From sequence record PV805631.1: a DNA stretch of 64,000 nt; one strand, written 5' to 3'. The position numbers were made by a program, and so were the translations under genes. Of this stretch, positions 1 through 64,000 are shown piece by piece (positions within the stretch are counted from its first letter, which is position 1; every line of letters begins with the position of its first letter). The notes under the pieces are model-generated. The model was not told the DNA's origin. It saw nothing but the letters and a program-made list of their open reading frames with translations, and searched no databases. Source of the stretch: a phage.

Positions 1-88
1 TGACAGGGGCTACACCCTTACACGTTAACTACCCCCCCGGTATGTTGACTCATGGGTGTACTACCCTACCCCACCTTACACGTTACAC

Positions 89-108
89 GTTGCTCCGCAA
101 CTTATGGA
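89..108 (+). promoter_or_regulatory. Candidate virion-RNAP early promoter hairpin (copy 1): GTTGC-TCC-GCAAC followed by TTATGGA
   Basis: Perfect 5-bp stem with 3-nt loop; same GC-TCC-GC core and TTRTGG downstream box recur at 768 and 4761; lies upstream of the first early ORF. Confidence 0.5.
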
Positions 109-144
109 CATGTCGTCCTATCATCAACTATTGGAGCTATCATC

Positions 145-468
145 ATGACTACTACCGCTACTGTACGTATGACCGCAGGAACTCTGCTGGGTACTGTTAA
201 CTCTGCTGCCACTACTGTGGCAGATTCATTCGGTGCTGCTACTAAAGCAGTTGGTATGCTTAATTCTTACGTAGCTACTATGGCAAAGAAACAAGCCATT
301 CGTACTAAATTAGAAATGCATACTTTCGAAAACAAATTAGCTGAAGAAACAGCTATGAACGAGACTCTTCGTAAGAAAAGTATCGAAGAATTCTGCAAAG
401 ATCCAGAAAACGCTCGTATCTATAACGCAGAATATTCAAGAATAATTGACATCCTGTCTAAAGACTAA
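145..468 (+). CDS. Hypothetical early protein (107 aa)
   Basis: ORF 52..468 trimmed to the ATG at 145, which has a GGAG 8 nt upstream and sits downstream of the hairpin at 89-101. Confidence 0.5.
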   Translation: MTTTATVRMTAGTLLGTVNSAATTVADSFGAATKAVGMLNSYVATMAKKQAIRTKLEMHTFENKLAEETAMNETLRKKSIEEFCKDPENARIYNAEYSRIIDILSKD

Positions 469-471
469 ATC

Positions 472-498
472 AATAGGAGGCTCTTCGAGCCTCCTATT
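472..498 (+). promoter_or_regulatory. Perfect 12-bp hairpin (AATAGGAGGCTC / GAGCCTCCTATT, 3-nt loop) just after the stop codon; no U-tract
   Basis: Inverted repeat read directly; stem contains an AGGAGG; related sequence reused in the terminator at 2621-2657. Confidence 0.4.
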
Positions 499-506
499 AA
501 GGGCAT

Positions 507-521
507 TAGATAGATAGATAG
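507..521. repeat. Short (TAGA)n microsatellite
   Basis: TAGATAGATAGATAG read directly. Confidence 0.6.
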
Positions 522-557
522 TCAGTTCTGTATAAAAAGATAGGAGAGATACCTACT

Positions 558-704
558 ATGAGCAAACTAAAAAACGCATTCATGCTGATTGTCAGTGTCC
601 TTGCACTTGTTGTTATGGTTTCCGTATACATTGGAAAACCTCTGGTAAACACTGACTATGGTAATGGTCAGAAAGTAAAATCCATCCTGCTAACGGATAA
701 GTAA
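558..704 (+). CDS. Small hydrophobic protein (48 aa), below the ORF-track cutoff
   Basis: ATG with AGGAGAG upstream; one predicted transmembrane helix (AFMLIVSVLALVVMVSVYIG). Confidence 0.3.
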   Translation: MSKLKNAFMLIVSVLALVVMVSVYIGKPLVNTDYGNGQKVKSILLTDK

Positions 705-767
705 AATGTCCCTGAATCTAAATCACCGTAAGAATCTCAGGATATCTTACATACCCTAAAAGACAAC

Positions 768-787
768 GACGCTCCGCGTCTTATGGA
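768..787 (+). promoter_or_regulatory. Candidate virion-RNAP early promoter hairpin (copy 2): GACGC-TCC-GCGTC followed by TTATGGA
   Basis: Same architecture as copy 1; about 100 nt upstream of the ATG at 889. Confidence 0.5.
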
Positions 788-888
788 TGATGTAAATGCA
801 TCCACTAATCATTGAAATTTTATCCTTTTGTTTGGGTGTTCTCACCGACGAGTTCACCCGTAAATCACATAAATCTGGAGAGTACAAA

Positions 889-1272
889 ATGTCTATTCAA
901 AAATTCACTTTCGGTCAATCTAACGCTGCTGCTACTTCTACTGCTAAAGCGGATAAACCTAAAGCTCAGTTCTGGCTGAACATTGGTTATGTAGCTAATG
1001 AAGGTTCCGATGATGAGAAATTCATCTCGCTGCCTACTGGTATTCCACTGGATACTCAGGAACCGCTGCCTACTAACAGCAGCAATGCTGACTTCCGTGC
1101 TATGCGTTGTGCACAGAACGATTTGTTGGAACAGTTAATTGAATATGCTCAGAACCTGAAACCAGGTGAAGAAGGTATCATTAACCTGCAAGTTCAACTT
1201 CGTCGTGTGAAAGCAGAGGCTGCTGACATCCCAGCAGACGAGAATAAATATGCTCGTAAACTGACTTTCTAA
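889..1272 (+). CDS. Hypothetical early protein (127 aa)
   Basis: ORF 796..1272 trimmed to the ATG at 889 with GGAGAG upstream; followed by a terminator. Confidence 0.5.
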
Positions 1273-1281
1273 TCAACAACT

Positions 1282-1310
1282 GGACTCCCTTCGGGGAGTC
1301 CTTTTATTTT
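1282..1310 (+). terminator. Intrinsic terminator (GGACTCCC-TTCG-GGGAGTCC + TTTTATTTT)
   Basis: 8-bp GC-rich stem, TTCG loop, U-tract. Confidence 0.7.
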
Positions 1311-1375
1311 AACTATGCGATAAACTAAGTAGAGTGTAATCCTACTTTTAGACGAAGAGAGACTAAGAGGTAAGT

Positions 1376-1870
1376 ATGAAGAAACCATATGGCTATTGGC
1401 AACAATCTGCTCACAATTTAGCCAAGATTCATGACCAATCTGATGCTCAGAGTAATGGGTACATATATGTAAAACATGATGGTAAAACCGTACTTTTACA
1501 TGTGTGGATTTGGGAGCAAATCAACGGTGCTATACCGGAAGGGTATGAGATAGACCATGAAAATGGTATCCGTTGGGACTGTAGGTTAAGCAACCTACGA
1601 TGCGTACCAAAGCTAATTAACCTAAGAAACTCAGCAAAACAAGCTAACAATACATCTGGTACTACTGGTGTAAGTATCATTACAGATAGGGGCAGAGAAT
1701 ATTGGATTGCTACATGGAGTGAGCCAGTTACAGGCAAGAAGAGAATGAAGCGCTTCAGTGTACAGAAGAATGGCTATGATACTGCTAAGCAGCTAGCCAT
1801 CAACTATCGTACAGAAGTTCTAAAAGATTTAATTAAAAATCATGACTATACAGAACGTCACGGTATGTGA
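1376..1870 (+). CDS. HNH homing endonuclease with AP2-like DNA-binding domain
   Basis: HNH_3-like motif (EIDHENG...NLR) plus AP2-like segment (NTSGTTGV...W); clear paralog of the ORF at 33131. Confidence 0.75.
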   Translation: MKKPYGYWQQSAHNLAKIHDQSDAQSNGYIYVKHDGKTVLLHVWIWEQINGAIPEGYEIDHENGIRWDCRLSNLRCVPKLINLRNSAKQANNTSGTTGVSIITDRGREYWIATWSEPVTGKKRMKRFSVQKNGYDTAKQLAINYRTEVLKDLIKNHDYTERHGM

Positions 1871-1947
1871 ATAGGGCTTTTCGACGAAGAGTCACTAAAA
1901 CTTAAACGTAAACAGAAGCAGATAACTTAGAGTAAGGAGTAATCAAG

Positions 1948-2133
1948 ATGCGTGTACTATGTAACCGTTATAATCCAGCAAAGTTAATCGACTTTATGGA
2001 ACCCATTGGTAGTCGTATGACTTATGCTGCTCGTTGGCAGGTATCCATAGCTGATAGTAGAGAACGTACTTATGACTACTTCTTTGTAGCTAAGCCTACT
2101 CGTAAACAAATCCGTAAACTTCACAAAGGATAA
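1948..2133 (+). CDS. Hypothetical protein (61 aa)
   Basis: ORF with AAGGAG upstream. Confidence 0.4.
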   Translation: MRVLCNRYNPAKLIDFMEPIGSRMTYAARWQVSIADSRERTYDYFFVAKPTRKQIRKLHKG

Positions 2134-2137
2134 TGCT

Positions 2138-2290
2138 ATGAAGCTACTGGCAGAGATTCTATGTATTTTATTAATGATACTGCTGGTAGCTGCATTTCCG
2201 TGGCTATTAGCCGTAGGTATAGTTATTGGTATGTTCCTAGCCAGAGCGAGTGATGCTCGTGGTAGGGATGAGCCAGGTGGAGATGTGTAA
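2138..2290 (+). CDS. Small membrane protein (50 aa), below the ORF-track cutoff
   Basis: ATG 8 nt after AAGGA; hydrophobic core LLMILLVAAFPWLLAVGIVIGMFLA. Confidence 0.3.
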   Translation: MKLLAEILCILLMILLVAAFPWLLAVGIVIGMFLARASDARGRDEPGGDV

Positions 2291-2322
2291 ACACTGCCGG
2301 AAGGGTATGTACGGAGGAACCA

Positions 2323-2496
2323 GTGATATTCACTAACATTGAAGATGCCATTGAAGAATGTATCTTCCGTAGATATCACACTGGAGTACAGAAACGACAC
2401 TATGGTGTTGTGCAACTCAATGGCTATCAAATGGCTGTAAGAATTGTACGTAACAATAAACCTTTTAACTTTATGTGGAGTACTAAACATGCGTAA
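2323..2496 (+). CDS. Hypothetical small protein (57 aa, GTG start)
   Basis: GGAGG 5 nt upstream of the GTG; open frame to TAA. Confidence 0.25.
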   Translation: MIFTNIEDAIEECIFRRYHTGVQKRHYGVVQLNGYQMAVRIVRNNKPFNFMWSTKHA

Positions 2497-2620
2497 GTCA
2501 TTAATCATGGGAACCAAAGCTGACGTACAGAAGATGAAAGAACGTCTGGCTGCTAAGAAACAGGCATCTGAACCAGTACGTAAGATTGTTACCTTCAATC
2601 ATCCGTGCATCAAATAGTAA

Positions 2621-2657
2621 GGAGTCCTCCAATAGGAGGCTCCTATTTTTTATTTTT
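2621..2657 (+). terminator. Intrinsic terminator (bulged stem containing AATAGGAGGCTCC, then TATTTTTTATTTTT)
   Basis: Stem-loop plus long U-tract. Confidence 0.65.
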
Positions 2658-2694
2658 GAATAGTTAGACATGTATTTAAATAGGAGAAAGAACC

Positions 2695-3003
2695 TTGAAT
2701 GAAATAGTATGCATACTTCCACACTTAGCTAAAGTAGCTGATAGGAATATACGGATACATTTACCCTTCCCATTAAGTAATCCATTTACTCGTAATGAAA
2801 GAACCACAGTAGAGGATATAGAGGTAGCTTATGAGGCTTACCTTCGCAATCGTCTTATTAGTGGTGACAAATTAATTACAGCAGAGATGGAAAGGATTGC
2901 TGGTTTTGTCACAGATAGTACAAAGAAACCTGTTGGTTTAATTGGTACTGAATCTGATGTTAACGTTATTCGTAAAATATTAATGGAGGCTCTAAGCCAA
3001 TGA
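2695..3003 (+). CDS. Hypothetical protein (102 aa, TTG start per ORF track)
   Basis: ORF track; AGGAGA upstream; start codon uncertain. Confidence 0.4.
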   Translation: MNEIVCILPHLAKVADRNIRIHLPFPLSNPFTRNERTTVEDIEVAYEAYLRNRLISGDKLITAEMERIAGFVTDSTKKPVGLIGTESDVNVIRKILMEALSQ

Positions 3004-3221
3004 TGTACATGAGCAATTATGGTATTTGCCCAGTCTGTAAGAAAGGACGTGGAGTTGCTAATCATAAGAAGTGTAGTCGTATATTGCAGAAACAACGGAA
3101 CCAGGAAGAATGGTCTAAGGTGCTGGAAAATCAGCACAAAGAAGAGAATCAACAGATGGCTGTTAAGGCATCTACTCAACGTATTCGCCGTATTAACTAT
3201 ATACAAGGATACCAAAAGTGA
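3000..3221 (+). CDS. Hypothetical Cys-containing basic protein (73 aa)
   Basis: ORF track; CPVCKK...C arrangement suggests a zinc ribbon. Confidence 0.4.
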   Translation: MMYMSNYGICPVCKKGRGVANHKKCSRILQKQRNQEEWSKVLENQHKEENQQMAVKASTQRIRRINYIQGYQK

Positions 3222-3475
3222 TTATTACATTCCCTGTAACTAAATCATTTAACTATATGGGACAAACTATTGAAGTCCCATTATGGGTTAAATATGTAGC
3301 CTTATTACCTCGTCCTCAGAAGAGTAAGAATGCCTCACTAATTGGATTTAGTAGAAAGCCTAAGCTAACTGAAAACTGTATTTGGAAGTCCAGCGGCAGA
3401 CAAGAAGAAATTGGTTTTTGTGACTATGTACCTCAACCGAATACAGTATATCTAACCCTGGAGAAAGTAGAGTGA
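3218..3475 (+). CDS. Hypothetical protein (85 aa)
   Basis: ORF track; stop/start overlap with neighbours. Confidence 0.45.
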   Translation: MIITFPVTKSFNYMGQTIEVPLWVKYVALLPRPQKSKNASLIGFSRKPKLTENCIWKSSGRQEEIGFCDYVPQPNTVYLTLEKVE

Positions 3476-3786
3476 ATAATATTGTAGTAGTACATGATAA
3501 TACATTTACTGACGTCGATAAGATGATGCGTAATATTGATTATGTATCTCAGACTAGTAAAGCATTTAATGAAAAGTTCATTATTTACTGTGAACCAGAA
3601 TCACCGCTGGTTCCCGTATTAAAGGAAGCTGGTCTACCCTTCTCTACAGAGAACTTCCCAGAGGAACCAGAGTATATGATCACATTCATATATGACTTAC
3701 ACGATGGCTCTCCTGCTAGTGAACTGGCTATGAACCAGTGGAGTAGTAAACGTCCTGTATATGCTTTCCAGGTACTTAAACCATGA
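3472..3786 (+). CDS. Hypothetical protein (104 aa)
   Basis: ORF track; stop/start overlaps. Confidence 0.5.
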   Translation: MNNIVVVHDNTFTDVDKMMRNIDYVSQTSKAFNEKFIIYCEPESPLVPVLKEAGLPFSTENFPEEPEYMITFIYDLHDGSPASELAMNQWSSKRPVYAFQVLKP

Positions 3787-4025
3787 TCTATGAAGAATAT
3801 TATGTATTCAAAAAAGGAAATGATTTTATAGCTATGCCCAATGATTACATGGATTGGCATACAACTCCTGTATTAAAAGAAGCATTTTCCGTACCTAACC
3901 TGGAAGAGGTTAATAAAGTAATGAACGGAGTAATGCTAACAAGAGGTATGGCTTACAAAATAGACGCATTAGAAGGAGCTTCTGTATGCAAAGTAACTAC
4001 ATCCATTGAGGTACTTAAACCATGA
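3783..4025 (+). CDS. Hypothetical protein (80 aa)
   Basis: ORF track; stop/start overlaps. Confidence 0.45.
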   Translation: MIYEEYYVFKKGNDFIAMPNDYMDWHTTPVLKEAFSVPNLEEVNKVMNGVMLTRGMAYKIDALEGASVCKVTTSIEVLKP

Positions 4026-4402
4026 AAGCTATCTCATTAGGTGATAACACCAATACTCTAATGGGTGAAACTGCTCGCTCAATTACTATTGTTAATAAAC
4101 ATCATGGTAAATCCGGTGAGTATATTGGGCGTGGCTCACCGTTAGGCAATCCATTCATCATTGGTAAACATGGAACCAGAGAGCAAGTAATTGCTAAGTA
4201 TAGAGTCTGGCTGCAAGAACAGATTGATAAAGGTAATCCAGCTGTACTGGATGAACTCAATCGTCTTGGTAATAAAGCCATTGACGAGAAAGGGCTGGCC
4301 TTACAGTGCTTCTGCTATCCCAAACCATGTCATGGTGAGGTTATTAAAGAGAAGCTCGTTCGGGCTATGTATAACTATTTTGTAGAAAATCCAAAAGGGT
4401 AA
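4022..4402 (+). CDS. DUF4326-like conserved phage protein
   Basis: YIGRGSPLGNPF motif and C-terminal C-x-C...C-H cluster recalled as typical of DUF4326; function unknown. Confidence 0.45.
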   Translation: MKAISLGDNTNTLMGETARSITIVNKHHGKSGEYIGRGSPLGNPFIIGKHGTREQVIAKYRVWLQEQIDKGNPAVLDELNRLGNKAIDEKGLALQCFCYPKPCHGEVIKEKLVRAMYNYFVENPKG

Positions 4403-4405
4403 CTA

Positions 4406-4756
4406 ATGAAAGAAATCTTAGTATTCACTACCAATGTACTTGGGCAGCATACCAATGCTGCTGCCAAGTTAGCTTATAAGAAGCACGGTGCACGTTGGGG
4501 TATGGCCTACGGTCATTATGGTAATAGCTTTGCCATTCCAGTAAGGGATGGCAATGGTAACCGAATTAAAGAGGGTGCTATCTATGGCTTCGTTGAAGGC
4601 TTTATTTCCTATGCATCTACTAATCCACAGTGGGATTTCAAAGTAATGGGAGATGACTTTCTGGACCCATACCTGTTCAATAATGTTACTGGCAATGTAC
4701 TGTTACCAGAAGCATGGCGTAAATACTTAGGTGATGCTTACAACTACTGGTCATAA
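4406..4756 (+). CDS. Hypothetical protein (116 aa), possibly Rossmann-like
   Basis: ORF track; N-terminal beta-strand/Gly motif (ILVFTTNVLGQH). Confidence 0.45.
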   Translation: MKEILVFTTNVLGQHTNAAAKLAYKKHGARWGMAYGHYGNSFAIPVRDGNGNRIKEGAIYGFVEGFISYASTNPQWDFKVMGDDFLDPYLFNNVTGNVLLPEAWRKYLGDAYNYWS

Positions 4757-4760
4757 GAAG

Positions 4761-4780
4761 GGTGCTCCGCACCTTGTGGT
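4761..4780 (+). promoter_or_regulatory. Candidate virion-RNAP early promoter hairpin (copy 3): GGTGC-TCC-GCACC followed by TTGTGG
   Basis: Same architecture as copies 1 and 2; immediately upstream of the RNAP subunit operon. Confidence 0.5.
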
Positions 4781-4804
4781 AATTAACTAATTGGAGAATA
4801 TGCG

Positions 4805-5623
4805 ATGTACTCATCTATCGAACATCAGAAGCAACTCGAAGTACTATTCAATAAAAATCAGCTCCTGCCAAGGATGCGAAAAGAGTTCGAGGACTCCAAA
4901 GAAATTGACTTTAAGGCATTCGCTGCCTATTTGGAAATTGATTATAAACTGCTCATTGATGCAATGGTGCAGATTGCCCTACATAAACGTGCTGACATCC
5001 AGACTATGATTGGCTCTCTCATGAGTCACTCAGATGATGCTCAGTACATCGCTGACTGTCTGTATAAGATGGCAGAGAATGACTGCTTCAACTATGACCC
5101 TACCATCGACAAGTTCGGTGTTATCTATGAGATTAGTGAAGATGTTCAGATGGAACTGGAAGCATTCCAGTATCCATTACCTATCGTAAGTGCTCCTAAT
5201 CCTGTCAGAACTAACAGGGATACTGGTTACTACCAGACTAAGGGAAGCATTATCCTCAAGAAGAACCATCATGAGATGGATGTCTGCCTTGACCATATCA
5301 ACCGTATGAACAATCAACGTCTCTGTATTAACTGGGATGTTGCTAACTATGTAAAAGACTCTCGTCCTAATATGGATAAACCCAAAGAGGGTGAAACCCG
5401 TCAGGACTATGAGAAACGTGTTAAAGCCTTTGAGAAGTACAGTCGTACCGCTAAGGAAGTAATGGAGTTAGTGACTCAGGAAGGTAATAACTTCTCACTA
5501 GCGCATAAGTACGATAAGAGAGGGAGAACCTATGCCTGTGGATACCATATTAACTATGCTGGGACGTCCTACAACAAGGCAGTGGTTGAATTTGCAGACA
5601 AAGAACTAGTAAACGAGGATTAG
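4805..5623 (+). CDS. Phage RNA polymerase II small subunit (N4 RNAP1-like)
   Basis: About 270 aa gene directly upstream of the catalytic subunit; assigned by synteny with the N4 two-subunit enzyme, no motif confirmed. Confidence 0.5.
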   Translation: MYSSIEHQKQLEVLFNKNQLLPRMRKEFEDSKEIDFKAFAAYLEIDYKLLIDAMVQIALHKRADIQTMIGSLMSHSDDAQYIADCLYKMAENDCFNYDPTIDKFGVIYEISEDVQMELEAFQYPLPIVSAPNPVRTNRDTGYYQTKGSIILKKNHHEMDVCLDHINRMNNQRLCINWDVANYVKDSRPNMDKPKEGETRQDYEKRVKAFEKYSRTAKEVMELVTQEGNNFSLAHKYDKRGRTYACGYHINYAGTSYNKAVVEFADKELVNED

Positions 5624-5624
5624 T

Positions 5625-6206
5625 ATGAAGACATGTTCAGTATGTAAGAAGAACTTGCCTCTGGACATGTTCAATAAACAGTCCACAGGTAAGCAAGGTG
5701 TAAGGGCAGACTGTAAAGACTGCCTTAAACGATTTATCCGTTCAAAACACGGAGTCATTAATCAGATGTACTCCGGTTGTATCAGTAGAACTAAGAAGAA
5801 GGGGTTTACTCCTGTATCTTTCACAAAGGAGGAACTAGAGAAATGGGTGTATTCAAGTAAAGAATTTCACGAATTATATGATGAATGGGTATCGAAAGAT
5901 TACCCAACTAACCTAAAGCCGAGCTTAGATCGGTTGGATGATTATAAAGGTTATTCACTGGACAACATTCGTATTGTTACAGCGAATACCAACGTAAAAA
6001 GGTACTACTCTGATGCAATCAATGGTATCAACACCAAATCAGCTAAGCCTGTTGAGCAGTATTCACTAGATGGTAAATACATTAAGACGTTCCATTCACT
6101 TAGTGCTGCTGCACGAAGTGTTAAGGGTATACCCTCTAATATTAATCAAGTAATTAACGGTACATATGCGCAAGCATATGGCTATAAGTGGAAACTAGGA
6201 GCCTAA
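5625..6206 (+). CDS. Diverged HNH-like homing endonuclease candidate between the RNAP subunit genes
   Basis: N-terminal CxxC...CxxC; DRLDD...NIRIVTANTN aligns with the HNH_3 motif of the other HNH ORFs but has Arg where they have the first His. Confidence 0.45.
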   Translation: MKTCSVCKKNLPLDMFNKQSTGKQGVRADCKDCLKRFIRSKHGVINQMYSGCISRTKKKGFTPVSFTKEELEKWVYSSKEFHELYDEWVSKDYPTNLKPSLDRLDDYKGYSLDNIRIVTANTNVKRYYSDAINGINTKSAKPVEQYSLDGKYIKTFHSLSAAARSVKGIPSNINQVINGTYAQAYGYKWKLGA

Positions 6207-6207
6207 G

Positions 6208-7425
6208 ATGCAGATTTTCACAGCTAAAGAATATTTAAAAATTGATATTGCCAATTCTTACGGGCTGGATAAGAAGACATGGGATGAGCGTATTAGCTGG
6301 TTCGATGAGAATGAAGCTAACCTGCTTAATCTGGTAGATGAAGCTGAAGAATCCGCACTGTTCTATGCTGGCGTAAACGCATGGAAAGACATGAAAGCCG
6401 GTAAACCTATCGGTTATGCCGTAGCTCTGGATGCTACATCATCTGGTTTGCAGTTACTGGCTTGCCTGACTGGTGACCGTTCTGCTGCTGAACTATGTAA
6501 CGTAGTTAACTACATGGGTGAGAACGGTAAGCCATTACGTCGTGATGCTTATACAGTTATCTATCACAAGATGCTGGACATCCTTGGTGAATCATCCCGT
6601 ATTAAACGTAGTGATACTAAGCAGGCAGTTATGACTGCGTTCTATGGTTCAGAAGCTAAGCCTAAAGAAGTATTCGGTGAAGGTATTCGTCTCAAGACTT
6701 TTGAGAATGTAATGGAAACAGTTGCTAGTGGACCTTGGGCACTGAACAAGTTCTTACTGCAATGTGGTAACCCGGATGCTAACCGTTACGTATGGGTACT
6801 GCCTGACAACTTCCATGCTGTCATTAAGGTCATGGTTCCAGAAGTACAGACCGTTAACTTCTTAGGTAAGCCATTCGACATCACCCGTATGGTACAGGGT
6901 ACTGAAGATAAGACTCGTATGCTCTCTGCTAACATCACTCACTCTATTGATGGGATGGTGGTACGTGAAATGCTGCGTCGTTGTAACTTCAACATGAACC
7001 AGGTGAACTATGTTAAGTCCCTCTGTGAAGGAACCAGTGAGTATATGCTGGGTACTAGCGGGAACTACGACATGGTTAGTCAACTGTGGCATAACTATGA
7101 GAAATCAGGATTCCTGTCTACCCGTATCTTTGATTATCTGGATTCTGACTCAATTAAACTGGTTGATACAGATGTAATCATGGCTATGATTAATACTATG
7201 CCTAAGAAACCATTCCCTGTAATGACTGTACATGACTGCTTCCGTTGTCATCCTAACTACGGTAATGATCTGCGTCGTCAGTACAATCAGATTCTGTCTG
7301 ACATTGCTAAGAGTGATCTACTGGGCTTCATCCTGTCTCAGGTACTGGGACAAGAGTTCTCTGCTGGTAAGCTGGATGACAGCCTCTGGCAGGACATCCT
7401 TGAAACAGACTATGCGTTAAGTTAA
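6208..7425 (+). CDS. Phage RNA polymerase II catalytic subunit (N4 RNAP2-like, T7-family)
   Basis: T7-RNAP-like motif A (LDATSSGLQLLA), motif B (RSDTKQAVMTAFYGS) and motif C (VHDCF). Confidence 0.8.
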   Translation: MQIFTAKEYLKIDIANSYGLDKKTWDERISWFDENEANLLNLVDEAEESALFYAGVNAWKDMKAGKPIGYAVALDATSSGLQLLACLTGDRSAAELCNVVNYMGENGKPLRRDAYTVIYHKMLDILGESSRIKRSDTKQAVMTAFYGSEAKPKEVFGEGIRLKTFENVMETVASGPWALNKFLLQCGNPDANRYVWVLPDNFHAVIKVMVPEVQTVNFLGKPFDITRMVQGTEDKTRMLSANITHSIDGMVVREMLRRCNFNMNQVNYVKSLCEGTSEYMLGTSGNYDMVSQLWHNYEKSGFLSTRIFDYLDSDSIKLVDTDVIMAMINTMPKKPFPVMTVHDCFRCHPNYGNDLRRQYNQILSDIAKSDLLGFILSQVLGQEFSAGKLDDSLWQDILETDYALS

Positions 7426-7432
7426 TAAACTG

Positions 7433-7467
7433 GCCTCATACCTTCGGGTATGGGGCTTTTATTTTTT
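7433..7467 (+). terminator. Intrinsic terminator (10-bp stem, TTCG loop, TTTTATTTTTT)
   Basis: Read directly. Confidence 0.7.
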
Positions 7468-7484
7468 GCTTGGAGGTAGTCAAC

Positions 7485-7667
7485 ATGACAGACATCTATG
7501 ATGTTATTACTAAAACTGTACTGATAGTTTTATCTGCTATTGTGGTATTCACTATAGCCAATGTTCATAAATCCAAGTTTTCCTATTGCTACTATGGAGC
7601 ATACTCTGCCGGTTGTTTTGTATTAGCCGGTTGGATAGCTTACTGGATTTACCGCATCAACAACTAG
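7485..7667 (+). CDS. Small membrane protein (60 aa)
   Basis: ATG with GGAGG 7 nt upstream; two hydrophobic segments; terminators on both sides. Confidence 0.4.
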   Translation: MTDIYDVITKTVLIVLSAIVVFTIANVHKSKFSYCYYGAYSAGCFVLAGWIAYWIYRINN

Positions 7668-7696
7668 CCACCCTCATGGGTGGCTTTCTTTTTTAT
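7666..7696 (+). terminator. Intrinsic terminator (AGCCACCC-TCAT-GGGTGGCT + TTCTTTTTT)
   Basis: Read directly. Confidence 0.7.
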
Positions 7697-7741
7697 CAGC
7701 CTTCATAATAATTAGGCATATTTACTCAAGAGGATACATGT

Positions 7742-8563
7742 ATGCCAACCTTAAAGATTGCGTTTAATAAAACAACCAACGTTGCTATCGTGCTTGATTC
7801 AGATGGTAGTGTTCCAGATGGTTTTGCGGAAGTAGGTACTTTTGTACATCCTGATGCCACTTACCCTGATAGCTTAGTTATCTATCACGGTGTACGTGAC
7901 CTGTTGTATAAACGTTCTGCTGAAGACCCTGCTGAAGAAGGTTTCTGGCCTAACAGCATCGTGGATATGCAGTCGATCACTATTACCCCACAACTGACTA
8001 TTGCTACCGAACTGCTTAATGAAGTCTCTGCCATCGAAGGTGAAGATATTAACTGGCATATTGATGTAGCAGGTGGTAAAGCACCTTTTACCTATAAGTG
8101 GCAATACAAAGCAGATACTGATGATGCAGTATTCACTGATATTGATTCTGATGACAACGAATCTGCTGCTACTGCAACATTGACCATTAGTGGTGTAACC
8201 GCTGCTTCTGCTGGTACTTATAAAGTGATTGTTACTGATGCTAATGGAACCACGGTGGAAGATACCTCACTGCTGACTGTAAGCTACCCCGAAGCAAGCT
8301 CACTGGTAGCTACCCCAGATTCACTGGAACTGTCTGTTGCTGACGATACTACTGATGGCAAGACTGTAACCATCACTGCTTTGCCTGTCGGAGCGTCTGT
8401 TGGTACTTTATCTATCAAGACTGCTCCGGATTCTGCCCGTGCTACAGCTACCATTTCTGGTAACGTACTAACAGTTAAACCAGTGGCAGAAGGTGAAGCT
8501 ACTTCTGTAGTAGTTACCAACGGTACTGTCGATGTAACCATCGCTATTACTGTTGCAGAGTAA
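7742..8563 (+). CDS. Ig-like domain protein, possible capsid decoration protein (N4 gp17-like position)
   Basis: Ig/Big_2-like repeats (e.g. TLTISGVTAASAGTYKVIVTD); sits right after RNAP2. Confidence 0.45.
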   Translation: MPTLKIAFNKTTNVAIVLDSDGSVPDGFAEVGTFVHPDATYPDSLVIYHGVRDLLYKRSAEDPAEEGFWPNSIVDMQSITITPQLTIATELLNEVSAIEGEDINWHIDVAGGKAPFTYKWQYKADTDDAVFTDIDSDDNESAATATLTISGVTAASAGTYKVIVTDANGTTVEDTSLLTVSYPEASSLVATPDSLELSVADDTTDGKTVTITALPVGASVGTLSIKTAPDSARATATISGNVLTVKPVAEGEATSVVVTNGTVDVTIAITVAE

Positions 8564-8613
8564 GGGTATCCCTTATTTGGGGTTATAAACCCTGAAAGGA
8601 ATCCCTCTAGTTT

Positions 8614-8642
8614 GACCTCCCTATTGAAGGGAGGTCTTTTTT
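8614..8642 (+). terminator. Intrinsic terminator (GACCTCCC ... GGGAGGTC + TTTTTT)
   Basis: Read directly. Confidence 0.7.
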
Positions 8643-8667
8643 GACTTAAACAAACCGGAGCCAGGAA

Positions 8668-8856
8668 ATGTATAAAGAGATTGCATTCTTCTCGTTCTTA
8701 TTAGGAGGGTTAATTGGTGCAGGAATTGTAGCTATTTCTAATACCTACTTTGGTTCTACTCCAAATTCTGTAACACAAACCCTCAAGCATGAATGTGAAT
8801 TGAATATCCCTCGTAACCAAAACTGTGTAATGCAGTTCGTACCGGAGAAGAAATGA
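8668..8856 (+). CDS. Small membrane protein (62 aa)
   Basis: ORF track; N-terminal hydrophobic helix. Confidence 0.35.
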   Translation: MYKEIAFFSFLLGGLIGAGIVAISNTYFGSTPNSVTQTLKHECELNIPRNQNCVMQFVPEKK

Positions 8857-9038
8857 AACTAACCCAGTCCCAAGCAATTTTCCTTCGCATGGTTCAAGGT
8901 GGTTCTGCCACCAGCAACCGTAATAACAAAACCGCACAGTCTCTTAAGAAGCTGGGCTTAGTACAGTTCAATGCTGGTCTTGGGTGGTCATTAACCCCTA
9001 CCGGTGTACTTCAACTCAACGAATTAAAAGGTAACTAA
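8853..9038 (+). CDS. Hypothetical small protein (61 aa)
   Basis: ORF track; stop/start overlap. Confidence 0.35.
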   Translation: MKLTQSQAIFLRMVQGGSATSNRNNKTAQSLKKLGLVQFNAGLGWSLTPTGVLQLNELKGN

Positions 9039-9365
9039 ATGAAAACTTTAATTGCTGTTGTTCTAGTAGCTCTATCAGTTCTGTCATTCGGTGCTCAAGC
9101 ATCTAGTCGTGCAACCTTGTTGGAATCTGCTGCTGATTACAAAGCTAATAATGCAAACTTTGTGAATCAAGGTTACTTCATGGGCATGGTTACTATGGGT
9201 GTGGAAGCAGGAAAGAATTGTGTACCTGACGGTATAAAATTAGGGCACATTTTTGACAGAGTGGCATCTATTATTCTGTATGACCGAAAGGTTAATGCAG
9301 TAAAAGTACCATCAGACATGGTTCTGTTAGCGATTAATACAGCCTATCCCTGCGTTAAATCTTAA
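9039..9365 (+). CDS. Secreted/periplasmic protein with N-terminal signal peptide (108 aa)
   Basis: MKTLIAVVLVALSVLSFGAQA-SS signal-peptide pattern; two Cys in the mature part. Confidence 0.5.
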   Translation: MKTLIAVVLVALSVLSFGAQASSRATLLESAADYKANNANFVNQGYFMGMVTMGVEAGKNCVPDGIKLGHIFDRVASIILYDRKVNAVKVPSDMVLLAINTAYPCVKS

Positions 9366-9399
9366 TTAGTAATTCCATTAACTTTAGGAGAGTAAGTAA

Positions 9400-10452
9400 A
9401 TGGCGAGCATTGACTCCTTGACTGTATGTAATACACGCCAAGCCCGTAACTTTATTATCCGTGCCTTGCAAGCAGGTAACGTACCGTTCCTGACTTCATC
9501 ACCAGGTATGGGTAAGTCTGCAATTATTCGTTCTATTGCAGAAGAATTTGGTATGAAGCTGATTGACCATCGTCTGTCTACTTCTGCCCCGGAAGACTTA
9601 TCTGGTCTACCATTCCGTAATGGTGACCGTGCAGAGTTTATTCCATTTGCTGACTTATTCCCTATCGAGGGTGACAAAGTACCGGATGGTTATAATGGCT
9701 GGCTCCTGTTCCTTGATGAGTTCAACTCAGCTAAGAAAGAAGTAGTGGCTGCTGCATACAAACTAATTCTCGACCGCATGACCGGACAGAAAAAACTTCA
9801 CCCTAATGTGATGATTATCTGTGCCGGTAACAAAGCTACTGACCGAGCCATAGTTAACCCACTGGGTACTGCAATGCAGTCTCGTGTTGTCCACTTCGAA
9901 ATGGAACTCGACTTCGACATCTTTGTTGAAGACGTAATGATTCCACAAGAATGGGATGAGCGTCTGGTTGCATTCTTACATGCTAACCCTGGTTATCTGC
10001 ATGACTTCGACCCCGCACATAAGAATAAAACATTCTGTTGCCCACGTACCTGGGACTTTGTTAACAAAGACCTCAAGAACCGACCAGAAGGTGCTTTGCC
10101 TGATGAAGATTCTATCTACTATGCAGGCCACGTTACTGCTGGTAAAGCTACAGAGTTTGTTCAGTTCACTCAGGTATACAATCGTATGATTACGATTGAG
10201 AAGGTAGTAAAAGACCCGTTAGGCTGTGCACTACCGGAAGATAATAACCTGTGTTGGGCTACTGTTAACCATCTGGCTAACAAAACTACTGAAGATAACT
10301 TCGCTGATGTTCTTCAGTACATTGAACGCTTTAAAACGTTCACCCATAAGATTCTGTACTTCCGTACAGTAGGAAAAGCATTACCAGAAATTCAGGCTAC
10401 CCCTGAATGGCGTAAGGCTGCTGCCAATATCTCTCGTTACATTCACGGATAA
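9400..10452 (+). CDS. AAA+ ATPase (MoxR-like)
   Basis: Walker A SPGMGKS and Walker B LLFLDEF. Confidence 0.75.
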   Translation: MASIDSLTVCNTRQARNFIIRALQAGNVPFLTSSPGMGKSAIIRSIAEEFGMKLIDHRLSTSAPEDLSGLPFRNGDRAEFIPFADLFPIEGDKVPDGYNGWLLFLDEFNSAKKEVVAAAYKLILDRMTGQKKLHPNVMIICAGNKATDRAIVNPLGTAMQSRVVHFEMELDFDIFVEDVMIPQEWDERLVAFLHANPGYLHDFDPAHKNKTFCCPRTWDFVNKDLKNRPEGALPDEDSIYYAGHVTAGKATEFVQFTQVYNRMITIEKVVKDPLGCALPEDNNLCWATVNHLANKTTEDNFADVLQYIERFKTFTHKILYFRTVGKALPEIQATPEWRKAAANISRYIHG

Positions 10453-10455
10453 ACT

Positions 10456-10932
10456 ATGAACTGGCATGAACTATTTGTTTATAGCAATGGTTCCCTTTAC
10501 TGGAAAGTAAGTAGGGGCTGCGTAAAAGCAGGTGCCATTGCTGGTTGTTTGGATAACAGCGGGTATTTGCGTGTTAAATGTAATAGAAAAAATCATTTAG
10601 TTCACCGCATAATTTATGAAATGGAAATTGGTCCAATTCCTGATGGTATGCAGGTAGACCATATTGACCACAATAGGCTAAATAATTACCCAAGTAATTT
10701 CCGTTTAGTAACAAACATGGTTAATAGTAAAAACCAAACCATGAGAGTAACAAATACATCAGGTGTGACAGGAGTATACTGGCACACTCGGGATAAAATT
10801 TGGACTGCCCATATAAATGACAATGGTAAACAAATTTACTTAGGAAAATTTAACAGTAAACAAGAAGCCATTTCAGCCAGAAAGGAAGCAGAAAAATTAT
10901 TGGGCTACCATATAAATCATGGGGAACCCTAA
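10456..10932 (+). CDS. HNH homing endonuclease with AP2-like domain
   Basis: QVDHIDHNRLNN...NFRLVT motif plus NTSGVTGVYW AP2-like segment; lies between the ATPase and vWA genes. Confidence 0.7.
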   Translation: MNWHELFVYSNGSLYWKVSRGCVKAGAIAGCLDNSGYLRVKCNRKNHLVHRIIYEMEIGPIPDGMQVDHIDHNRLNNYPSNFRLVTNMVNSKNQTMRVTNTSGVTGVYWHTRDKIWTAHINDNGKQIYLGKFNSKQEAISARKEAEKLLGYHINHGEP

Positions 10933-12107
10933 TGAATAGTATACCTACGCATACTCTCACTGATGAACGGTTAATGAGGGAGTACGATAGAATACAAGCG
11001 CAGGCATTTCTCGGACGTAGTGCAGCGTTTTTTGGTTCATTGCTGTGTAGTCTTAAGTTCTCATGGAAACGTGAGGGCTGTCCCACTGCATGTACCGACG
11101 GGATAGAACTCCATTTCAACCCAGACTTCTTTATCTGGATGTGTCCTGATGCAAGGGAAACAGTGCTAATGCACGAACTTTGGCATGTGGCATATCTGCA
11201 TGGAATCCGTTGTGGAAGCCGTGATCCAGAAGTCTGGAACCAGGCATGTGACCACTTCATTAACCTTCAGTTAGAGGAAGATGGTTACAAGTTCACTGGT
11301 ATCGACAAAGGCATTTGCAAAGACCCTCAATATAAAGGATGGGTCGAAGAAGACATCTACGATGACCTGATGAAGAACCCTCAGAAAAGGCAGAAGCCGT
11401 CGGGGGGAGCTGGAGCAGGTCTTGCTGGCGACATGAAAGCTCCCTCTTCGGGGCAGTCCCAGGGTGCTGTTGTCAACAACGTAGTACGTGCAATACAAAG
11501 CCAGAAGATGGCTGGTGGAACGATGCCCGGTAAAGGTGCTGGTCGTATGGAAGAGGTTATTACCCAATTCCTTAAACCAGTGGTTCCGTGGCAGGAAGTC
11601 CTGATGAACTTCTTTACCGACATTGATGATACGCATTATACGTGGGCCAGACCCAACCGTCGTTTCACTGACGTCTATCTACCTTCTCTGGAAGATGATG
11701 AAGGACGTTTACGACACTTAGCCTATTTTGAGGATGTATCCGGTTCTATTAGTAGTGCTGACTCTCTGCGTTTTAACTCAGAGGTTGCCTACGTTAAGAG
11801 CCAGTTCAATCCTAAGAAGATGACCCTAATTACCTTCGACGATATTATCCAAGAAGAAATAGACATCACTGAAGAAGATACTTTTGAAGAGATTAAGATT
11901 ACTGGACGAGGGGGTACAAACCTTGAACCAGTGCGTGAATGGATTATTAAGAATAAGCCAACCGCTGCAATCATATTCTCTGATATGTATGTTCGCCCTA
12001 TGGAAGATTTACCATTTGATATTCCTATCATCTGGTGTGTTCTGAATAATCCTAATGCTACCGTACCTTTTGGGGAGGTAGTTCATATCCCTAAAGGAAT
12101 GAAATAA
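10932..12107 (+). CDS. vWA-type protein with N-terminal metallopeptidase-like domain
   Basis: HELWH (HExxH) motif in the N-terminal half; partner position to the AAA+ ATPase. Confidence 0.5.
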   Translation: MNSIPTHTLTDERLMREYDRIQAQAFLGRSAAFFGSLLCSLKFSWKREGCPTACTDGIELHFNPDFFIWMCPDARETVLMHELWHVAYLHGIRCGSRDPEVWNQACDHFINLQLEEDGYKFTGIDKGICKDPQYKGWVEEDIYDDLMKNPQKRQKPSGGAGAGLAGDMKAPSSGQSQGAVVNNVVRAIQSQKMAGGTMPGKGAGRMEEVITQFLKPVVPWQEVLMNFFTDIDDTHYTWARPNRRFTDVYLPSLEDDEGRLRHLAYFEDVSGSISSADSLRFNSEVAYVKSQFNPKKMTLITFDDIIQEEIDITEEDTFEEIKITGRGGTNLEPVREWIIKNKPTAAIIFSDMYVRPMEDLPFDIPIIWCVLNNPNATVPFGEVVHIPKGMK

Positions 12108-12613
12108 TGATTGTTAATGGTAATTCTCTATACCGTTCATCTCAATTGCTGGATGTCCCAGACCGTAAGGTATCCGAGCATGGTGTAAGCTATGGATTAG
12201 GTGAAGCTGGTTATGATATTCGTATCAAACAAGACATTACCTTCTATCGCTTATTTGGGTTAATTCCAATGGTGAAAATCGTCGATGGAAAACAAGTATC
12301 ACGCCATCTCGGTAAATTCGCATTAGCTTCAGCAATTGAGAAGTTCAACATGTCACCCTCGTGTGTAGCTATCGTTCACGATAAGTCCACATGGGCAAGA
12401 CGTGCATTATCTGTGTTCAATACCGTAATAGAACCAGGATGGAAAGGGTATCTTACCCTTGAACTGGTCTATCACGGTCGTAAGAAACTGCATATCCCGG
12501 CTGGTGCTGGGATAGCTCAAGTATTATTTCATCTGGTTCAAGAGCCTGCTAATTACAACGGCAAGTATCAGAATCAGGAGGACAAACCAGTAGCTGCAAG
12601 AAGCAGTAAATAA
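12107..12613 (+). CDS. dCTP deaminase-like protein (dUTPase superfamily)
   Basis: IEPGWKGYLTLEL resembles the dCTP-deaminase/dUTPase signature. Confidence 0.55.
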   Translation: MIVNGNSLYRSSQLLDVPDRKVSEHGVSYGLGEAGYDIRIKQDITFYRLFGLIPMVKIVDGKQVSRHLGKFALASAIEKFNMSPSCVAIVHDKSTWARRALSVFNTVIEPGWKGYLTLELVYHGRKKLHIPAGAGIAQVLFHLVQEPANYNGKYQNQEDKPVAARSSK

Positions 12614-12622
12614 GGAAACAAC

Positions 12623-12823
12623 ATGTCTGTATTTCAAGTAACTCCTGTTGATAGTACCCAACGTAAAACTATTGTTGCAACTAATGTAGTAGATGTAGAT
12701 GAAACCCCAGCTGGTGCTGTAATCCATCTGATTGATGGGCGAACTGTAACTGTAAAAGAAAGCTATCGTTCAGTACGTGGTTACGTCCGTAAAGCTTTAG
12801 CTGCTGTCTCTGATGCAGAGTAA
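12623..12823 (+). CDS. Hypothetical protein (66 aa)
   Basis: ORF track; ATG start with purine-rich GGAAAC upstream. Confidence 0.4.
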   Translation: MSVFQVTPVDSTQRKTIVATNVVDVDETPAGAVIHLIDGRTVTVKESYRSVRGYVRKALAAVSDAE

Positions 12824-12896
12824 GTAGCTGCCTAAATAGCCCAACTATGCTGGGCTATTTGTGAAGAAACTAACTCAACCTCACATAGGAACCATC

Positions 12897-13157
12897 ATGG
12901 AATCTTTAGCAGCAATCCTCGTTCTGTTATTTGCACTTGCTATATACCTTATCCCTACTATTATTGCTTTTGCACGAGGCCATGCCTCTAAGTGGGGCAT
13001 TGGTATACTCAATATCGTATTAGGCTGGTCTTTAGTCTTCTGGGTAGTAGCACTGATTTGGTCACTGTCTAACAAAGGGCAGTCTCAGACTACAATCGTT
13101 AACGTTGGCAGTGGTAACCAGTACAACGTGTCTCAAACGAGCCAGTCTGATAAGTAA
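12897..13157 (+). CDS. Superinfection-immunity (Imm-like) membrane protein candidate
   Basis: Two TM helices and YLIPTIIAFARGH...GWSLVFWVVALIWSL, resembling the Imm_superinfect family from memory; ATG at 12897 has AGGAA upstream. Confidence 0.45.
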   Translation: MESLAAILVLLFALAIYLIPTIIAFARGHASKWGIGILNIVLGWSLVFWVVALIWSLSNKGQSQTTIVNVGSGNQYNVSQTSQSDK

Positions 13158-13231
13158 CTAACCTAAGCATCATTGTATAGTGGTGCTTGTGGAAGTTGCT
13201 TCCAGCTCATTACTTATCCATCTCCTAATCC

Positions 13232-13259
13232 AAGCCCACCTAACCCGTGGGCTTTTTTT
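13232..13259 (+). terminator. Intrinsic terminator (AAGCCCAC ... GTGGGCTT + TTTTT)
   Basis: Read directly. Confidence 0.7.
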
Positions 13260-13280
13260 AATTATAGGTAGTAAATACTA

Positions 13281-13724
13281 ATGCGTATCCCATTCCTAAG
13301 AAAAAGGGAACGGAATCCTGTTCTTTATAATAAAGGCATAGAGGATGAGTATGAACTCAACCGTAAGGCCCGTTCCTACGCAGCAAAATTATTCATGGGG
13401 ACTAGCAACCCTAATAGATTACTGGACTTTGTTTTCGAACAAGTCTTTATCATATACAGCTTAGCTATGTCTGCTGGTTCACAAGAAGTAAGTGATAAGG
13501 CAAGATATGCTCTCTGTATGCTCCGGAAAGAGTATGAAGCCCTCCTGTATGAAGACTTGTACTCCTTTAAGAAAGAAACCGCTGTAGCGTGTTCTGTGGC
13601 TCTTACTGAAGGTATAGCAGTATTACAAGAACTACCTCGTAGTGAGTTTAAGCTGGTATATGCCCAGGCCAGGAGAATTACAGAAAACCGAAGTGGTATT
13701 ACCAACTATCTAAGGTCATTCTAA
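13281..13724 (+). CDS. Hypothetical protein (147 aa)
   Basis: ORF track; TAATG overlap with the next gene. Confidence 0.5.
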   Translation: MRIPFLRKRERNPVLYNKGIEDEYELNRKARSYAAKLFMGTSNPNRLLDFVFEQVFIIYSLAMSAGSQEVSDKARYALCMLRKEYEALLYEDLYSFKKETAVACSVALTEGIAVLQELPRSEFKLVYAQARRITENRSGITNYLRSF

Positions 13725-14668
13725 TGATTAAGGCAACTGTCATTGCAGATTCCGTTCATCATGTAACGGGTACTCGTATTACTACCTTTGAATTGGTTTA
13801 TCCTCGATTCATTCACAGTGAGTTTATGACCCACCGTGTATTCAACCGAAATGCTTCAAGTAGTCGTGCTATCCCTACTTCTAAGTTCATAGAACAGGTT
13901 CGTAATGAACCAGTGATGCCAAGTCACTGGGGCAAGAACCAGAAAGGTATGCAGGCATTTGAAGAATTGTCTGAAGACCAACGTAGTGATGCAACCTTTA
14001 TCTGGGAACAGGCTGCATCCAGTGCTGCTACCTATGCAGAAATGCTTCGTCGTGGACAAGTACATAAGCAGATTGTTAACCGTATTCTGGAACCATTTAC
14101 GCATATCCGTGTAGTGGTAACTTCAACTAGCTGGGCTAATTTCTATGGCTTACGTGACCATGAAGATGCTCAACCAGAGATTCGTGAACTGGCTCAAGCA
14201 ATGCGTAAGGCTCATAATGAAAGTGTTCCATCTAAGCTGTCCCAAGGTGTGTGGCATCTGCCTTATATTCGCAAGATTGATTGTATTAACGCTTACGATC
14301 ATTGCAAACATCAACGAGTTACTTGTGATAAACCAAGTGATGAAGAAGTTTTAGGCTTACTGCTTAAAGTCTCTGCTGCTCGCTGTGCACGTGCCTCCTA
14401 TAACAACTTTGAAGGCAAGCCATCTACTATTAGTGATGACCTTGCCCTCTTTGCTAAGTTGGTAGAGAAACAACCAATTCATGCGTCACCTACTGAGCAT
14501 CAAGCTACCCCGATGGACTTCAGTACCAAGTTTGTTAACAACCAGAACCCATTAACCTGGGAACAAGGTGTTACCTCTATGGACCGTGAAGGTAAGCTGT
14601 ACTCAGGCAACTTACTGGATTTCATCCAATTCCGTAAACTAATACCCGGAGAAACAATTACAGAATGA
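13724..14668 (+). CDS. thyX: Flavin-dependent thymidylate synthase (ThyX)-like
   Basis: HR-x7-SSSR segment resembles the ThyX RHR...S signature; adjacent to dCTP deaminase-like gene. Confidence 0.5.
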   Translation: MIKATVIADSVHHVTGTRITTFELVYPRFIHSEFMTHRVFNRNASSSRAIPTSKFIEQVRNEPVMPSHWGKNQKGMQAFEELSEDQRSDATFIWEQAASSAATYAEMLRRGQVHKQIVNRILEPFTHIRVVVTSTSWANFYGLRDHEDAQPEIRELAQAMRKAHNESVPSKLSQGVWHLPYIRKIDCINAYDHCKHQRVTCDKPSDEEVLGLLLKVSAARCARASYNNFEGKPSTISDDLALFAKLVEKQPIHASPTEHQATPMDFSTKFVNNQNPLTWEQGVTSMDREGKLYSGNLLDFIQFRKLIPGETITE

Positions 14669-14901
14669 AACGTTTAGCTATCCAAGCTCTATTTATAAGT
14701 ATCATCCTGGTTCTGGAATTTGTATTTGCACTACATGGTGCACAGAGCCTGGAAGAGATGTTCTTCGTAGTAGCCCGTTTCTCTGCGTGTGTTCTTGGCT
14801 TGTGGTGTGTGTATTACTATGCACGAGATTACGCAGCCATTAAGGAACATGATGATGCTAAGGAACGTCTACGACAATTCGTAGAAGAGAATCGTAAGTA
14901 A
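14665..14901 (+). CDS. Small membrane protein (78 aa)
   Basis: ORF track; two hydrophobic helices. Confidence 0.45.
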   Translation: MKRLAIQALFISIILVLEFVFALHGAQSLEEMFFVVARFSACVLGLWCVYYYARDYAAIKEHDDAKERLRQFVEENRK

Positions 14902-14906
14902 ACCTA

Positions 14907-14932
14907 AGACCTCCTCCGGGAGGTCTTTTTTT
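14907..14932 (+). terminator. Intrinsic terminator (AGACCTCC-TCCG-GGAGGTCT + TTTTTTT)
   Basis: Read directly. Confidence 0.7.
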
Positions 14933-14960
14933 GGTTTCAATTACTGTCCCAGGAGGACTT

Positions 14961-15185
14961 ATGGCAAGTTGGTACGCAACTATGTTGGAGAAAGATTCCA
15001 ATGGACTATGCAGGGAATCCGTCGGTAGTTTTAAAAACATCTGTATAGATGGGCGTTTATGCATGATTAACGCAATAGATATTGCAGAAGAAACCCTGTC
15101 TAAAGAGTCAGGTTATGCAGGGTTTAAGCTGGAAAAACTTAATAGAGCCTGGGATTACAGAAATCCTTTTATTTATAAAAATTAA
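14961..15185 (+). CDS. Hypothetical protein (74 aa)
   Basis: ATG with AGGAGG upstream; ORF-track start at 14931 is a TTG inside the terminator. Confidence 0.4.
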   Translation: MASWYATMLEKDSNGLCRESVGSFKNICIDGRLCMINAIDIAEETLSKESGYAGFKLEKLNRAWDYRNPFIYKN

Positions 15186-15194
15186 GGAAACAGT

Positions 15195-15407
15195 ATGCCT
15201 GCTAAATACCGTATCAAAGACACTCCACTAATGTGTGAGGGTGAGAAGGGTGACATTGTATATGCCTGTATACAGGATGATTTCAATGCTGCTCTGATGT
15301 TAACCCAAATGACAAATACACTGCATGTATCAGTAACACTGGACCCTACCGGGGACTATCCATGCTTCCCTATCCCTGCTCATAACCTGGAGCAAATCCG
15401 TGATTAA
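15195..15407 (+). CDS. Hypothetical protein (70 aa)
   Basis: ORF track. Confidence 0.4.
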   Translation: MPAKYRIKDTPLMCEGEKGDIVYACIQDDFNAALMLTQMTNTLHVSVTLDPTGDYPCFPIPAHNLEQIRD

Positions 15408-15714
15408 TCCTGAAGTTATTCATAGTAAAACTGGTAAGGCTGTACCACTTAGTGATATTGCAGTTACTGGTGATATTGCTGCTTGCCCAGCTAATATCGC
15501 CTCCCTATGTATGTGCATTGCTGCACTAGCAGAAGAACGTAAATTATGGCTGGAACCAAGCAAAGAAATGGTACTGGCTGGCATGTCTGAACTGAATGCA
15601 CTTCTGAAAGAAATGTATGACGAGGATGGACAATTAGTTGAGCCAACTGATGATCAGATTTCGGATGCTGTAGTATTCGTCCTTCAAGCAATGGCAGGTA
15701 AACGCAATGATTGA
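15400..15714 (+). CDS. Hypothetical protein (104 aa)
   Basis: ORF track. Confidence 0.45.
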   Translation: MINPEVIHSKTGKAVPLSDIAVTGDIAACPANIASLCMCIAALAEERKLWLEPSKEMVLAGMSELNALLKEMYDEDGQLVEPTDDQISDAVVFVLQAMAGKRND

Positions 15715-15847
15715 AGTATTCATCTATTTCATGGCTCTACCCTACATACTTAATGAGTTATTGGGTACATACGGTACAGCCGTAGGCATTTCTGTAGTTG
15801 TATTCAGTCTTTTCCTATAAGCAACATTTAAACTGGAGAGTAAATAA

Positions 15848-18412
15848 ATGTTAGTCGCAGATACCAATCAATCAGCCACTTCAGCGACACTGGGTGGCAA
15901 AGAAGCAATCGCTTTTGCCATCTCAGATGACCCGGCATTCTTTCATGTATTAAGTACCTCCTTGTATAACAACCCTACTCTGGCAGTAGTCCGTGAGACT
16001 ATCTGTAACAGTTGGGATGCTCATATTGAAGCAGGTAAGACTGATACTCCTATCCGTATTACTATTGATACAGACAATTTTATTACCTTCCGTGACTTCG
16101 GTAATGGGATACCAGATGAACTCATTGGTTCCATTTATGGTGTCTACGGTGCATCTACCAAGAAGTCCAACAGTAGTGTTACTGGTGGCTTTGGTTTGGG
16201 ATGTAAATCCCCATTCGCTTATACAGATAGCTTCCAGGTTACTTCATGGAACCAGGGAAAGATGTCAGTATATAACGTAGCTAAGGCTGCGATTGAGAAT
16301 GATGGTAAACCGGGTATTGTTCCTATTGTTACTGGTATTCCTACTGAGGAATCTGGTCTGGAAGTTAAATTCCAGCTAGGTAAACATGATGTGAATACCT
16401 TTGTACATTACATCACGTCAATTGTATTTAACGGTGAGATTAAGGCTGAGCTTAGTATTCCCAAACTTGTTCGTGAAGAAACAGGTAATAGTATTCAGCA
16501 GGGTAACTATACTCTACTGAATACGCTAGGTATGTCATTTGAACCAGGTTCATATGATATGTCTGATAAATGGTATCAAGGCTATATGGGTAACAGCACC
16601 ATCTTTGTTCGCTACGGTAACGTAATGTACCCAATAGTATCTAGCCCGGCTAGTGAAGAGGCTGTAGGTCTTATTCTCAACTTCATGAATATCATTGGAG
16701 CTGATAATTTAGTAGTTCAGGCTGCACCAGATACCTTAGCTATTGCCCCTAGTCGTGAAACGCTGTCTAACCAGAAGTTAACCGACGATGGTATTACTGC
16801 TCTATGCGTAGATTTAGTAGACCGTATGGAGAAAGAGATTAAGGCTAAGATTCCTGAAGCTATTAAGCAGGTTGAAGAATATGCCTCCCAATCTTCTACT
16901 CGTGACTGGGAATATCCTGCTTTCTTAAGTGCTGTTACAGACAGAACTGTTCAACGCTATATGTCCTCTAGTTTGTGGGCTAAGCAGCGTAAACATCATG
17001 TTAAGCACTGGCGTAATCTATCCAATAAGGCATTACTAGCTCGCCCTGAATATGCAGGGCTTAAAAAACTGTATAGTAAGGCTATGCGTGCTCTTAAGTG
17101 TACGCGTGAAGATAAAACATACTATCAATTCCAGGATTTAGTATATCGGCATCTGCACTTACCTCAGCTTGCTGCTTTAAAAGCTACAGGTATTAAGTGG
17201 TCTGGTTACATAATGAACCAGGGTAGCAGTGTTGGCCTGGTAACAGGTAAACTTACTGACTACTTTAAGATGGGCTATAACAGCCATTTGGGTATCGGTA
17301 TATTCACTACCAAGAACGTTGTAGTTACAAGACGTTTATCTGACTGTGCAGACTCTTTTTCATACTTCCCTGATTACACCCAAGGTGATCTGAAGCGTAC
17401 AGCTTTTGTTCACGTCGTTGGTCCTAAGAAAGGAGAAGCAGAAAAAGCTGTAGCTAAGTTCTCTGCTATGGGTTATCGGGTAATTGACCTTACTCAATAC
17501 AATGAGTGGGACAAGCCAACTAACTTCCGCAGGGAACAGGCTAAGATAGCTGCTGAGAAGCGTGCTAAGACAATAGCTGCCAATAAAACCAAAGCAGGGG
17601 GTAAAACTAATGCACTGGTTTCATTGAATGCAGTACTTGGTACTACCCCTGTACGAGATAAAAGCGGTGATTTGGTATCTAAACCATACATTGACAAGGA
17701 TTTTGCTGACCCAAGATTCCATGAGGAACCTAGATTCGTTGAGGTGGATCTGCCTAAGTACTACGTACCAGCCAGTCAGGTTGTTTCTGGTAGACCAGCA
17801 ACTGCCAAGATTGGAACCATGTGGAAATGGTATGAATTATCCGATGAGATGAAAGCAGAAACTGTTGTCTGTCGTAATCAAATCGAAGTTAACAAAGCCA
17901 AACGTCGTGGTGCTATTCACATTGACGATATTCGTCTTAATGAATTGATGTCTGTTATTACCAGCAAGGGATTCAAGAAGTACGCCACTGAACAACGTAA
18001 CGGTGTTCTTGAGTATCTTGATTTAAATGACAAAGAATACTGTGAAATCCTCGACATTCTTGGACTAACATTCAAACCATTACAGAGTCTGGTTCTTAAA
18101 CCAGAGTACGAATGGGCATGTGACTTCCTAAGAAATCATTCAAGTAACAAAGATAAACTGGTTGAGATGGGCCTCATTAAGTCAGTAGATGACTTGGAAC
18201 CATATGTAAGGATGGTTAATCCTCGTATGCATAAGTATTTCAAAGTACTTAACGAGTACAAAGGGTTATTTAGATATAGCTGGAATGATAATGACATCCT
18301 GCAAAGCCTGGATTTGAGTAGATTAATCAAACATCTCAAGAAAAATCCAGAGGATATTCCTGGGTTTAAGCCCCTCTACCGTAATCGTTTAAATAAACTG
18401 AAAGGTAAATAA
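15848..18412 (+). CDS. rIIA: rIIA-like protein
   Basis: N-terminal GHKL/HATPase-like motifs (NSWDAH, DFGNGI); size and position upstream of an rIIB-sized partner. Confidence 0.6.
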   Translation: MLVADTNQSATSATLGGKEAIAFAISDDPAFFHVLSTSLYNNPTLAVVRETICNSWDAHIEAGKTDTPIRITIDTDNFITFRDFGNGIPDELIGSIYGVYGASTKKSNSSVTGGFGLGCKSPFAYTDSFQVTSWNQGKMSVYNVAKAAIENDGKPGIVPIVTGIPTEESGLEVKFQLGKHDVNTFVHYITSIVFNGEIKAELSIPKLVREETGNSIQQGNYTLLNTLGMSFEPGSYDMSDKWYQGYMGNSTIFVRYGNVMYPIVSSPASEEAVGLILNFMNIIGADNLVVQAAPDTLAIAPSRETLSNQKLTDDGITALCVDLVDRMEKEIKAKIPEAIKQVEEYASQSSTRDWEYPAFLSAVTDRTVQRYMSSSLWAKQRKHHVKHWRNLSNKALLARPEYAGLKKLYSKAMRALKCTREDKTYYQFQDLVYRHLHLPQLAALKATGIKWSGYIMNQGSSVGLVTGKLTDYFKMGYNSHLGIGIFTTKNVVVTRRLSDCADSFSYFPDYTQGDLKRTAFVHVVGPKKGEAEKAVAKFSAMGYRVIDLTQYNEWDKPTNFRREQAKIAAEKRAKTIAANKTKAGGKTNALVSLNAVLGTTPVRDKSGDLVSKPYIDKDFADPRFHEEPRFVEVDLPKYYVPASQVVSGRPATAKIGTMWKWYELSDEMKAETVVCRNQIEVNKAKRRGAIHIDDIRLNELMSVITSKGFKKYATEQRNGVLEYLDLNDKEYCEILDILGLTFKPLQSLVLKPEYEWACDFLRNHSSNKDKLVEMGLIKSVDDLEPYVRMVNPRMHKYFKVLNEYKGLFRYSWNDNDILQSLDLSRLIKHLKKNPEDIPGFKPLYRNRLNKLKGK

Positions 18413-18416
18413 TCTG

Positions 18417-20462
18417 ATGAAAATCGAATTGATTTCTATCATCGCACTGGCAGTTGACAGTCGAAACCTCACACTGTGGAAGCCAGATGGCTCCACGGTT
18501 GTATATCCTCAGAGCGACCCACGGGTTGCTCGTATTGTATCTGAAGCACAGACCAAAGGTCTTGGTACTACCCAGGACCAAATAGAAGTAAACATTGCAC
18601 CAGAAGTAGAGCTACGTACTGAATATCTGGAAGCAGAGAAGAACACCAACGGATTCGTTCGCTTCTTTAAGGTAGCTAAAGCTAAACTCAAAGAGTTCTT
18701 CGAAGATGGTACAGGTGTTTCACCAGCCCGTACCGTTTCAGATATTAAGCTGGGTAATCCTACTAAGACGCTGGTATCTAAAGCTATGGATACCTTCCTG
18801 GCTGTTCAGGCTAATGAACCGGAGGTAACAGTAGCAGATGGTTACTACGACAAACGTGACAATCTGATGTGGGTTACTGGCTGGGATAAAGACCATAACC
18901 ATCTTGCACTGGTTCGTTTTATTAACGACGTACTTTGTTGGAGTCATAAACATACTGATCTTACTCTTAGACAAGAATGGCCTATTGCAATTCGTGCAGT
19001 ATCTGACGATGAAATGGGGGAGTTTGCTAAACAAGCTCAGAACATCAAAGGTGTACACGTTGTATTTACCAATCGTGGGGAAACACCACTGCCTTACGTG
19101 GAAGTAGCTAAAACTACGAACCAGGATAAGCTGGCTGCTGCTTCTGAGAAACTGGCTGCATTGGGTGCTATCAGCACCGATGATGCTAACTTCCACACTG
19201 ATGTGAAGGAAGATGAAGTGGTTGTTGCTGTTACCAACAATGGGGTTATCCCTGGGGTTGAGAACCTGCAACGTCACCTGCGTCAATCTGCCAAACTGAA
19301 AGACTACAAGGGCTTTACTAAGTTCCTTGAGCGTCTGGCTCCGGTTATTAAAGACCGCCTGCACTCAGTGGAAGACCTGATGAAGTTCATGGAAACTGCT
19401 GAACTGCCTATCGCTGATGATGGCTCTATCCTGTTTCTGAAACGCCTTGAGTTCAGAGGTGAAGAAAATGGTAAACGTGTATTCGTTGACTGTCACTCGG
19501 GTAACATCCGTCAGTGGGTAGGCTGTAAAGTACAGGTACGGGAAGACCTGGTAGACCCTGACCGTCGTCAGGACTGCTCTAATGGTCTGCACGTAGCATC
19601 CATGAGTTACATTCGTACCTTCGGTGGTAACGTAACTATCCTTGGTAAAGTAGCACCAGAAGATGTATTTGCTGTTCCTGAGTACAACACTAATAAGATG
19701 CGTGTAGCTGCGTATCACATTATTGCTGAACTACCGGAAGAGGAACGTTGCAACGTTAACAATGGCATTTATCTGTCTAAAACAGAAGTGGGTAAGAAAC
19801 TGCTTAATGATGCCATCGTTGGGAACCATAGTTCACCTACCACACTCGTTATGGTTGGTGGGCATCATGGCACTAACCTCAAATACACCAATCTCTCGTC
19901 TGGTTCTGTAGAACAGTTCCGTACAGTTGCTAATAAAGAGGCACTGAATATGGAAGAGTCACTGAATGAAGCTGTAGCTGCTGAACCAGTGAAGGCTACT
20001 GACCTTAAACCTATTGTTAATAAGGCTCCTACCGTGAAAGAACAAATCCAGGAACTGATTAAAGAGTTCCTTAACGCAACTACTCCGGAAGATAAATTAG
20101 CTGCTGCTGATTTGCTTGTGGAAATGCGAGGTAAGGCTCGTAAGCCATGGGCTGCTTTAGGTGTTGGTTCCGATGTGGTATCTAAGATTGCTGATGTGCG
20201 TAGTACTCGCATTCCTGCACCGAAAGCTGTACCAGTGAAGCAAGCTAAGGTTCATCGCTCGGCTACTGCTACTAAGGTAGCACCGTCTGGTAAACACGCT
20301 GATAACCTGCGTAGCATCCTGAACGATACGTCCTACTCTGACTATCAGAAAGGTCATGCTCTACAAGACTATAAGCGTCATGCCAAGAAGTCATTCACTG
20401 CAATGGGTCTGACTGAAGAAGAAGCTAAGTTGGCTACCAAGCTGGCCAAGGCCGTTAAGTAA
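18417..20462 (+). CDS. rIIB: rIIB-like protein
   Basis: Large ORF directly after the rIIA-like gene; synteny only. Confidence 0.45.
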   Translation: MKIELISIIALAVDSRNLTLWKPDGSTVVYPQSDPRVARIVSEAQTKGLGTTQDQIEVNIAPEVELRTEYLEAEKNTNGFVRFFKVAKAKLKEFFEDGTGVSPARTVSDIKLGNPTKTLVSKAMDTFLAVQANEPEVTVADGYYDKRDNLMWVTGWDKDHNHLALVRFINDVLCWSHKHTDLTLRQEWPIAIRAVSDDEMGEFAKQAQNIKGVHVVFTNRGETPLPYVEVAKTTNQDKLAAASEKLAALGAISTDDANFHTDVKEDEVVVAVTNNGVIPGVENLQRHLRQSAKLKDYKGFTKFLERLAPVIKDRLHSVEDLMKFMETAELPIADDGSILFLKRLEFRGEENGKRVFVDCHSGNIRQWVGCKVQVREDLVDPDRRQDCSNGLHVASMSYIRTFGGNVTILGKVAPEDVFAVPEYNTNKMRVAAYHIIAELPEEERCNVNNGIYLSKTEVGKKLLNDAIVGNHSSPTTLVMVGGHHGTNLKYTNLSSGSVEQFRTVANKEALNMEESLNEAVAAEPVKATDLKPIVNKAPTVKEQIQELIKEFLNATTPEDKLAAADLLVEMRGKARKPWAALGVGSDVVSKIADVRSTRIPAPKAVPVKQAKVHRSATATKVAPSGKHADNLRSILNDTSYSDYQKGHALQDYKRHAKKSFTAMGLTEEEAKLATKLAKAVK

Positions 20463-20477
20463 TAGCCTGTTCAAATG

Positions 20478-20501
20478 CCCTCACTTATAATAAAGTGAGG
20501 G
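20478..20501 (+). promoter_or_regulatory. 9-bp hairpin (CCCTCACTT / AAGTGAGGG) with TATAAT-containing loop
   Basis: Read directly; sits between rIIB-like gene and next ORF. Confidence 0.3.
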
Positions 20502-20524
20502 TAAATTTGAAGAGGAAGTGTACT

Positions 20525-20920
20525 ATGAGTTCTGTATACAGAGTTAATCGCAAAGCAACTGATGAAGACATCATTCGTATGAATGCTGTTGGTCTATCCC
20601 TCGCAACTATCGCTAAGACGTTGGGGGTTCACCCCACTACGGTTACTCTGCGATTGCGTTCTTTAAACATTGAACCAGCCGACACACGTCGGACGTTCAT
20701 GGAGAATGTACTCCGTCCATTACCAACCCATGTGGTAGATTGGCTATCAGAGCAAGTTGGTCCTGCTTATGAGATTCGTTCATATGTAAGGGACTTGATT
20801 CTGGAGGCATATAATAATCGCCACCTTAACCAAGAGAGTGAGCATGACAAGTTCATCCGTTTGTACGCTGGAAAACACACGGCAATGGTTTCTAAAAGCC
20901 GTACCAAATCCGACGAGTAA
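20525..20920 (+). CDS. Hypothetical protein with helix-turn-helix-like segment (131 aa)
   Basis: ATG with GAGGAAG upstream; LSLATIAKTLGVHPTTVTLRL resembles an HTH. Confidence 0.45.
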   Translation: MSSVYRVNRKATDEDIIRMNAVGLSLATIAKTLGVHPTTVTLRLRSLNIEPADTRRTFMENVLRPLPTHVVDWLSEQVGPAYEIRSYVRDLILEAYNNRHLNQESEHDKFIRLYAGKHTAMVSKSRTKSDE

Positions 20921-21299
20921 GAACATTAGTACCCAGATTGGTTGTCATCTGGAAGAAGTAGAAGAAATGCTTCAGACCATTTATCCAAATGGTAGCTACG
21001 ATGCAGAACTACTACAACGTGCACAGGATGCCATTACAAATCTGGCAAACCATATGAAGCGTAATGACGATGCCTACCGTATTGATGGTAGTACCAACTT
21101 GCTGGATGCACTAGCAGACCAGATTGTTACAGCAACTGGCGTCGGTACTTTCCTTGGGATGAATGTCCCTGGAGCATTGGCTGAAGTCAATCGCTCAAAC
21201 TATTCCAAGTTCGAAGATGGAGAACCTATCTTCAACGAGAACAAGAAAGTCATGAAGGGGAAAGATTACACTCCCCCTGATTTAAAACCTTACATCTAA
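20838..21299 (+). CDS. MazG-like nucleotide pyrophosphohydrolase candidate
   Basis: LEEVEEM (EExxE-type) and EVNRSNYSK motifs; overlaps upstream gene by 83 nt in another frame. Confidence 0.4.
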   Translation: MSMTSSSVCTLENTRQWFLKAVPNPTSKNISTQIGCHLEEVEEMLQTIYPNGSYDAELLQRAQDAITNLANHMKRNDDAYRIDGSTNLLDALADQIVTATGVGTFLGMNVPGALAEVNRSNYSKFEDGEPIFNENKKVMKGKDYTPPDLKPYI

Positions 21300-21319
21300 C
21301 CCTCTACGGAGGGTTTTTT
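21298..21319 (+). terminator. Intrinsic terminator (CCCTC-TACG-GAGGG + TTTTTT)
   Basis: Read directly. Confidence 0.65.
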
Positions 21320-21332
21320 ACTGGAGATTTAA

Positions 21333-22643
21333 ATGTTTTCCAAACCTACCAAAGCCCCATTGAACCAGGGGCAAGAAGCGGTTGCGAAGGAGTTCTTCGA
21401 CTTCCTGCTCGACCCTAATGCCACAGAGTTCGGAATAAGTGGACCTGGAGGAACTGGTAAGACATTCCTGATGTCGCACCTCATTGATGACACTATGCCT
21501 GCATATATGGAAACCTGTTCTCTAATGGGAACCAAGCCTCTGTATAACGAAGTTGTCATGACTGCGACCACGAACAAAGCTGCTGAAGTTCTGGCTCAAG
21601 CTACTGGACGTCCAACGTCTACCTATCATTCCTTCCAGGGACTGATTGTTAAGAATGACTTTAAAACCGGTGAGGCTAATGTCGTACCGTCTAAGTCATT
21701 CAATATTAAGAAGAACAAGATTATCTTCGTAGATGAAGCATCCATGATTGACCGTCAGTTACTTAAGTATGCACGTGAAGGTACTCACCAGTGCAAACTG
21801 GTATTCGTAGGTGATGCTTCTCAGCTTCTGCCTGTTAAAGAGAGTAAGTCTCCAGTGTATGCTGGCAATATCCCAACACACTATCTGACTGAACAGATGC
21901 GTACCGATACACCGGAACTCAAAGCATTGCACCAGCAATTGCGTGATACGGTGGAAGGTAAGACAGGCTTCCTGCCTATTAAATGTATTCCAGGCATTAT
22001 TGACTGGGTACAAGGGGAAGAGATGGAGAAACTGGTTCTCAGTCACTTCACCCAACCCACCAATAGCCGTATTGTTGCTTACACCAATGACCAGGTTATT
22101 AATTACAATAACTACATTCGTGAAGCTAATGGCTACGTAGGTGAATACTCCATTGGTGAACAACTAGTTTCTAACTCAGCTGTTCGCTTGGGCGGGGAAG
22201 ACCGTCTGTCTATCGAGCAGGACGTAAAACTCATTGACCAAGATAGCAGTACTCGCATGATTAAGGTTACAGGCGACCTGGAACTGGAAGTCCGTGATAG
22301 TACTCTAGACCTTGGTTATGGTGGTATTGTTAGTGAAGTACCAGTTCCTACCGACCCAGACTACTTCAACCGTTTGGTTAAGTGGTTAGGTAAAGAGAAG
22401 AACTGGGAACCTTACTTCCGCCTTAAAGAAACCATTCCAGACCTGCGTGCTACTCATGCATGTACTGTTCATAAATCACAAGGCTCTACTTACGACACAA
22501 TCTTCATTGATGCAAATGACCTCTCAAGCTGTCGCCAACCTGATATGGTTGCCCGTCTGCTTTACGTCGCTGTGTCTCGTGCCCGTAAGCGAGTAGTGTT
22601 CTATGGCAATCTTGCCAGTAAGTATGGTGGTCTAACTTTCTAA
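21333..22643 (+). CDS. Superfamily 1 DNA helicase (Dda/RecD-like)
   Basis: Walker A GPGGTGKT, Walker B IIFVDEAS, C-terminal VHKSQGSTYD motif. Confidence 0.75.
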   Translation: MFSKPTKAPLNQGQEAVAKEFFDFLLDPNATEFGISGPGGTGKTFLMSHLIDDTMPAYMETCSLMGTKPLYNEVVMTATTNKAAEVLAQATGRPTSTYHSFQGLIVKNDFKTGEANVVPSKSFNIKKNKIIFVDEASMIDRQLLKYAREGTHQCKLVFVGDASQLLPVKESKSPVYAGNIPTHYLTEQMRTDTPELKALHQQLRDTVEGKTGFLPIKCIPGIIDWVQGEEMEKLVLSHFTQPTNSRIVAYTNDQVINYNNYIREANGYVGEYSIGEQLVSNSAVRLGGEDRLSIEQDVKLIDQDSSTRMIKVTGDLELEVRDSTLDLGYGGIVSEVPVPTDPDYFNRLVKWLGKEKNWEPYFRLKETIPDLRATHACTVHKSQGSTYDTIFIDANDLSSCRQPDMVARLLYVAVSRARKRVVFYGNLASKYGGLTF

Positions 22644-22653
22644 GGGAGGGTAT

Positions 22654-23184
22654 ATGCCTCAGATTGGTTCAGCGACTATTGGTCAGGTTGCCAATAGTAG
22701 TGAGATAGTCAAACACCTGTTCTTAGCAGAACTGGTTCGTCTTGATGGTGTGTTAAACGGCATTATTGATAAGAATGATCGTATCAATGGCGTAGACGTA
22801 TCGGCTGGATTTCTTCATCAAGGGGAGTTCTATCAGCGTTCTAACGCTACCAGACCTCCAACCTACGGTGAGCGATTAACACTTAATCCAGAACTTTGGC
22901 CTGCAATGGACAAGTATCTGAAAGCCTCCAGTCGTCTGATTATGGAAGTACACCTTGTGAACCAGACTGTATATCGTCTGGTTCGTGGTTGTATGTCCTA
23001 TCAGGATGTACGTGATGCTTTACCTGAATGTCTGGTAGCACAAGACCAGACTGGTCAGTACAAAGGACTACCACGTACTCGTGAAGCTGCTTGGACTCTT
23101 GCTGGTGATGCTATGGCAATCAAACAGTATGAGAAGATTCTTCCCTCTATCGAGTACTATGCAGCTTCACATCTGATTTTCTAA
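22654..23184 (+). CDS. Hypothetical protein (176 aa)
   Basis: ORF track; between helicase and polymerase. Confidence 0.5.
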   Translation: MPQIGSATIGQVANSSEIVKHLFLAELVRLDGVLNGIIDKNDRINGVDVSAGFLHQGEFYQRSNATRPPTYGERLTLNPELWPAMDKYLKASSRLIMEVHLVNQTVYRLVRGCMSYQDVRDALPECLVAQDQTGQYKGLPRTREAAWTLAGDAMAIKQYEKILPSIEYYAASHLIF

Positions 23185-23193
23185 GGTAAAGCT

Positions 23194-25773
23194 ATGCGTT
23201 ACATCACCTCTCAGGATACTGGCAAGTATCCTATTGCTATCCTCGGTCATCAAATCCGAAGGGAGGAGATGATTAAAACCTACCTGCTGCCTTATGACCT
23301 AAGCATGGAAGATTTCATCTTCCTTGAACTTCATTCTGCCCCTGGCAAGAAGAAGACCCCTGCAAGGGAGATTAAGGAGTTCATACAGCAGGAACTACAG
23401 CAAGTACTGGATGATGCAGAGACTCAATACATTATCTGTACCGATTCTGACTACTTCAAAATACTGACTAAAGAAGCTAAAGCAGAGGCTAACCTCGGCT
23501 ATGTTTGTGATTCAGTATGGGGTAAGCAGAAGGTTATCTATACACCTAGCTACAGACAGGTCTTTTATGACCCACCTGTAGTGAAAGCCAAGATTGCTCA
23601 GGGAATGGATGCATTACTTAACCACATTCGCGGACAGTATGCTGAACCAGGGCAGGGAATCATTGAGTTTGAAGCCTACCCAGATACACCCGAAAAGATT
23701 AAAGCCTGGTTGGACCAGTTGCTTGAGATGAATAAGCCTCTGGCTATAGACATCGAATCATTCGGTTTAAAGCACTATAACGCAGGCATAGGAACGATTA
23801 CGTTCTGTTGGAGTAAGACACAAGGCATAGCCTTTAATGTGGACTACGAGCCAATTAAGGGAGCTACTGAAGCACCTTATGGGCGTATAAACAGGAATGA
23901 TGTTGTTCGTAACCTGTTACGCGAGTTCTTCATTAAGTACACCCAACGGCAGATGTATCACAACATTAGCTATGACGTGTACATACTTATCTATCAGTTA
24001 TTCATGGATAACCTGATTGATACGGAAGGCTTACTACATGGCATGGAAATCATGCTACGTAACTGGGACTGTACTAAGTTAATCACCTACCTGGCTACTA
24101 ACAGTTGTGCCGGTAATCACCTTAGTCTGAAAGACCAGGCTCAGGAGTATGCTGGTAACTATGCTCAGGATGATATTAAAGACATACGTCTTATTCCTAA
24201 TGAGCAACTGTTACGCTACAACCTCATTGATGGTTTGTGTACGTGGTACACCTACGAGAAGCACTGGGATACTCTCATTGCTGATGACCAACTAGATGTT
24301 TACAACAACATCTTTAAACCAGCCTGTGAAGACATTATTCAGATGCAGTTAACCGGTATGCCCATGAATATGGAAACCGTTAACCAAGTGGCTGAAGAGA
24401 TGGAAACTGACAGGAACCAGGCTTTGAAAACTATTCGTGAGTCTAAGCTCATGAAGAATTTCACCCTGATGCTTCGTCAGGAATGGGTAGACGATAAGAA
24501 TGCTAAGCTTAAGAAGAAGCAAGTAACATTGGCTGATTGTGACATTGAGTTTAATCCTAACTCCGGTCCTCAATTACAGAAACTGTTATTTGATTATATT
24601 GGCTTACCGGTTCTTGGTCTTACTAAGAGCAAGCAACCTGCTACTGACGGTGACACTATTAAAGCACTGCGTACACATACGCAGAGTGAAGATGTTAAGG
24701 AACTGCTCAATGCACTTATCGACTATAAACTCGTGGATAAGATTATCACTAGTTTTATACCAGCTTTCAGGAATGCCCAACCGGGGCCGGATGGCTGGCA
24801 CTATCTGTTCGGAAACCTCAATCTGGGAGGCACAGTCTCCGGTAGGCTATCGGCTTCAGAGCCAAATCTACAAACAATTCCATCCGGTTCTAAATATGCC
24901 AAGAAGATTAAGAAATGCTTCGAAGCCCCTCCTGGCTGGATATTTTGCGGTTTGGACTTCGCCTCGCTGGAAGACAGAATATCTGCATTGACTACCAAAG
25001 ACCCCCAGAAGCTGAAGGTGTATACCGATGGCTATGATGGTCATAGTCTTCGTGCGTATGCTTACTTTGGTGAGCAGATGCCAGACATAGTAGACACAGT
25101 TGAGTCAATCAATTCTATTCAGACGAAGTACAAGCACTTGCGTAGTGATTCTAAAGCCCCAACTTTCTTGCTTACCTATGGTGGCACGTACATGGGCTTG
25201 ATGAAAAACTGTGGCTTCTCAGAAGAGAAAGCTAAGACAACAGAGAAACGTTATCACGACCTCTATGTAGTTAGTGATGCGTGGGTTCAGGCTAAGCTAG
25301 ATGAAGCTGCCAAAACTGGTTATGTTACTGCTGCATTTGGTTTGAGAGTGCGTACTCCTTTACTGGCTCAGGTATTACGTGGGACATGTAAGACTCCATA
25401 TGAAGCAGAAGCTGAAGGTAGGACTGCTGGTAATGCCTTGGGGCAAAGCTGGTGTCTACTGAATAACCGTGCTGGTTCAGAATTTATGCGTAAAGTCAGA
25501 GCCAGTGAGTTCAGATTAGATATACGCCCTAGTATTCACATTCATGATGCTCAGTACTTCATGATTCGTGACAATATGGATACCTTGCAGTACACGAACA
25601 AGCACTTGGTGGAAGCCGTTAACTGGCAAGACCATCCTGATATTGCTCATCCAGAAGTTGGTTTGGGTGGGGAACTATCCTTGTTTTACCCAACGTGGGC
25701 TAACGAGATTGAGATTCCAAATCACGCTACCCCAGAAGAAGTTCATCAAATAATTCAAAAGGCATTCGCATGA
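23194..25773 (+). CDS. DNA polymerase, family A
   Basis: Pol I motif A (DFASLEDR), motif B (RSDSKAPTFLLTYGG), motif C (HIHDAQ); large N-terminal region consistent with an exonuclease domain. Confidence 0.9.
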   Translation: MRYITSQDTGKYPIAILGHQIRREEMIKTYLLPYDLSMEDFIFLELHSAPGKKKTPAREIKEFIQQELQQVLDDAETQYIICTDSDYFKILTKEAKAEANLGYVCDSVWGKQKVIYTPSYRQVFYDPPVVKAKIAQGMDALLNHIRGQYAEPGQGIIEFEAYPDTPEKIKAWLDQLLEMNKPLAIDIESFGLKHYNAGIGTITFCWSKTQGIAFNVDYEPIKGATEAPYGRINRNDVVRNLLREFFIKYTQRQMYHNISYDVYILIYQLFMDNLIDTEGLLHGMEIMLRNWDCTKLITYLATNSCAGNHLSLKDQAQEYAGNYAQDDIKDIRLIPNEQLLRYNLIDGLCTWYTYEKHWDTLIADDQLDVYNNIFKPACEDIIQMQLTGMPMNMETVNQVAEEMETDRNQALKTIRESKLMKNFTLMLRQEWVDDKNAKLKKKQVTLADCDIEFNPNSGPQLQKLLFDYIGLPVLGLTKSKQPATDGDTIKALRTHTQSEDVKELLNALIDYKLVDKIITSFIPAFRNAQPGPDGWHYLFGNLNLGGTVSGRLSASEPNLQTIPSGSKYAKKIKKCFEAPPGWIFCGLDFASLEDRISALTTKDPQKLKVYTDGYDGHSLRAYAYFGEQMPDIVDTVESINSIQTKYKHLRSDSKAPTFLLTYGGTYMGLMKNCGFSEEKAKTTEKRYHDLYVVSDAWVQAKLDEAAKTGYVTAAFGLRVRTPLLAQVLRGTCKTPYEAEAEGRTAGNALGQSWCLLNNRAGSEFMRKVRASEFRLDIRPSIHIHDAQYFMIRDNMDTLQYTNKHLVEAVNWQDHPDIAHPEVGLGGELSLFYPTWANEIEIPNHATPEEVHQIIQKAFA

Positions 25774-26075
25774 CTAAAAGTACTAAAGAAACCATCGTCA
25801 AAAAATATCATTGGATGGTGGCAGCACAGGTAATCTTCCAGCTCCCTAAAGCTGATGATGGTTCTCTGCTTACCATGAACACAATGCTGCTCACTACCGA
25901 ACCTCATGTGACCTATAAAGATTTGGCTCGTGCCAATCATTCCCTGAAAATTAGTCTGGACCAGCGTTTCGACACCTCAGTTGACCTGAAAGACATTGTT
26001 TATCTGTCTCTTAGCAACCTGGGTCTGATGTCTGAACCAGAGTTCCAGGCAAACATGATTCCCAAGGGGGAATAA
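25770..26075 (+). CDS. Hypothetical protein (101 aa)
   Basis: ORF track; start overlaps polymerase stop. Confidence 0.45.
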   Translation: MTKSTKETIVKKYHWMVAAQVIFQLPKADDGSLLTMNTMLLTTEPHVTYKDLARANHSLKISLDQRFDTSVDLKDIVYLSLSNLGLMSEPEFQANMIPKGE

Positions 26076-26545
26076 TGACTAAGCTCTCCGGTGGCCTTAA
26101 TAACTACTATGTAGTTTCAATTAAGAATCCCCAACGGAAAGAGCAAGAGCCATATCAAGCAGAGTGTGAGGATATTATCCAAGCACTGGGCATGACCTTC
26201 GATGAAGGTTGTGCCTTTAAAGCTCTATGGCGAAATGCTGCTGCCCGTATGGGTAATGGTAAACCAGGTAATAAAGCCCTGTATGACTGTGAGAAGCTAG
26301 TTCATTACGCTAATCGTATTCTCGCTAAAGAAAGGTTAGCGGAGGAACCAGCAGTCAAAGATGTCCTTAACTCTGTGTGTAATAATTGGATTTACTCTAA
26401 CGAGAAACCTCTGCTCACTAAACCATTTACGTTTATTGAGGTTATCTTCAAAGACCAGACTATCCCTATTCCAAGCACTTACCTTGCGAATAACATTGGA
26501 GCAATTCCTTGGGATAATGTACAGAAATACAGGATTACTTACTGA
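26075..26545 (+). CDS. Hypothetical protein (156 aa)
   Basis: ORF track. Confidence 0.5.
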   Translation: MTKLSGGLNNYYVVSIKNPQRKEQEPYQAECEDIIQALGMTFDEGCAFKALWRNAAARMGNGKPGNKALYDCEKLVHYANRILAKERLAEEPAVKDVLNSVCNNWIYSNEKPLLTKPFTFIEVIFKDQTIPIPSTYLANNIGAIPWDNVQKYRITY

Positions 26546-26616
26546 TGAAGATAACCAACAACCATGATGTCTCACTAGCTCTGGCTGTATGGCTATTGCA
26601 TGATGAGTAACTAATT

Positions 26617-35471: not shown

Positions 35472-38400
35472 AATTTACTAAGTTCACCCAAGGGTTCAGG
35501 TTGTGAGCACGAAGCCCCTGACCAAAGCCCCATGAGTAATCCAGACTACCCTTAGCAGCAATACTAAAGATGTTGTCCTGAATAGGTAAGCCAACGTTAC
35601 CAAACATGGTAGGAGTTGGAGCCAGCATCGCCATTGCTGCATGTACTGGGTTATTGCGAATCATGGACACTGCAACCTTAGCTGAACGAATCTTAAAGTT
35701 GTAGAACCACATTAAACCAACGCTTTCCATATACCCACGGAAACGGCCCGGCAGACGGTCATAGTTAATGAACTCTTCGGTTACACGTCCCAGTGCTTCT
35801 TCACGAGTCTTACCTTTACGCTGGGTCAATTCATCATAGATGATTGCTTTAGCGATAAAGTCAGAGTACTCAACCGTCTTCTGGATACCCTGGAACAGAG
35901 CAGTATCCTTAGTGATAAGTGCATAACGACCAGCAGCACGTACAGACTTAGGTAACTTATCCGCCAGCTTTTCCATGTATTCGTGAAGTTTACCTTCAGT
36001 AATCAGGATGTCATCACGACCAATACCAGCATCTGCAATTGAAGAGAACTCACCAGCTTCTATCAGAGGCCAGATACTCATACGCTTATGGCTATCAGTA
36101 ATGGACTGAATCTCAGCCTTAAGTTTACGAATCTGGTTCGGGTTAGTAGCTGCACGTAATTCTGCTTCTGCATCTACCTGACGTAAACGAGATTTAAGGT
36201 ATTGGTTAATCTCAGCAGTCTTCCGTGGAATGCTCTTAGCAATGTTCTTAACCGGTACACCACGAGCAACCATCTGGTAAAGGTTAGCCAAAAAGTTAAC
36301 AACAGGTACGACTACTGACTTAACTACAATCAGAGTCTTAGCATCTTTAACTAAATTTTGAACCAGGTTCTCACCACCCATTAAGTACTTATAGGCACGG
36401 TTACCGGCTAAACCCAGAATAGCTTTTTTAAAAGTATTAAGCGTTTCCGGGGACCAACGAGAATTACCAGACCAAGCATCACCAATCGAAGCTGCACGAT
36501 AGCCAAGTGCATCATTCAGCATGTCACGACGTACCCACAGTTCACCCTCACCAAACAGTTTTTCTGCTTTCCGTCGAGTTTCACTGTTCATCAGCTTAAG
36601 AGCATCAGCAGTTACTGGGTCCAGTTTAGAACCAAAAAGGTTCACGTACTGGGACTTATTAGCAGCAGACATCTTAATGTCTTCCTTGTACATGCTATAC
36701 AGGTTCTCAATCAGCATATCATTGAAACGCTGAGCCTTAGCTTCTTCCACCTGACGTCCACGCCATACACCAATTGCACGGGCAAGATGATTTTCACCTT
36801 CAATATGCTTCAGCATATTAGGGTTAATTGATTGCTCATAAGCAACCACATCACCTTTAGCATTATATACAGGCAGCAGTGGTTCATTACCACGTTCACC
36901 ACGAGCTAGTGCTTTAGCGATACGGTCTACAGAAGGCTTGTCAGTAATACGACCAGCTACCATGGAACCCATAGTAAAGCCTGTACCGAGGTCTACACCA
37001 CCAGCAGTATTACGAACGTTCTGTAGAATACCTTGTGAGAACGGAGCCTGTGCCTGTACTGGGGCAAAGTAGTAGCTACGTGCCAGACCTCGGTTAGCAG
37101 AGCTACCTTGATAAGTACCCAGACGAACATAGGACTTCTCTATCAAATCACCAAACTCGCTATCTTCAGCAACAACCAGACTAACACCCTGTTTAGTCTC
37201 ACTAGGGATATACCCTTTGTACTGGTTCAGGGTTGCACGCATATCAGACTTGGCTTTAGCCATTTCATCTTTACGCTGCCCAACCAGGTAAGAAGTAGCA
37301 AAGTCCATTCCCTCAACTTCTGTCTGAGCCAGTGAAGATAACATCTCACGGTCGGACTTGTTCATTGCTTCCAGTGCATACAGGGTAATAAGTTTATCCA
37401 GTTGAGCTACATCTACAATAGAACGAGTAGTCTTACGTTCACCCAGCATACGAGAGATTGCAGTAGCATTACGCAGCAAGTTTTTACCGACTGTGCCATT
37501 AATCATGTACTGAGCCAGTTGCTTAGATTTACGGTTAATCAGAGGCCAGTTACGACCAGCTTGTTTCTGCAAATCTGCTTCCAGCTTATTCACTTCACGG
37601 TCAACAATCTTCTGGTCTGAAAGCAGGTCACGAATTTCAGCCAGAGACATGGTGTCACGCAGGACAGCTAAGTCAGTTTTACCCATACCAGTGTACATTG
37701 CTTTCCACTCATCCTTAGTCAGCTTACGGCTGAACTTAGATGCGATAGTGGTAGGCAGGTGTTCACGGAACTGCTGACGGTCAGCCTGCACCTGTGCACG
37801 GACTGCTTTAATCAAATCGTATACAGAAGCATTGCTCTTAGTACGACCGGTTAAATCATTAACCAGGTCATGGAAAGGTTGCCATACTTTACCCTGGTTC
37901 ATTGCAACCATAACGCCTTCAGCTACGTTTGCACCATTCTTCTCTGTAGCAATAGCAGCCATTAGTTGTGCAGCATGAGCAGCACCTTTGACCAATGGGT
38001 TCTTGGTATTAGCTGCAACTTCACGAGCACTTTCTAAAACACGAGTAGACAGTACATCAATAGAGTCCACCAAATACTGGTTAGCACGGTCAATAGCATT
38101 ACCACTAGGAGTAGCAACGGAATCATAGAATGACTGTGCATTTAGGCTAGTCTGCATGATTGTTTGAGCCAGTGCATCCATACCTTCCTGTACGTTGGTA
38201 GCTTTGGTATCACCTGCTACACGAGCATTCAGACTAGCCATTGCAGCAGTACCAATGTTAGTCAGCATTGCATCAACGGTATTCCCAGATTTCTTATCTG
38301 CTTTCATAACAGGAATGTTAGCCAGTACGTTACGTACCTCTTCACTTACCATTGCCAGACCAACAAAGGTAGGCAGTATTGAAGAACGACCCTGTGCATC

Positions 38401-41400
38401 AAACTCAATATTGTTAGCACCCATGATGGTATCGAACTTCTGCTGTGCATAGTAACGGTCAGCAGGGTTAGTACTATCTGGGTCAGTCATGAATGATTCA
38501 ACAGTCAGGTTCTTAGTAACGTGTGCATAGTATTCCTGTGCACGAGAAAGAGCAGCCGGACTAATAGCAGCTTCAGTAGCGAGTGCAGCAACAATGTTAG
38601 TAAAGAGACGCTGCTCCTGCATATTCATAGTGAAGCCATGAGCCTGAACATCACGGGTTACTTTAGTTGCGTGCTTTTTCGCATCAGAGAACTTACCTTC
38701 ACGGATTACTTGCTGTACTGGTTCTGAACCAATGTAGTTAGTAATCAGCTTATCAAATGTCTGTCCTAACTCTTCCAGACGGGTATTGTCACCATATGCT
38801 TTGTTATGGAACAAAGTAGTATCTTTGGCTACAGCAGCAGTAGGAGCCTGCCCACGCATAACAACTGAAGAGTTAAACAGTAAGCCAGAGAACATATCAT
38901 CAGCATTAGCAGGTGCTTCTTCACGACCAAATACCAGTCGCTTGATTGCTTCATATACAGACTGAATCATAACTTTCAGTGCTGTGGTCTTCTTCTGCTT
39001 ACTAATTAGCTCCTGGTTAGTTAAACCCCATGCCATGTACTCATTTAATGCAGCAGCTTTAGCTATTGCTGGTTCAATATAGCCATTAGACAAGTAGCCG
39101 TTAATGGTATAGAGGGCATCGGCATATGCTTCACGTACTTCCGGAGATTCATCCTTAACATCCAGAGCAAGGAACTGGTTCATCAGGTCTTCGATATTCT
39201 GGACTGCTTCGTTAGGAGTACCCTCATAGTGAGCCAGTACAGATTCAAAAGTAGAAGCATGTACCAATTCATGAACCAGAGTCTCTAAGGAAGGGGTGAC
39301 TAAGTAGATGGTCTTATCATCAAAGTTAGTCCAGCCGTATGTATTACCTGCTTCGGCAGCTTCAATATCTTCTGGTGCTGGACGGGTAATGTTCTTCTCA
39401 ATAGCGTAAGCATCCAATTGAGCAGGAGTACCGTAAACAACCTTGTAGTCTTTAGCAGCAAGGGATTTCTGTATCTCTTTCAATACTGCTTGCTGTTCTG
39501 GAGACATCTCTTTAGCCAGCTTGGTAATAGCAGTATTAGACAATAGACGTACACCAGACTTAAGTACACGACCAACTTGTTCCATTGCTGGCACTTCTTT
39601 AACAGGTGCTTCTTTAGTAGGTACTTCTTTCACTGGATCTGCTTTAGCAGCACGTACTGCATCACGACGCTTATTTAATTCAGCATCAAACAGTTCGTTC
39701 AGCTTAGCTACTTGCTGGTCTACAGTCAGTCCCTCAAGAGAAATTTTACCGTTGTTCACATAAGGAGCACCTACAGCAGCCATCTGGTCAACAGTGGTCT
39801 GTACCTGGTTCATTACTTTGTGGCGAATATCCACACTTAAAGCAATGTTACGCAGGTTACGCTCAATAAGGTTAACACCGGAATTCTTAATCATATCAAT
39901 CTTATACTGCCTGTCTCCCTCAACGCGACTGATATGAGAAAGCTGTTCAAAATCTAAAGCGGAACGGGCAATGTCATCAATTGTCTTATCTGACAACTTA
40001 TCAAAGTCTACATTCTTCAAGAACTCAGAGAAGGATTCATATACAGCCTTGATAGGATTCCCCTGCCAGGAAGTGTATACAGCCTCGTTTGCTTTACGAC
40101 TTGCATCAGTGATGTCACTAATACCAATGTTCATACCATCAAAGATTTTCAGGGTATTCTTCGGAGCACCTTTCATAGTAGAAAGGGTCTGCATCATCAT
40201 GCCATCACCAGTACCGATGGTCATAAATGGAATACCTGCAACACCTGCTTGTGAAGGAGCATAGATGCTCATTGGCACACGCATACGGTCATCTAAGTTG
40301 GTAGCCAGTACTTGGTTAGCAACGTCAGTACTCTCACTGCCAGCAAGGTAGAAAGTCTGTGAGCCAGTCTCAATCATTGGAGCCAGTGGTGATAATGATT
40401 CCTGGATTTCATTCAGTTCTTTCTGTGTTAAGAAATCACCCTTCTTCCAGGTTGGGTCTTTTTCTTTTTCTGCTAGCTTAGCCTGTACTGCTTGCTGGAA
40501 CATATCCTGCAATACCAGGGACTGAATCTGAGTAGCCTTCTGCAAGTTCTCAGTAGAGTACATCAGACCTTCACCAACAGTATTACGGATACCAGTACGC
40601 ATTGGTTCAACGAACAAATGGAGCATATTCTCTTGTAAGTTCTTCAGAGCATTACCGGATACGGTAAATTTCTGAGGGTCTAACTTACCAGTCAGAGCAC
40701 CATCTACTTCCTTAATAAATAACTTACCCTTACGCTTAGCTGGAATCTTACCGGTCAGTGCTTCCATAGAAGTAAGGAAAGTATCCAGCATAGCCTGAGC
40801 ATCTGCCTCAGACGCAGCCTCCTTACCAAACATTGCCATAGCCGGGGAAATGCTAGGGTCAGCAGCACGTGCTTGCAGAACGTCGCTGAAGCGTTCGTAG
40901 ATGGTGTCAGTAATTGCACTGACCATCTTGCCAGCAATACCACGAGCACCAGAACCATAGATGGTAATGGTCAGAGGGTTCTTAGCGATACCACGTTTCA
41001 GGTCCAGAGTACCATCTTCATTCAGGTTAAAGTCTTTAATGAACAGGTCCATTAACTTCTGGAGATGATTTATCTGGTTCATAACTGGAACGTTGTTACG
41101 GTAAGTAGTACGTAACTCATTCAGTGCTTGTTGTAGACCATTGGTAGATGCTTCATACAAGTCAACATTATCGTCGATAGAACAATGTTCATTCATCGTT
41201 TTACCAGCACGACCGAAAAACAAACCACCTTTGGCAGTATTCTTAATCCAGTCTGGAGTGAACTTACCACCGGTCATTAATACCATTGCGTTGATTGGGC
41301 CGTTGGTTACACCATCAGCTTCAACGTACAGAGGGGTAGTAAAATTAACACGATCATCACTGTTCAGGTAACGGGCATATTCCATCAGAGCCATGAGAGC

Positions 41401-44400
41401 CACGAAGGATTTGTTATCACCCAGAGAGGTTTTCAGAATATCTACTGCATCAGTAGGTAAGTAGCCAGACTTATCAAACTCGACCATCATATCAACAGCA
41501 GGTTTCAGATTACCTTCCAGAGCTTTGGTCAGATTTTCAGACATAGCTTCACGGGACATTTTATGTACCTTGATGCCTAATGCCTGAGCCAGACCTAACT
41601 GGAAGTCAGAGAACGCTTGGCTGTTTTCATTACTCAAGTCAATAGTAGAGAAGGTTGGCAGAATTGCTTCACGAACCAGCTTACTGGATTGTGGGTTATT
41701 CTTACCAAGCATCTGCATACGACCTACACGGGTCATGTTGTAACCGTAGTGAATGGGGGTATCCAAACCATTCTCTTGTTCTTTTAGCTGATTAATTAAA
41801 CCGAACAAGGAATCATATGCCATAGACACAGACAGGTTTTTACCCTCCAGTGACTTAGCAGTGTTACCGTTCAACAGTTTAGGATTAAGAGTACCAGCAC
41901 CCATCAGTTCCAGAATGCCGTCACGCCCCAATGCTTCATAGAAGTTAACCATCGGCATGTGTACACGGAACTCCGTAGCCTGTTCAGCTTTCAAAGCAGC
42001 TTTCTGTTCCGGGGTATTCCTAACAGCAGGGTTACGTAACTGAGTTTGAGCCACGGAAGGAATGTCATCACCGAAGTACGTTTTCTCTTCCGGATTTACC
42101 AGCACAGCTTCCTCAATTGCTGTAGGGAAATTATTAATAGGGTCTTTATCTGCCAACTTATTAATAGTGTACAGACCAATAGTCTTATTAGAGTCCGGGT
42201 CAATCTCAGACACATCCAGCATAGTCTCAGTAACTGCACCCATCTCAATGAGGGAAGACAGAATCTCTGTAGCCATTGCCACTGGAATACCCTTGGTATA
42301 ACCCAGTGGTGCATTAGGGTTACGGTTTAAACCCCAGTAGGATTCAATCTTTTGAGCCAGTGAGTTAGTAGCCTCAATCAGAGTCTGGGCATTATCAAAC
42401 TCAGCCAGAATACTTTCTGGTAACAGAGATGCATCTACACCAGTAATAGCAGCCACGTCTTTCATGTCTTTAATGGCAGCATTCTGTGTAGCAGTCAGTC
42501 GCCATTGCAAACCAGCAAGTACAGCAGTCTCTAACAACTGATCATTGAACTTAAAGGTATCCCCGTCTTTCTCTACGATGTTAAGTAACTTACCACCTAC
42601 CCAACGGTTAGCCTCAGTACCTTCTGCAAAACGTTTACCAACATTCTTATTAGCAAGGAACTTAGCCAGTCGTTCAGACAAAGTAGTCTTCAAAGTTTCC
42701 CCAAAGTCCATCAAGTCTTGATAGCGTTCTAACACATCACCTGCGAGAACGTTATTTTCTTTTTGAGTGAACGCTTCAAAGCGAGCAGCAGAAGACAGTG
42801 CTTTCTTGATATCAGCCAAAGGAGATTCTGAACCAATGGTACGAGTCTTAGGTTCTTCCGGTAAGGTAAATGCTTTCAGAAACTGGTTCGGTGTCTTTTC
42901 ATTGTTATAGACAGGGAACACTGCTTCCATTCCAGAAAGAGGTTTGCCACCCACTGTATAATCTGCTTTCAGCTGAGCCAGTGATACTTCATCTTCCTCT
43001 ACGTTGTTAGTGTTAAGACCAGAGGTATCTACACCAACCAGAATATGTGCATTATTGGCTTCAACGAAAGATTGAACAGTATTGAATTGTTCAGCAGTCA
43101 GTTTCTGATCATCGAACAGCTGTAAGGACACAAACGGTTGTTCGCTGCCTTTATAGAACATAGAGCGAATAGCACCTGTATCCAGAGACATATCACGATA
43201 ACCATCATGACCAAATACATCGGACAGGCTGATATGGTCGCCATTAGAGCCAACCACAGTACCATCAGCAAACAGCCATGGACTCTCTCTACGATCACCA
43301 TACTTATTAAGAGTTTCCTGTGAAATAGTATTTTCTTTCACATAAGCATCTCTTTCAGATTCGGTAGGTTGCTCGATGGTATCCTCATTAGTAAGGGTAG
43401 CATCATCTACAACCGGGCTAGCCTTTTCAGACTTAGGTACTTTCTCTTCCTGTACAGGTGTAACTTCTGGCTGGGAGAATGTATTACGTACATAGTTCAT
43501 AAAATCATTACGTGCTTGGGAAGGGGAAGACCATACTTCCCGTGTGCTACGTAAACTAAAGATTCGACCTTCAGGAGTCATTACGTAAGGTACATTTGTT
43601 TTACCGTACTTAAATGAAGTGAGTACATCTGACTTACCAGTAACAGTGCTTTCCCCTGGAATGACAATAGTCTTACCACCAGTAGAAGGAACAGCACGAA
43701 CACCCTCAATATCCTTACCAAGAGAAATATACTCTTTACCGTTGTAATCAAAGTACTGACCTATCTGCATATAGGTAGCTTGTTGCTTACCAGTAAACTC
43801 AGCAGTTTTCATCTCCGGGCCGTTAGGTACAGACGTACTTTCAGACTTAGGCTTAGATACTTTCTCTGGTTCTGACTTAGACTCTACAGTGTTAGGGGCA
43901 GTCTCTTTTGCTTCGACTGGTGCAGTTTTTGACTGTACAGTAATGGCTGGTTCCTGTGTTTTTACAGGTGTTTCATCAACCTGATTCACTGGTTCATTAG
44001 TCTGTTGGGACTGAGTGGCATTAAGACCACCTTGACGGAACTCTTTAACTACCTGGGCAGCTGGCTTGTTCAGACGTGAATCCAACGAGGTAACTTTCAC
44101 ATGAGAAACATTAAGCTCCGGGTAAGCCGTAGCAAGTGCATTAGCAATATCAGCTACGGTTTTGGCCTCCAGTGCTACTTGCTGGGCAAACTTAACAGAC
44201 TTGGTATCATAAGGATTAACACCGAGGCCAGTACGACTACGTACCCATTCACGGGTAGGCGTGAGAGCCTGATAATGAACAGACTTATTCTTATCCGCAT
44301 TCCCCGAAATCAGATGCTCATTCAACGCTCCGACCTTATTCTGCATGTGCTGGGCGAACTTCATAAAATCGCTCAGATAAGCGGAAGCCAAATCGAAGTT

Positions 44401-46731
44401 ACCAGAGTTATACGCAGAACGAATGCGTTTCGCATGTTGCAACGCAGAGTACTGTCCTTCATTAGAACGAGACTCGTCGGTTTTAATCTGTTTACTAACA
44501 ATGTCTTGAGGACGTAAGCCCAGTTCTTCTGCTTTAGCATCATACTCACGTGCACCCTGTAACAGAGCAGCAGCTGATTGCAGGGCAGCACGTTGACGAT
44601 TATTCAGTGTAATCTTACCTTCACTTGCGTGCTTCAGAACCATGTTCACTGAATCTGCATCCAGTACTTCTGGAGACACATCAGCAGCCATAGCAATGTT
44701 GTTTGCTTGGGCTTGATTAGCTTCTTCAGTAGCTTTCAGTTTACCTGCTTCAGCTTGTTCCTGAATCATGGAATGGATGGCACGGAATGCACGAAGTACT
44801 TTAGGGGTATTCTGTATGTTAGCCATCAGGCCGGAGAACTGGTCTACGATTGCAGCAGCAGGAGAACCTTGTTCCAGATTAGCCAGAGCACCTGGGTCAC
44901 GGTTAATGAAGCTATCCATAGACATGATGTTGTCATACATCTGGATTGCAGCTTCCATTTGAACGTCAGGGTCTTCAGCAGTATTAACCAAGTCAGCCAT
45001 CTTCTGAATAGCTTCCACACGGTTAGTGGAACCAGAAACAGCTTCACGGATTACTGGGTTGGCTTGTTCCAATTCTACTGGGTCAAACTTCATTGCCTGA
45101 GTCAAGTCAGCAGCATACTGGGTAGCAGCAGCTTTCTCTTCTGGAGTGATATCCATTGCATCTACTGCTTCCTGTACGGTTGCCTGTGCTTGTTCTGCCT
45201 GAGCAACAGCTTCCTGTGCAGCAGCATTAACCGTAGCATCGGCTACAGGGGATGCTTGTTCATTACGCTTAGCAACTTCTTCCCCACGTTGAACCAGGAT
45301 GTTAGTAAGAGGAGATGCAGCTTTTGCTAATGTTTTACCAACCAGAGAAGCACCAGCCAGAGTGGTACGAAGAGCAGGTCCAGCAGCAGCACCGGCAGCT
45401 TTAACAGTTGCACCAGGAGCCTGAGCAACACCAGCACTACCGAAGCCATAGAGTGCACCAAGACCCGCTTGCTCACCGACACCTTTGAGGGTATCTCGGG
45501 ATGCATCAACATTTTCCTTGATTGCACGGTTCTGTGCGAACTGACCAAAGCCTGATTGAGTACCCTCTTCAAAAGTCTGAGCACCAAGGTTAGTAAGAGC
45601 TGCCCCAGCAGAACCAACCCTCATGGGGTTAAGTTCAAACTTAGATACTAACGGACCCATAGCAGCAGCAACTGGGGCAGTTAAGGCAGCAGCAATGATA
45701 CCCGTTTCAGATGCAGTCTGACGACGTGCTTCATCAGGAGATAAACCATCAGCAATATGTTGTTGGTAAACAGGAGACTTACTTGCCAGTTCTGGATGGG
45801 ACATCTTCATGATTTCAGAAGCAGTCTGTTGGTATGCACCCCCGGCTTCCATGCCACCGATTGCAATAGCAGGTGCAGCAACACGACCAGTAGACAATGC
45901 AACCTGTGCAGGACGTGAACCCAACCCAGCAGCTAAGGTAATACCCTTAACAGCTTTATCACCACCTACCATTACTTTACCGAGTGCAGATACACCACGA
46001 ATAAGTGGACCACCAGTAAAGAGGGAACCGACACCCTCACTCAGTCCATCTGAGGCAGCCATACCATTATCAAGTGTGTTAGCAACAGAGTCGAAAGCAT
46101 CACGACCAATACGAGACAGGGAGGCAACCAAATCACTCTCCCCGTTTTTGATGTCCTGTTCATAGAGTTTCTGGTTCTTTTGAGCAGAAATCTGGTTCTG
46201 ATTCTGAACAACTTTACGGGTAGCATTCAGTGCATCAGACTGTAGATTGTGTACGCCTTCATTCAGCCAATCCATCCCGGAAGCAATGGTTGCCCCGGCA
46301 TTATCATTGACCAGACCTGCGCCAAGAGCAGCAATGCCCCCAAGGGTATTAGCAACACCAAGACCAACACCAGAAAGAGTATCGCCAAATGCTTCTGCGT
46401 TAGTACGCTGTTTAGATAAGTCCTGACGTACAGCATCCGCAGCATTAGCTCGGCTATTAAGAATCTGTAAACCTTGCTCATTACCGTACTTATTAATGAT
46501 TTCTAATGGGGAGGCTTGAGTGAAGTCTGCCTGAAGTGAACCTGGTTCGAATGCACCGATTCCAAGATTACCTACTCGTCCAGTCTGGAGAGTGTAAGCA
46601 TTCTCTGGGGTTAATTGGAAAGGGCTTTGCCCTTGTGCAGCTTGCTTCTGAGAGGTTGCAGTAGAGACATCGACTTGCTTAGCATTAGTGATGCTGTCTG
46701 CGAAACCTGCCAGACGGTCAAATGTTGACAT
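35470..46731 (-). CDS. Virion-encapsidated RNA polymerase (N4 gp50-like vRNAP)
   Basis: Single ORF of about 3750 aa; T7-like motif A (VEADGVTNGPINAM) and motif B (RGIAKNPLTITIYGSG); start moved to the ATG at 46731 with AGGAAA upstream. Confidence 0.9.
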   Translation of the reverse strand: MSTFDRLAGFADSITNAKQVDVSTATSQKQAAQGQSPFQLTPENAYTLQTGRVGNLGIGAFEPGSLQADFTQASPLEIINKYGNEQGLQILNSRANAADAVRQDLSKQRTNAEAFGDTLSGVGLGVANTLGGIAALGAGLVNDNAGATIASGMDWLNEGVHNLQSDALNATRKVVQNQNQISAQKNQKLYEQDIKNGESDLVASLSRIGRDAFDSVANTLDNGMAASDGLSEGVGSLFTGGPLIRGVSALGKVMVGGDKAVKGITLAAGLGSRPAQVALSTGRVAAPAIAIGGMEAGGAYQQTASEIMKMSHPELASKSPVYQQHIADGLSPDEARRQTASETGIIAAALTAPVAAAMGPLVSKFELNPMRVGSAGAALTNLGAQTFEEGTQSGFGQFAQNRAIKENVDASRDTLKGVGEQAGLGALYGFGSAGVAQAPGATVKAAGAAAGPALRTTLAGASLVGKTLAKAASPLTNILVQRGEEVAKRNEQASPVADATVNAAAQEAVAQAEQAQATVQEAVDAMDITPEEKAAATQYAADLTQAMKFDPVELEQANPVIREAVSGSTNRVEAIQKMADLVNTAEDPDVQMEAAIQMYDNIMSMDSFINRDPGALANLEQGSPAAAIVDQFSGLMANIQNTPKVLRAFRAIHSMIQEQAEAGKLKATEEANQAQANNIAMAADVSPEVLDADSVNMVLKHASEGKITLNNRQRAALQSAAALLQGAREYDAKAEELGLRPQDIVSKQIKTDESRSNEGQYSALQHAKRIRSAYNSGNFDLASAYLSDFMKFAQHMQNKVGALNEHLISGNADKNKSVHYQALTPTREWVRSRTGLGVNPYDTKSVKFAQQVALEAKTVADIANALATAYPELNVSHVKVTSLDSRLNKPAAQVVKEFRQGGLNATQSQQTNEPVNQVDETPVKTQEPAITVQSKTAPVEAKETAPNTVESKSEPEKVSKPKSESTSVPNGPEMKTAEFTGKQQATYMQIGQYFDYNGKEYISLGKDIEGVRAVPSTGGKTIVIPGESTVTGKSDVLTSFKYGKTNVPYVMTPEGRIFSLRSTREVWSSPSQARNDFMNYVRNTFSQPEVTPVQEEKVPKSEKASPVVDDATLTNEDTIEQPTESERDAYVKENTISQETLNKYGDRRESPWLFADGTVVGSNGDHISLSDVFGHDGYRDMSLDTGAIRSMFYKGSEQPFVSLQLFDDQKLTAEQFNTVQSFVEANNAHILVGVDTSGLNTNNVEEDEVSLAQLKADYTVGGKPLSGMEAVFPVYNNEKTPNQFLKAFTLPEEPKTRTIGSESPLADIKKALSSAARFEAFTQKENNVLAGDVLERYQDLMDFGETLKTTLSERLAKFLANKNVGKRFAEGTEANRWVGGKLLNIVEKDGDTFKFNDQLLETAVLAGLQWRLTATQNAAIKDMKDVAAITGVDASLLPESILAEFDNAQTLIEATNSLAQKIESYWGLNRNPNAPLGYTKGIPVAMATEILSSLIEMGAVTETMLDVSEIDPDSNKTIGLYTINKLADKDPINNFPTAIEEAVLVNPEEKTYFGDDIPSVAQTQLRNPAVRNTPEQKAALKAEQATEFRVHMPMVNFYEALGRDGILELMGAGTLNPKLLNGNTAKSLEGKNLSVSMAYDSLFGLINQLKEQENGLDTPIHYGYNMTRVGRMQMLGKNNPQSSKLVREAILPTFSTIDLSNENSQAFSDFQLGLAQALGIKVHKMSREAMSENLTKALEGNLKPAVDMMVEFDKSGYLPTDAVDILKTSLGDNKSFVALMALMEYARYLNSDDRVNFTTPLYVEADGVTNGPINAMVLMTGGKFTPDWIKNTAKGGLFFGRAGKTMNEHCSIDDNVDLYEASTNGLQQALNELRTTYRNNVPVMNQINHLQKLMDLFIKDFNLNEDGTLDLKRGIAKNPLTITIYGSGARGIAGKMVSAITDTIYERFSDVLQARAADPSISPAMAMFGKEAASEADAQAMLDTFLTSMEALTGKIPAKRKGKLFIKEVDGALTGKLDPQKFTVSGNALKNLQENMLHLFVEPMRTGIRNTVGEGLMYSTENLQKATQIQSLVLQDMFQQAVQAKLAEKEKDPTWKKGDFLTQKELNEIQESLSPLAPMIETGSQTFYLAGSESTDVANQVLATNLDDRMRVPMSIYAPSQAGVAGIPFMTIGTGDGMMMQTLSTMKGAPKNTLKIFDGMNIGISDITDASRKANEAVYTSWQGNPIKAVYESFSEFLKNVDFDKLSDKTIDDIARSALDFEQLSHISRVEGDRQYKIDMIKNSGVNLIERNLRNIALSVDIRHKVMNQVQTTVDQMAAVGAPYVNNGKISLEGLTVDQQVAKLNELFDAELNKRRDAVRAAKADPVKEVPTKEAPVKEVPAMEQVGRVLKSGVRLLSNTAITKLAKEMSPEQQAVLKEIQKSLAAKDYKVVYGTPAQLDAYAIEKNITRPAPEDIEAAEAGNTYGWTNFDDKTIYLVTPSLETLVHELVHASTFESVLAHYEGTPNEAVQNIEDLMNQFLALDVKDESPEVREAYADALYTINGYLSNGYIEPAIAKAAALNEYMAWGLTNQELISKQKKTTALKVMIQSVYEAIKRLVFGREEAPANADDMFSGLLFNSSVVMRGQAPTAAVAKDTTLFHNKAYGDNTRLEELGQTFDKLITNYIGSEPVQQVIREGKFSDAKKHATKVTRDVQAHGFTMNMQEQRLFTNIVAALATEAAISPAALSRAQEYYAHVTKNLTVESFMTDPDSTNPADRYYAQQKFDTIMGANNIEFDAQGRSSILPTFVGLAMVSEEVRNVLANIPVMKADKKSGNTVDAMLTNIGTAAMASLNARVAGDTKATNVQEGMDALAQTIMQTSLNAQSFYDSVATPSGNAIDRANQYLVDSIDVLSTRVLESAREVAANTKNPLVKGAAHAAQLMAAIATEKNGANVAEGVMVAMNQGKVWQPFHDLVNDLTGRTKSNASVYDLIKAVRAQVQADRQQFREHLPTTIASKFSRKLTKDEWKAMYTGMGKTDLAVLRDTMSLAEIRDLLSDQKIVDREVNKLEADLQKQAGRNWPLINRKSKQLAQYMINGTVGKNLLRNATAISRMLGERKTTRSIVDVAQLDKLITLYALEAMNKSDREMLSSLAQTEVEGMDFATSYLVGQRKDEMAKAKSDMRATLNQYKGYIPSETKQGVSLVVAEDSEFGDLIEKSYVRLGTYQGSSANRGLARSYYFAPVQAQAPFSQGILQNVRNTAGGVDLGTGFTMGSMVAGRITDKPSVDRIAKALARGERGNEPLLPVYNAKGDVVAYEQSINPNMLKHIEGENHLARAIGVWRGRQVEEAKAQRFNDMLIENLYSMYKEDIKMSAANKSQYVNLFGSKLDPVTADALKLMNSETRRKAEKLFGEGELWVRRDMLNDALGYRAASIGDAWSGNSRWSPETLNTFKKAILGLAGNRAYKYLMGGENLVQNLVKDAKTLIVVKSVVVPVVNFLANLYQMVARGVPVKNIAKSIPRKTAEINQYLKSRLRQVDAEAELRAATNPNQIRKLKAEIQSITDSHKRMSIWPLIEAGEFSSIADAGIGRDDILITEGKLHEYMEKLADKLPKSVRAAGRYALITKDTALFQGIQKTVEYSDFIAKAIIYDELTQRKGKTREEALGRVTEEFINYDRLPGRFRGYMESVGLMWFYNFKIRSAKVAVSMIRNNPVHAAMAMLAPTPTMFGNVGLPIQDNIFSIAAKGSLDYSWGFGQGLRAHNLNPWVNLVN

Positions 46732-46795
46732 AGCATGTTTCCTGTTCAAACTTATATCGTATATAGGTAACTTACTCTACAGTAAGCCAGTTAAA

Positions 46796-46818
46796 GAAAA
46801 AAGCCCCGTAGGGCTTTT
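46796..46818 (-). terminator. Intrinsic terminator on the minus strand (GCCC-UACG-GGGC + U6)
   Basis: Read directly as reverse complement. Confidence 0.6.
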
Positions 46819-46825
46819 ATTAGTA

Positions 46826-48790
46826 TTACCGATTTTGTCTGGGTTGCATATACTCAGGCAGTCCTTGTGCCTGACGTAAGTACCGTGCAGCACGTTCTTC
46901 ATCTTCCTTGGCTCGTGCCCTGTCCACACTAGCCTGTGACCGAAAACCTCTTGGAGCCAGGTTAGCTGGGTCAGCCTGTACTTGTGCCTGTGCAGCTTGG
47001 AGCATTGCAGCAGCTTTAGTAACAGCCTCCTGTCGTGCAGGTAACAGTGCAGTAAGACCAGTTTGCCCGGTGTTAATCTTATTCTGGGTATTTGCCAGTG
47101 CAGCTACAGCAGCATCATACGCAGTCTGTGCTGCCTGAATATTCTGCATAGCTTGAGCACGACCTAGGTTACGAACACTACCTTCCAGTGGTTCTCCACG
47201 TTTCACACCCTCAATTAACTGTTCTACCTGACGGTCATTAAGACGCATACCATTACCGGCTTCATTGGTAATGAATGGGTTAACTGCATCAATAGCACGG
47301 CTAATATAACCTTCCGGTACACCGGTCTGTGCACGTTGCATAACAGCAGCAGCCATAGCAGGTGACATATTCCCACGTTGGGAAATATCGTTCAGTCGGT
47401 TCAGTACCCAGTTACGGTCAGCACCTTTAAAATCACCTTCCAACAGACGGTTAGCAATCTCACCTACTGGGGTATTATCAGTGACAGTACCGAGGAAGTC
47501 TGTGTTAAGACTACCGGTGTTATCCTGCATGGAACGTGTACCAATCATACCCTGAGCCAGAGTAGATACTGCCTGATTACCTTGATTATTCTGAACCATA
47601 GCTAGTGGGTCAGCCCCTACTTCAGCTTGGGCAATAACAGGTTTAATCTCTTCCCATGTCATATCCTTATAAGCACCTGGGGTAGAGTTAGGCAGAGCAG
47701 CCCAAGTATCTTTAAGGTTACCGTTCTTACGAGCCTCGAAGATAGCCTTACCAATCTTATCCTGGTTCTCAGGAGAAAGGGGCTGGCTTTGCCAATCTGA
47801 ACCAAGAACTTTAGGAGCGAAGTCTTTCAGGGTAGCTTGGTTAATCTGGAATGCTCCAACAGGTGAAGCACCCTGATTCGACTTCATACCATCCTGGTGT
47901 TTAATTACATCACCAATACTCATTTGAGTAATAGGAGTAGATGTACCAGCAAACTGGTAGGTAACATCGTAAGGGGAACCCTGACGTGTACCAGCAGTAC
48001 CCGGAGCAGACGTAGCACCAACATTGTTACCGTAAACACCCGGGTATGCTCGTGCAAGCATTTCCTGCAAACGTGCCTGGGCAACCGGAGACAGGTTCTT
48101 ACTATATGCTTCTGCCAATAGACGGGCATCATTAGGGTTCTCAGCACCACGGGTAATCTGTGACATTACACCCATAGCTGCCTGACTATCGGCATCATTA
48201 CGCTGAGCAACACCTAAATCAAAACGGTTCTGTGCCTGATTAATAGCCTGACCACTTTGGCCTTGAAGACGGCTCAGCATGTCCAATTGCTGGTCAGCAG
48301 GGAGTGCAGACAATGCATCACGGGTCTGACTTAATGCAGCATTAATACGGTTCTGGTCACCTGACTGGTATGCCTCAGACAGTAAACGGATAGCAGGGGA
48401 AGCATTATCTAATGCAGTGTTAGTATCCTGTAAACGACCAAAGCGATACGCATTGTAGTCATTGGTTCCCTGCTGACCTTGTTGAGTCAACAGTGTACCT
48501 GCTCTCTCATCCAGGTTTTGAAGGGTACGCTGGTTTATCAATGAACGGTCAACCCCCTGAAATAATGCACCAGATGCCAAAGCATTACGGTACTCAGTAG
48601 GGTCTTGGTACTGCATAGCATTCATCATGACGGCATTGCCAGCCTCCTGCTTGGCAGCGTTCTGGAAATTACCCAGTGCATCACTTAAGCCGGAGGTGGC
48701 GTTACCAATCATGCTGCCAAATGTGCGAATGCTGTCACCAACTCCAGAAAAGTTAGGTGCATCAACATTACGCCATGTAATTTGAGCCAT
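46826..48790 (-). CDS. Virion protein (N4 gp51-like position)
   Basis: Large Gln/Asn/Ala-rich ORF immediately upstream of vRNAP; synteny only. Confidence 0.5.
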   Translation of the reverse strand: MAQITWRNVDAPNFSGVGDSIRTFGSMIGNATSGLSDALGNFQNAAKQEAGNAVMMNAMQYQDPTEYRNALASGALFQGVDRSLINQRTLQNLDERAGTLLTQQGQQGTNDYNAYRFGRLQDTNTALDNASPAIRLLSEAYQSGDQNRINAALSQTRDALSALPADQQLDMLSRLQGQSGQAINQAQNRFDLGVAQRNDADSQAAMGVMSQITRGAENPNDARLLAEAYSKNLSPVAQARLQEMLARAYPGVYGNNVGATSAPGTAGTRQGSPYDVTYQFAGTSTPITQMSIGDVIKHQDGMKSNQGASPVGAFQINQATLKDFAPKVLGSDWQSQPLSPENQDKIGKAIFEARKNGNLKDTWAALPNSTPGAYKDMTWEEIKPVIAQAEVGADPLAMVQNNQGNQAVSTLAQGMIGTRSMQDNTGSLNTDFLGTVTDNTPVGEIANRLLEGDFKGADRNWVLNRLNDISQRGNMSPAMAAAVMQRAQTGVPEGYISRAIDAVNPFITNEAGNGMRLNDRQVEQLIEGVKRGEPLEGSVRNLGRAQAMQNIQAAQTAYDAAVAALANTQNKINTGQTGLTALLPARQEAVTKAAAMLQAAQAQVQADPANLAPRGFRSQASVDRARAKEDEERAARYLRQAQGLPEYMQPRQNR

Positions 48791-48802
48791 GATGGTTTCC
48801 TA

Positions 48803-49285
48803 TTAACGAGTAAGTTTATTAGCTGCAATGTAAGCATCAGCTGAAGACTGGTCACGGTTCTCTGCTGTAGCACGGCTACGAGCACGGTCTTCCAGTGCAG
48901 TGTTATAAGACTTAATCTGATTATTCAGGTTAGTGTTAGTAACGCTCTTAGCAAAGTTCAACTGGTTTTTGGCTAACTTGTTAGCCTGGAAACCACCATA
49001 GATATTGGCTAAGGAACCAAGTGCATCAAGTCCTAGTTGGAAGGTAGGAATATTCATGCCTAATTGGTCAGTCAAGCCTGAATCATTACCTGAGCCAAAC
49101 AAAGAACTATCCAAACTACCATTTAAAAAATCCATGCCAACTGTTTGTCCGGGCCGATAATTCATTGCCGGAGTACTAAAGTTTTGCTTCTGGTTGTTAC
49201 CAGATAACCAGGACAAAGCCCCTGGCTGAAGGGTTTGGTTGCCTGTAAAGAATGACAAATCCATGGGGATTCTCCTGTTAAACAA
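48803..49285 (-). CDS. Virion protein (N4 gp52-like position)
   Basis: ORF track; synteny. Confidence 0.45.
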   Translation of the reverse strand: MFNRRIPMDLSFFTGNQTLQPGALSWLSGNNQKQNFSTPAMNYRPGQTVGMDFLNGSLDSSLFGSGNDSGLTDQLGMNIPTFQLGLDALGSLANIYGGFQANKLAKNQLNFAKSVTNTNLNNQIKSYNTALEDRARSRATAENRDQSSADAYIAANKLTR

Positions 49286-51929
49286 GGTCAGTATTAAGAG
49301 TCATATCAGAGTAGCTGCCAATCATGTTTAAGGACATGTCAGCTATATCCGAACCAGTCATAAGAGTACGTGAGAGGAAAGAATCCAACGACTCCAATGA
49401 CACAAATTGCATAGGGTCAATTACACCCTGCCCAGCAGTACCAAACATTTCTTCATACTGCTTATTGATTGCCATCATATCAGTATTGTACTGCTGCATT
49501 ACATTCTCTGCTTTCTGAATAGTAGCAGCCGTAGATGCATTAATATACTGGCTAATACCATTACCTACTGAACTGGTAAGCTGCATAATGTTCTGAGCAT
49601 TCATCATTTCACCGGCTAAGGTAGATAAGGATGTACCAGTAGACATAGCAGTACCAACGTTCATAGCCACCATTGAAGCAATAGCAGCAATGATAAAACC
49701 TAGCTTATCACCAAACAGAGAAGTGGATACTTTAGTGACAATAGATATCATAATCATTGCAGCAATGGCGTTTGCTACAGCACCTACTATTACAGCAGCT
49801 AATCCAACAAAACCTAGCGATGCACCAACTGCACCATAAGCCCCAAGAATACCTGCACCACCAGCACTACCAGCACCCATAGTAAATACGGATATAACGA
49901 CAGCAACTACAACAACCACAATCTTAAAGGCAGAGGACTGATACCACTTTTTCTTAACCTTTTTATATGAGTTCATTACTAAGTAAGAGCAGGCAGTAGA
50001 TAACTGAGTGCTACGAACTAGTGACATTGAACGATAGATGTTGGTGTGCAGGGGAATAATGAATCCACTCTCTTCTGCATCACCCATTGCTTCAGCAACA
50101 TCAATATTTACTGACTTATTTTTATATACCTTGTTGCTATGATGAAGGCCCAATACCCTAAGTTTACGGTAGGTATTATTACCATCCTGCCAAAGCAACT
50201 CATATTCTTGCATAGTATAAAACGTAGGGGTAACTTCCAGCTTTTTGCTAGCACCAGCACGCATGTTCTTACGGGTAAGGGTTATATCCCCTGCATATCT
50301 GGCTCGAAGTTGTCCTTGTTTAGCACCAGCCCATGCTTCACCGGAATGGGTAGTTTCAAATACGTAGTTCCAACTAATAGTCATATCATACTTATAATGC
50401 TTACTACTATGCACCCTAAACTCCCGCTTAGGTATAACAGGGTATTCTGGCAGCGGTGGAGGTGTTCCAACAATTTGGCCTTCATGCCTGTCCCACCATT
50501 CCTCATATGCATCTACTGCATCGTTTGCTGCCTGATAACCTGCAATCACTGCTTCCAGTGTAGGGTAGGTTGGATCAGGTGGAAATGCTTCAGTAGCCAT
50601 CTGAAAGAAACGGTAGATGTATTCCTTAGCAGTATCTTCTGGAGTATTAAGAGATACACCGAATGTGCCATAGATGTATTGAATATCGCCTATGTCATCA
50701 TTCTTCTTAAGCTCAGTCACTACTTTATCTAGCTTACCACCAGTAGCTTTATAGAGTGCCTTCTTACAGTGGGGGTAGATTGTGTCATTCTCTACCCATT
50801 GCTTATCATTCCTGATTGGAATAAATGGATAGAATCGGTTATCAGTAGCCTCAGTTTCAAACAGTGAATCGAGTGTAGCGTTACCTGAGTTCTTCTTATA
50901 GATAAGCATCTTAGGTGTACCAACAGCAGTCATCTCAGTGTCAGTACGAGTAGTCTGGGATGAGTACTTACGAACCAGTGTCTCTGTGGTCGTGGTGATT
51001 GTATCGGTGCGAGTAACACCACCACCTAAATTAACTACATTAGTGGTTACAGTAGTACTGGATTGAACCTCACCAAACTTTCTATGAGTCATTACCCTGT
51101 CAGATACAACTACAGTTACATCATCAGGTTTCTCAGTGAACCCTCTACGGTAAACCTTAACGTAAGAGTTCCAGTTATCCACACTTGGTACAGTAACAGT
51201 ACTGTCTTCATATGGTCTACCATCAGAGTAAACAGAATGAGTCTGTATAGTCTTAGTAAGATTGGTTGTGTTAGCCGTCGTATTACTTGAGATGGTAGTC
51301 CATAACAGAGTAGACGGTAAGTCATTTTCGCTGTTATAGACAGTAGTCGGACCTACTACCGGTGGATTGGTAGCCGGGGACTTATAGAACGTGTAATCAG
51401 CATAGAGATACAAAGCACCTGGTTCAAAGTTAGTAGGTGTGAATGTAATGGGGGAACCTCCATCTAAGGAGGTCATAGCGATTACATTGGTATCTTCATC
51501 AATGTCTACATCGAATCGTTCCATGATTCGACTTGGGGCATTCTCATAAAGATACTGATCACACCATTGCTCAAAGTCAGCAAAGCCAATCTCTGCTGCC
51601 TGAACATAGACAGATTCTCCAGCAGGTGGAGTAATTTGACCCTCTATAACAGTAGGGTCAATCTTAGCCAGTACACCTAATGAAGCCCCTGCCATACCAA
51701 CTTCTGAATCATAGTGGTTCTTGCTCCAGCTAGAGAACAGTCGCATACGTATACCAGGCCCCTTCAGATAACTATCAGAGATAGTGTCTGCCATAGTGAA
51801 TCCTGTATCAGCAACAATCTTACCGATGACTACAGTCTTCATATAGTTTGGACGTTTGTGTATATCCCCTGCCATGTTATAGACAGAGGATGCTACGTAT
51901 ACTTTGGTCTTACTACTGAATAAGCCCAT
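49278..51929 (-). CDS. Large virion protein with C-terminal Gly/Ala-rich hydrophobic segments (N4 gp53-like position)
   Basis: 883 aa; C-terminal region has several glycine-zipper-like hydrophobic stretches. Confidence 0.5.
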   Translation of the reverse strand: MGLFSSKTKVYVASSVYNMAGDIHKRPNYMKTVVIGKIVADTGFTMADTISDSYLKGPGIRMRLFSSWSKNHYDSEVGMAGASLGVLAKIDPTVIEGQITPPAGESVYVQAAEIGFADFEQWCDQYLYENAPSRIMERFDVDIDEDTNVIAMTSLDGGSPITFTPTNFEPGALYLYADYTFYKSPATNPPVVGPTTVYNSENDLPSTLLWTTISSNTTANTTNLTKTIQTHSVYSDGRPYEDSTVTVPSVDNWNSYVKVYRRGFTEKPDDVTVVVSDRVMTHRKFGEVQSSTTVTTNVVNLGGGVTRTDTITTTTETLVRKYSSQTTRTDTEMTAVGTPKMLIYKKNSGNATLDSLFETEATDNRFYPFIPIRNDKQWVENDTIYPHCKKALYKATGGKLDKVVTELKKNDDIGDIQYIYGTFGVSLNTPEDTAKEYIYRFFQMATEAFPPDPTYPTLEAVIAGYQAANDAVDAYEEWWDRHEGQIVGTPPPLPEYPVIPKREFRVHSSKHYKYDMTISWNYVFETTHSGEAWAGAKQGQLRARYAGDITLTRKNMRAGASKKLEVTPTFYTMQEYELLWQDGNNTYRKLRVLGLHHSNKVYKNKSVNIDVAEAMGDAEESGFIIPLHTNIYRSMSLVRSTQLSTACSYLVMNSYKKVKKKWYQSSAFKIVVVVVAVVISVFTMGAGSAGGAGILGAYGAVGASLGFVGLAAVIVGAVANAIAAMIMISIVTKVSTSLFGDKLGFIIAAIASMVAMNVGTAMSTGTSLSTLAGEMMNAQNIMQLTSSVGNGISQYINASTAATIQKAENVMQQYNTDMMAINKQYEEMFGTAGQGVIDPMQFVSLESLDSFLSRTLMTGSDIADMSLNMIGSYSDMTLNTDLV

Positions 51930-51930
51930 A

Positions 51931-52773
51931 TTAATTCAGCCCGTTGTTAGACTTCAGCTTGGACAGAATGGTATCAATACTTGCGTTGGTGAATCCATTA
52001 GGTGGGTTCAAGCCTTCATCAATAGTCTTCTGTGTAATCCATGCATCAGTAAACAACTTAGATGCTTTAACTTCTGCATCACGTTGGTAAGAAGTAATCT
52101 GTTGAGAGTACAACTCTTTCTGCTTACCTACGGAACCCCTAACTGCTGCACCGTCTGTACGAGTATCCAATGTCTGTGCACGTTGTGCCTCAGTCTGCTC
52201 AGTAATCAGTTTAAGCTGTTGGGGTAACATCTGGTCAGCATTAAACAATGCAGCACAGTATGTCTCAGACTCAGTAGCAATCTTCATCTTAGTGAGTGCA
52301 TATTCACTCTTAGCAGACAGTGCCTGAATCTTAGCCAGCACATACTGAGCTTTAGATGTTGCCAGTTGAACACGTGCAGTAACTGCCTGAATCTGTGCCA
52401 TAGCAGCAGCCCAGTACGCTTGGTCTCGACCAAGTAAGAACTGAACAGCATTACTCATGCAAGATTCCATCATAGCAATGTATGCTTTGGTATATTCACC
52501 ACCGGTAATACGGTTAGCTTTAAACTCAGCCTTAAGATGATTGTGTGCAGATTCCATTAATGCATCAAACGTACCACTACCACCTACTTCACGGGTAGTA
52601 AGTGATTCATTGGTTACTTTAGTAATAGCATCAAAGATTGGAGAATTATCTCCACCAGGGATATCCCATTCAGGGCCAGACATATCAATGTCAGGGAGGG
52701 TAAAGTCATCACCCTTAGTTAACTCTTCTAGGAGTCGGTTAGCTTCTACCTCAGCAGAACAAGACATAATCAT
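51931..52773 (-). CDS. Virion structural protein (N4 gp54-like position)
   Basis: ORF track; synteny. Confidence 0.45.
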
Positions 52774-52843
52774 TCCTCTTGGTTCAAAAAGAAACGGCCC
52801 ACGGAGTTACCCCAGTGAGCCGTGTTGAACTGTAGCTTATACG

Positions 52844-53485
52844 TTAATCGTTCAGGCTACCAGCAGCAATCTGTGCTTGAGCCAGTTGAGCCAATTCTGC
52901 TTCAGTCAGCGGAGGCAATACTTCAATGGAGAACTCACGTGCTTCTGTTGCACGGATATCCGGTAAGCCATTCTTACCTTTACGAGTCGTAATGTTGATG
53001 AACTTACGCTCTTTAAGGAACTCGTAGATACAGTACGGAATATGATAACCATTATCGGTCACTTCACCGAATGGAACAAACTTACGTACAGTACCCATAT
53101 ATTCGTTAGCTACGGTGATAATCTCACCCGGCAGGTCTTTCTTCTTAGGGTCAAGGTTCTGGATACGTACACGAATCAGTCGAGTCTGTTCTGCACGAAT
53201 CTTCTGACCCAGGGTCATCTTCTTAACACCAGCTTCCTGTTTTTCACCCAAAGGATTAACAGCAGCTTCTTTTACTTCTGGTTCATCTTTTGCTTGTGCA
53301 GCTTCAATTTTCTCACGGAGCTTTTCAACGGAGATGTTGTTAGAGAACTTAATATTCATCAACGTTGCACGTTGCTTAAGAACTTCAAGTTCGCTAGGCA
53401 TTGCAATATCGTTAACGGTATCTTCGTTGCCCTGTACGTCCAGTTCTACGCCAGTGGTCGGTTTATCGTTAATGCTCATGTTCAT
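52844..53485 (-). CDS. Head-module protein of unknown function
   Basis: ORF track; directly downstream of the capsid gene. Confidence 0.45.
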   Translation of the reverse strand: MNMSINDKPTTGVELDVQGNEDTVNDIAMPSELEVLKQRATLMNIKFSNNISVEKLREKIEAAQAKDEPEVKEAAVNPLGEKQEAGVKKMTLGQKIRAEQTRLIRVRIQNLDPKKKDLPGEIITVANEYMGTVRKFVPFGEVTDNGYHIPYCIYEFLKERKFINITTRKGKNGLPDIRATEAREFSIEVLPPLTEAELAQLAQAQIAAGSLND

Positions 53486-53516
53486 ATTTCCTGTGGTTCA
53501 ACTAGTTTTATTAAGA

Positions 53517-53534
53517 GGGGGACACTAGTCCCCC
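53517..53534 (-). terminator. 7-bp GC hairpin (GGGGGAC / GTCCCCC) after the capsid gene; weak U-tract on the minus strand
   Basis: Read directly. Confidence 0.4.
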
Positions 53535-53552
53535 TTATTTTATTTAGGACTA

Positions 53553-54755
53553 TTACAGAGGAGCAACAGTCTTAATCAGAGCCAGACGTTCCGGACGTTT
53601 AACCAGGATACCGTAGTACCACTTGATGGAGCTGAAGCCAGTCTCACCATACGGGTCATTACGGTCAGCAGTTTCTCGACCAGGCATCTTAGTCATGATG
53701 GAGAACTTAACAGACTTACCATCAGTCTGGAAACCAATGGTAGAGAAGGAGTCATCACCAACTACCAGCATCGGGAACACGTCATAGTGTTCTTCGCCAC
53801 TAACCATAGAAGAACGGTAACCTGGGTTAGTAGAGACTTGTGCACCAGCACCTGCCCAATGCAGCATCTCAGGAACCTGGATAATACGGAACTTGTCGAT
53901 ACAACCAATTTCACCATTCATCAGAGTACCAGCGTCAGCATAGTGCTGAACCTCAATGAATGCTTTGTTACCGAACAGGTCTTTCATCGCTTTCAGTTCT
54001 GGAACTAGTTCAGAACCAACGTACATTACACGAGTACCGCCAAGTACTTTGGTATCGGTAAGTTTAGAACCAGTGATGATAGTAGTCTGAGTCGGAGTAC
54101 GGTTCTCAGTAAGAATCTGGTCAAGACGCATCAGGTTCTTATAAGAAACTACAGACGGGGTAGCACCTTCACCCGTGATGGTAGCATCGGAAGTAGCAGC
54201 ACCTGCATACAGTACAGTACCAGCAGCAGCCAACAGGTCTTTCTGGAGAACAGCTTCAGTCAGCTGTACAGCACCGTTCATCAGTTCACGAGACAGGTGT
54301 TCTTTCAGTTGGTCATCAGAATCAAAGTCCAGGGACTCTTGAGTAAATTCGTAGAAGAAACCGAACTTATGGATGGAACCTTCACGGGACAGACGGGTAA
54401 AGCCTACACGGTTAACACGACCACCGTTCTCTGTCAGCAGAGGCAGTTTAGAAGTGATGTTACCAACGTCTCGGGAAGAACCATACAGGTTACCATTAAC
54501 GATGGTAGCACCATTAGCATCAATACCCTGGTCGTTGATGTTCTTATCGTCAAGCAGTGGAACGTACTCATACACCTTAACAGTCTTACCGTAGTTCTTC
54601 GGCATGTTAATAGTGTTAGCCAGTGGCATGAAGTACTGGTCTTTACGGGACTGAATAATAGCTTTCTTCAGCCAGTAATAGGTATTCATCTGGTCGGAAC
54701 CAGCACCATCAATGCTAGATTTCTGGCCGTCAATTGGGGCGTTATAGTTTAACAT
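53553..54755 (-). CDS. Major capsid protein (N4 gp56-like)
   Basis: 400 aa ORF downstream of scaffold-like and portal genes, flanked by a strong hairpin; synteny and size only. Confidence 0.6.
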
Positions 54756-54771
54756 ATCATCTTATTCCTGT

Positions 54772-55992
54772 TTAAAGACTACCCGGTACTGGGAGTTTAG
54801 CGAAATCTTCATCACTCATTGCGAGTGGGTTTACAATAGGTGTTGCTTTACGTGTAGCAGCCCGATTAAGGGAAGCTGCTTTAGCTTGCTCACTGTTAGC
54901 CAGAGTCTGCTTAGGTTGTGCTACACGCACTACCGGCTGAACCACTGGCTTAACTGCTTGTACCGGTTCTGGCTTAGCCGCTCGGTTAAATGCCCCTTGC
55001 TGTGTAAGGAGGTTACCGACGTGGTTATAAGCCTGAATGAACGGAGTACCTACCGGAATCTGGCCTAACATTTGAAGACGGTTCACTTCGTTTGCAATGG
55101 TGTCATAAATACCATTCTCACGTTGTTCGTGAATAGTCTGGAGTAGGCCACGATTCTGGTAAAGAGCTTCTTTACTGGCAGCATCCCATGTCGAGCCGAT
55201 AACACCTAATGTAGCTTGTCCTTCTTGAGTAGACTTTAAGTCGTCAATTTCGGTTGCAAAATCTGCTTCGGTGTCGGTAACACGGTGATTGCCACCCTGG
55301 TAGTTAATTTCTTCATCTGGGTTAAAGTCCAGAGGATCTGTACCAGAGTCTTTGAGCAACTTCTTAATGGCTTCAGGATTCTTTTTATCCAGGTCAATAA
55401 GGAAAGAAAGTTTATCCTCATCCATTAAACCGTTGTTCTGTAACATCAGCATTACCTTACGGTAAGGCTTTAGTTCTTGCATCTTGCGAGTATAGTTAGC
55501 ACCCATCTGCATCAGGCTAATGGCCTCCTCCGGTGAACGGGGAGTAATCACTTTGCCGTTAGCTTTAAAAGGAGCCATCAACTTCTCGTAACCTTCTTTA
55601 TAGTTGAAGTCAGCAGGCAGACCTTCAGACTGTTTGCCTTCTTCTTTCTGTTCCTGGCCTGGTTCAGTAGTAGAAGGTTCAGCTTTAGTAATCGGCTCAC
55701 CGTTACTATCAACTTCTGTGTCAACAACTTTATCATCAACTTTATCAGAAGTTAAAGAATTTGCTGAATCTTCTTCATCAGGTTCGGCTTCAGGGGGGGT
55801 TTCTTCGGTTGGTAGGTCTTCAACAGCAGGGGTGTCAACTTCTTCTTCAGGAGTCTGTACGCCGTTGGTTTCTGGGTTGTTCTGAGTGGAAGTATCTTCC
55901 TCAGCAATAATTGCTGGGGCTTCCATATTCAGAATCTCATCATCCGACATTGCGAGAATGTCGGAAGCTGTGGTTGCAGCTTCCGTAGTCAT
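54772..55992 (-). CDS. Scaffolding-like protein
   Basis: Acidic low-complexity N-terminus; between portal and capsid genes. Confidence 0.4.
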   Translation of the reverse strand: MTTEAATTASDILAMSDDEILNMEAPAIIAEEDTSTQNNPETNGVQTPEEEVDTPAVEDLPTEETPPEAEPDEEDSANSLTSDKVDDKVVDTEVDSNGEPITKAEPSTTEPGQEQKEEGKQSEGLPADFNYKEGYEKLMAPFKANGKVITPRSPEEAISLMQMGANYTRKMQELKPYRKVMLMLQNNGLMDEDKLSFLIDLDKKNPEAIKKLLKDSGTDPLDFNPDEEINYQGGNHRVTDTEADFATEIDDLKSTQEGQATLGVIGSTWDAASKEALYQNRGLLQTIHEQRENGIYDTIANEVNRLQMLGQIPVGTPFIQAYNHVGNLLTQQGAFNRAAKPEPVQAVKPVVQPVVRVAQPKQTLANSEQAKAASLNRAATRKATPIVNPLAMSDEDFAKLPVPGSL

Positions 55993-56011
55993 AGGAAATA
56001 TCTCCGGTTAA

Positions 56012-56356
56012 TTATTCGTCTTCAGGTTCAGCACGAACTGCGTCGAGTTCTTCTTCTACCTGTAGAATAACGTCAGCTTCGTTTTCGCCCATACGAATGG
56101 CAAGATCAAGCCAACGACGTAAGTGACCAGCAGCTTGAGCCATGTTCAATGCATCTGCACGGTTATTAGGTTCAAGCAGTGGGTCACCAGACTCTTGCAC
56201 GTAACGTGCACAATCTTCCGTACAGAACTGGCGAAGAATTACTTTACGGAACAGTGGATTCTCCAGAAGTTTACGTACATCTTCTGCATGTGCAACTGCA
56301 CCTTTAGCAGCTTCCAGTCGATGTTCCAGTCCAGCGATTGTTGATTCTTTACTCAT
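56012..56356 (-). CDS. Hypothetical protein (114 aa)
   Basis: ORF track. Confidence 0.45.
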   Translation of the reverse strand: MSKESTIAGLEHRLEAAKGAVAHAEDVRKLLENPLFRKVILRQFCTEDCARYVQESGDPLLEPNNRADALNMAQAAGHLRRWLDLAIRMGENEADVILQVEEELDAVRAEPEDE

Positions 56357-56369
56357 GTGAAGGTCTGCC

Positions 56370-58640
56370 TTACAGGTTCATGCCAAGAGCCGATGCTGGG
56401 TCTTGGCTAGGGTCATAGTATTGGGAACTAAGTGAATAAGCTGGGTCTTGCTGAGCAGCTAAATCCCGTTCTGGTATAGAGTTCACGTTAGTCAAAGTAT
56501 TATATCCAACAGCTGCAGATATGTTGGGGGTAGTTTCCCCTTCTTTAATAGGTGTTGTCAATGCCTTAGTTATCTGAAGGTTCTGGTTTCCTTGGGATTG
56601 TGCTTTTTGTTTTTCCATATCACGAGCATGTTTAGTACCAGATTCCTGTTCCAGATAATCCAGGTCTTTAAGGTCACCACTGGAAGCAGCCTCTTTAGCC
56701 TTAGCCATATTGAGTGCAATCTTACTTTGTAACTCTTCATTCTCAAGCTGTGCTTTCTGAATTGCCAATTGCTTAAGCTGTTCTTCCATAGGGTCTGGCT
56801 GTGGTTGCCAGGTACGTAACTCATGAGCCAGGTCGGGCATACGTTTAAGTTCTGCAATCTTAGCTACGAGAGATAACGTAATAGTTTGGTCAACCGTATT
56901 ACCCAATGTTTGAACCATGAAGCTCAAGTCCTGGGATTTCTGGTTATCAATTTCAGCAGTGTTGATATCAACCTCAATATCGAAGTTACCTTTAAGGTCT
57001 TCACGGTTAATCTCTACATACTGCTCGTTAGTAATACGTACTACTTCTTTCTCAGATAAGAACACAGCATTCATTGCACAAATCTTAGTACCAATGTCTG
57101 CCATGCCCTTAGCTAATCGGCGAAGGATTGCCATCTCACGTTTGGATGCTGCATCAAGTGCACCACGAATACCGGCAGCCACTTCCCCGTAAGCTGAACC
57201 AGTTACACCACCAGAGAATGCTTTAACACCAGTTAATGATTCAGCTTCCTGGTTTTGCATCTGGGTCATTATTATTGCCGACTGAGGTAACTCAGGGAAC
57301 TTATGTTCCATAATGGCCTGACTAGGATTACCCTGCATTGGGTTGTATTCGTAGTCTTGCCCATCGTCATATCGACGACGGTTTAGTGTATCCAACATCC
57401 CTTTAGGATAACCACGTTGACCGTTTGCACTTCGACCTAACAGGTCAATCATCCCACGCATAGTTGCACCAAGAATTGCTTGGTTATCCCCTAACAGTTC
57501 AGCATCAGCTTCACCGAAGAGTTCGCGTTTACGGGGCATGTAAGGAACAACTACTAAAGGTAATTTACCGTCAGGGAATGGGTTCCTCTCCATACGAATA
57601 AGAGTAGAACCAATCCAGGTAGCAACAATAGGTTCCAGAGAACCATCATCATTGATGTCGTAAAATCCCCAGTACTCATAAGCAACAACCTTCTTACGAA
57701 GTGCATCCTTAAACTGGAAGTCACTAGGAGTTTTACTTTCATGGTCTGGGTCAGTCATAGGACTGGAACTTTCCCAGTCAATCTTATCTAAATTGTGATA
57801 ACGGTCCTTATTCTTCATGAGGTCTGCTTTGCATGTCTCAAAGGAGATAACTGCATACAGAGCCTTATCCAAATCACCGTTACAGCTTGGGTCAATAACT
57901 ACGTTATTAGGGTTAAGCATTTCAACGGTAGGTCTGTTAACTAGTGCCTTCTCTACTTCTACTTCAGTAACTCCAGTCTGGATTGCATAGGTAGCTTCCC
58001 CAGTTTCATTAAAGTAGTTAACAGCTTCCTTAATATCTTCCGACATTGTCTCATCGTACTCACGAGGATTCTCTGCCTGAAGCTGTAAAGCCTGTTGAAG
58101 AACATCTGCTTGTTCCTGGTTCTCGATTGGATATAACTGGAAGACTGGTGTTTCTGTTTTAATCTTAACAGTCTTACGTTCCCAACCAATACGAGCAATA
58201 CCAGTACCGTCATCTACAACACTGTGTACGTAATCATCTACTAGTTTCACTTTATTAAGCTGGGTACGGAATTGGTAGTTAAGAACTAATTCATTCTGAC
58301 GTGCAGCTAACTCATCTTCAAAAGTAACCGGAGTTACTTTAAAGAGCTTATTAGACGAGAGAAAAGGCTCAGACAATGGAGCATATCGCCATTCTGCCTG
58401 ACGGCGAACCAGTCTGGGTTGGACTTGTGAGCGCCCCTTAACCTTTGGGGGTTTAGCTTTACCTTTAACTTCCATCAGGTCATTCCACTCACGAATCTGA
58501 GCCATAATTGCATCGTGAGCAGGTTTAGCTGATTCCAAATCACCTTTCAGTAATTGGATACTTGGTTCCTTCTTCCAGTCCGTTAGCTTCTCTGATTGAG
58601 CCGGGTCTGGTAAAGGCTTAAAAGTGTCTTGGTGTTCCAT
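56370..58640 (-). CDS. Portal protein (N4 gp59-like)
   Basis: 756 aa ORF upstream of scaffold-like and capsid genes; size and synteny. Confidence 0.6.
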
Positions 58641-58648
58641 AGTTAATC

Positions 58649-59149
58649 CTATTCAAAAAGTTTACGGTCAGCCTGAATTTGCTTACCCAACTCAATTAGT
58701 TGGTTGTCACGGAGTCTAACAGTTGCCCGGAGTTCTTCAACCAAACGTCTGCCTTCTTCAAGACTGTTGTCGAGTCTGGCTGCATGGCTTGCAAGACTTC
58801 TGCACTCAAGGGTTCCGGCTTCGGCTTGACGTTTATATACCGATGCTCGTTTTTCAGACTGTTGCATCCGGCTGTCATAATCACTGCTAACGCGAGCAAG
58901 CTCGCTTGCGTAATTACTCTCAGCCGTCTGCAACCGGGAAGTGAGTAACCCGACTTCATAACTATGGTTTCTTTGGAGAGCATTGTATTTGTCCTGTAGT
59001 TTTTGTGTTGCCTTCTGGTCTTCAACCTTTTGAGCATCCCACTTCTTTTGAACAGTAGACTGTCCGTTGGAATTGCCCCAAAAGTAAATGGTGGCCCCGA
59101 GGACCACCACCAGAAGATAAGGCCAACCTTTAGAGATTAGCATCTTCAT
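58649..59149 (-). CDS. i-spanin (Rz-like)
   Basis: N-terminal TM helix then charged coiled-coil; directly after endolysin; start among three nearby Met is uncertain. Confidence 0.5.
58696..58959 (-). CDS. o-spanin (Rz1-like) nested in the i-spanin gene
   Basis: Alternate frame inside i-spanin; signal peptide with lipobox-like MTAG-C, Pro-rich mature part. Confidence 0.4.
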   Translation of the reverse strand: MKSGYSLPGCRRLRVITQASLLALAVIMTAGCNSLKNEHRYINVKPKPEPLSAEVLQAMQPDSTTVLKKADVWLKNSGQLLDSVTTN

Positions 59150-59765
59150 TACATGCCTCCAGTGGTACATTACCGATTCGGTTAGCTACCCAACCATACG
59201 TAAAGTCTGGCATGTTCAATGAGGTGTAGTGGTTCAGTTGTTTAGCATCGAGTAACTTAATCATTACCTGACATGCTGCAACTTTGCCTCGTTTTTTCTG
59301 CAATGCTTTATATGCATTAACAGTACCTGCACCGACTTTACCATCAACTTGTATTTTAGGGTAGTCTTTGCCATCACGGGACATTTCATTAAGAGATTGC
59401 TGCAACCATTTAGCTGGTCTGGTTACACCGGTATTAACCCCAGCATCAACCAGTTTGTGTGTTATAGCAGGAGATATATCAGCGAAGGCTACGAAGTTAG
59501 GCTTAATAACGTAGTCATCAATGTATATCTCAGCAGCCATCTCTTTAGATAAACCCTTCATGGAACCATCCCAACCATACTCAGTAGCCAGAACTTCTTT
59601 ATGAGACTTAGCTACTGATTGGGTAATACCATGATTAGTTTCCCCACCTGGGTCACGAGGATTGTTTACGTACCCTCCTTCCATATAGAACACTGCCCCC
59701 AGAATAGCAGCGACAACTCCTCCCACTACACCCCCTTTTGCAGCAAGTTTCTGTTTAGCTTTCAT
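59130..59765 (-). CDS. Endolysin, GH108-type muramidase with N-terminal signal-anchor
   Basis: EGGYVNNPRDPGGETNHGIT matches the GH108 signature from memory; N-terminal hydrophobic GGVVGGVVAAILGAVF. Confidence 0.7.
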   Translation of the reverse strand: MKAKQKLAAKGGVVGGVVAAILGAVFYMEGGYVNNPRDPGGETNHGITQSVAKSHKEVLATEYGWDGSMKGLSKEMAAEIYIDDYVIKPNFVAFADISPAITHKLVDAGVNTGVTRPAKWLQQSLNEMSRDGKDYPKIQVDGKVGAGTVNAYKALQKKRGKVAACQVMIKLLDAKQLNHYTSLNMPDFTYGWVANRIGNVPLEACNEDANL

Positions 59766-60015
59766 GAGAATCTTCCTTTGGATGGAATCGTATTAGTCTG
59801 CCCACAATGTTTAAGGCAAATAGTGCGATTGTAATACTGGAACCATGTGGAATATCTTCAAGGATGTGACGAGGTAGTCCTGTTAGCATTGGTTGGATAA
59901 TATCCACTGTAGAAAACAGAATTAATCCAAATGCACTAATCTGAACAGATGCCCACTTCCAGGACTTCTTCCAGTTAGGAACTAGCCCTATTTTTCTTTT
60001 TAGCTTGCGAACCAT
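59755..60015 (-). CDS. Holin candidate (two TM helices)
   Basis: Basic N-terminus then two hydrophobic helices; start chosen at internal Met, so 5' end uncertain. Confidence 0.4.
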   Translation of the reverse strand: MVRKLKRKIGLVPNWKKSWKWASVQISAFGLILFSTVDIIQPMLTGLPRHILEDIPHGSSITIALFALNIVGRLIRFHPKEDSHES

Positions 60016-60332
60016 GCGAATATCTCCCGTCTTGCAGCAGCCAATACACCAATAATTGCACCTGCCCCAGCCCATACCCACTTACCAAAAATCCCAGCAC
60101 CTGCAACCTTATGTTTGATGGTGATGAACTCTTCAATGGTAGGTTCGGACTTAGTGATGCTCTCCTCTACCCGTTTAAGTCGGGTACTGAGGTCACCCAT
60201 AGACTCGCTTAGCTTTTTAATAGACTCTTCCATTTTCTCCCTATCCCTCGATTCACGAGTTTGGTTTTCGAAAATGTTTCTCAGTCTCTCTTCAAGTCTG
60301 GCTAGAGTTACGTTATCTGGTTCATTTCCCAT
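60000..60332 (-). CDS. Coiled-coil protein with C-terminal transmembrane anchor
   Basis: Charged helical N-terminal part, C-terminal GAGIFGKWVWAGAGAIIGVLAAA. Confidence 0.4.
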   Translation of the reverse strand: MGNEPDNVTLARLEERLRNIFENQTRESRDREKMEESIKKLSESMGDLSTRLKRVEESITKSEPTIEEFITIKHKVAGAGIFGKWVWAGAGAIIGVLAAARREIFAWFAS

Positions 60333-60579
60333 AGGGATTTTCTCAGGTTAGTTAAGTCGTAATTGACTAAAACAGTCTACCTAATGACTTGTTTTTGGTA
60401 CAACAAAAACCCACCCCCCGCAACCTAGTTGGGCTGGTTAAAGCCTGAAATATGGAACAGCAGTCACCAAAACAACAAAGACCATACTTAGGGTTGAGAC
60501 AACCATATGGGTGGCTATATGCGTATAATATTTTTAGGGAGCAAGTGTATACTTGCTCCCCAGAGTTATCTCAGAGTCA

Positions 60580-63114
60580 TCAGAACACATAATCCAGTTG
60601 CGTAAGCTGCTTCAACTGAATCTGCACGGTACTATCCAGAGTTACTGCCGGAACAGTTAAGCCAGAAACACCGATTGCAAAGTCCGCAATGAACCCGGTA
60701 GTAGGATTCTTTACTATATCCGCCCCAGTACCCCCAGAACCTGTACTTGCAAACTGAGTCTGCTTAGTACCATAAGCATTCCCTGTACCCGCAATAACTA
60801 GTTGCCATACACCCCTGCCGAGCGTACCTGGAATACTCAAGCTACCTGAACCAGCAGCCCGAAATATCTTGGTATTCTCATAGAACATACACTCTTGCAA
60901 CGTGCAGGTACTTCTCTGCCCGGTACTCACAACCTGATTACCCCGGAAGCTAAAGTTAGTCTGGTCATTCAGAACGAAGTCACACAGCTTAGCCTCTTGC
61001 ACCCGCACGTTCATATCCAGAGTGTTGGCATGAGCAATCAGGGACTTAGGAATACCTTGCACCTTATATCCAACAGCACGATAACTTAAATCCAGAGAGT
61101 TGTACTGCTTCACGGAGTTGCCAATCAGCTTAACCGTCTGTCCCCGATATACCTGGGATGCGCTAGCCCCAGCGTTAACTATAATAGCCTCGGTTGTGTT
61201 ATTGACAGTCTGACACTTAAGTACAACCGTATTGTGACTGATATCGATATCCTGGTACACCTGGTATGAGCTATCCCCTGCTCCGGTCGATATAGCTACC
61301 CCATCAAAAGCTCTAAGCTCGCAATAGTTGTTGTGAATCTTAACAAAGGGGTTCGGATACGTCGCTGCCGTAGCCTCCCCGCCGCCACCTACATCGATGC
61401 TGCGAGTATACTTTCCACCTATAAGCAGTCCGGAAGTAGCACTAGCAGGAATATCTCTGGAGCGCACATAGTTGTTGCTAACGATGAGGTTGTATGGTTC
61501 GTAGTTTGGATTCCAACCTGCCCCACATTTAGCATATATACCAACTACGCCGTGCTCAAGGCACATGTTCTCCGTGATGATTACCTGCCCACCACCGTGG
61601 AAGTCAATACACTTATGACGACAGTTCTTAATCTGGTTTTTAGCAACAACTACGTTCCTGATTCTTCGGTTACGCGCATGCGAAATACCGTACCCAGGGT
61701 CGTAGCTATCGTTCAGAACATCATCACCGTAAGGGTGTCCAATATTCTGGATATCGTTGGACTCATAGTTTAGTCTGTAGCCGGACAGTACGTAGATACC
61801 TGCACTGTAGCAATCCTTGATGGTACAGCCCATAACCATAACACCGTCAGGTACATCCGTGTCATTCGTATAATCCGTGCTGCCGTAGGTAGTCGCAATG
61901 TTACGGATGCCTATACCAATGCCACCAAAGTTAAAACCGGATACGTGCGAGTTCAGAATAAGGATGCCACGGCAGCCGCGTTGCACCTTGATACCATTAG
62001 CCCAGCTTCCGATGTAACCGCCAAGGAAAGTCCCCCAGGTACTGCGCCACCCATCCAACTGATTACCCGCGTCATCATAGTTAGGGAACTGTCCAGCTAC
62101 ACCAGCATAAGCACCAGACGTGTACGCACTGGAGTCAACGGAGTTATTAGGACCTGTAAACAGTGCTGTATCGTATCCGAAACGAGCCTCACCTTTCTCT
62201 GCATAACCAGTAGGCACATCTATAGCAGGGAACTTGTTAGGGCCACGCACAGTCAGCGATACAGTCACGTTCCGGCAATTTACAAGGGCAAGTCCGTCCA
62301 GCCCATGCGTATTCACAATTATAGTGCCGTTGGAGATACGAATACCTTCCTTATTTACCAGTGCCAGACACGGACTGTAGTTACGTGTACCGTCGCTGAA
62401 GTCAGGCTCAGTAGGGTACGTAGAAGCCAATGCAGGATTTTTTCGAACTAAATATGTCTTTCCACCTAAATCTATGTCGCCAGTAGCGGCGTCGAAACAT
62501 GCCTGCACTGCCAACGTATCGTCGGCAACGCCATCACCAACCGCCCCCCATCCACGTGGATCGCCATTATCACGCCAGCGAGCCATTTGTAGTTCGGGGT
62601 ATTTTGTTGCACCTTCAGGGTCTGAAATCTGTCCTCGTAGTACCGCATCCCCAACACTCACCCAAGCACCCAGACCAACGCCACCAGAAGTTTCGGGGGT
62701 TGAATCAGCAGGAACCTCTTTAGGCAATACACCATCCCATCGATACTTACCATCGGTAAAGACAACCAGTTCATTCTTGGTATTAACTGTTACACCAGTA
62801 TCAAATGAACCAGGTAAGGTTACATACTCTTCACGAGCAACAGCCAGTGCACCTAAGTCCACACTACCAGCAGAGTGAACTAATACACCAGCAGGACTAA
62901 GGCTTATAGCAGTAACACCTGAACCAATGTTAGCAGGTAAGGAATAAGCACGCTGTGTCCCTTTGTCGTAGATGACTTTGTAACCACTTAGTACAGCACC
63001 CACTGAGAAGTAAACAACCTCAGATTGTTTAACCCCAAAGTGACGTGCTATTGCTTGTTTATTGGTTAGGATTCCTGTTGAACCCTTACCGCCTTGTGAG
63101 AACATTTCGTTCAT
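60580..63114 (-). CDS. Tailspike / tail fibre protein with beta-helix-like repeats
   Basis: 844 aa; Gly/Asn/Ile/Val-rich repeated rungs typical of right-handed beta-helix proteins. Confidence 0.55.
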   Translation of the reverse strand: MNEMFSQGGKGSTGILTNKQAIARHFGVKQSEVVYFSVGAVLSGYKVIYDKGTQRAYSLPANIGSGVTAISLSPAGVLVHSAGSVDLGALAVAREEYVTLPGSFDTGVTVNTKNELVVFTDGKYRWDGVLPKEVPADSTPETSGGVGLGAWVSVGDAVLRGQISDPEGATKYPELQMARWRDNGDPRGWGAVGDGVADDTLAVQACFDAATGDIDLGGKTYLVRKNPALASTYPTEPDFSDGTRNYSPCLALVNKEGIRISNGTIIVNTHGLDGLALVNCRNVTVSLTVRGPNKFPAIDVPTGYAEKGEARFGYDTALFTGPNNSVDSSAYTSGAYAGVAGQFPNYDDAGNQLDGWRSTWGTFLGGYIGSWANGIKVQRGCRGILILNSHVSGFNFGGIGIGIRNIATTYGSTDYTNDTDVPDGVMVMGCTIKDCYSAGIYVLSGYRLNYESNDIQNIGHPYGDDVLNDSYDPGYGISHARNRRIRNVVVAKNQIKNCRHKCIDFHGGGQVIITENMCLEHGVVGIYAKCGAGWNPNYEPYNLIVSNNYVRSRDIPASATSGLLIGGKYTRSIDVGGGGEATAATYPNPFVKIHNNYCELRAFDGVAISTGAGDSSYQVYQDIDISHNTVVLKCQTVNNTTEAIIVNAGASASQVYRGQTVKLIGNSVKQYNSLDLSYRAVGYKVQGIPKSLIAHANTLDMNVRVQEAKLCDFVLNDQTNFSFRGNQVVSTGQRSTCTLQECMFYENTKIFRAAGSGSLSIPGTLGRGVWQLVIAGTGNAYGTKQTQFASTGSGGTGADIVKNPTTGFIADFAIGVSGLTVPAVTLDSTVQIQLKQLTQLDYVF

Positions 63115-63161
63115 ATAAACCTCTTTGTTTTTCTAAGAAACCCCGCCGAAGCGGGGGTATT

Positions 63162-64000
63162 CTACCTGATAATGAACTTACCGAGGCTCATATCATTTAT
63201 CAGAGTTGCAACTATGTTTGCCAGTTGGGTGGTTGTTAACGTGTTCACATCACCACCACGCAACTGTCCGGCGTTTGTGAATGGGAACTGCTGAGGCTGA
63301 GCGCTATTGTAAAACTGGTTCCCCTCTTCATACCGAGAAGACGGCGTAGAAGTGTAAAGGATTCCTTTAGTAGTCGCAGGAACAGAACAATTCACGATGT
63401 TTACATGACCAGCGATGCCAACGCACTCGATAGGGCGATCAACAGTACCAAACGGTTGAACACCAACCAGGCGATGCACGTTCAAGCTCTGAGCTGCCTG
63501 CGCGTACAGATAAGAACTAGGCTGCCCGTTAACACCTCTGATGTTCCAGTTGTCTACTTCAATGTGTCGGGCATTATGAATCTGACAGATTGCTTGACCG
63601 TCTGCATCAGGAAATGCACCAACAATACGCACGTTCTTCATAGTGATATCGGAAGTAGCTGTTGCGTTCAACCCGCAGTTAATCATAACAGCTTTAGAAC
63701 CAGATTGTGTGCAGTGGATTGTCAGCCCGTCGAATTCAATATCGCCTAGATTTACTGTGTGAGAGGAGCCATCCTTACGCAAAAAGAATACAGCCCAATC
63801 TGTGTGTCCTGTTATTAAGATATTACTAAATCGCAGGCGTGTGCAGACTACCGGATAATATCGACAGAGGATTGGCTGTGAACAATTCTTGATTGTGATG
63901 TTGTCATACGTGACATCACTGGAACCCTCAATCGCAATACCCGCATTACATGCTTCAATGTAAGCACCGGTCACACTTCCGTTGGTGAAGTTTGCGCGGA
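63162..64000 (-). CDS. Second tailspike-like beta-helix protein, 5' end beyond the window
   Basis: Frame stays open from 63974 to the window edge; beta-helix-like repeats (NITIKNC, VRIVGAF). Confidence 0.45.
   Translation of the reverse strand, partial: RANFTNGSVTGAYIEACNAGIAIEGSSDVTYDNITIKNCSQPILCRYYPVVCTRLRFSNILITGHTDWAVFFLRKDGSSHTVNLGDIEFDGLTIHCTQSGSKAVMINCGLNATATSDITMKNVRIVGAFPDADGQAICQIHNARHIEVDNWNIRGVNGQPSSYLYAQAAQSLNVHRLVGVQPFGTVDRPIECVGIAGHVNIVNCSVPATTKGILYTSTPSSRYEEGNQFYNSAQPQQFPFTNAGQLRGGDVNTLTTTQLANIVATLINDMSLGKFIIR

What the first reader, a model, noticed from the sequence alone, without database searches (positions are those of the whole stretch)
49278..51929. Large virion protein with C-terminal glycine-zipper-like hydrophobic segments
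The last third of this 883-aa protein contains several Gly/Ala-rich hydrophobic stretches (e.g. IVVVVVAVVISVFTMGAGSAGGAGILGAYGAVGASLGFVGLAAVIVGAVANAIAAMIMI). That pattern is typical of membrane-inserting channel formers, so this may be an ejection protein that helps pass the 3750-aa vRNAP into the cell.
Basis: inference. Interest (0 to 1): 0.45.

Follow-up and report, generated by a model that had tools for sequence, protein, structure and literature searches.

The report
Tail plug protein of an N4-like phage
This gene encodes the single-copy plug that corks the tail tube of an N4-like coliphage (G7C gp53). By homology to the solved N4 protein, its greasy glycine/alanine-rich stretch is the cork itself and not a membrane channel, so the finding is real but already explained.

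Summary
The 883-aa ORF (49278-51929, minus strand) and its C-terminal hydrophobic Gly/Ala-rich block (residues ~662-773) are real and non-random. The same block is conserved across hundreds of relatives.

The window is Escherichia phage vB_EcoP_G7C or a near-identical relative, and the protein is gp53. It aligns end to end (54% identity) with N4 gp53, solved in PDB 9YFT and described in 2025-26 as the single-copy tail plug that seals the 12-mer tail tube gp54. In N4, residues 29-56 and 670-716 (G7C 29-56 and 670-719) form a "hydrophobic knot" of short helices that corks the tube. The last ~160 residues lie disordered in the tail lumen.

The channel-former/ejection-protein reading is not supported. 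In N4 the channels are made by gp51 and gp52, and the plug is still seen on emptied particles. The "glycine-zipper" periodicity is no more than composition gives.

Two things remain open. The cork may have a second, membrane-active life after unplugging. And it is unknown what holds the plug in G7C, which lacks the N4 holder gp65.

The parts
49278..51929 (-). gp53, the tail plug protein (883 aa plus stop)
   Evidence: ORF. 99.8% aa identity to G7C gp53. Full-length match to N4 Gp53, PDB 9yft_FA, E=0. phrog_2220 over its full length.
51846..51929 (-). Residues 1-28, the most conserved N-terminal segment (MGLFS...YNMAGD...R)
   Evidence: 70% mean identity across 85 non-redundant homologues. M1, N18, A20, G21 and R26 are invariant. 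93% identical to the N4-type protein.
51762..51845 (-). Residues 29-56, the N-terminal half of the 'hydrophobic knot' (two short helices)
   Evidence: Equivalent to N4 29-56 with no indel. N4 knot described in PMC13434306. AF2 helices 29-40 and 46-55.
51300..51761 (-). Residues 57-210, first part of the globular core that sits outside the tube
   Evidence: AF2 pLDDT about 85-92. Only 43% identical to the N4-type protein.
50928..51299 (-). Residues 211-334, the beta-feather: four 24-31-residue antiparallel strands, 25% Thr
   Evidence: AF2 strands 211-234, 241-266, 272-302 and 305-334. Domain-only model pLDDT 93. Composition. Least conserved region and absent from ~13% of homologues. 'Feather-shaped beta-sheet' in N4, absent from DEV gp74.
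49935..50927 (-). Residues 335-665, second part of the globular core, ending in the basic patch KKVKKK and the near-invariant W662-Y663
49749..49934 (-). Residues 666-727, the hydrophobic Gly/Ala-rich block. Residues 670-719 correspond to the C-terminal half of the N4 knot that corks the tube; the N4 model ends at residue 724 (G7C 727).
   Evidence: Mapping. Hydropathy. G706 and N720 are invariant; G693, G696, G702, G709, A712 and G716 are 90% or more conserved. AF2 pLDDT below 50 as a monomer.
49281..49748 (-). Residues 728-883, the C-terminal tail that is disordered in the N4 tail lumen. It contains a further hydrophobic helix (743-773) and a conserved terminal motif (841-870: ES.D.FL.RTLMTGSDIA).
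   Evidence: [quoted passage not shown] E846, R854, T855 and G859 are invariant. phmmer with residues 640-883 finds the module only at the extreme C-terminus of all 150 best hits.
51931..52773 (-). gp54, the tail tube (12-mer) that the plug seals. Its TAA stop lies 1 nt before the gp53 ATG.
   Evidence: PDB Gp54 (9lc0/9yf4/9yft) E 5e-124; Moo19 tail protein 9d80_C E 2e-148. Junction sequence.
48803..49264 (-). gp52, a small ejection protein stored in the tail lumen that forms the outer-membrane channel in N4. The ATG at 49264 is preceded by AGGAG.
   Evidence: G7C annotation. phrog_2646. N4 roles. Start region.
46826..48790 (-). gp51, the ejection protein that forms the periplasmic tunnel in N4
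   Evidence: PDB 11mn_A '66 kDa protein' E 1e-127. G7C annotation: presence in the virion confirmed.
35470..46749 (-). gp50, the giant virion RNA polymerase and last gene of the gp54-gp53-gp52-gp51-gp50 run
   Evidence: ORF list. G7C annotation.

Best explanation
The gene encodes the Schitoviridae tail plug, the G7C orthologue of N4 gp53 and DEV gp74. One copy sits on the distal end of the dodecameric tail tube (gp54) and keeps the DNA and the lumen-stored ejection protein gp52 inside. [quoted passage not shown] The chain dips into the tube twice. Residues 29-56 and the Gly/Ala-rich hydrophobic block 670-719 pack together as a knot of short helices that acts as the cork. The remaining ~155 residues (a further hydrophobic helix and a conserved terminal motif) extend up the lumen. 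Receptor engagement displaces the plug sideways and pulls the cork and the C-terminal tail out. That frees gp52, then gp51, then the vRNAP gp50 and the DNA. Shown here: orthology, synteny, the fold of the core, and conservation of the cork residues. Taken from the N4 and DEV structures by homology: single copy, position, the knot and the lumenal tail. Inferred: the order of release.
Against: No structure or proteomic detection exists for G7C gp53 itself; the GenBank notes list gp51, gp54 and gp67 as confirmed in the virion, but not gp53. AF2 as a monomer does not place residues 684-883 (pLDDT below 50), and a covariation test between 29-56 and 666-727 gave no signal. The knot in G7C therefore rests on homology alone. 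G7C lacks gp65, the protein that holds the plug in N4, so the gating step must differ in detail.
Confidence: 0.9

Rival explanations
1. Dual-state plug. After unplugging, the hydrophobic cork and the lumenal C-terminal tail leave the tube first and insert into the outer membrane. There they anchor the tail tip or seed the gp52 channel. This would parallel the hydrophobic L-loops of phi29 gp9, which plug the tube in the virion and then form a membrane-active helix barrel. This extends the plug explanation and does not replace it.
For: Three to four segments are hydrophobic enough to span a bilayer and are preceded by a KKVKKK-WYQ boundary. Phobius called four TM helices in the KP8 orthologue, and N4 gp53 is described as predicted to contain TM domains. 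The C-terminal tail shares the lumen with gp52, and the N4 authors suggest it acts as a 'ripcord'. phi29 precedent: PMC6542822. gp53 was not among the proteins tested in bilayers.
Against: There is one copy per virion. N4 empty particles still show the plug on the tube, although these emptied in vitro. The strict conservation of Gly and Asn positions is already explained by the knot. There is no direct evidence of membrane contact.
Confidence: 0.18
2. gp53 is an ejected protein whose Gly/Ala-rich helices oligomerise into a membrane channel through which the vRNAP passes.
For: Hydrophobic, Gly/Ala-rich helices. The gene lies next to the ejection cassette.
Against: The N4 orthologue is a single-copy external plug that is retained on emptied particles. 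Three or four helices from one chain cannot line a ~35 A channel. The channels are accounted for by gp52 and gp51, shown in bilayers and by cryo-EM. Small-xxx-small periodicity is not above composition.
Confidence: 0.04
3. The hydrophobic block is a true inner-membrane anchor used during assembly in the infected cell. gp53 would be membrane-inserted first and extracted onto the tail later, and the block would have no role in the mature virion.
For: A TM-like block with a basic flank that fits the positive-inside rule. N4 lysis-timing screens picked up a gp53 missense once, although it did not reproduce the phenotype.
Against: In N4 the block is seen structured inside the tube in the virion. 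There is no signal peptide, and the block lies 660 residues from the N-terminus. Sequence-level conservation of Gly and Asn goes beyond what an anchor needs.
Confidence: 0.04

Closest known systems
Bacteriophage N4 gp53 tail plug (PDB 9YFT; Bellis et al., Nat Commun 2026, PMC13434306)
   Same: End-to-end alignable with 54% identity. Same length (883 versus 885 aa) and the same position between the tube gene gp54 and gp52. It has the same parts: the MGLFS N-terminus, knot segments 29-56 and 670-719, the beta-feather, the globular core and the lumenal C-terminal tail.
   Different: The exterior core and feather are the most diverged parts (39-43% identity). G7C has no gp64 or gp65, so the N4 'tail-gating complex' (gp53 held by gp65 domains D9-D10) cannot exist in that form. 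G7C also has a 3-residue insertion in the Gly-rich loop.
Pseudomonas phage DEV gp74 tail plug (PDB 9ZE4 chain M; PMC12892993)
   Different: 740 aa with no beta-feather. About 13% identity over the structural alignment. It is held by the gp56-gp55-gp54 receptor-binding fibre.
phi29 gp9 tail-knob L-loops (PMC6542822)
   Same: A functional analogy only: hydrophobic helical segments that occlude the tube lumen in the mature virion.
   Different: No sequence or fold relation. There are six copies belonging to the tube protein itself. They are shown to exit and form a membrane-active barrel, which has not been shown for gp53.
Schitoviridae ejection proteins gp52 and gp51 (DEV gp73 and gp72)
   Same: Neighbouring genes in the same operon. 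Virion proteins with hydrophobic segments that share the tail lumen with the gp53 C-terminus.
   Different: They are multi-copy (12 in the virion), are lost on ejection, and have demonstrated channel activity. gp53 is single-copy and retained.

Membership tests
Schitoviridae tail plug (N4 gp53 / DEV gp74) | Full-length sequence homology to a structurally solved plug | tested here: met
   9yft_FA Gp53 E=0, 1-882 against 1-883; 9ze4_M E 1e-15. 54% identity to the N4-type protein. phrog_2220 over its full length.
Schitoviridae tail plug (N4 gp53 / DEV gp74) | [quoted passage not shown] | tested here: met
   ORF order. Neighbours identified by PDB matches. The same order holds in EcP1 and JSF3.
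Schitoviridae tail plug (N4 gp53 / DEV gp74) | Globular core fold of the plug | tested here: met
   [not shown]
Schitoviridae tail plug (N4 gp53 / DEV gp74) | The two segments that form the hydrophobic knot (N4 29-56 and 670-716) are present and conserved | tested here: met
   They map to G7C 29-56 and 670-719 at 61-62% identity. Invariant or near-invariant Gly, Ala and Asn positions.
Schitoviridae tail plug (N4 gp53 / DEV gp74) | The two segments actually pack into a knot inside the tube | tested here: inconclusive
   The monomer AF2 model gives pLDDT below 50 for 684-883. MI-APC between the segments is no higher than controls (max z 3.3 versus 3.3). This needs the tube context.
Schitoviridae tail plug (N4 gp53 / DEV gp74) | One copy per virion at the distal tube end | not testable with these tools
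   Known for N4 and DEV. In G7C-like Moo19 there is only weak unassigned density plus MS detection of gp70. G7C gp53 is not listed as MS-confirmed.
N4-type tail-gating complex (gp54:gp65:gp53, 12:6:1) | A sheath/receptor-binding protein gp65 whose domains D9-D10 hold the plug | tested here: not met
   The G7C record goes gp63 - gp63.1 - gp66 - gp67 with no gp64 or gp65 annotated.
Glycine-zipper membrane channel formers | Periodic (G/A/S)xxx(G/A/S) repeats beyond what composition gives | tested here: not met
   25 versus 20.6+-2.8; triple motif 12 versus 7.9+-2.8; GxxxG 3 versus 2.0+-1.3 in shuffles of the region.
Glycine-zipper membrane channel formers | Helices hydrophobic enough to span a bilayer | tested here: met
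   Wimley-White sums of -5.0 (666-684), -3.8 (713-731) and -2.3 (745-763).
Glycine-zipper membrane channel formers | Oligomer that lines a pore, with demonstrated membrane insertion | not testable with these tools
   The orthologue is single-copy. gp53 has not been tested in bilayers.
Schitoviridae ejection proteins | Stored inside the capsid or lumen in multiple copies and lost from emptied particles | not testable with these tools
   By homology it is not met: the N4 plug is seen on both full and empty particles.
Aerolysin-type beta pore-forming proteins (considered for the beta-feather only) | Significant fold similarity to the elongated pore-forming domain | tested here: not met
   [not shown]

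The most novel reading that the evidence does not exclude
The conserved hydrophobic cork and lumenal C-terminal tail of the plug are not merely a stopper. On receptor triggering they would be the first polypeptide to leave the tube, and they would insert into the outer membrane. There they would tether the tail tip or nucleate the gp52 channel. This would be a single-chain counterpart of the phi29 L-loop switch. In sheath-less G7C-type phages, which lack gp65, it could be the main way the plug is removed from the axis.
Probability: 0.15. Interest if true: 0.55.

Novelty: already known. Interest (0 to 1): 0.2.

Why it matters
It gives a function to a gene still annotated 'hypothetical protein' in G7C and in most of the 269 phage records that carry a homologue. 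It also explains the TM-like prediction that has led some annotators to call it a membrane protein. The remaining scientific value is narrow. One question is how the plug is held and released in G7C-type phages, which have no gp65 sheath. The other is whether the cork has any membrane activity after release.

Tried and rejected
1. Pfam gave no family for gp53 or its halves, even at E up to 10. PHROGs gave only phrog_2220 'unknown function'.

2. Glycine-zipper periodicity was tested by shuffling and is not above composition.

3. Covariation (MI with APC, 131 sequences, Neff 85) between residues 29-56 and 666-727 showed no enrichment over control blocks. The top pairs all lie within the beta-feather. 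The test is uninformative, not negative.

4. The AF2 monomer model did not place the hydrophobic or C-terminal region (pLDDT below 50). No multimer modelling with the tube was available.

5. The Foldseek PDB library ends in April 2026 and did not return 9YFT. The link to N4 therefore rests on the sequence search, and the structural link on DEV 9ZE4.

7. The Structure 2025 paper on the N4 tail (doi 10.1016/j.str.2025.04.008) is not held. No paper in the library deals with G7C gp53 itself.

Full report
OBSERVATION

- Residues 670-732 contain no D, E, K or R (63 aa). A second charge-free run covers 743-773.
- Kyte-Doolittle windows of 1.6 or more span 662-763.
- Gly+Ala is 30% in 661-790 against 12.6% in the first 660 residues.
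- A charge-free run this long appeared in 0.04% of 5000 shuffles of the protein.
- In 118 homologues the median longest charge-free run is 64 aa, at relative position 0.76.
- On the Wimley-White octanol and Hessa scales, 666-688, ~700-731 and 743-763 are hydrophobic enough to span a bilayer. They are preceded by KKVKKK-WYQ.

The "zipper" periodicity does not hold up: small-xxx-small and GxxxG counts are within 1.5 SD of shuffles of the same region. And the block sits nearer the last quarter of the protein than the last third.

IDENTITY

- tblastn finds 99.8% identity to gp53 of Escherichia phage vB_EcoP_G7C (Schitoviridae, Gamaleyavirus), where it is annotated "hypothetical protein". There are 269 phage records with a homologue.
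- Pfam has nothing. PHROGs gives phrog_2220, "unknown function".
- Against PDB sequences, the protein aligns end to end (E=0) with chain FA of 9YFT, "Gp53". It aligns more weakly with 9ZE4 chain M, "N4 gp53-like protein".
- The gene order on the minus strand is major capsid (gp56), gp55, gp54, gp53, gp52, gp51, gp50 vRNAP, as in N4.
- gp54 matches the solved N4 and Moo19 tail tubes, and gp51 matches the solved N4 "66 kDa protein".

WHAT THE ORTHOLOGUE IS KNOWN TO DO

Bellis et al. (Nat Commun 2026, PMC13434306; preprint PMC12633501) report the following.

- The 12-mer N4 tail tube is closed by one copy of gp53, which has a globular core and a feather-shaped beta-sheet outside the tube.
[quoted passage not shown] - gp65 domains D9-D10 hold the core, giving a 12:6:1 tail-gating complex.
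- The plug is seen on both full and empty particles.
- The C-terminus is proposed to act as a ripcord for lumenal gp52.
- The channel formers are gp52 and gp51, both shown in lipid bilayers. gp53 was not tested.

DEV gp74 is the homologous plug. It lacks the feather and is held by the gp56-gp55-gp54 fibre (PMC12892993). Homologues were detected in virions of LIT1 and Moo19.

One caution on the Bellis paper: its abstract assigns gp51 to the outer membrane and gp52 to the periplasmic tunnel, the reverse of its results and discussion. I follow the latter.

MY OWN TESTS ON THE G7C PROTEIN

1. Mapping. N4-type 29-56, 670-716 and 724 correspond to G7C 29-56, 670-719 and 727. The only difference in this region is a 3-residue insertion in the Gly-rich loop.

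2. Conservation. In 85 non-redundant homologues the best-conserved blocks are 1-30, 601-660, 691-720 and 841-870. G706 and N720 are invariant. G693, G696, G702, G709, A712 and G716 are 90% or more conserved. E846, R854, T855 and G859 are invariant in the terminal motif. The pattern is conservation of sequence, not just of hydrophobicity. That fits tightly packed short helices.

3. Distant relatives. The most distant Schitoviridae examined (EcP1 gp53, 781 aa; Vibrio JSF3 gp034, 702 aa) keep MGLFS, KWYQ, a ~100-aa Gly/Ala-rich hydrophobic block and the terminal motif.

4. Exhaustive search. phmmer with residues 640-883 against 1.84 billion cluster representatives gave at least 1000 hits at E up to 1e-3 and 430 at E up to 1e-30. 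In all 150 best hits the module lies at the extreme C-terminus. Lengths cluster near 880-900 and 730-750 aa, that is, with and without the feather.

5. Divergence between N4-type and G7C. Tube-facing and lumenal parts are 61-93% identical. The exterior core (57-185) and the feather are 43% and 39% identical.

7. Covariation. A test between the two knot segments was uninformative.

MECHANISM

Best supported (confidence 0.9): gp53 is the single-copy tail plug, and the hydrophobic block is the cork inside the gp54 tube together with residues 29-56. The C-terminal ~155 residues run up the lumen alongside gp52.

- Shown here: orthology, synteny, the core fold, and conservation of the cork.
- Taken from N4 and DEV by homology: copy number, location, and the knot.
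- Inferred: the release order gp52, gp51, gp50, DNA.

One small consistent detail concerns translation signals. The gp53 ATG follows the gp54 TAA by one base with no Shine-Dalgarno sequence, whereas gp52 has AGGAG. This suits a 1-copy versus a 12-copy product, but it is an inference.

RIVALS

It conflicts with the single copy, the retention on emptied N4 particles, and the assignment of the channels to gp52 and gp51. Confidence 0.04.
- Assembly-time inner-membrane anchor. This is unlikely because the block is structured in the virion. Confidence 0.04.
- Dual-state extension. The cork would insert into the outer membrane after release, as the phi29 gp9 L-loops do (PMC6542822). This is not excluded, because gp53 has never been tested on membranes and the empty N4 particles were emptied in vitro. 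I give it about 0.15-0.18.

WHAT DIFFERS FROM N4

The G7C genome has no gp64 or gp65. gp63.1 (the esterase tailspike) and gp66 occupy that position. The N4 holder of the plug is therefore absent. In the similarly sheath-less Moo19, only weak unassigned density was seen at the tube tip. What retains and releases the plug in this genus is unknown. The diverged exterior surface of gp53 is where I would look.

THE FEATHER

VERDICT

The feature is real and is explained by recent literature. It is the Schitoviridae tail plug, and the hydrophobic block is its cork. Novelty: already known. Interest: low (0.2). The residual interest lies in the untested membrane behaviour of the cork and in the unknown plug-holder of G7C-type phages.

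Noticed in passing
L002 (HQ259105.1 59000-72917). In the window, the gp63.1-like ORF at 60580-63114 and the ORF starting at 63162.: G7C has no gp64 or gp65 (the N4 sheath and NfrA-binding protein that holds the plug). gp63.1 and gp66 take that position. The partner that retains and gates the plug in G7C-type phages is therefore unknown. Sheath-less Moo19 showed only weak unassigned density at the tube tip.
   Followed up: partly
[not shown]
   Followed up: yes
window 51927-51933 and 49264-49280 (-): The gp53 ATG lies 1 nt after the gp54 TAA with no Shine-Dalgarno sequence. The gp52 ATG, 13 nt after the gp53 stop, has AGGAG. This is consistent with a 1-copy versus a 12-copy product.
   Followed up: partly
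window 48803-49285 (-) and 35470-46749 (-): The mechanical ORF list starts gp52 at a TTG (160 aa) that overlaps the end of gp53, whereas G7C annotates the ATG at 49264 (153 aa). Likewise the vRNAP ORF is 3759 aa from a TTG against 11,247 nt (about 3748 aa) as annotated.
   Followed up: no
window 51915-51929 (-), residues 1-5: The N-terminus MGLFS is nearly invariant across all Schitoviridae plugs, including the most distant ones. In JSF3 it lies 8 residues after the annotated start, which suggests that start is mis-called. Its role is not explained by the published description of the plug.
   Followed up: partly
literature (PMC13434306): The abstract of Bellis et al. 2026 assigns gp51 to the outer-membrane complex and gp52 to the periplasmic tunnel. 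This is the reverse of the paper's own results, figure legends and discussion.
   Followed up: no
L004 4300-5568 (Vibrio phage JSF3): The gp51-position gene of JSF3 is annotated 'nucleoporin / Nucleoporin_FG2'. This is probably a low-complexity artefact of annotation for the ejection protein.
   Followed up: no

Follow-up and report, generated by a model that had tools for sequence, protein, structure and literature searches.

A probable N4-type lysis cassette with a predicted tail-anchored coiled-coil pinholin in a Gamaleyavirus

Results

Gene content and surroundings of the cassette

The window, that is, the whole 64-kb stretch of phage DNA analyzed here, belongs to a coliphage of the genus Gamaleyavirus (G7C-like, Schitoviridae). 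Between positions 60332 and 58649, its minus strand carries five overlapping genes whose open reading frames all lie at the coordinates proposed in a preliminary description made from the DNA sequence. Directly observed in this order, they encode a coiled-coil protein of 110 aa, a two-TM holin of 86 aa, a muramidase of 211 aa, and an i-spanin of 166 aa whose gene contains an embedded o-spanin of 87 aa, with overlaps of 16, 11, and 20 nt between successive pairs. The portal gene follows directly downstream on the late strand after a gap of 8 nt, and the gene upstream encodes a tailspike, from which the cassette is separated by an intergenic spacer of 247 nt.

At the DNA level, the cassette is 96 to 97% identical to those of phages ST4, PhAPEC5, and G7C, and its proteins are 96 to 99% identical to their Gamaleyavirus counterparts. 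In close relatives, the genes are annotated gp63, gp62, gp61, gp60, and gp60', and the products are labeled hypothetical protein, holin, N-acetylmuramidase, Rz, and Rz1, respectively (G7C, HQ259105, and other Gamaleyavirus records); endolysin, Rz-like spanin, and o-spanin are also used as labels in the ST4, PhAPEC5, G7C, or Bas96 records. The present locus differs from the Gamaleyavirus records (G7C HQ259105, ST4, PhAPEC5/7, SP5M, and Bas96) by a few substitutions and, in the adjacent tailspike, by the receptor-binding part. More than 90 phage records carry the same five genes, and homologs of the coiled-coil protein fall into 132 clusters at 50% identity (E ≤ 1e-3); this recurrence argues that the five-gene pattern is well beyond chance.

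The gene order and the position of the portal gene are those of the gp63-gp62-gp61-gp60 (plus embedded gp60a) layout of phage N4, as found in Schitoviridae. Indeed, the five genes, their order, their overlaps, and the downstream portal gene all match the N4 cassette, whereas the upstream neighbor differs, being gp64 in N4 and the tailspike gene here. Full-length BLASTP identities to the N4 proteins are 60% for gp63, 57% for gp62, 69% for gp61, 59% for gp60, and 61% for gp60a, with E-values for the five proteins spanning 1e-35 to 1e-111. The locus is thus very probably a late-expressed multigene lysis cassette, gene-for-gene orthologous to N4 gp63-gp62-gp61-gp60/gp60a. Such a cassette is already known: dozens of phage genomes that are nearly identical here carry its annotation, and the orthologous N4 genes have been dissected experimentally. 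A compact lysis cassette had been proposed in the preliminary description, with which the family matches, the annotation of near-identical phages, and the experiments on the N4 orthologs all agree.

The spacer upstream of the cassette carries near its start a perfect 10-bp hairpin (60537..60560, minus strand; GGGAGCAAGT-ATAC-ACTTGCTCCC) located ~20 nt past the tailspike stop codon. The predicted RNA fold of 60333-60580 reaches -72 kcal/mol (z = -2.58), and a terminator or repeat is annotated at the hairpin position in related records. This hairpin may mark the end of a transcript or serve as a processing signal. A scan of 58300-60800 returned no sigma-70-like promoter for the strand that encodes the cassette, and candidates were fewer overall than the shuffle expectation; N4-type late promoters are unlike the sigma-70 consensus, so that this result is the expected one and says little about transcription of the cassette.

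The coiled-coil, tail-anchored protein

The first gene of the cassette (60000..60332, minus strand) encodes a 110-aa protein, hereafter gp63-like, which is a predicted pinholin and lysis timer on the basis of its homology to N4 gp63 (60% identity over residues 1-110, E = 7e-52) and its match to phrog_5211 (E = 3e-49). Its layout comprises an N-terminal coiled coil, a conserved juxtamembrane segment, a C-terminal membrane anchor, and a short basic/amphipathic tail. Hydrophobic residues occur at heptad spacing in residues 10-21 and 34-59, and the sole hydrophobic stretch is C-terminal, at residues 76-100 (Kyte-Doolittle 19-residue maximum of 1.59). This anchor (codons 76-100, 60033..60107, minus strand), of sequence VAGAGIFGKWVWAGAGAIIGVLAAA and followed by RREIFAWFAS, contains 56% Gly+Ala. 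With its single C-terminal hydrophobic segment, the protein is not a class I, II, or III holin, in line with the earlier remark that it does not conform to standard topologies. An AlphaFold2 model, based on an alignment from which the N4 sequence was left out, consists of a single long helix (residues 6-109), and a Foldseek search of viral structures with this model gave no matches, a lone long helix being an uninformative query.

The protein is 98% identical to G7C gp63, with substitutions such as K53R and A109T. Its N4 counterpart also has 110 aa; however, the N-terminal coiled coil is divergent between the two, and the alternative start Met17 of N4 gp63 has no equivalent Met in the gp63-like protein. 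Across the gp63 family, the motif PTIxEF..K.KV.GAG..GKW.W and the TMD are kept down to ~25% identity, and conservation among 77 family members reaches 90% or more at G78, G83, and W87. Pfam matches of the gp63-like protein (CLZ, Trimer_CC, Leu_zip, and others) were below threshold and are taken to reflect generic coiled-coil similarity rather than homology, and no NCBIfam model scored above threshold for gp63, gp62, or the spanins. Partial matches in 150-kb myoviruses were rejected as a wider range of the family: located next to a fragment of a tailspike adaptor, they are remnants with truncations or frameshifts. Two distant metagenomic homologs (P0237 and P0163) lie on contigs of 0.9 to 1.4 kb with no usable gene context.

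Regarding orientation in the membrane, predictors disagree for gp63 according to the work on N4 (10.1101/2025.11.12.688109). In the gp63-like protein, the charges flanking the TMD, Arg101-Arg102 after it and K73/H74/K75 before it, compete under the positive-inside rule.

Codons 62-72 of the gp63-like gene (60117..60149, minus strand), which encode SEPTIEEFITI, match the so-called LIN domain of N4, where the rapid-lysis mutations S62F, T65I, I70T/N, T71A, and I72L of gp63 have been reported (10.1101/2025.11.12.688109). In an ungapped alignment, S62, T65, I70, T71, and I72 are all the same in the gp63-like protein and N4 gp63, and from residue 62 to the C terminus, 44 of the 49 residues (90%) are identical. 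Moreover, P64 is almost invariant across the gp63 family, and the pLDDT of this segment, 62-67, is the lowest in the AlphaFold2 model.

The two-TM holin, the endolysin, and the spanins

The second gene (59755..60015, minus strand) encodes a predicted 86-aa class II-type holin homologous to N4 gp62, with two TMDs corresponding to hydrophobic segments at approximately residues 22-41 and 58-75. It matches Pfam DUF7940 (54.5 bits, cut-off 27) and phrog_1356, annotated 'holin' (E = 1e-29), and is 99% identical to G7C gp62. A GGGAGA Shine-Dalgarno sequence stands 7 nt ahead of ATG 60015, and the reading frame is open upstream to GTG 60081 and ATG 60075, reminiscent of N4 gp62, which has a long form of 109 aa; the upstream start of this long form is an ATG in N4 and a GTG here. 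The 86-aa homolog of phage UE-M6 has been cloned, expressed, and treated as a holin.

The third gene (59130..59765, minus strand) encodes a predicted 211-aa SAR endolysin homologous to N4 gp61 and made of an N-terminal SAR-type domain, a GH108 N-acetylmuramidase domain, and a PG_binding_3 domain. Both Pfam families match above their cut-offs: Glyco_hydro_108 (PF05838) with 71.1 bits for a cut-off of 21.2, and PG_binding_3 (PF09374) with 33.1 bits for a cut-off of 24.6. An endolysin PHROG is matched as well. The protein also aligns with a solved GH108-type muramidase chain (6V3Z, E = 5e-27), the block EGGYVN.P.D.GG.T..GIT being conserved, and matches the NCBIfam model 'holin-associated N-acetylmuramidase' with E = 7e-16, under its curated cut-off. 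The SAR-type anchor (codons 8-27, 59685..59744, minus strand; AAKGGVVGGVVAAILGAVFY) contains 50% Gly+Ala, with a Kyte-Doolittle maximum of 1.91 over residues 7-25. It is flanked by five Lys in residues 2-10 (K2, K4, K6, and K10 among them) and ends two residues ahead of the Glu of the catalytic motif (M28-E29-G-G-Y). Residue G15 aligns with G12 of N4 gp61, whose G12E substitution is a rapid-lysis mutation (10.1101/2025.11.12.688109). Because the protein is 69% identical to N4 gp61, itself reported to be membrane-associated and pinholin-compatible (10.1101/2025.11.12.688109), it would be exported by Sec without cleavage of the signal peptide and released from the membrane upon depolarization.

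This two-domain architecture and the EGGY...DPGG.T..GIT block are shared by other GH108 and PG_binding_3 muramidases, namely N4 gp61, the Salmonella TtsA-like Sen1395 (6V3Z), and the Acinetobacter phage enzymes ElyA1 and Abp013; the N-terminal SAR anchor of the gp61-like protein and N4 gp61 sets these two apart.

The i-spanin gene (58649..59149, minus strand), homologous to N4 gp60, encodes a protein of the type II membrane kind, with an N-terminal TMD, its only hydrophobic segment, and a periplasmic coiled coil; it matches phrog_6197, 'Rz-like spanin', with E = 9e-78. Its reading frame opens at ATG 59170; since ATG 59149 stands 7 nt behind a GGAGG Shine-Dalgarno sequence, this codon is most likely the start, giving a product of 166 aa rather than 173, and the Bas96 annotation uses the same start. 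Wholly inside this gene, in the +1 frame, lies the 87-aa o-spanin gene (58696..58959, minus strand), related to the embedded gp60a of N4. Its signal peptide ends in ...AVIMTAG, followed by CNS, which gives a lipobox MTAG/C (Cys codon 58864-58866), an Asn at position +2 (non-Asp), and a mature protein of 56 residues, as in N4, with the proline-containing stretch KPKPEP. Both the Bas96 and the G7C annotations name the embedded frame an o-spanin.

The three components described in this section had all been put forward in the preliminary description, and each is borne out: the two-TM holin candidate by its DUF7940 and phrog_1356 matches and its two hydrophobic segments, the signal-anchored GH108 endolysin by PF05838, 6V3Z, and its Gly/Ala-rich N-terminal anchor, and the i-spanin with its nested o-spanin by phrog_6197, the lipobox of the embedded +1-frame gene, and homology to N4 gp60/60a.

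Discussion

The functional evidence on cassettes of this type comes from a bioRxiv preprint on N4 (10.1101/2025.11.12.688109), which assigns a role to each product: gp63 is described as a pinholin anchored by its C terminus and bearing a LIN domain, and gp62 as a holin that triggers late and makes large holes, while gp61 is given as the SAR endolysin and gp60/60a are given as the spanins. In that work, E. coli with the gp60-63 cassette lyses in ~25 min and gp63 by itself is lethal to more than 99% of cells; complementation and CCCP assays indicate that the membrane lesions made by gp63 are small and lethal, releasing endolysins of the SAR type but not soluble ones (10.1101/2025.11.12.688109). 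Furthermore, gp63 complements the phage 21 pinholin and not lambda S, gp60/60a complement lambda Rz/Rz1, and rapid-lysis mutations fall in gp63 residues 62-72 and in the SAR domain of gp61 (10.1101/2025.11.12.688109). This goes beyond what could be read from the sequence of the locus, as the N4 ortholog of the tail-anchored protein is the reported principal holin and the seat of rapid-lysis/LIN mutations.

By homology with N4, we infer the following scheme for how and when holes form, how the SAR endolysin is released, and how the two holins share the work. The GH108 muramidase would be exported by Sec, its Gly/Ala-rich SAR helix tethering the enzyme to the inner membrane in an inactive state. 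The gp63-like protein, the predicted pinholin and timer of lysis, would accumulate in the same membrane until, at a set time, small lethal pinholes collapse the proton-motive force. Upon depolarization, the SAR endolysin would leave the membrane around the entire cell and degrade the peptidoglycan. The gp62-like protein, by analogy with its N4 counterpart, is probably an accessory holin that would trigger late and form larger holes, and the i-spanin/o-spanin complex would finally disrupt the outer membrane.

The tail-anchored coiled-coil topology has a precedent among holins in XhlA and SPP1 gp24.1 of Bacillus phages. Members of the XhlA family (PF10779; PBSX XhlA, SPP1 gp24.1) are likewise small, having a coiled coil at the N terminus and only one TM helix, at the C terminus; their genes stand beside those of a two-TM holin (XhlB, gp26) and an endolysin, and they have a role in membrane permeabilization. 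In contrast, their hosts are Gram-positive, and XhlA/gp24.1 and their partners are reported to kill in combination and to have no activity singly, which sets them apart from N4 gp63. The gp63-like protein itself has no match to PF10779 at E ≤ 1; among its 77 relatives, 11 match this family, all below threshold (best E of 0.014), and 9 match phrog_1193, 'hemolysin'. Comparison of the gp63 family (77 sequences) with the XhlA family (35 sequences) by hhalign gave a probability of 44.6% and E = 2.3e-4 over 72 columns, and comparison with SPP1 gp24.1 alone gave a probability of 15%. XhlA is not mentioned in the text of the N4 preprint (10.1101/2025.11.12.688109). We consider it possible, though rather doubtful, that gp63-type pinholins and XhlA/SPP1 gp24.1 holins form one ancient tail-anchored coiled-coil class, extending from Gram-negative to Gram-positive hosts and typically paired with a two-TM holin. 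If true, such a link would establish a cross-phylum holin class.

The relationship with phage 21 (S21-68/R21) is of another kind. Functional equivalence is indicated by the complementation of S21(am) by N4 gp63 and its action with a SAR endolysin; however, S21 has two TMDs, of which TMD1 is SAR-like, and no cytoplasmic coiled coil, whereas gp63 has one C-terminal TMD. The gp63-like protein, having a single C-terminal hydrophobic segment, likewise departs from the class II topology of the phage 21 type (two TMDs, N-in/C-in). With no sequence similarity between them, the resemblance of gp63 to the phage 21 pinholin is an analogy and not family membership.

Other readings of the gp63-like protein have to be weighed against that of a pinholin. 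That it could be an antiholin or regulator, the gp62-like protein being the real holin, is suggested by the 'putative antiholin' annotation of the ortholog in Stenotrophomonas phage Piffle, by the 'holin' label that most records place only on the two-TM protein, by the UE-M6 study, which took the 86-aa protein as the holin, and by the resemblance of the cytoplasmic coiled coil to a regulatory module; gp62 and gp63 also occur together in 60 of 65 N4-like genomes (10.1101/2025.11.12.688109). We nevertheless judge this very unlikely. N4 gp63 is lethal by itself and complements a pinholin defect, plasmid-driven lysis is unchanged without gp62 and occurs 20 min later without gp63, and every N4 phage recovered without gp63 carried compensating mutations in the SAR domain (10.1101/2025.11.12.688109). 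Moreover, in annotated records, the cassette is syntenic in Schitoviridae infecting Stenotrophomonas and Delftia, and in Delftia phage RG-2014, which has no gp62-like ORF, the gp63-like gene lies directly next to that of the SAR endolysin, an arrangement that fits gp63 as the essential holin. The absence of gp62 from RG-2014 and its dispensability in N4 (10.1101/2025.11.12.688109) also speak against an obligate two-component holin, in which neither protein would be active alone, as for SPP1 gp24.1 with gp26 and PBSX XhlA with XhlB. Such a system would account for the same pairing of a C-terminally anchored coiled-coil protein with a two-TM holin beside an endolysin, for the weak XhlA signals and hhalign alignment given above, and for the synergy of N4 gp62 and gp63 in a SAR-endolysin background (10.1101/2025.11.12.688109). 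However, homology to XhlA is not established, and N4 gp62 and gp63 are each lethal alone, with different timing and hole size (10.1101/2025.11.12.688109), which makes this reading very improbable.

Several GenBank and UniRef entries name the 110-aa protein 'tail length tape-measure protein', and its gene lies just downstream of tailspike genes, as would a virion or tail protein outside the lysis system. At 110 aa and anchored in a membrane, this protein cannot act as a tape measure, a component that podoviruses are not known to have; the name is an artifact of its coiled coil, propagated by automatic annotation. The gene further shares 16 nt with the holin gene and is set apart from the tailspike gene by the hairpin-bearing spacer, and together with the N4 functional evidence for a lysis role, this leaves a tail function with almost no likelihood. 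In this phage, the gene, of a kind usually labeled 'hypothetical' or 'tail length tape-measure protein', would be better annotated as a gp63-type pinholin.

G7C is reported to be without lysis inhibition (10.1101/2025.11.12.688109), so the regulatory behavior of the N4 LIN domain is not simply transferable to the gp63-like protein. As the segment is fully conserved in a G7C-type phage, it could conceivably act as a general gating hinge of gp63-type holins rather than as a sensor specific to LIN. G7C-type phages, which are reportedly without LIN although the one studied here has a LIN segment identical to that of N4, offer a natural comparison for what imposes LIN in N4.

Organization of the lysis cassette and its relation to N4

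The five closely packed minus-strand genes between 60332 and 58649 of the window encode a gp63-like protein of 110 aa (60332..60000) with a coiled coil and a C-terminal hydrophobic stretch, a gp62-like protein of 86 aa (60015..59755) with two hydrophobic segments, a gp61-like protein of 211 aa (59765..59130) with GH108 and PG_binding_3 domains behind an N-terminal anchor, a gp60-like i-spanin of 166 aa (59149..58649) and an embedded gp60a-like o-spanin of 87 aa (58959..58696). The gp62-like gene overlaps the preceding gene by 16 nt and carries a GGGAGA Shine-Dalgarno sequence 5' of its ATG, an 11-nt overlap joins the holin and endolysin genes, and the i-spanin stop lies 8 nt before the start of the portal gene. 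The cassette region shares 96-97% DNA identity with Escherichia phages ST4, PhAPEC5, PhAPEC7, SP5M, G7C and Bas96, which are N4-like podoviruses placed in the Schitoviridae, genus Gamaleyavirus, in those records having a taxonomy line. At the protein level, identity to G7C reaches 96-99%, and full-length N4 homologues are found for all five products (gp63 60%, gp62 57%, gp61 69%, gp60 59%, embedded gp60a 61%) in the same gene order, with the portal gene adjoining. In G7C, gp63 is labelled hypothetical, gp62 putative holin, gp61 N-acetylmuramidase and gp60/gp60' Rz/Rz1; the annotation of Bas96 and Mimir124 is equivalent. The cassette had been annotated earlier and has experimentally characterized orthologues in N4.

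The N4 cassette was dissected by the Ramsey laboratory in a preprint (bioRxiv 10.1101/2025.11.12.688109), according to which plasmid-borne gp60-63 lyse E. coli in about 25 min. N4 gp61 is reported to be a signal-anchor-release (SAR) endolysin: it complements endolysin defects in combination with a large-hole holin as well as with a pinholin, and causes slow cell rounding when alone; gp60/gp60a complement lambda Rz/Rz1 (10.1101/2025.11.12.688109). N4 gp63, described as having 110 residues with a C-terminal anchor and a cytoplasmic alpha-helical N-terminal domain, is reported as a pinholin that can stand in for the phage 21 pinholin, though not for lambda S, and alone kills >99% of cells, and gp62 behaves as a non-essential, late-triggering large-hole holin (10.1101/2025.11.12.688109).

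Family assignments in the window agree with these roles. The 211-aa protein matches Pfam Glyco_hydro_108 (71.1 bits, cut-off 21.2) and PG_binding_3 (33.1 bits, cut-off 24.6) as well as the solved chain 6V3Z (E = 5e-27), with the EGGYVN.P.D.GG.T..GIT block kept. Gly and Ala make up 50% of its N-terminal segment (residues 8-27), which has five lysines before it and stops two residues short of the EGGY glutamate; it looks like a textbook SAR domain. The preliminary description, made without database searches, had proposed a GH108 endolysin with such an anchor and a two-transmembrane holin candidate, and the latter is borne out by matches of the 86-aa protein to DUF7940 (54.5 bits) and phrog_1356 'holin' (E = 1e-29). 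From the related phage UE-M6, the corresponding 86-aa holin and 211-aa GH108 endolysin have been cloned and expressed (PMC12661215). The i-spanin matches phrog_6197 'Rz-like spanin' (E = 9e-78), and the o-spanin ORF lies in the +1 frame entirely within it, with a signal peptide ending at MTAG|C and a predicted mature lipoprotein of 56 residues with Asn at +2. The nested arrangement described before therefore stands, with the likely i-spanin start moved to ATG 59149, which has a GGAGG Shine-Dalgarno 7 nt before it in a frame open from 59170; this is the sole adjustment to a description that is correct throughout.

The gp62-like frame also runs on without a stop for 22 codons upstream of the ATG that follows the Shine-Dalgarno sequence (60016-60081, minus strand), with possible starts at GTG 60081 and ATG 60075, in a region overlapping, in another frame, the part of gp63 coding for its transmembrane domain (TMD). 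N4 gp62 has an equivalent extension (MGMGW..., 109-aa form), discussed as a possible dual-start motif (10.1101/2025.11.12.688109). No clear Shine-Dalgarno sequence was found at GTG 60081, and the conservation of the internal ATG may be incidental because the conserved gp63 codons for Val86-Trp87 give rise to it.

The gp63-like protein and its probable role in lysis

The 110-aa protein shows 3-4 heptad spacing of hydrophobic residues at 10-21 and 34-59, and its sole hydrophobic stretch lies towards the C-terminus (residues 76-100, VAGAGIFGKWVWAGAGAIIGVLAAA), ahead of RREIFAWFAS; this is the C-terminally anchored coiled coil first described for 60332..60000. It matches phrog_5211 (function unknown in PHROGs; E = 3e-49), and a search of 1.8 billion representatives returned 132 clusters at 50% identity (E <= 1e-3), nearly all of 100-125 aa with end-to-end matches. 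Across a 77-member alignment, a variable coiled coil precedes the conserved motif PTIxEF..K.KV.GAG..GKW.W, after which come a hydrophobic helix, one basic residue and a short amphipathic tail; conservation is at least 90% at P64, G78, G83 and W87. Homologues are often named 'tail length tape-measure protein (T)' in records and UniRef clusters (e.g. protein records P0001, P0025, P0044 and P0045 and search matches H21, H29 and H38), evidently a spreading mis-annotation driven by the coiled coil; another (P0058) is filed under an Enterococcus faecium assembly, probably through contamination.

Spontaneous rapid-lysis mutants of N4 map to gp63 residues 62-72 (S62F, T65I, I70T/N, T71A, I72L), termed the 'LIN domain' for lysis inhibition (LIN), and further ones to the gp61 SAR helix, e.g. 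G12E (10.1101/2025.11.12.688109). The alignment with N4 gp63 is gapless, S62, T65, I70, T71 and I72 are all present in the window protein, and 44/49 residues between position 62 and the C-terminus are identical, with far more divergence in the N-terminal coiled coil; G12 of N4 gp61 corresponds to G15 of the window endolysin. The LIN segment would not suffice for LIN, since G7C reportedly lacks lysis inhibition and yet the mutated positions are identical. AlphaFold2, run with the family alignment, predicts a single helix at residues 6-109 (mean pLDDT 83.6), and the lowest pLDDT (62-67) falls in the LIN/juxtamembrane segment (residues 61-80), as would fit a hinge there. Basic residues flank the TMD on both sides, and predictors disagree on the membrane orientation of N4 gp63 (10.1101/2025.11.12.688109).

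Whether gp63-like proteins are holins or antiholins can be weighed from distant Schitoviridae, in which the cassette is syntenic. In Stenotrophomonas phage Piffle the genes are labelled 'putative antiholin', holin, 'SAR endolysin N-acetylmuramidase', i-spanin and o-spanin. In Delftia phage RG-2014 (locus L011:2501-3440), the SAR endolysin gene comes directly after the gp63-like gene, and a gp62-like two-TM ORF is absent from every frame, which makes this a natural 'gp63-only' cassette; its lack of a gp62-like ORF favours gp63 as the indispensable holin over an antiholin.

Orthology makes it very probable that lysis by the window phage proceeds as in N4. The muramidase would be exported, its SAR helix keeping it inactive in the inner membrane, and the tail-anchored gp63-like protein would build up and trigger, forming pinholes that depolarize the membrane; the endolysin would then be set free to degrade murein, with the gp62-like protein as an accessory or back-up holin, and the spanin pair would break the outer membrane.

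Comparison with other holins

The gp63-like protein was singled out early as unlike standard holins, and indeed the phage 21 pinholin resembles gp63 in function but is defined by a two-TMD topology that gp63 does not share, so the likeness is best read as analogy only. Its topology does have precedent in PBSX XhlA and SPP1 gp24.1, which combine a coiled coil with a C-terminal TM helix and have as partners the two-TM holins XhlB and gp26, each pair being encoded next to the endolysin (PMC6316719). XhlA does not appear in the text of the N4 preprint (10.1101/2025.11.12.688109). The window protein has no match to Pfam XhlA; among the 77 relatives, 11 have below-threshold matches to it and nine match phrog_1193 'hemolysin'. 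Aligning the gp63 family to 35 XhlA sequences with hhalign gave a probability of 44.6% (E = 2.3e-4, 72 columns) and paired the IK..V.GA junction and the TMD; a score of this kind could come from coiled-coil-plus-TMD composition alone.

Sequences flanking the cassette

The 844-aa tailspike gene (60580-63114, minus strand) is mosaic. Window 62813-63999, covering its first ~100 residues and the end of the tail gene that lies upstream, matches G7C at 99.3% identity, and the remaining tailspike has no match to G7C gp63.1. For 60580-62754, identity is about 87-89% to genes for tail fibres in ~39-kb Enterobacter cloacae phages, and for 60611-62409 it is 91% to the tailspike gene in Salmonella phage P46FS4 (159 kb). 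This pattern suggests that the receptor-binding module was exchanged.

Truncated or frameshifted gp63-like copies occur in the 150-kb Phapecoctavirus myoviruses vB_Ec-G1 (Escherichia; locus L005:2498-3246, residues 3-84 of the window protein, 58.5% identity) and ZCKP1 (Klebsiella; locus L006:2510-3166, residues 38-84, 97.9% identity). Both lie directly 5' of a 102-aa ORF equal to the N-terminal adaptor of the window tailspike (MNEMFSQGGKGSTGILTNKQA...) and lack the membrane anchor beyond GIFGKW. Rather than a functional pinholin, they look like a scar left by recombination when tailspike modules were exchanged with G7C-like phages.

Between the tailspike gene and the cassette lies a 247-nt spacer (60333-60579, minus strand) that as a whole folds better than shuffled sequences (z = -2.58). 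It starts with a perfect 10-bp GC-rich hairpin (60537-60560), followed by A-rich, not T-rich, sequence, at a position annotated in related records as a terminator or a 16-bp repeat, and near 60385-60420 it holds a G-rich stretch and then TTTTTGTTG.

Follow-up and report, generated by a model that had tools for sequence, protein, structure and literature searches.

The two neighboring genes at the right end of the analyzed DNA (the window, 64,000 nucleotides of phage sequence record PV805631.1) very probably constitute the host-recognition cassette of a Gamaleyavirus of the G7C set, which encodes gp66 and a predicted O-antigen-cutting gp63.1 that together would form a branched spike, with gp66 ending in a rare, probable β-helix. 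Both the branched gp63.1–gp66 apparatus of G7C and the Alt63-type replacement of its esterase by a depolymerase have already been published, and little in the locus is new. Because the phage is nearly identical to the well-studied G7C, the preliminary description, made from the window without database searches, was essentially right and concerned a system that had already been described.

Genome backbone and organization of the spike locus

Nucleotide comparison with G7C placed the window in a Gamaleyavirus (N4-like podophage), of whose genome it forms the left 64 kb, which agrees with the podophage setting assumed at the outset and specifies it as that of a G7C-like N4-type podovirus. Nucleotide identity to coliphage G7C is 99.8–99.9% over 1–34 kb and 97.6–98.9% elsewhere, and the sole break in this identity, at 60409/60422–62764/62813, lies in the spike locus. 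The two consecutive tailspike-like open reading frames that had been proposed for 60580–64000 are both real and long, and both lie on the minus strand, which is the late strand, with transcription proceeding from gene 66 (ORF2) to gene 63.1 (ORF1). The preliminary description had given neither the strand nor the gene order of the two spikes. The synteny of these neighboring late-strand spike genes with the G7C annotation was matched on the gene 63 side, the window ending before the gene 67 side. Their assignment as tailspikes also holds, since the two proteins carry, or belong to, the Tail_spike_N/TSP1–gp66 system. The coordinates of the features are listed in Table 1.

Table 1. Features of the spike locus, with positions in the window
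Feature	Position	Strand	Remarks
gp66 (tail-anchored spike), C-terminal 278 codons and stop	63162..64000	-	100% aa identical to G7C gp66 residues 786–1063
gp66–gp63.1 spacer, 47 nt	63115..63161	-	sequence
Gene 63.1 (ORF1), Alt63-type allele	60580..63114	-	complete, 844 aa; docking head, right-handed β-helix and C-terminal β domain
First head subdomain, ORF1 aa 1–92	62839..63114	-	100% identical to G7C gp63.1 (BLASTP)
Second head subdomain (Pfam Tail_spike_N), ORF1 aa 93–165	62620..62838	-	~50% identical to G7C, nearer to Kuttervirus CBA120 TSP1
β-helix catalytic/receptor-binding module and C-terminal β domain, ORF1 aa 190–844	60580..62547	-	without similarity to the G7C esterase
12-bp hairpin	60535..60562	-	18 nt downstream of the ORF1 stop

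The second gene is cut by the window edge, as had been noticed: it is open from position 64000 to a TAG at 63162–63164, and with a full-length G7C homologue of 1063 aa, the lost part corresponds to the N-terminal ~785 aa. The visible part comprises the distal portion of a probable β-helix and the C-terminus. The listing of open reading frames gives ORF2 as 63162–63974 because its start was set at the first internal GTG. Both proteins had been described as rich in short Gly/Asn/Val/Ile repeats; the richness in these residues is borne out, as they account for 34.1% of ORF1 and 33.5% of ORF2 compared with 24.8 ± 3.2% in the window's ORFs of at least 200 aa (n = 24), but literal sequence repeats were found in neither protein, and the periodicity is structural.

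The spacer between the two genes contains a GC hairpin (CCCCGC-TTCG-GCGGGG, 63141–63156) followed by UUUCUU, and a ribosome-binding site (AAGAGG) at 63120–63125. The hairpin was matched in a scan for terminator-like elements, and its predicted fold has a free energy of -14.9 kcal/mol with a z score of only -1.45. The element is also annotated in G7C and has been treated as a recombination boundary (bioRxiv 10.1101/542787). The 12-bp hairpin downstream of gene 63.1 has a predicted fold of -21.3 kcal/mol (z -6.0), with none of 200 shuffled sequences as stable; a U-tract is absent after it, and its role as a terminator is thus only putative. The ~150-nt stretch surrounding this hairpin (60422–60572) matches neither G7C nor the donor-like allele of Enterobacter phages.

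Mosaic structure of gene 63.1

Gene 63.1 is read from an ATG at 63114 to a TGA ending at 60580. From 62813 rightwards, the nucleotide identity to G7C is 99.3%, and the first head subdomain would mediate docking on gp66, a role taken from the G7C literature. Past aa 92, the likeness to G7C gp63.1 fades to none in BLASTP. The right-hand recombination junction lies at ~62820–62840, within the conserved head domain. In a PDB sequence search, the head matched both 4qnl (E 4e-75) and 4oj5 (E 2e-85). The body (aa 190–844) is shared at the amino acid level with the spikes of Enterobacter T7-like phages (91%), Salmonella phage P46FS4 (90%), and coliphages Peacock (71%) and Hf4s (44%). A simple two-parent recombinant was considered for this gene, but the idea was dropped because a three-way alignment at this junction spoke against both G7C and the Enterobacter phage allele as close donors of aa ~95–160.

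Fold and possible chemistry of the gp63.1 body

Fold comparison of the ORF1 model, which like the other structure models was built as a monomer, revealed a central right-handed β-helix. The predicted structure therefore agrees with the fold first proposed for this protein, rather than with a non-β-helix fold, which would have counted against it. The closest folds are those of epimerases and lyases, namely the A-module of the mannuronan C5-epimerase AlgE4 (2PYG), an alginate epimerase/lyase (8JA4) and the Vibrio cholerae lyase RbmB (9OZD), with only 15–18% identity; these are neither phage proteins nor trimeric spikes. No sequence homologue of the helix was detected in the PDB, where searches with ORF1 alone and with a clean family profile (A4) matched head and XD domains only and a search with a 137-aa core fragment gave no match. 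Full-length matches of a first profile (A1) to 9vvr and to the K5 lyase 2x3h were rejected; they were judged to be artefacts because that profile included spikes whose bodies are unrelated, among them the UE-S5a K5 lyase, and they disappeared with the clean profile.

The suggestion that ORF1 is a possible depolymerase is backed by this predicted fold and, by analogy, by the literature on the matching Alt63-type allele. According to a preprint, the Alt63-type protein, gp63.1A, converts the LPS ladder of Escherichia coli 4s into molecules with a single O-unit (bioRxiv 10.1101/542787), and depolymerization of the O-polysaccharide (OPS) by gp63.1A together with growth of Alt63 on a non-acetylated mutant has been reported (bioRxiv 10.1101/542787; PMC10743462; PMC6393563). 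The O-unit of E. coli 4s has one GlcpA, and the chemistry of ORF1 is most likely, with modest confidence, that of a lyase that would act by β-elimination at this single glucuronic acid; the group that wrote the preprint itself terms the lyase "predicted" (PMC6393563). Alternatively, ORF1 could be an O-antigen endoglycosidase (hydrolase) similar to the tailspikes of P22, Sf6, HK620 and CBA120, a tentative reading that would leave the architecture and the role of the protein unchanged. The polar residues that are identical in at least 96% of 28 aligned sequences include D414, D465, Y475, R481, K501, D504, H506, Y527, E539, R553 and E599, and the conserved cluster formed by K501, D504, H506, Y475 and R481 is a candidate catalytic set.

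The C-terminal module of gp66

A β-helix had been claimed for both proteins; in contrast to ORF1, where the fold model carries the claim, it is likely but less firm for gp66. ORF2 matches PHROG 12242 ("tail protein") at 2.7e-72. Its Pfam matches are to GH28, at 22.9 bits and exactly at the cutoff, and to Beta_helix, at 15.3 bits and under the cutoff, whereas its relative P0257 (68% identical) passes Beta_helix with 28.9 bits over the homologous stretch; the relative P0264 also passes. An AlphaFold2 (AF2) model of a full-length gp66 homologue (84% identical) consists entirely of short β-strands, with pLDDT 70–92, over approximately residues 700–1010 (overall pLDDT only 59.7). The model is poor outside these residues, so that a Foldseek search with it, which reached only E 0.04 against the HK620 tailspike, lends weak support. 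In PDB sequence searches, the ORF2 fragment gave no match and the gp66 family profile (A2) matched head and XD domains only.

Membership of gp66 in GH28 was considered because of the Pfam match. The GH28 family is characterized by the signature motifs NTD, G/QDD, GHG and RIK. All four are absent from full-length G7C gp66, and the match spans only positions 264–315 of the 324 in the profile, which is its non-catalytic end; GH28 membership was rejected.

A word-indexed search with the 278-aa fragment retrieved only two partial proteins, and further homologues came from a search with full-length G7C gp66 and from an exhaustive search. The C-terminal module is rare: a collection of 1.84 billion proteins yielded only 9 cluster representatives. 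Shigella phage MK-13 (94%), Enterobacter phage fGh-Ecl02 (88%) and P0261, a spike of P22 type that has a head-binding domain, use the module as the receptor-binding body of their tailspikes. Many of the charged residues in the module are invariant.

The gp66 module may be a non-enzymatic structural or binding element, such as a secondary-receptor adhesin or a trigger transmitter, that would chiefly serve to anchor gp63.1 and to relay the signal to the tail. The searches gave the module no catalytic family, and both spikes are reportedly essential on the single host 4s, an observation ascribed to Prokhorov and coworkers in 2017 and counted here in favor of the non-enzymatic role. The conformational signal of gp63.1 is also said to run via gp66 to the neck (PMC6393563). 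This role is, however, at odds with the circulation of four different gp66 C-terminal alleles among G7C-set phages that share one host (bioRxiv 10.1101/542787) and with the exchange of the module between phage families in the manner of a specificity domain.

That the module is instead a second active depolymerase for a different surface glycan, which would provide two enzymatic specificities and, in latent form, a second host range, is unlikely, although the probable β-helix, the invariant charged residues and the use of the module as a receptor-binding body in MK-13, fGh-Ecl02 and P0261 are compatible with it, and the G7C appendage has been hypothesized to widen the host range (PMC11654681). 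The literature reports neither an activity nor a ligand for the gp66 module, the host range of the G7C-set phages is very narrow (bioRxiv 10.1101/542787), the GH28 match is the borderline one rejected above, and the overall confidence of the model is low. It is likewise doubtful that the module represents, in broader terms, a second glycan-degrading or glycan-binding specificity common to the spikes of Shigella boydii Ackermannviridae-type, Enterobacter and P22-type phages.

Possible adsorption mechanism

In G7C, gp66 is anchored to the tail, and its XD3 domain is the docking site of gp63.1, as summarized in PMC8825819 and PMC6393563. The "branched adsorption apparatus" that had been suggested for the two spikes corresponds exactly to the arrangement established for that phage (PMC8825819; PMC6393563), and the identity of the interacting parts suggests that a gp63.1–gp66 complex may form here as well. 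By homology with G7C, the N-terminal part of the gp66 trimer would hold it on the tail, and an XD3-type domain of gp66 would bind the head at the N-terminus of the gp63.1 trimer to yield a two-branched spike; the window ends before the N-terminal two thirds of gp66, to which the docking domains belong. The gp63.1 branch retains the G7C docking head (aa 1–92), and from ~aa 93 a laterally acquired right-handed β-helix replaces the SGNH esterase of G7C. This helix would probably bind the O-polysaccharide of E. coli 4s, which is O22-like, and cut its backbone, which would allow the virion to descend to the outer membrane and make infection independent of O-acetylation. The gp66 branch would end in the second, rare β-helix module.

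Relationship to known spikes

One of the closest known systems is the gp63.1–gp66 complex of G7C (Prokhorov et al. 2017; PDB 4QNL), which shares with the window the genome backbone, the locus between genes 63 and 67, the spacer hairpin, gp66 over its visible part and the gp63.1 head (aa 1–92). In contrast, the body of G7C gp63.1 is an SGNH esterase, which removes acetyl groups from the O-antigen but does not cut it, whereas here the body is a β-helix without sequence similarity to that enzyme.

The window fits point by point the description of Alt63 and its gp63.1A (bioRxiv 10.1101/542787; PMC10743462), in which the genome is near-identical to that of G7C with slightly more diverged genes 52–63, the N-terminus of gp63.1 is conserved, its C-terminal body is swapped and gp66 is of the G7C type. 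The best relatives of the Alt63-type allele are found, as for the window's ORF1, in Enterobacter, Salmonella, Shigella and E. coli. N4G2 and Sz33 have the same type of gp63.1 allele and are more diverged from G7C. The window thus most probably belongs to Alt63 or a sibling, to which it was matched by description only: the exact ORF1 protein was found in none of the collections searched, including one of 15 billion sequences (the best match being a 90% cluster representative), so the identification as Alt63 rests on the description. No record of the ORF1 allele in a G7C backbone was found in the phage collection.

More distantly, the TSP1–TSP4 complex of Kuttervirus CBA120 (PDB 4OJ5, 6NW9, 5W6H and 7REJ) has a head (D1/D2, Pfam PF18668) homologous to that of ORF1 and XD-type docking domains homologous to those of the gp66 family, on the common plan of head, neck and β-helix. 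However, CBA120, a myovirus, bears four spikes on its baseplate, and its catalytic bodies are unrelated in sequence to those found here. The tailspikes of Peacock (T7-like) and Hf4s (P22-like) belong to the helix family of ORF1, and both phages infect E. coli 4s with the same O-antigen, but they use other N-terminal adaptors (T7 gp17-type and P22 head-binding, respectively) on a single unbranched spike.

Biological implications

The locus provides a clean example of the exchange of modular receptor-binding bodies among N4-like, T7-like, P22-like, phiEco32-like and Ackermannviridae-type phages. If the C-terminal module of gp66 did provide a second specificity, this would account for swaps of gp66 alleles being as frequent as those of gp63.1 alleles, and the phages of the G7C set would gain a cryptic second receptor.

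Organization of the spike cassette

The segment 60580-64000 is a branched spike cassette of the type known from the coliphage vB_EcoP_G7C (G7C), in which gp63.1 is joined to gp66, and it has the allelic form of the published G7C-like phage Alt63. The ORF listing gives two long ORFs here, both on the minus strand, in agreement with the preliminary description of two consecutive genes, the second cut by the window edge: ORF1 is complete and ORF2 lacks its N-terminus, so that, in the direction of transcription, the truncated gene comes first. The richness in Gly, Asn, Val and Ile attributed to both is real, with these four residues together at 34.1% in ORF1 and 33.5% in ORF2, compared with 24.8 +/- 3.2% in the window's other long ORFs.

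Coordinates of the spike cassette and of differences from G7C
Feature	Position	Strand	Length	Remarks
ORF1	ATG 63114 to TGA 60580	minus	844 aa	
ORF2	window edge to TAG 63162-63164	minus	278 codons	open throughout
ORF2-ORF1 spacer		minus	47 nt	GC hairpin with TTCG loop, then UUUCUU; AAGAGG ribosome-binding site
Break in similarity to G7C	60409/60422 to 62764/62813			
Right junction	~62820-62840			within head domain of ORF1
Hairpin just past ORF1 stop	60535-60562	minus	12 bp	very stable, z -6.0
Segment containing this hairpin	60422-60572		~150 nt	separate origin
Gap relative to G7C	461-468		~78 bp	G7C around 468-546 absent
Gap near left end	696-706		~365 bp	G7C 790-1156 affected; includes G7C ORF gp1.2 (G7C 843-1058)
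Gap relative to G7C	35436-35468		~250 bp	G7C 35933-36188 missing or rearranged

The phage belongs to Gamaleyavirus (N4-like podophages, family Schitoviridae). The window comprises the left 64 kb of its genome and aligns to G7C starting at position 1, with an identity of 99.8-99.9% across the first 34 kb and 97.6-98.9% in the late region; in the region examined, the similarity breaks only at the interval in the table. Synteny with the G7C annotation assigns ORF1 to the position of gene 63.1 and ORF2 to that of gene 66, and gene 63 and the holin, endolysin, spanin and portal genes are found downstream of ORF1. The interval 54015-60409 (approximately gene 56 to gene 63) is 97.6% identical to G7C versus 99.8% for the early region, which agrees with a published comment on Alt63, namely that its genes 52-63 go with other phages of the G7C set and not with G7C (10.1101/542787) and would represent hidden mosaicism. 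The gaps at 461-468 and 696-706 resemble minor deletions affecting the early region or the area of the terminal repeat, and that at 35436-35468 falls where the early and late transcription units of G7C converge, a stretch with annotated bidirectional terminators.

The gp63.1-type spike, ORF1

Compared with G7C gp63.1, ORF1 is identical over aa 1-92, ~50% identical over aa 93-165 and without similarity in the remainder, and its head matches the structures 4qnl (G7C gp63.1) and 4oj5 (CBA120 TSP1) as well as Pfam Tail_spike_N. For the body (aa ~190-844), identity reaches 91% with spikes of Enterobacter T7-like phages, 90% with a tail spike of Salmonella phage P46FS4, 71% with the spike of coliphage Peacock, ~69% with those of Shigella boydii phages and 44% with that of Hf4s. 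In a three-way alignment, the stretch for aa ~95-160 is near neither the G7C nor the Enterobacter allele, and the ORF1 mosaic therefore has more than two parents. None of the collections searched contains a protein identical to ORF1. An AF2 model (mean pLDDT 83.3) and its Foldseek matches to CBA120 TSP1/3/4 (E ~1e-25) confirm, at the level of predicted structure, the right-handed beta-helix suggested earlier.

Alt63 was found as a contaminant in a G7C stock; the two phages are nearly identical, but the Alt63 gp63.1 (gp63.1A) combines a conserved N-terminus with a C-terminal body unrelated to the G7C counterpart (10.1101/542787). Purified gp63.1A converts the LPS ladder of E. coli 4s to single-O-unit molecules, and the non-acetylated wclK mutant is resistant to G7C yet supports phages with the gp63.1A allele (10.1101/542787, preprint). 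The gp63.1A domain, a "predicted lyase" in an earlier paper (PMC6393563), is termed a classical depolymerase (lyase) in a review by the same group (PMC10743462). The window fits Alt63, matched by its published description rather than its sequence, in all testable respects. The helix family of ORF1 is also found in Peacock and Hf4s, two unrelated phages with E. coli 4s as a host, which lends independent support to an O22-like O-antigen specificity. A single glucuronic acid is present in the 4s O-unit, which makes beta-elimination chemically possible.

A spike gene, a GC hairpin with a TTCG loop, a ribosome-binding site and a spike 90% identical to ORF1 follow one another in a 13.5-kb ENA metagenome contig (L003, 1-4066), whose phage has an SU10-type (phiEco32-like) portal and an upstream spike body unrelated to gp66; this shared layout indicates that the hairpin-delimited two-spike cassette moves between podophage families. 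In Enterobacter phage vB_Ecl_MII_002 (1501-3684) and in OP272490-OP272493, the annotation breaks the homologous tailspike gene up into numerous short "hypothetical proteins", presumably owing to frameshift sequencing errors, and leaves the spike gene effectively unannotated. The hairpin 3' of ORF1 is followed by no U-tract, and parts of the segment around it resemble phage ST4 and the ends of Enterobacter phage SDFMU_Pec.

The gp66 portion, ORF2

All 278 residues of ORF2 agree with residues 786-1063 of G7C gp66 (100% identity; nucleotide identity ~98-99%). Work on G7C, as summarised in two papers (PMC8825819, PMC6393563), describes a virion-anchoring N-terminal part of gp66 and XD2/XD3 domains, of which XD3 is needed for gp63.1 binding; these parts fall outside the window. 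The distal module is rare, with 9 relatives among 1.84 billion cluster representatives in an exhaustive HMMER scan, and among sequenced phages it is full-length only in G7C, Shigella phage MK-13 (94%) and Enterobacter phage fGh-Ecl02 (88%). In the relatives, it is preceded by Tail_spike_N or a P22 head-binding domain, and two of them pass Pfam Beta_helix.

The distal module is probably a beta-helix, although this is not proven. A full-length gp66 homologue with 84% identity was modelled with AF2; pLDDT reaches 70-92 only over residues ~700-1010, where short regular strands occur, and Foldseek matched this model to CBA120 TSP4-N and TSP1/3 (E ~1e-6) and HK620 TSP (E 0.04). Searches with the ORF2 fragment and the gp66 family profile found no PDB sequence homologue. 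Against Pfam, the fragment scored 22.9 bits for GH28, at the cutoff, and below the cutoff for Beta_helix; GH28 membership was rejected because gp66 contains none of the family signature motifs. The distal helix might provide a second enzymatic specificity, act as an adhesin or play a structural part, and the G7C appendage has been hypothesised to widen host range (PMC11654681). The proposal of a branched adsorption apparatus with possible depolymerases is supported except for the depolymerase status of ORF2.

Proposed mechanism

The cassette is akin to the CBA120 TSP1-4 complex in plan and docking domains. Nothing at 60580-64000 goes beyond published knowledge, and the remaining points on the gp63.1/gp66 cassette, which concern how the ORF1 helix acts chemically, what the gp66 module binds and a possible part of the hairpins in bounding recombination, are incremental. 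Tail-fixed gp66 trimers may each hold one gp63.1 trimer via its conserved head. The gp63.1 helix would then bind and cleave the O-polysaccharide so that the particle comes down to the outer membrane, and a signal may pass via gp66 to the neck, as viewed in the literature (PMC6393563). The exchange of an esterase for a depolymerase leaves the other virion proteins untouched and shifts the requirement from an acetylated O-antigen to any O22-like O-antigen (PMC10743462).
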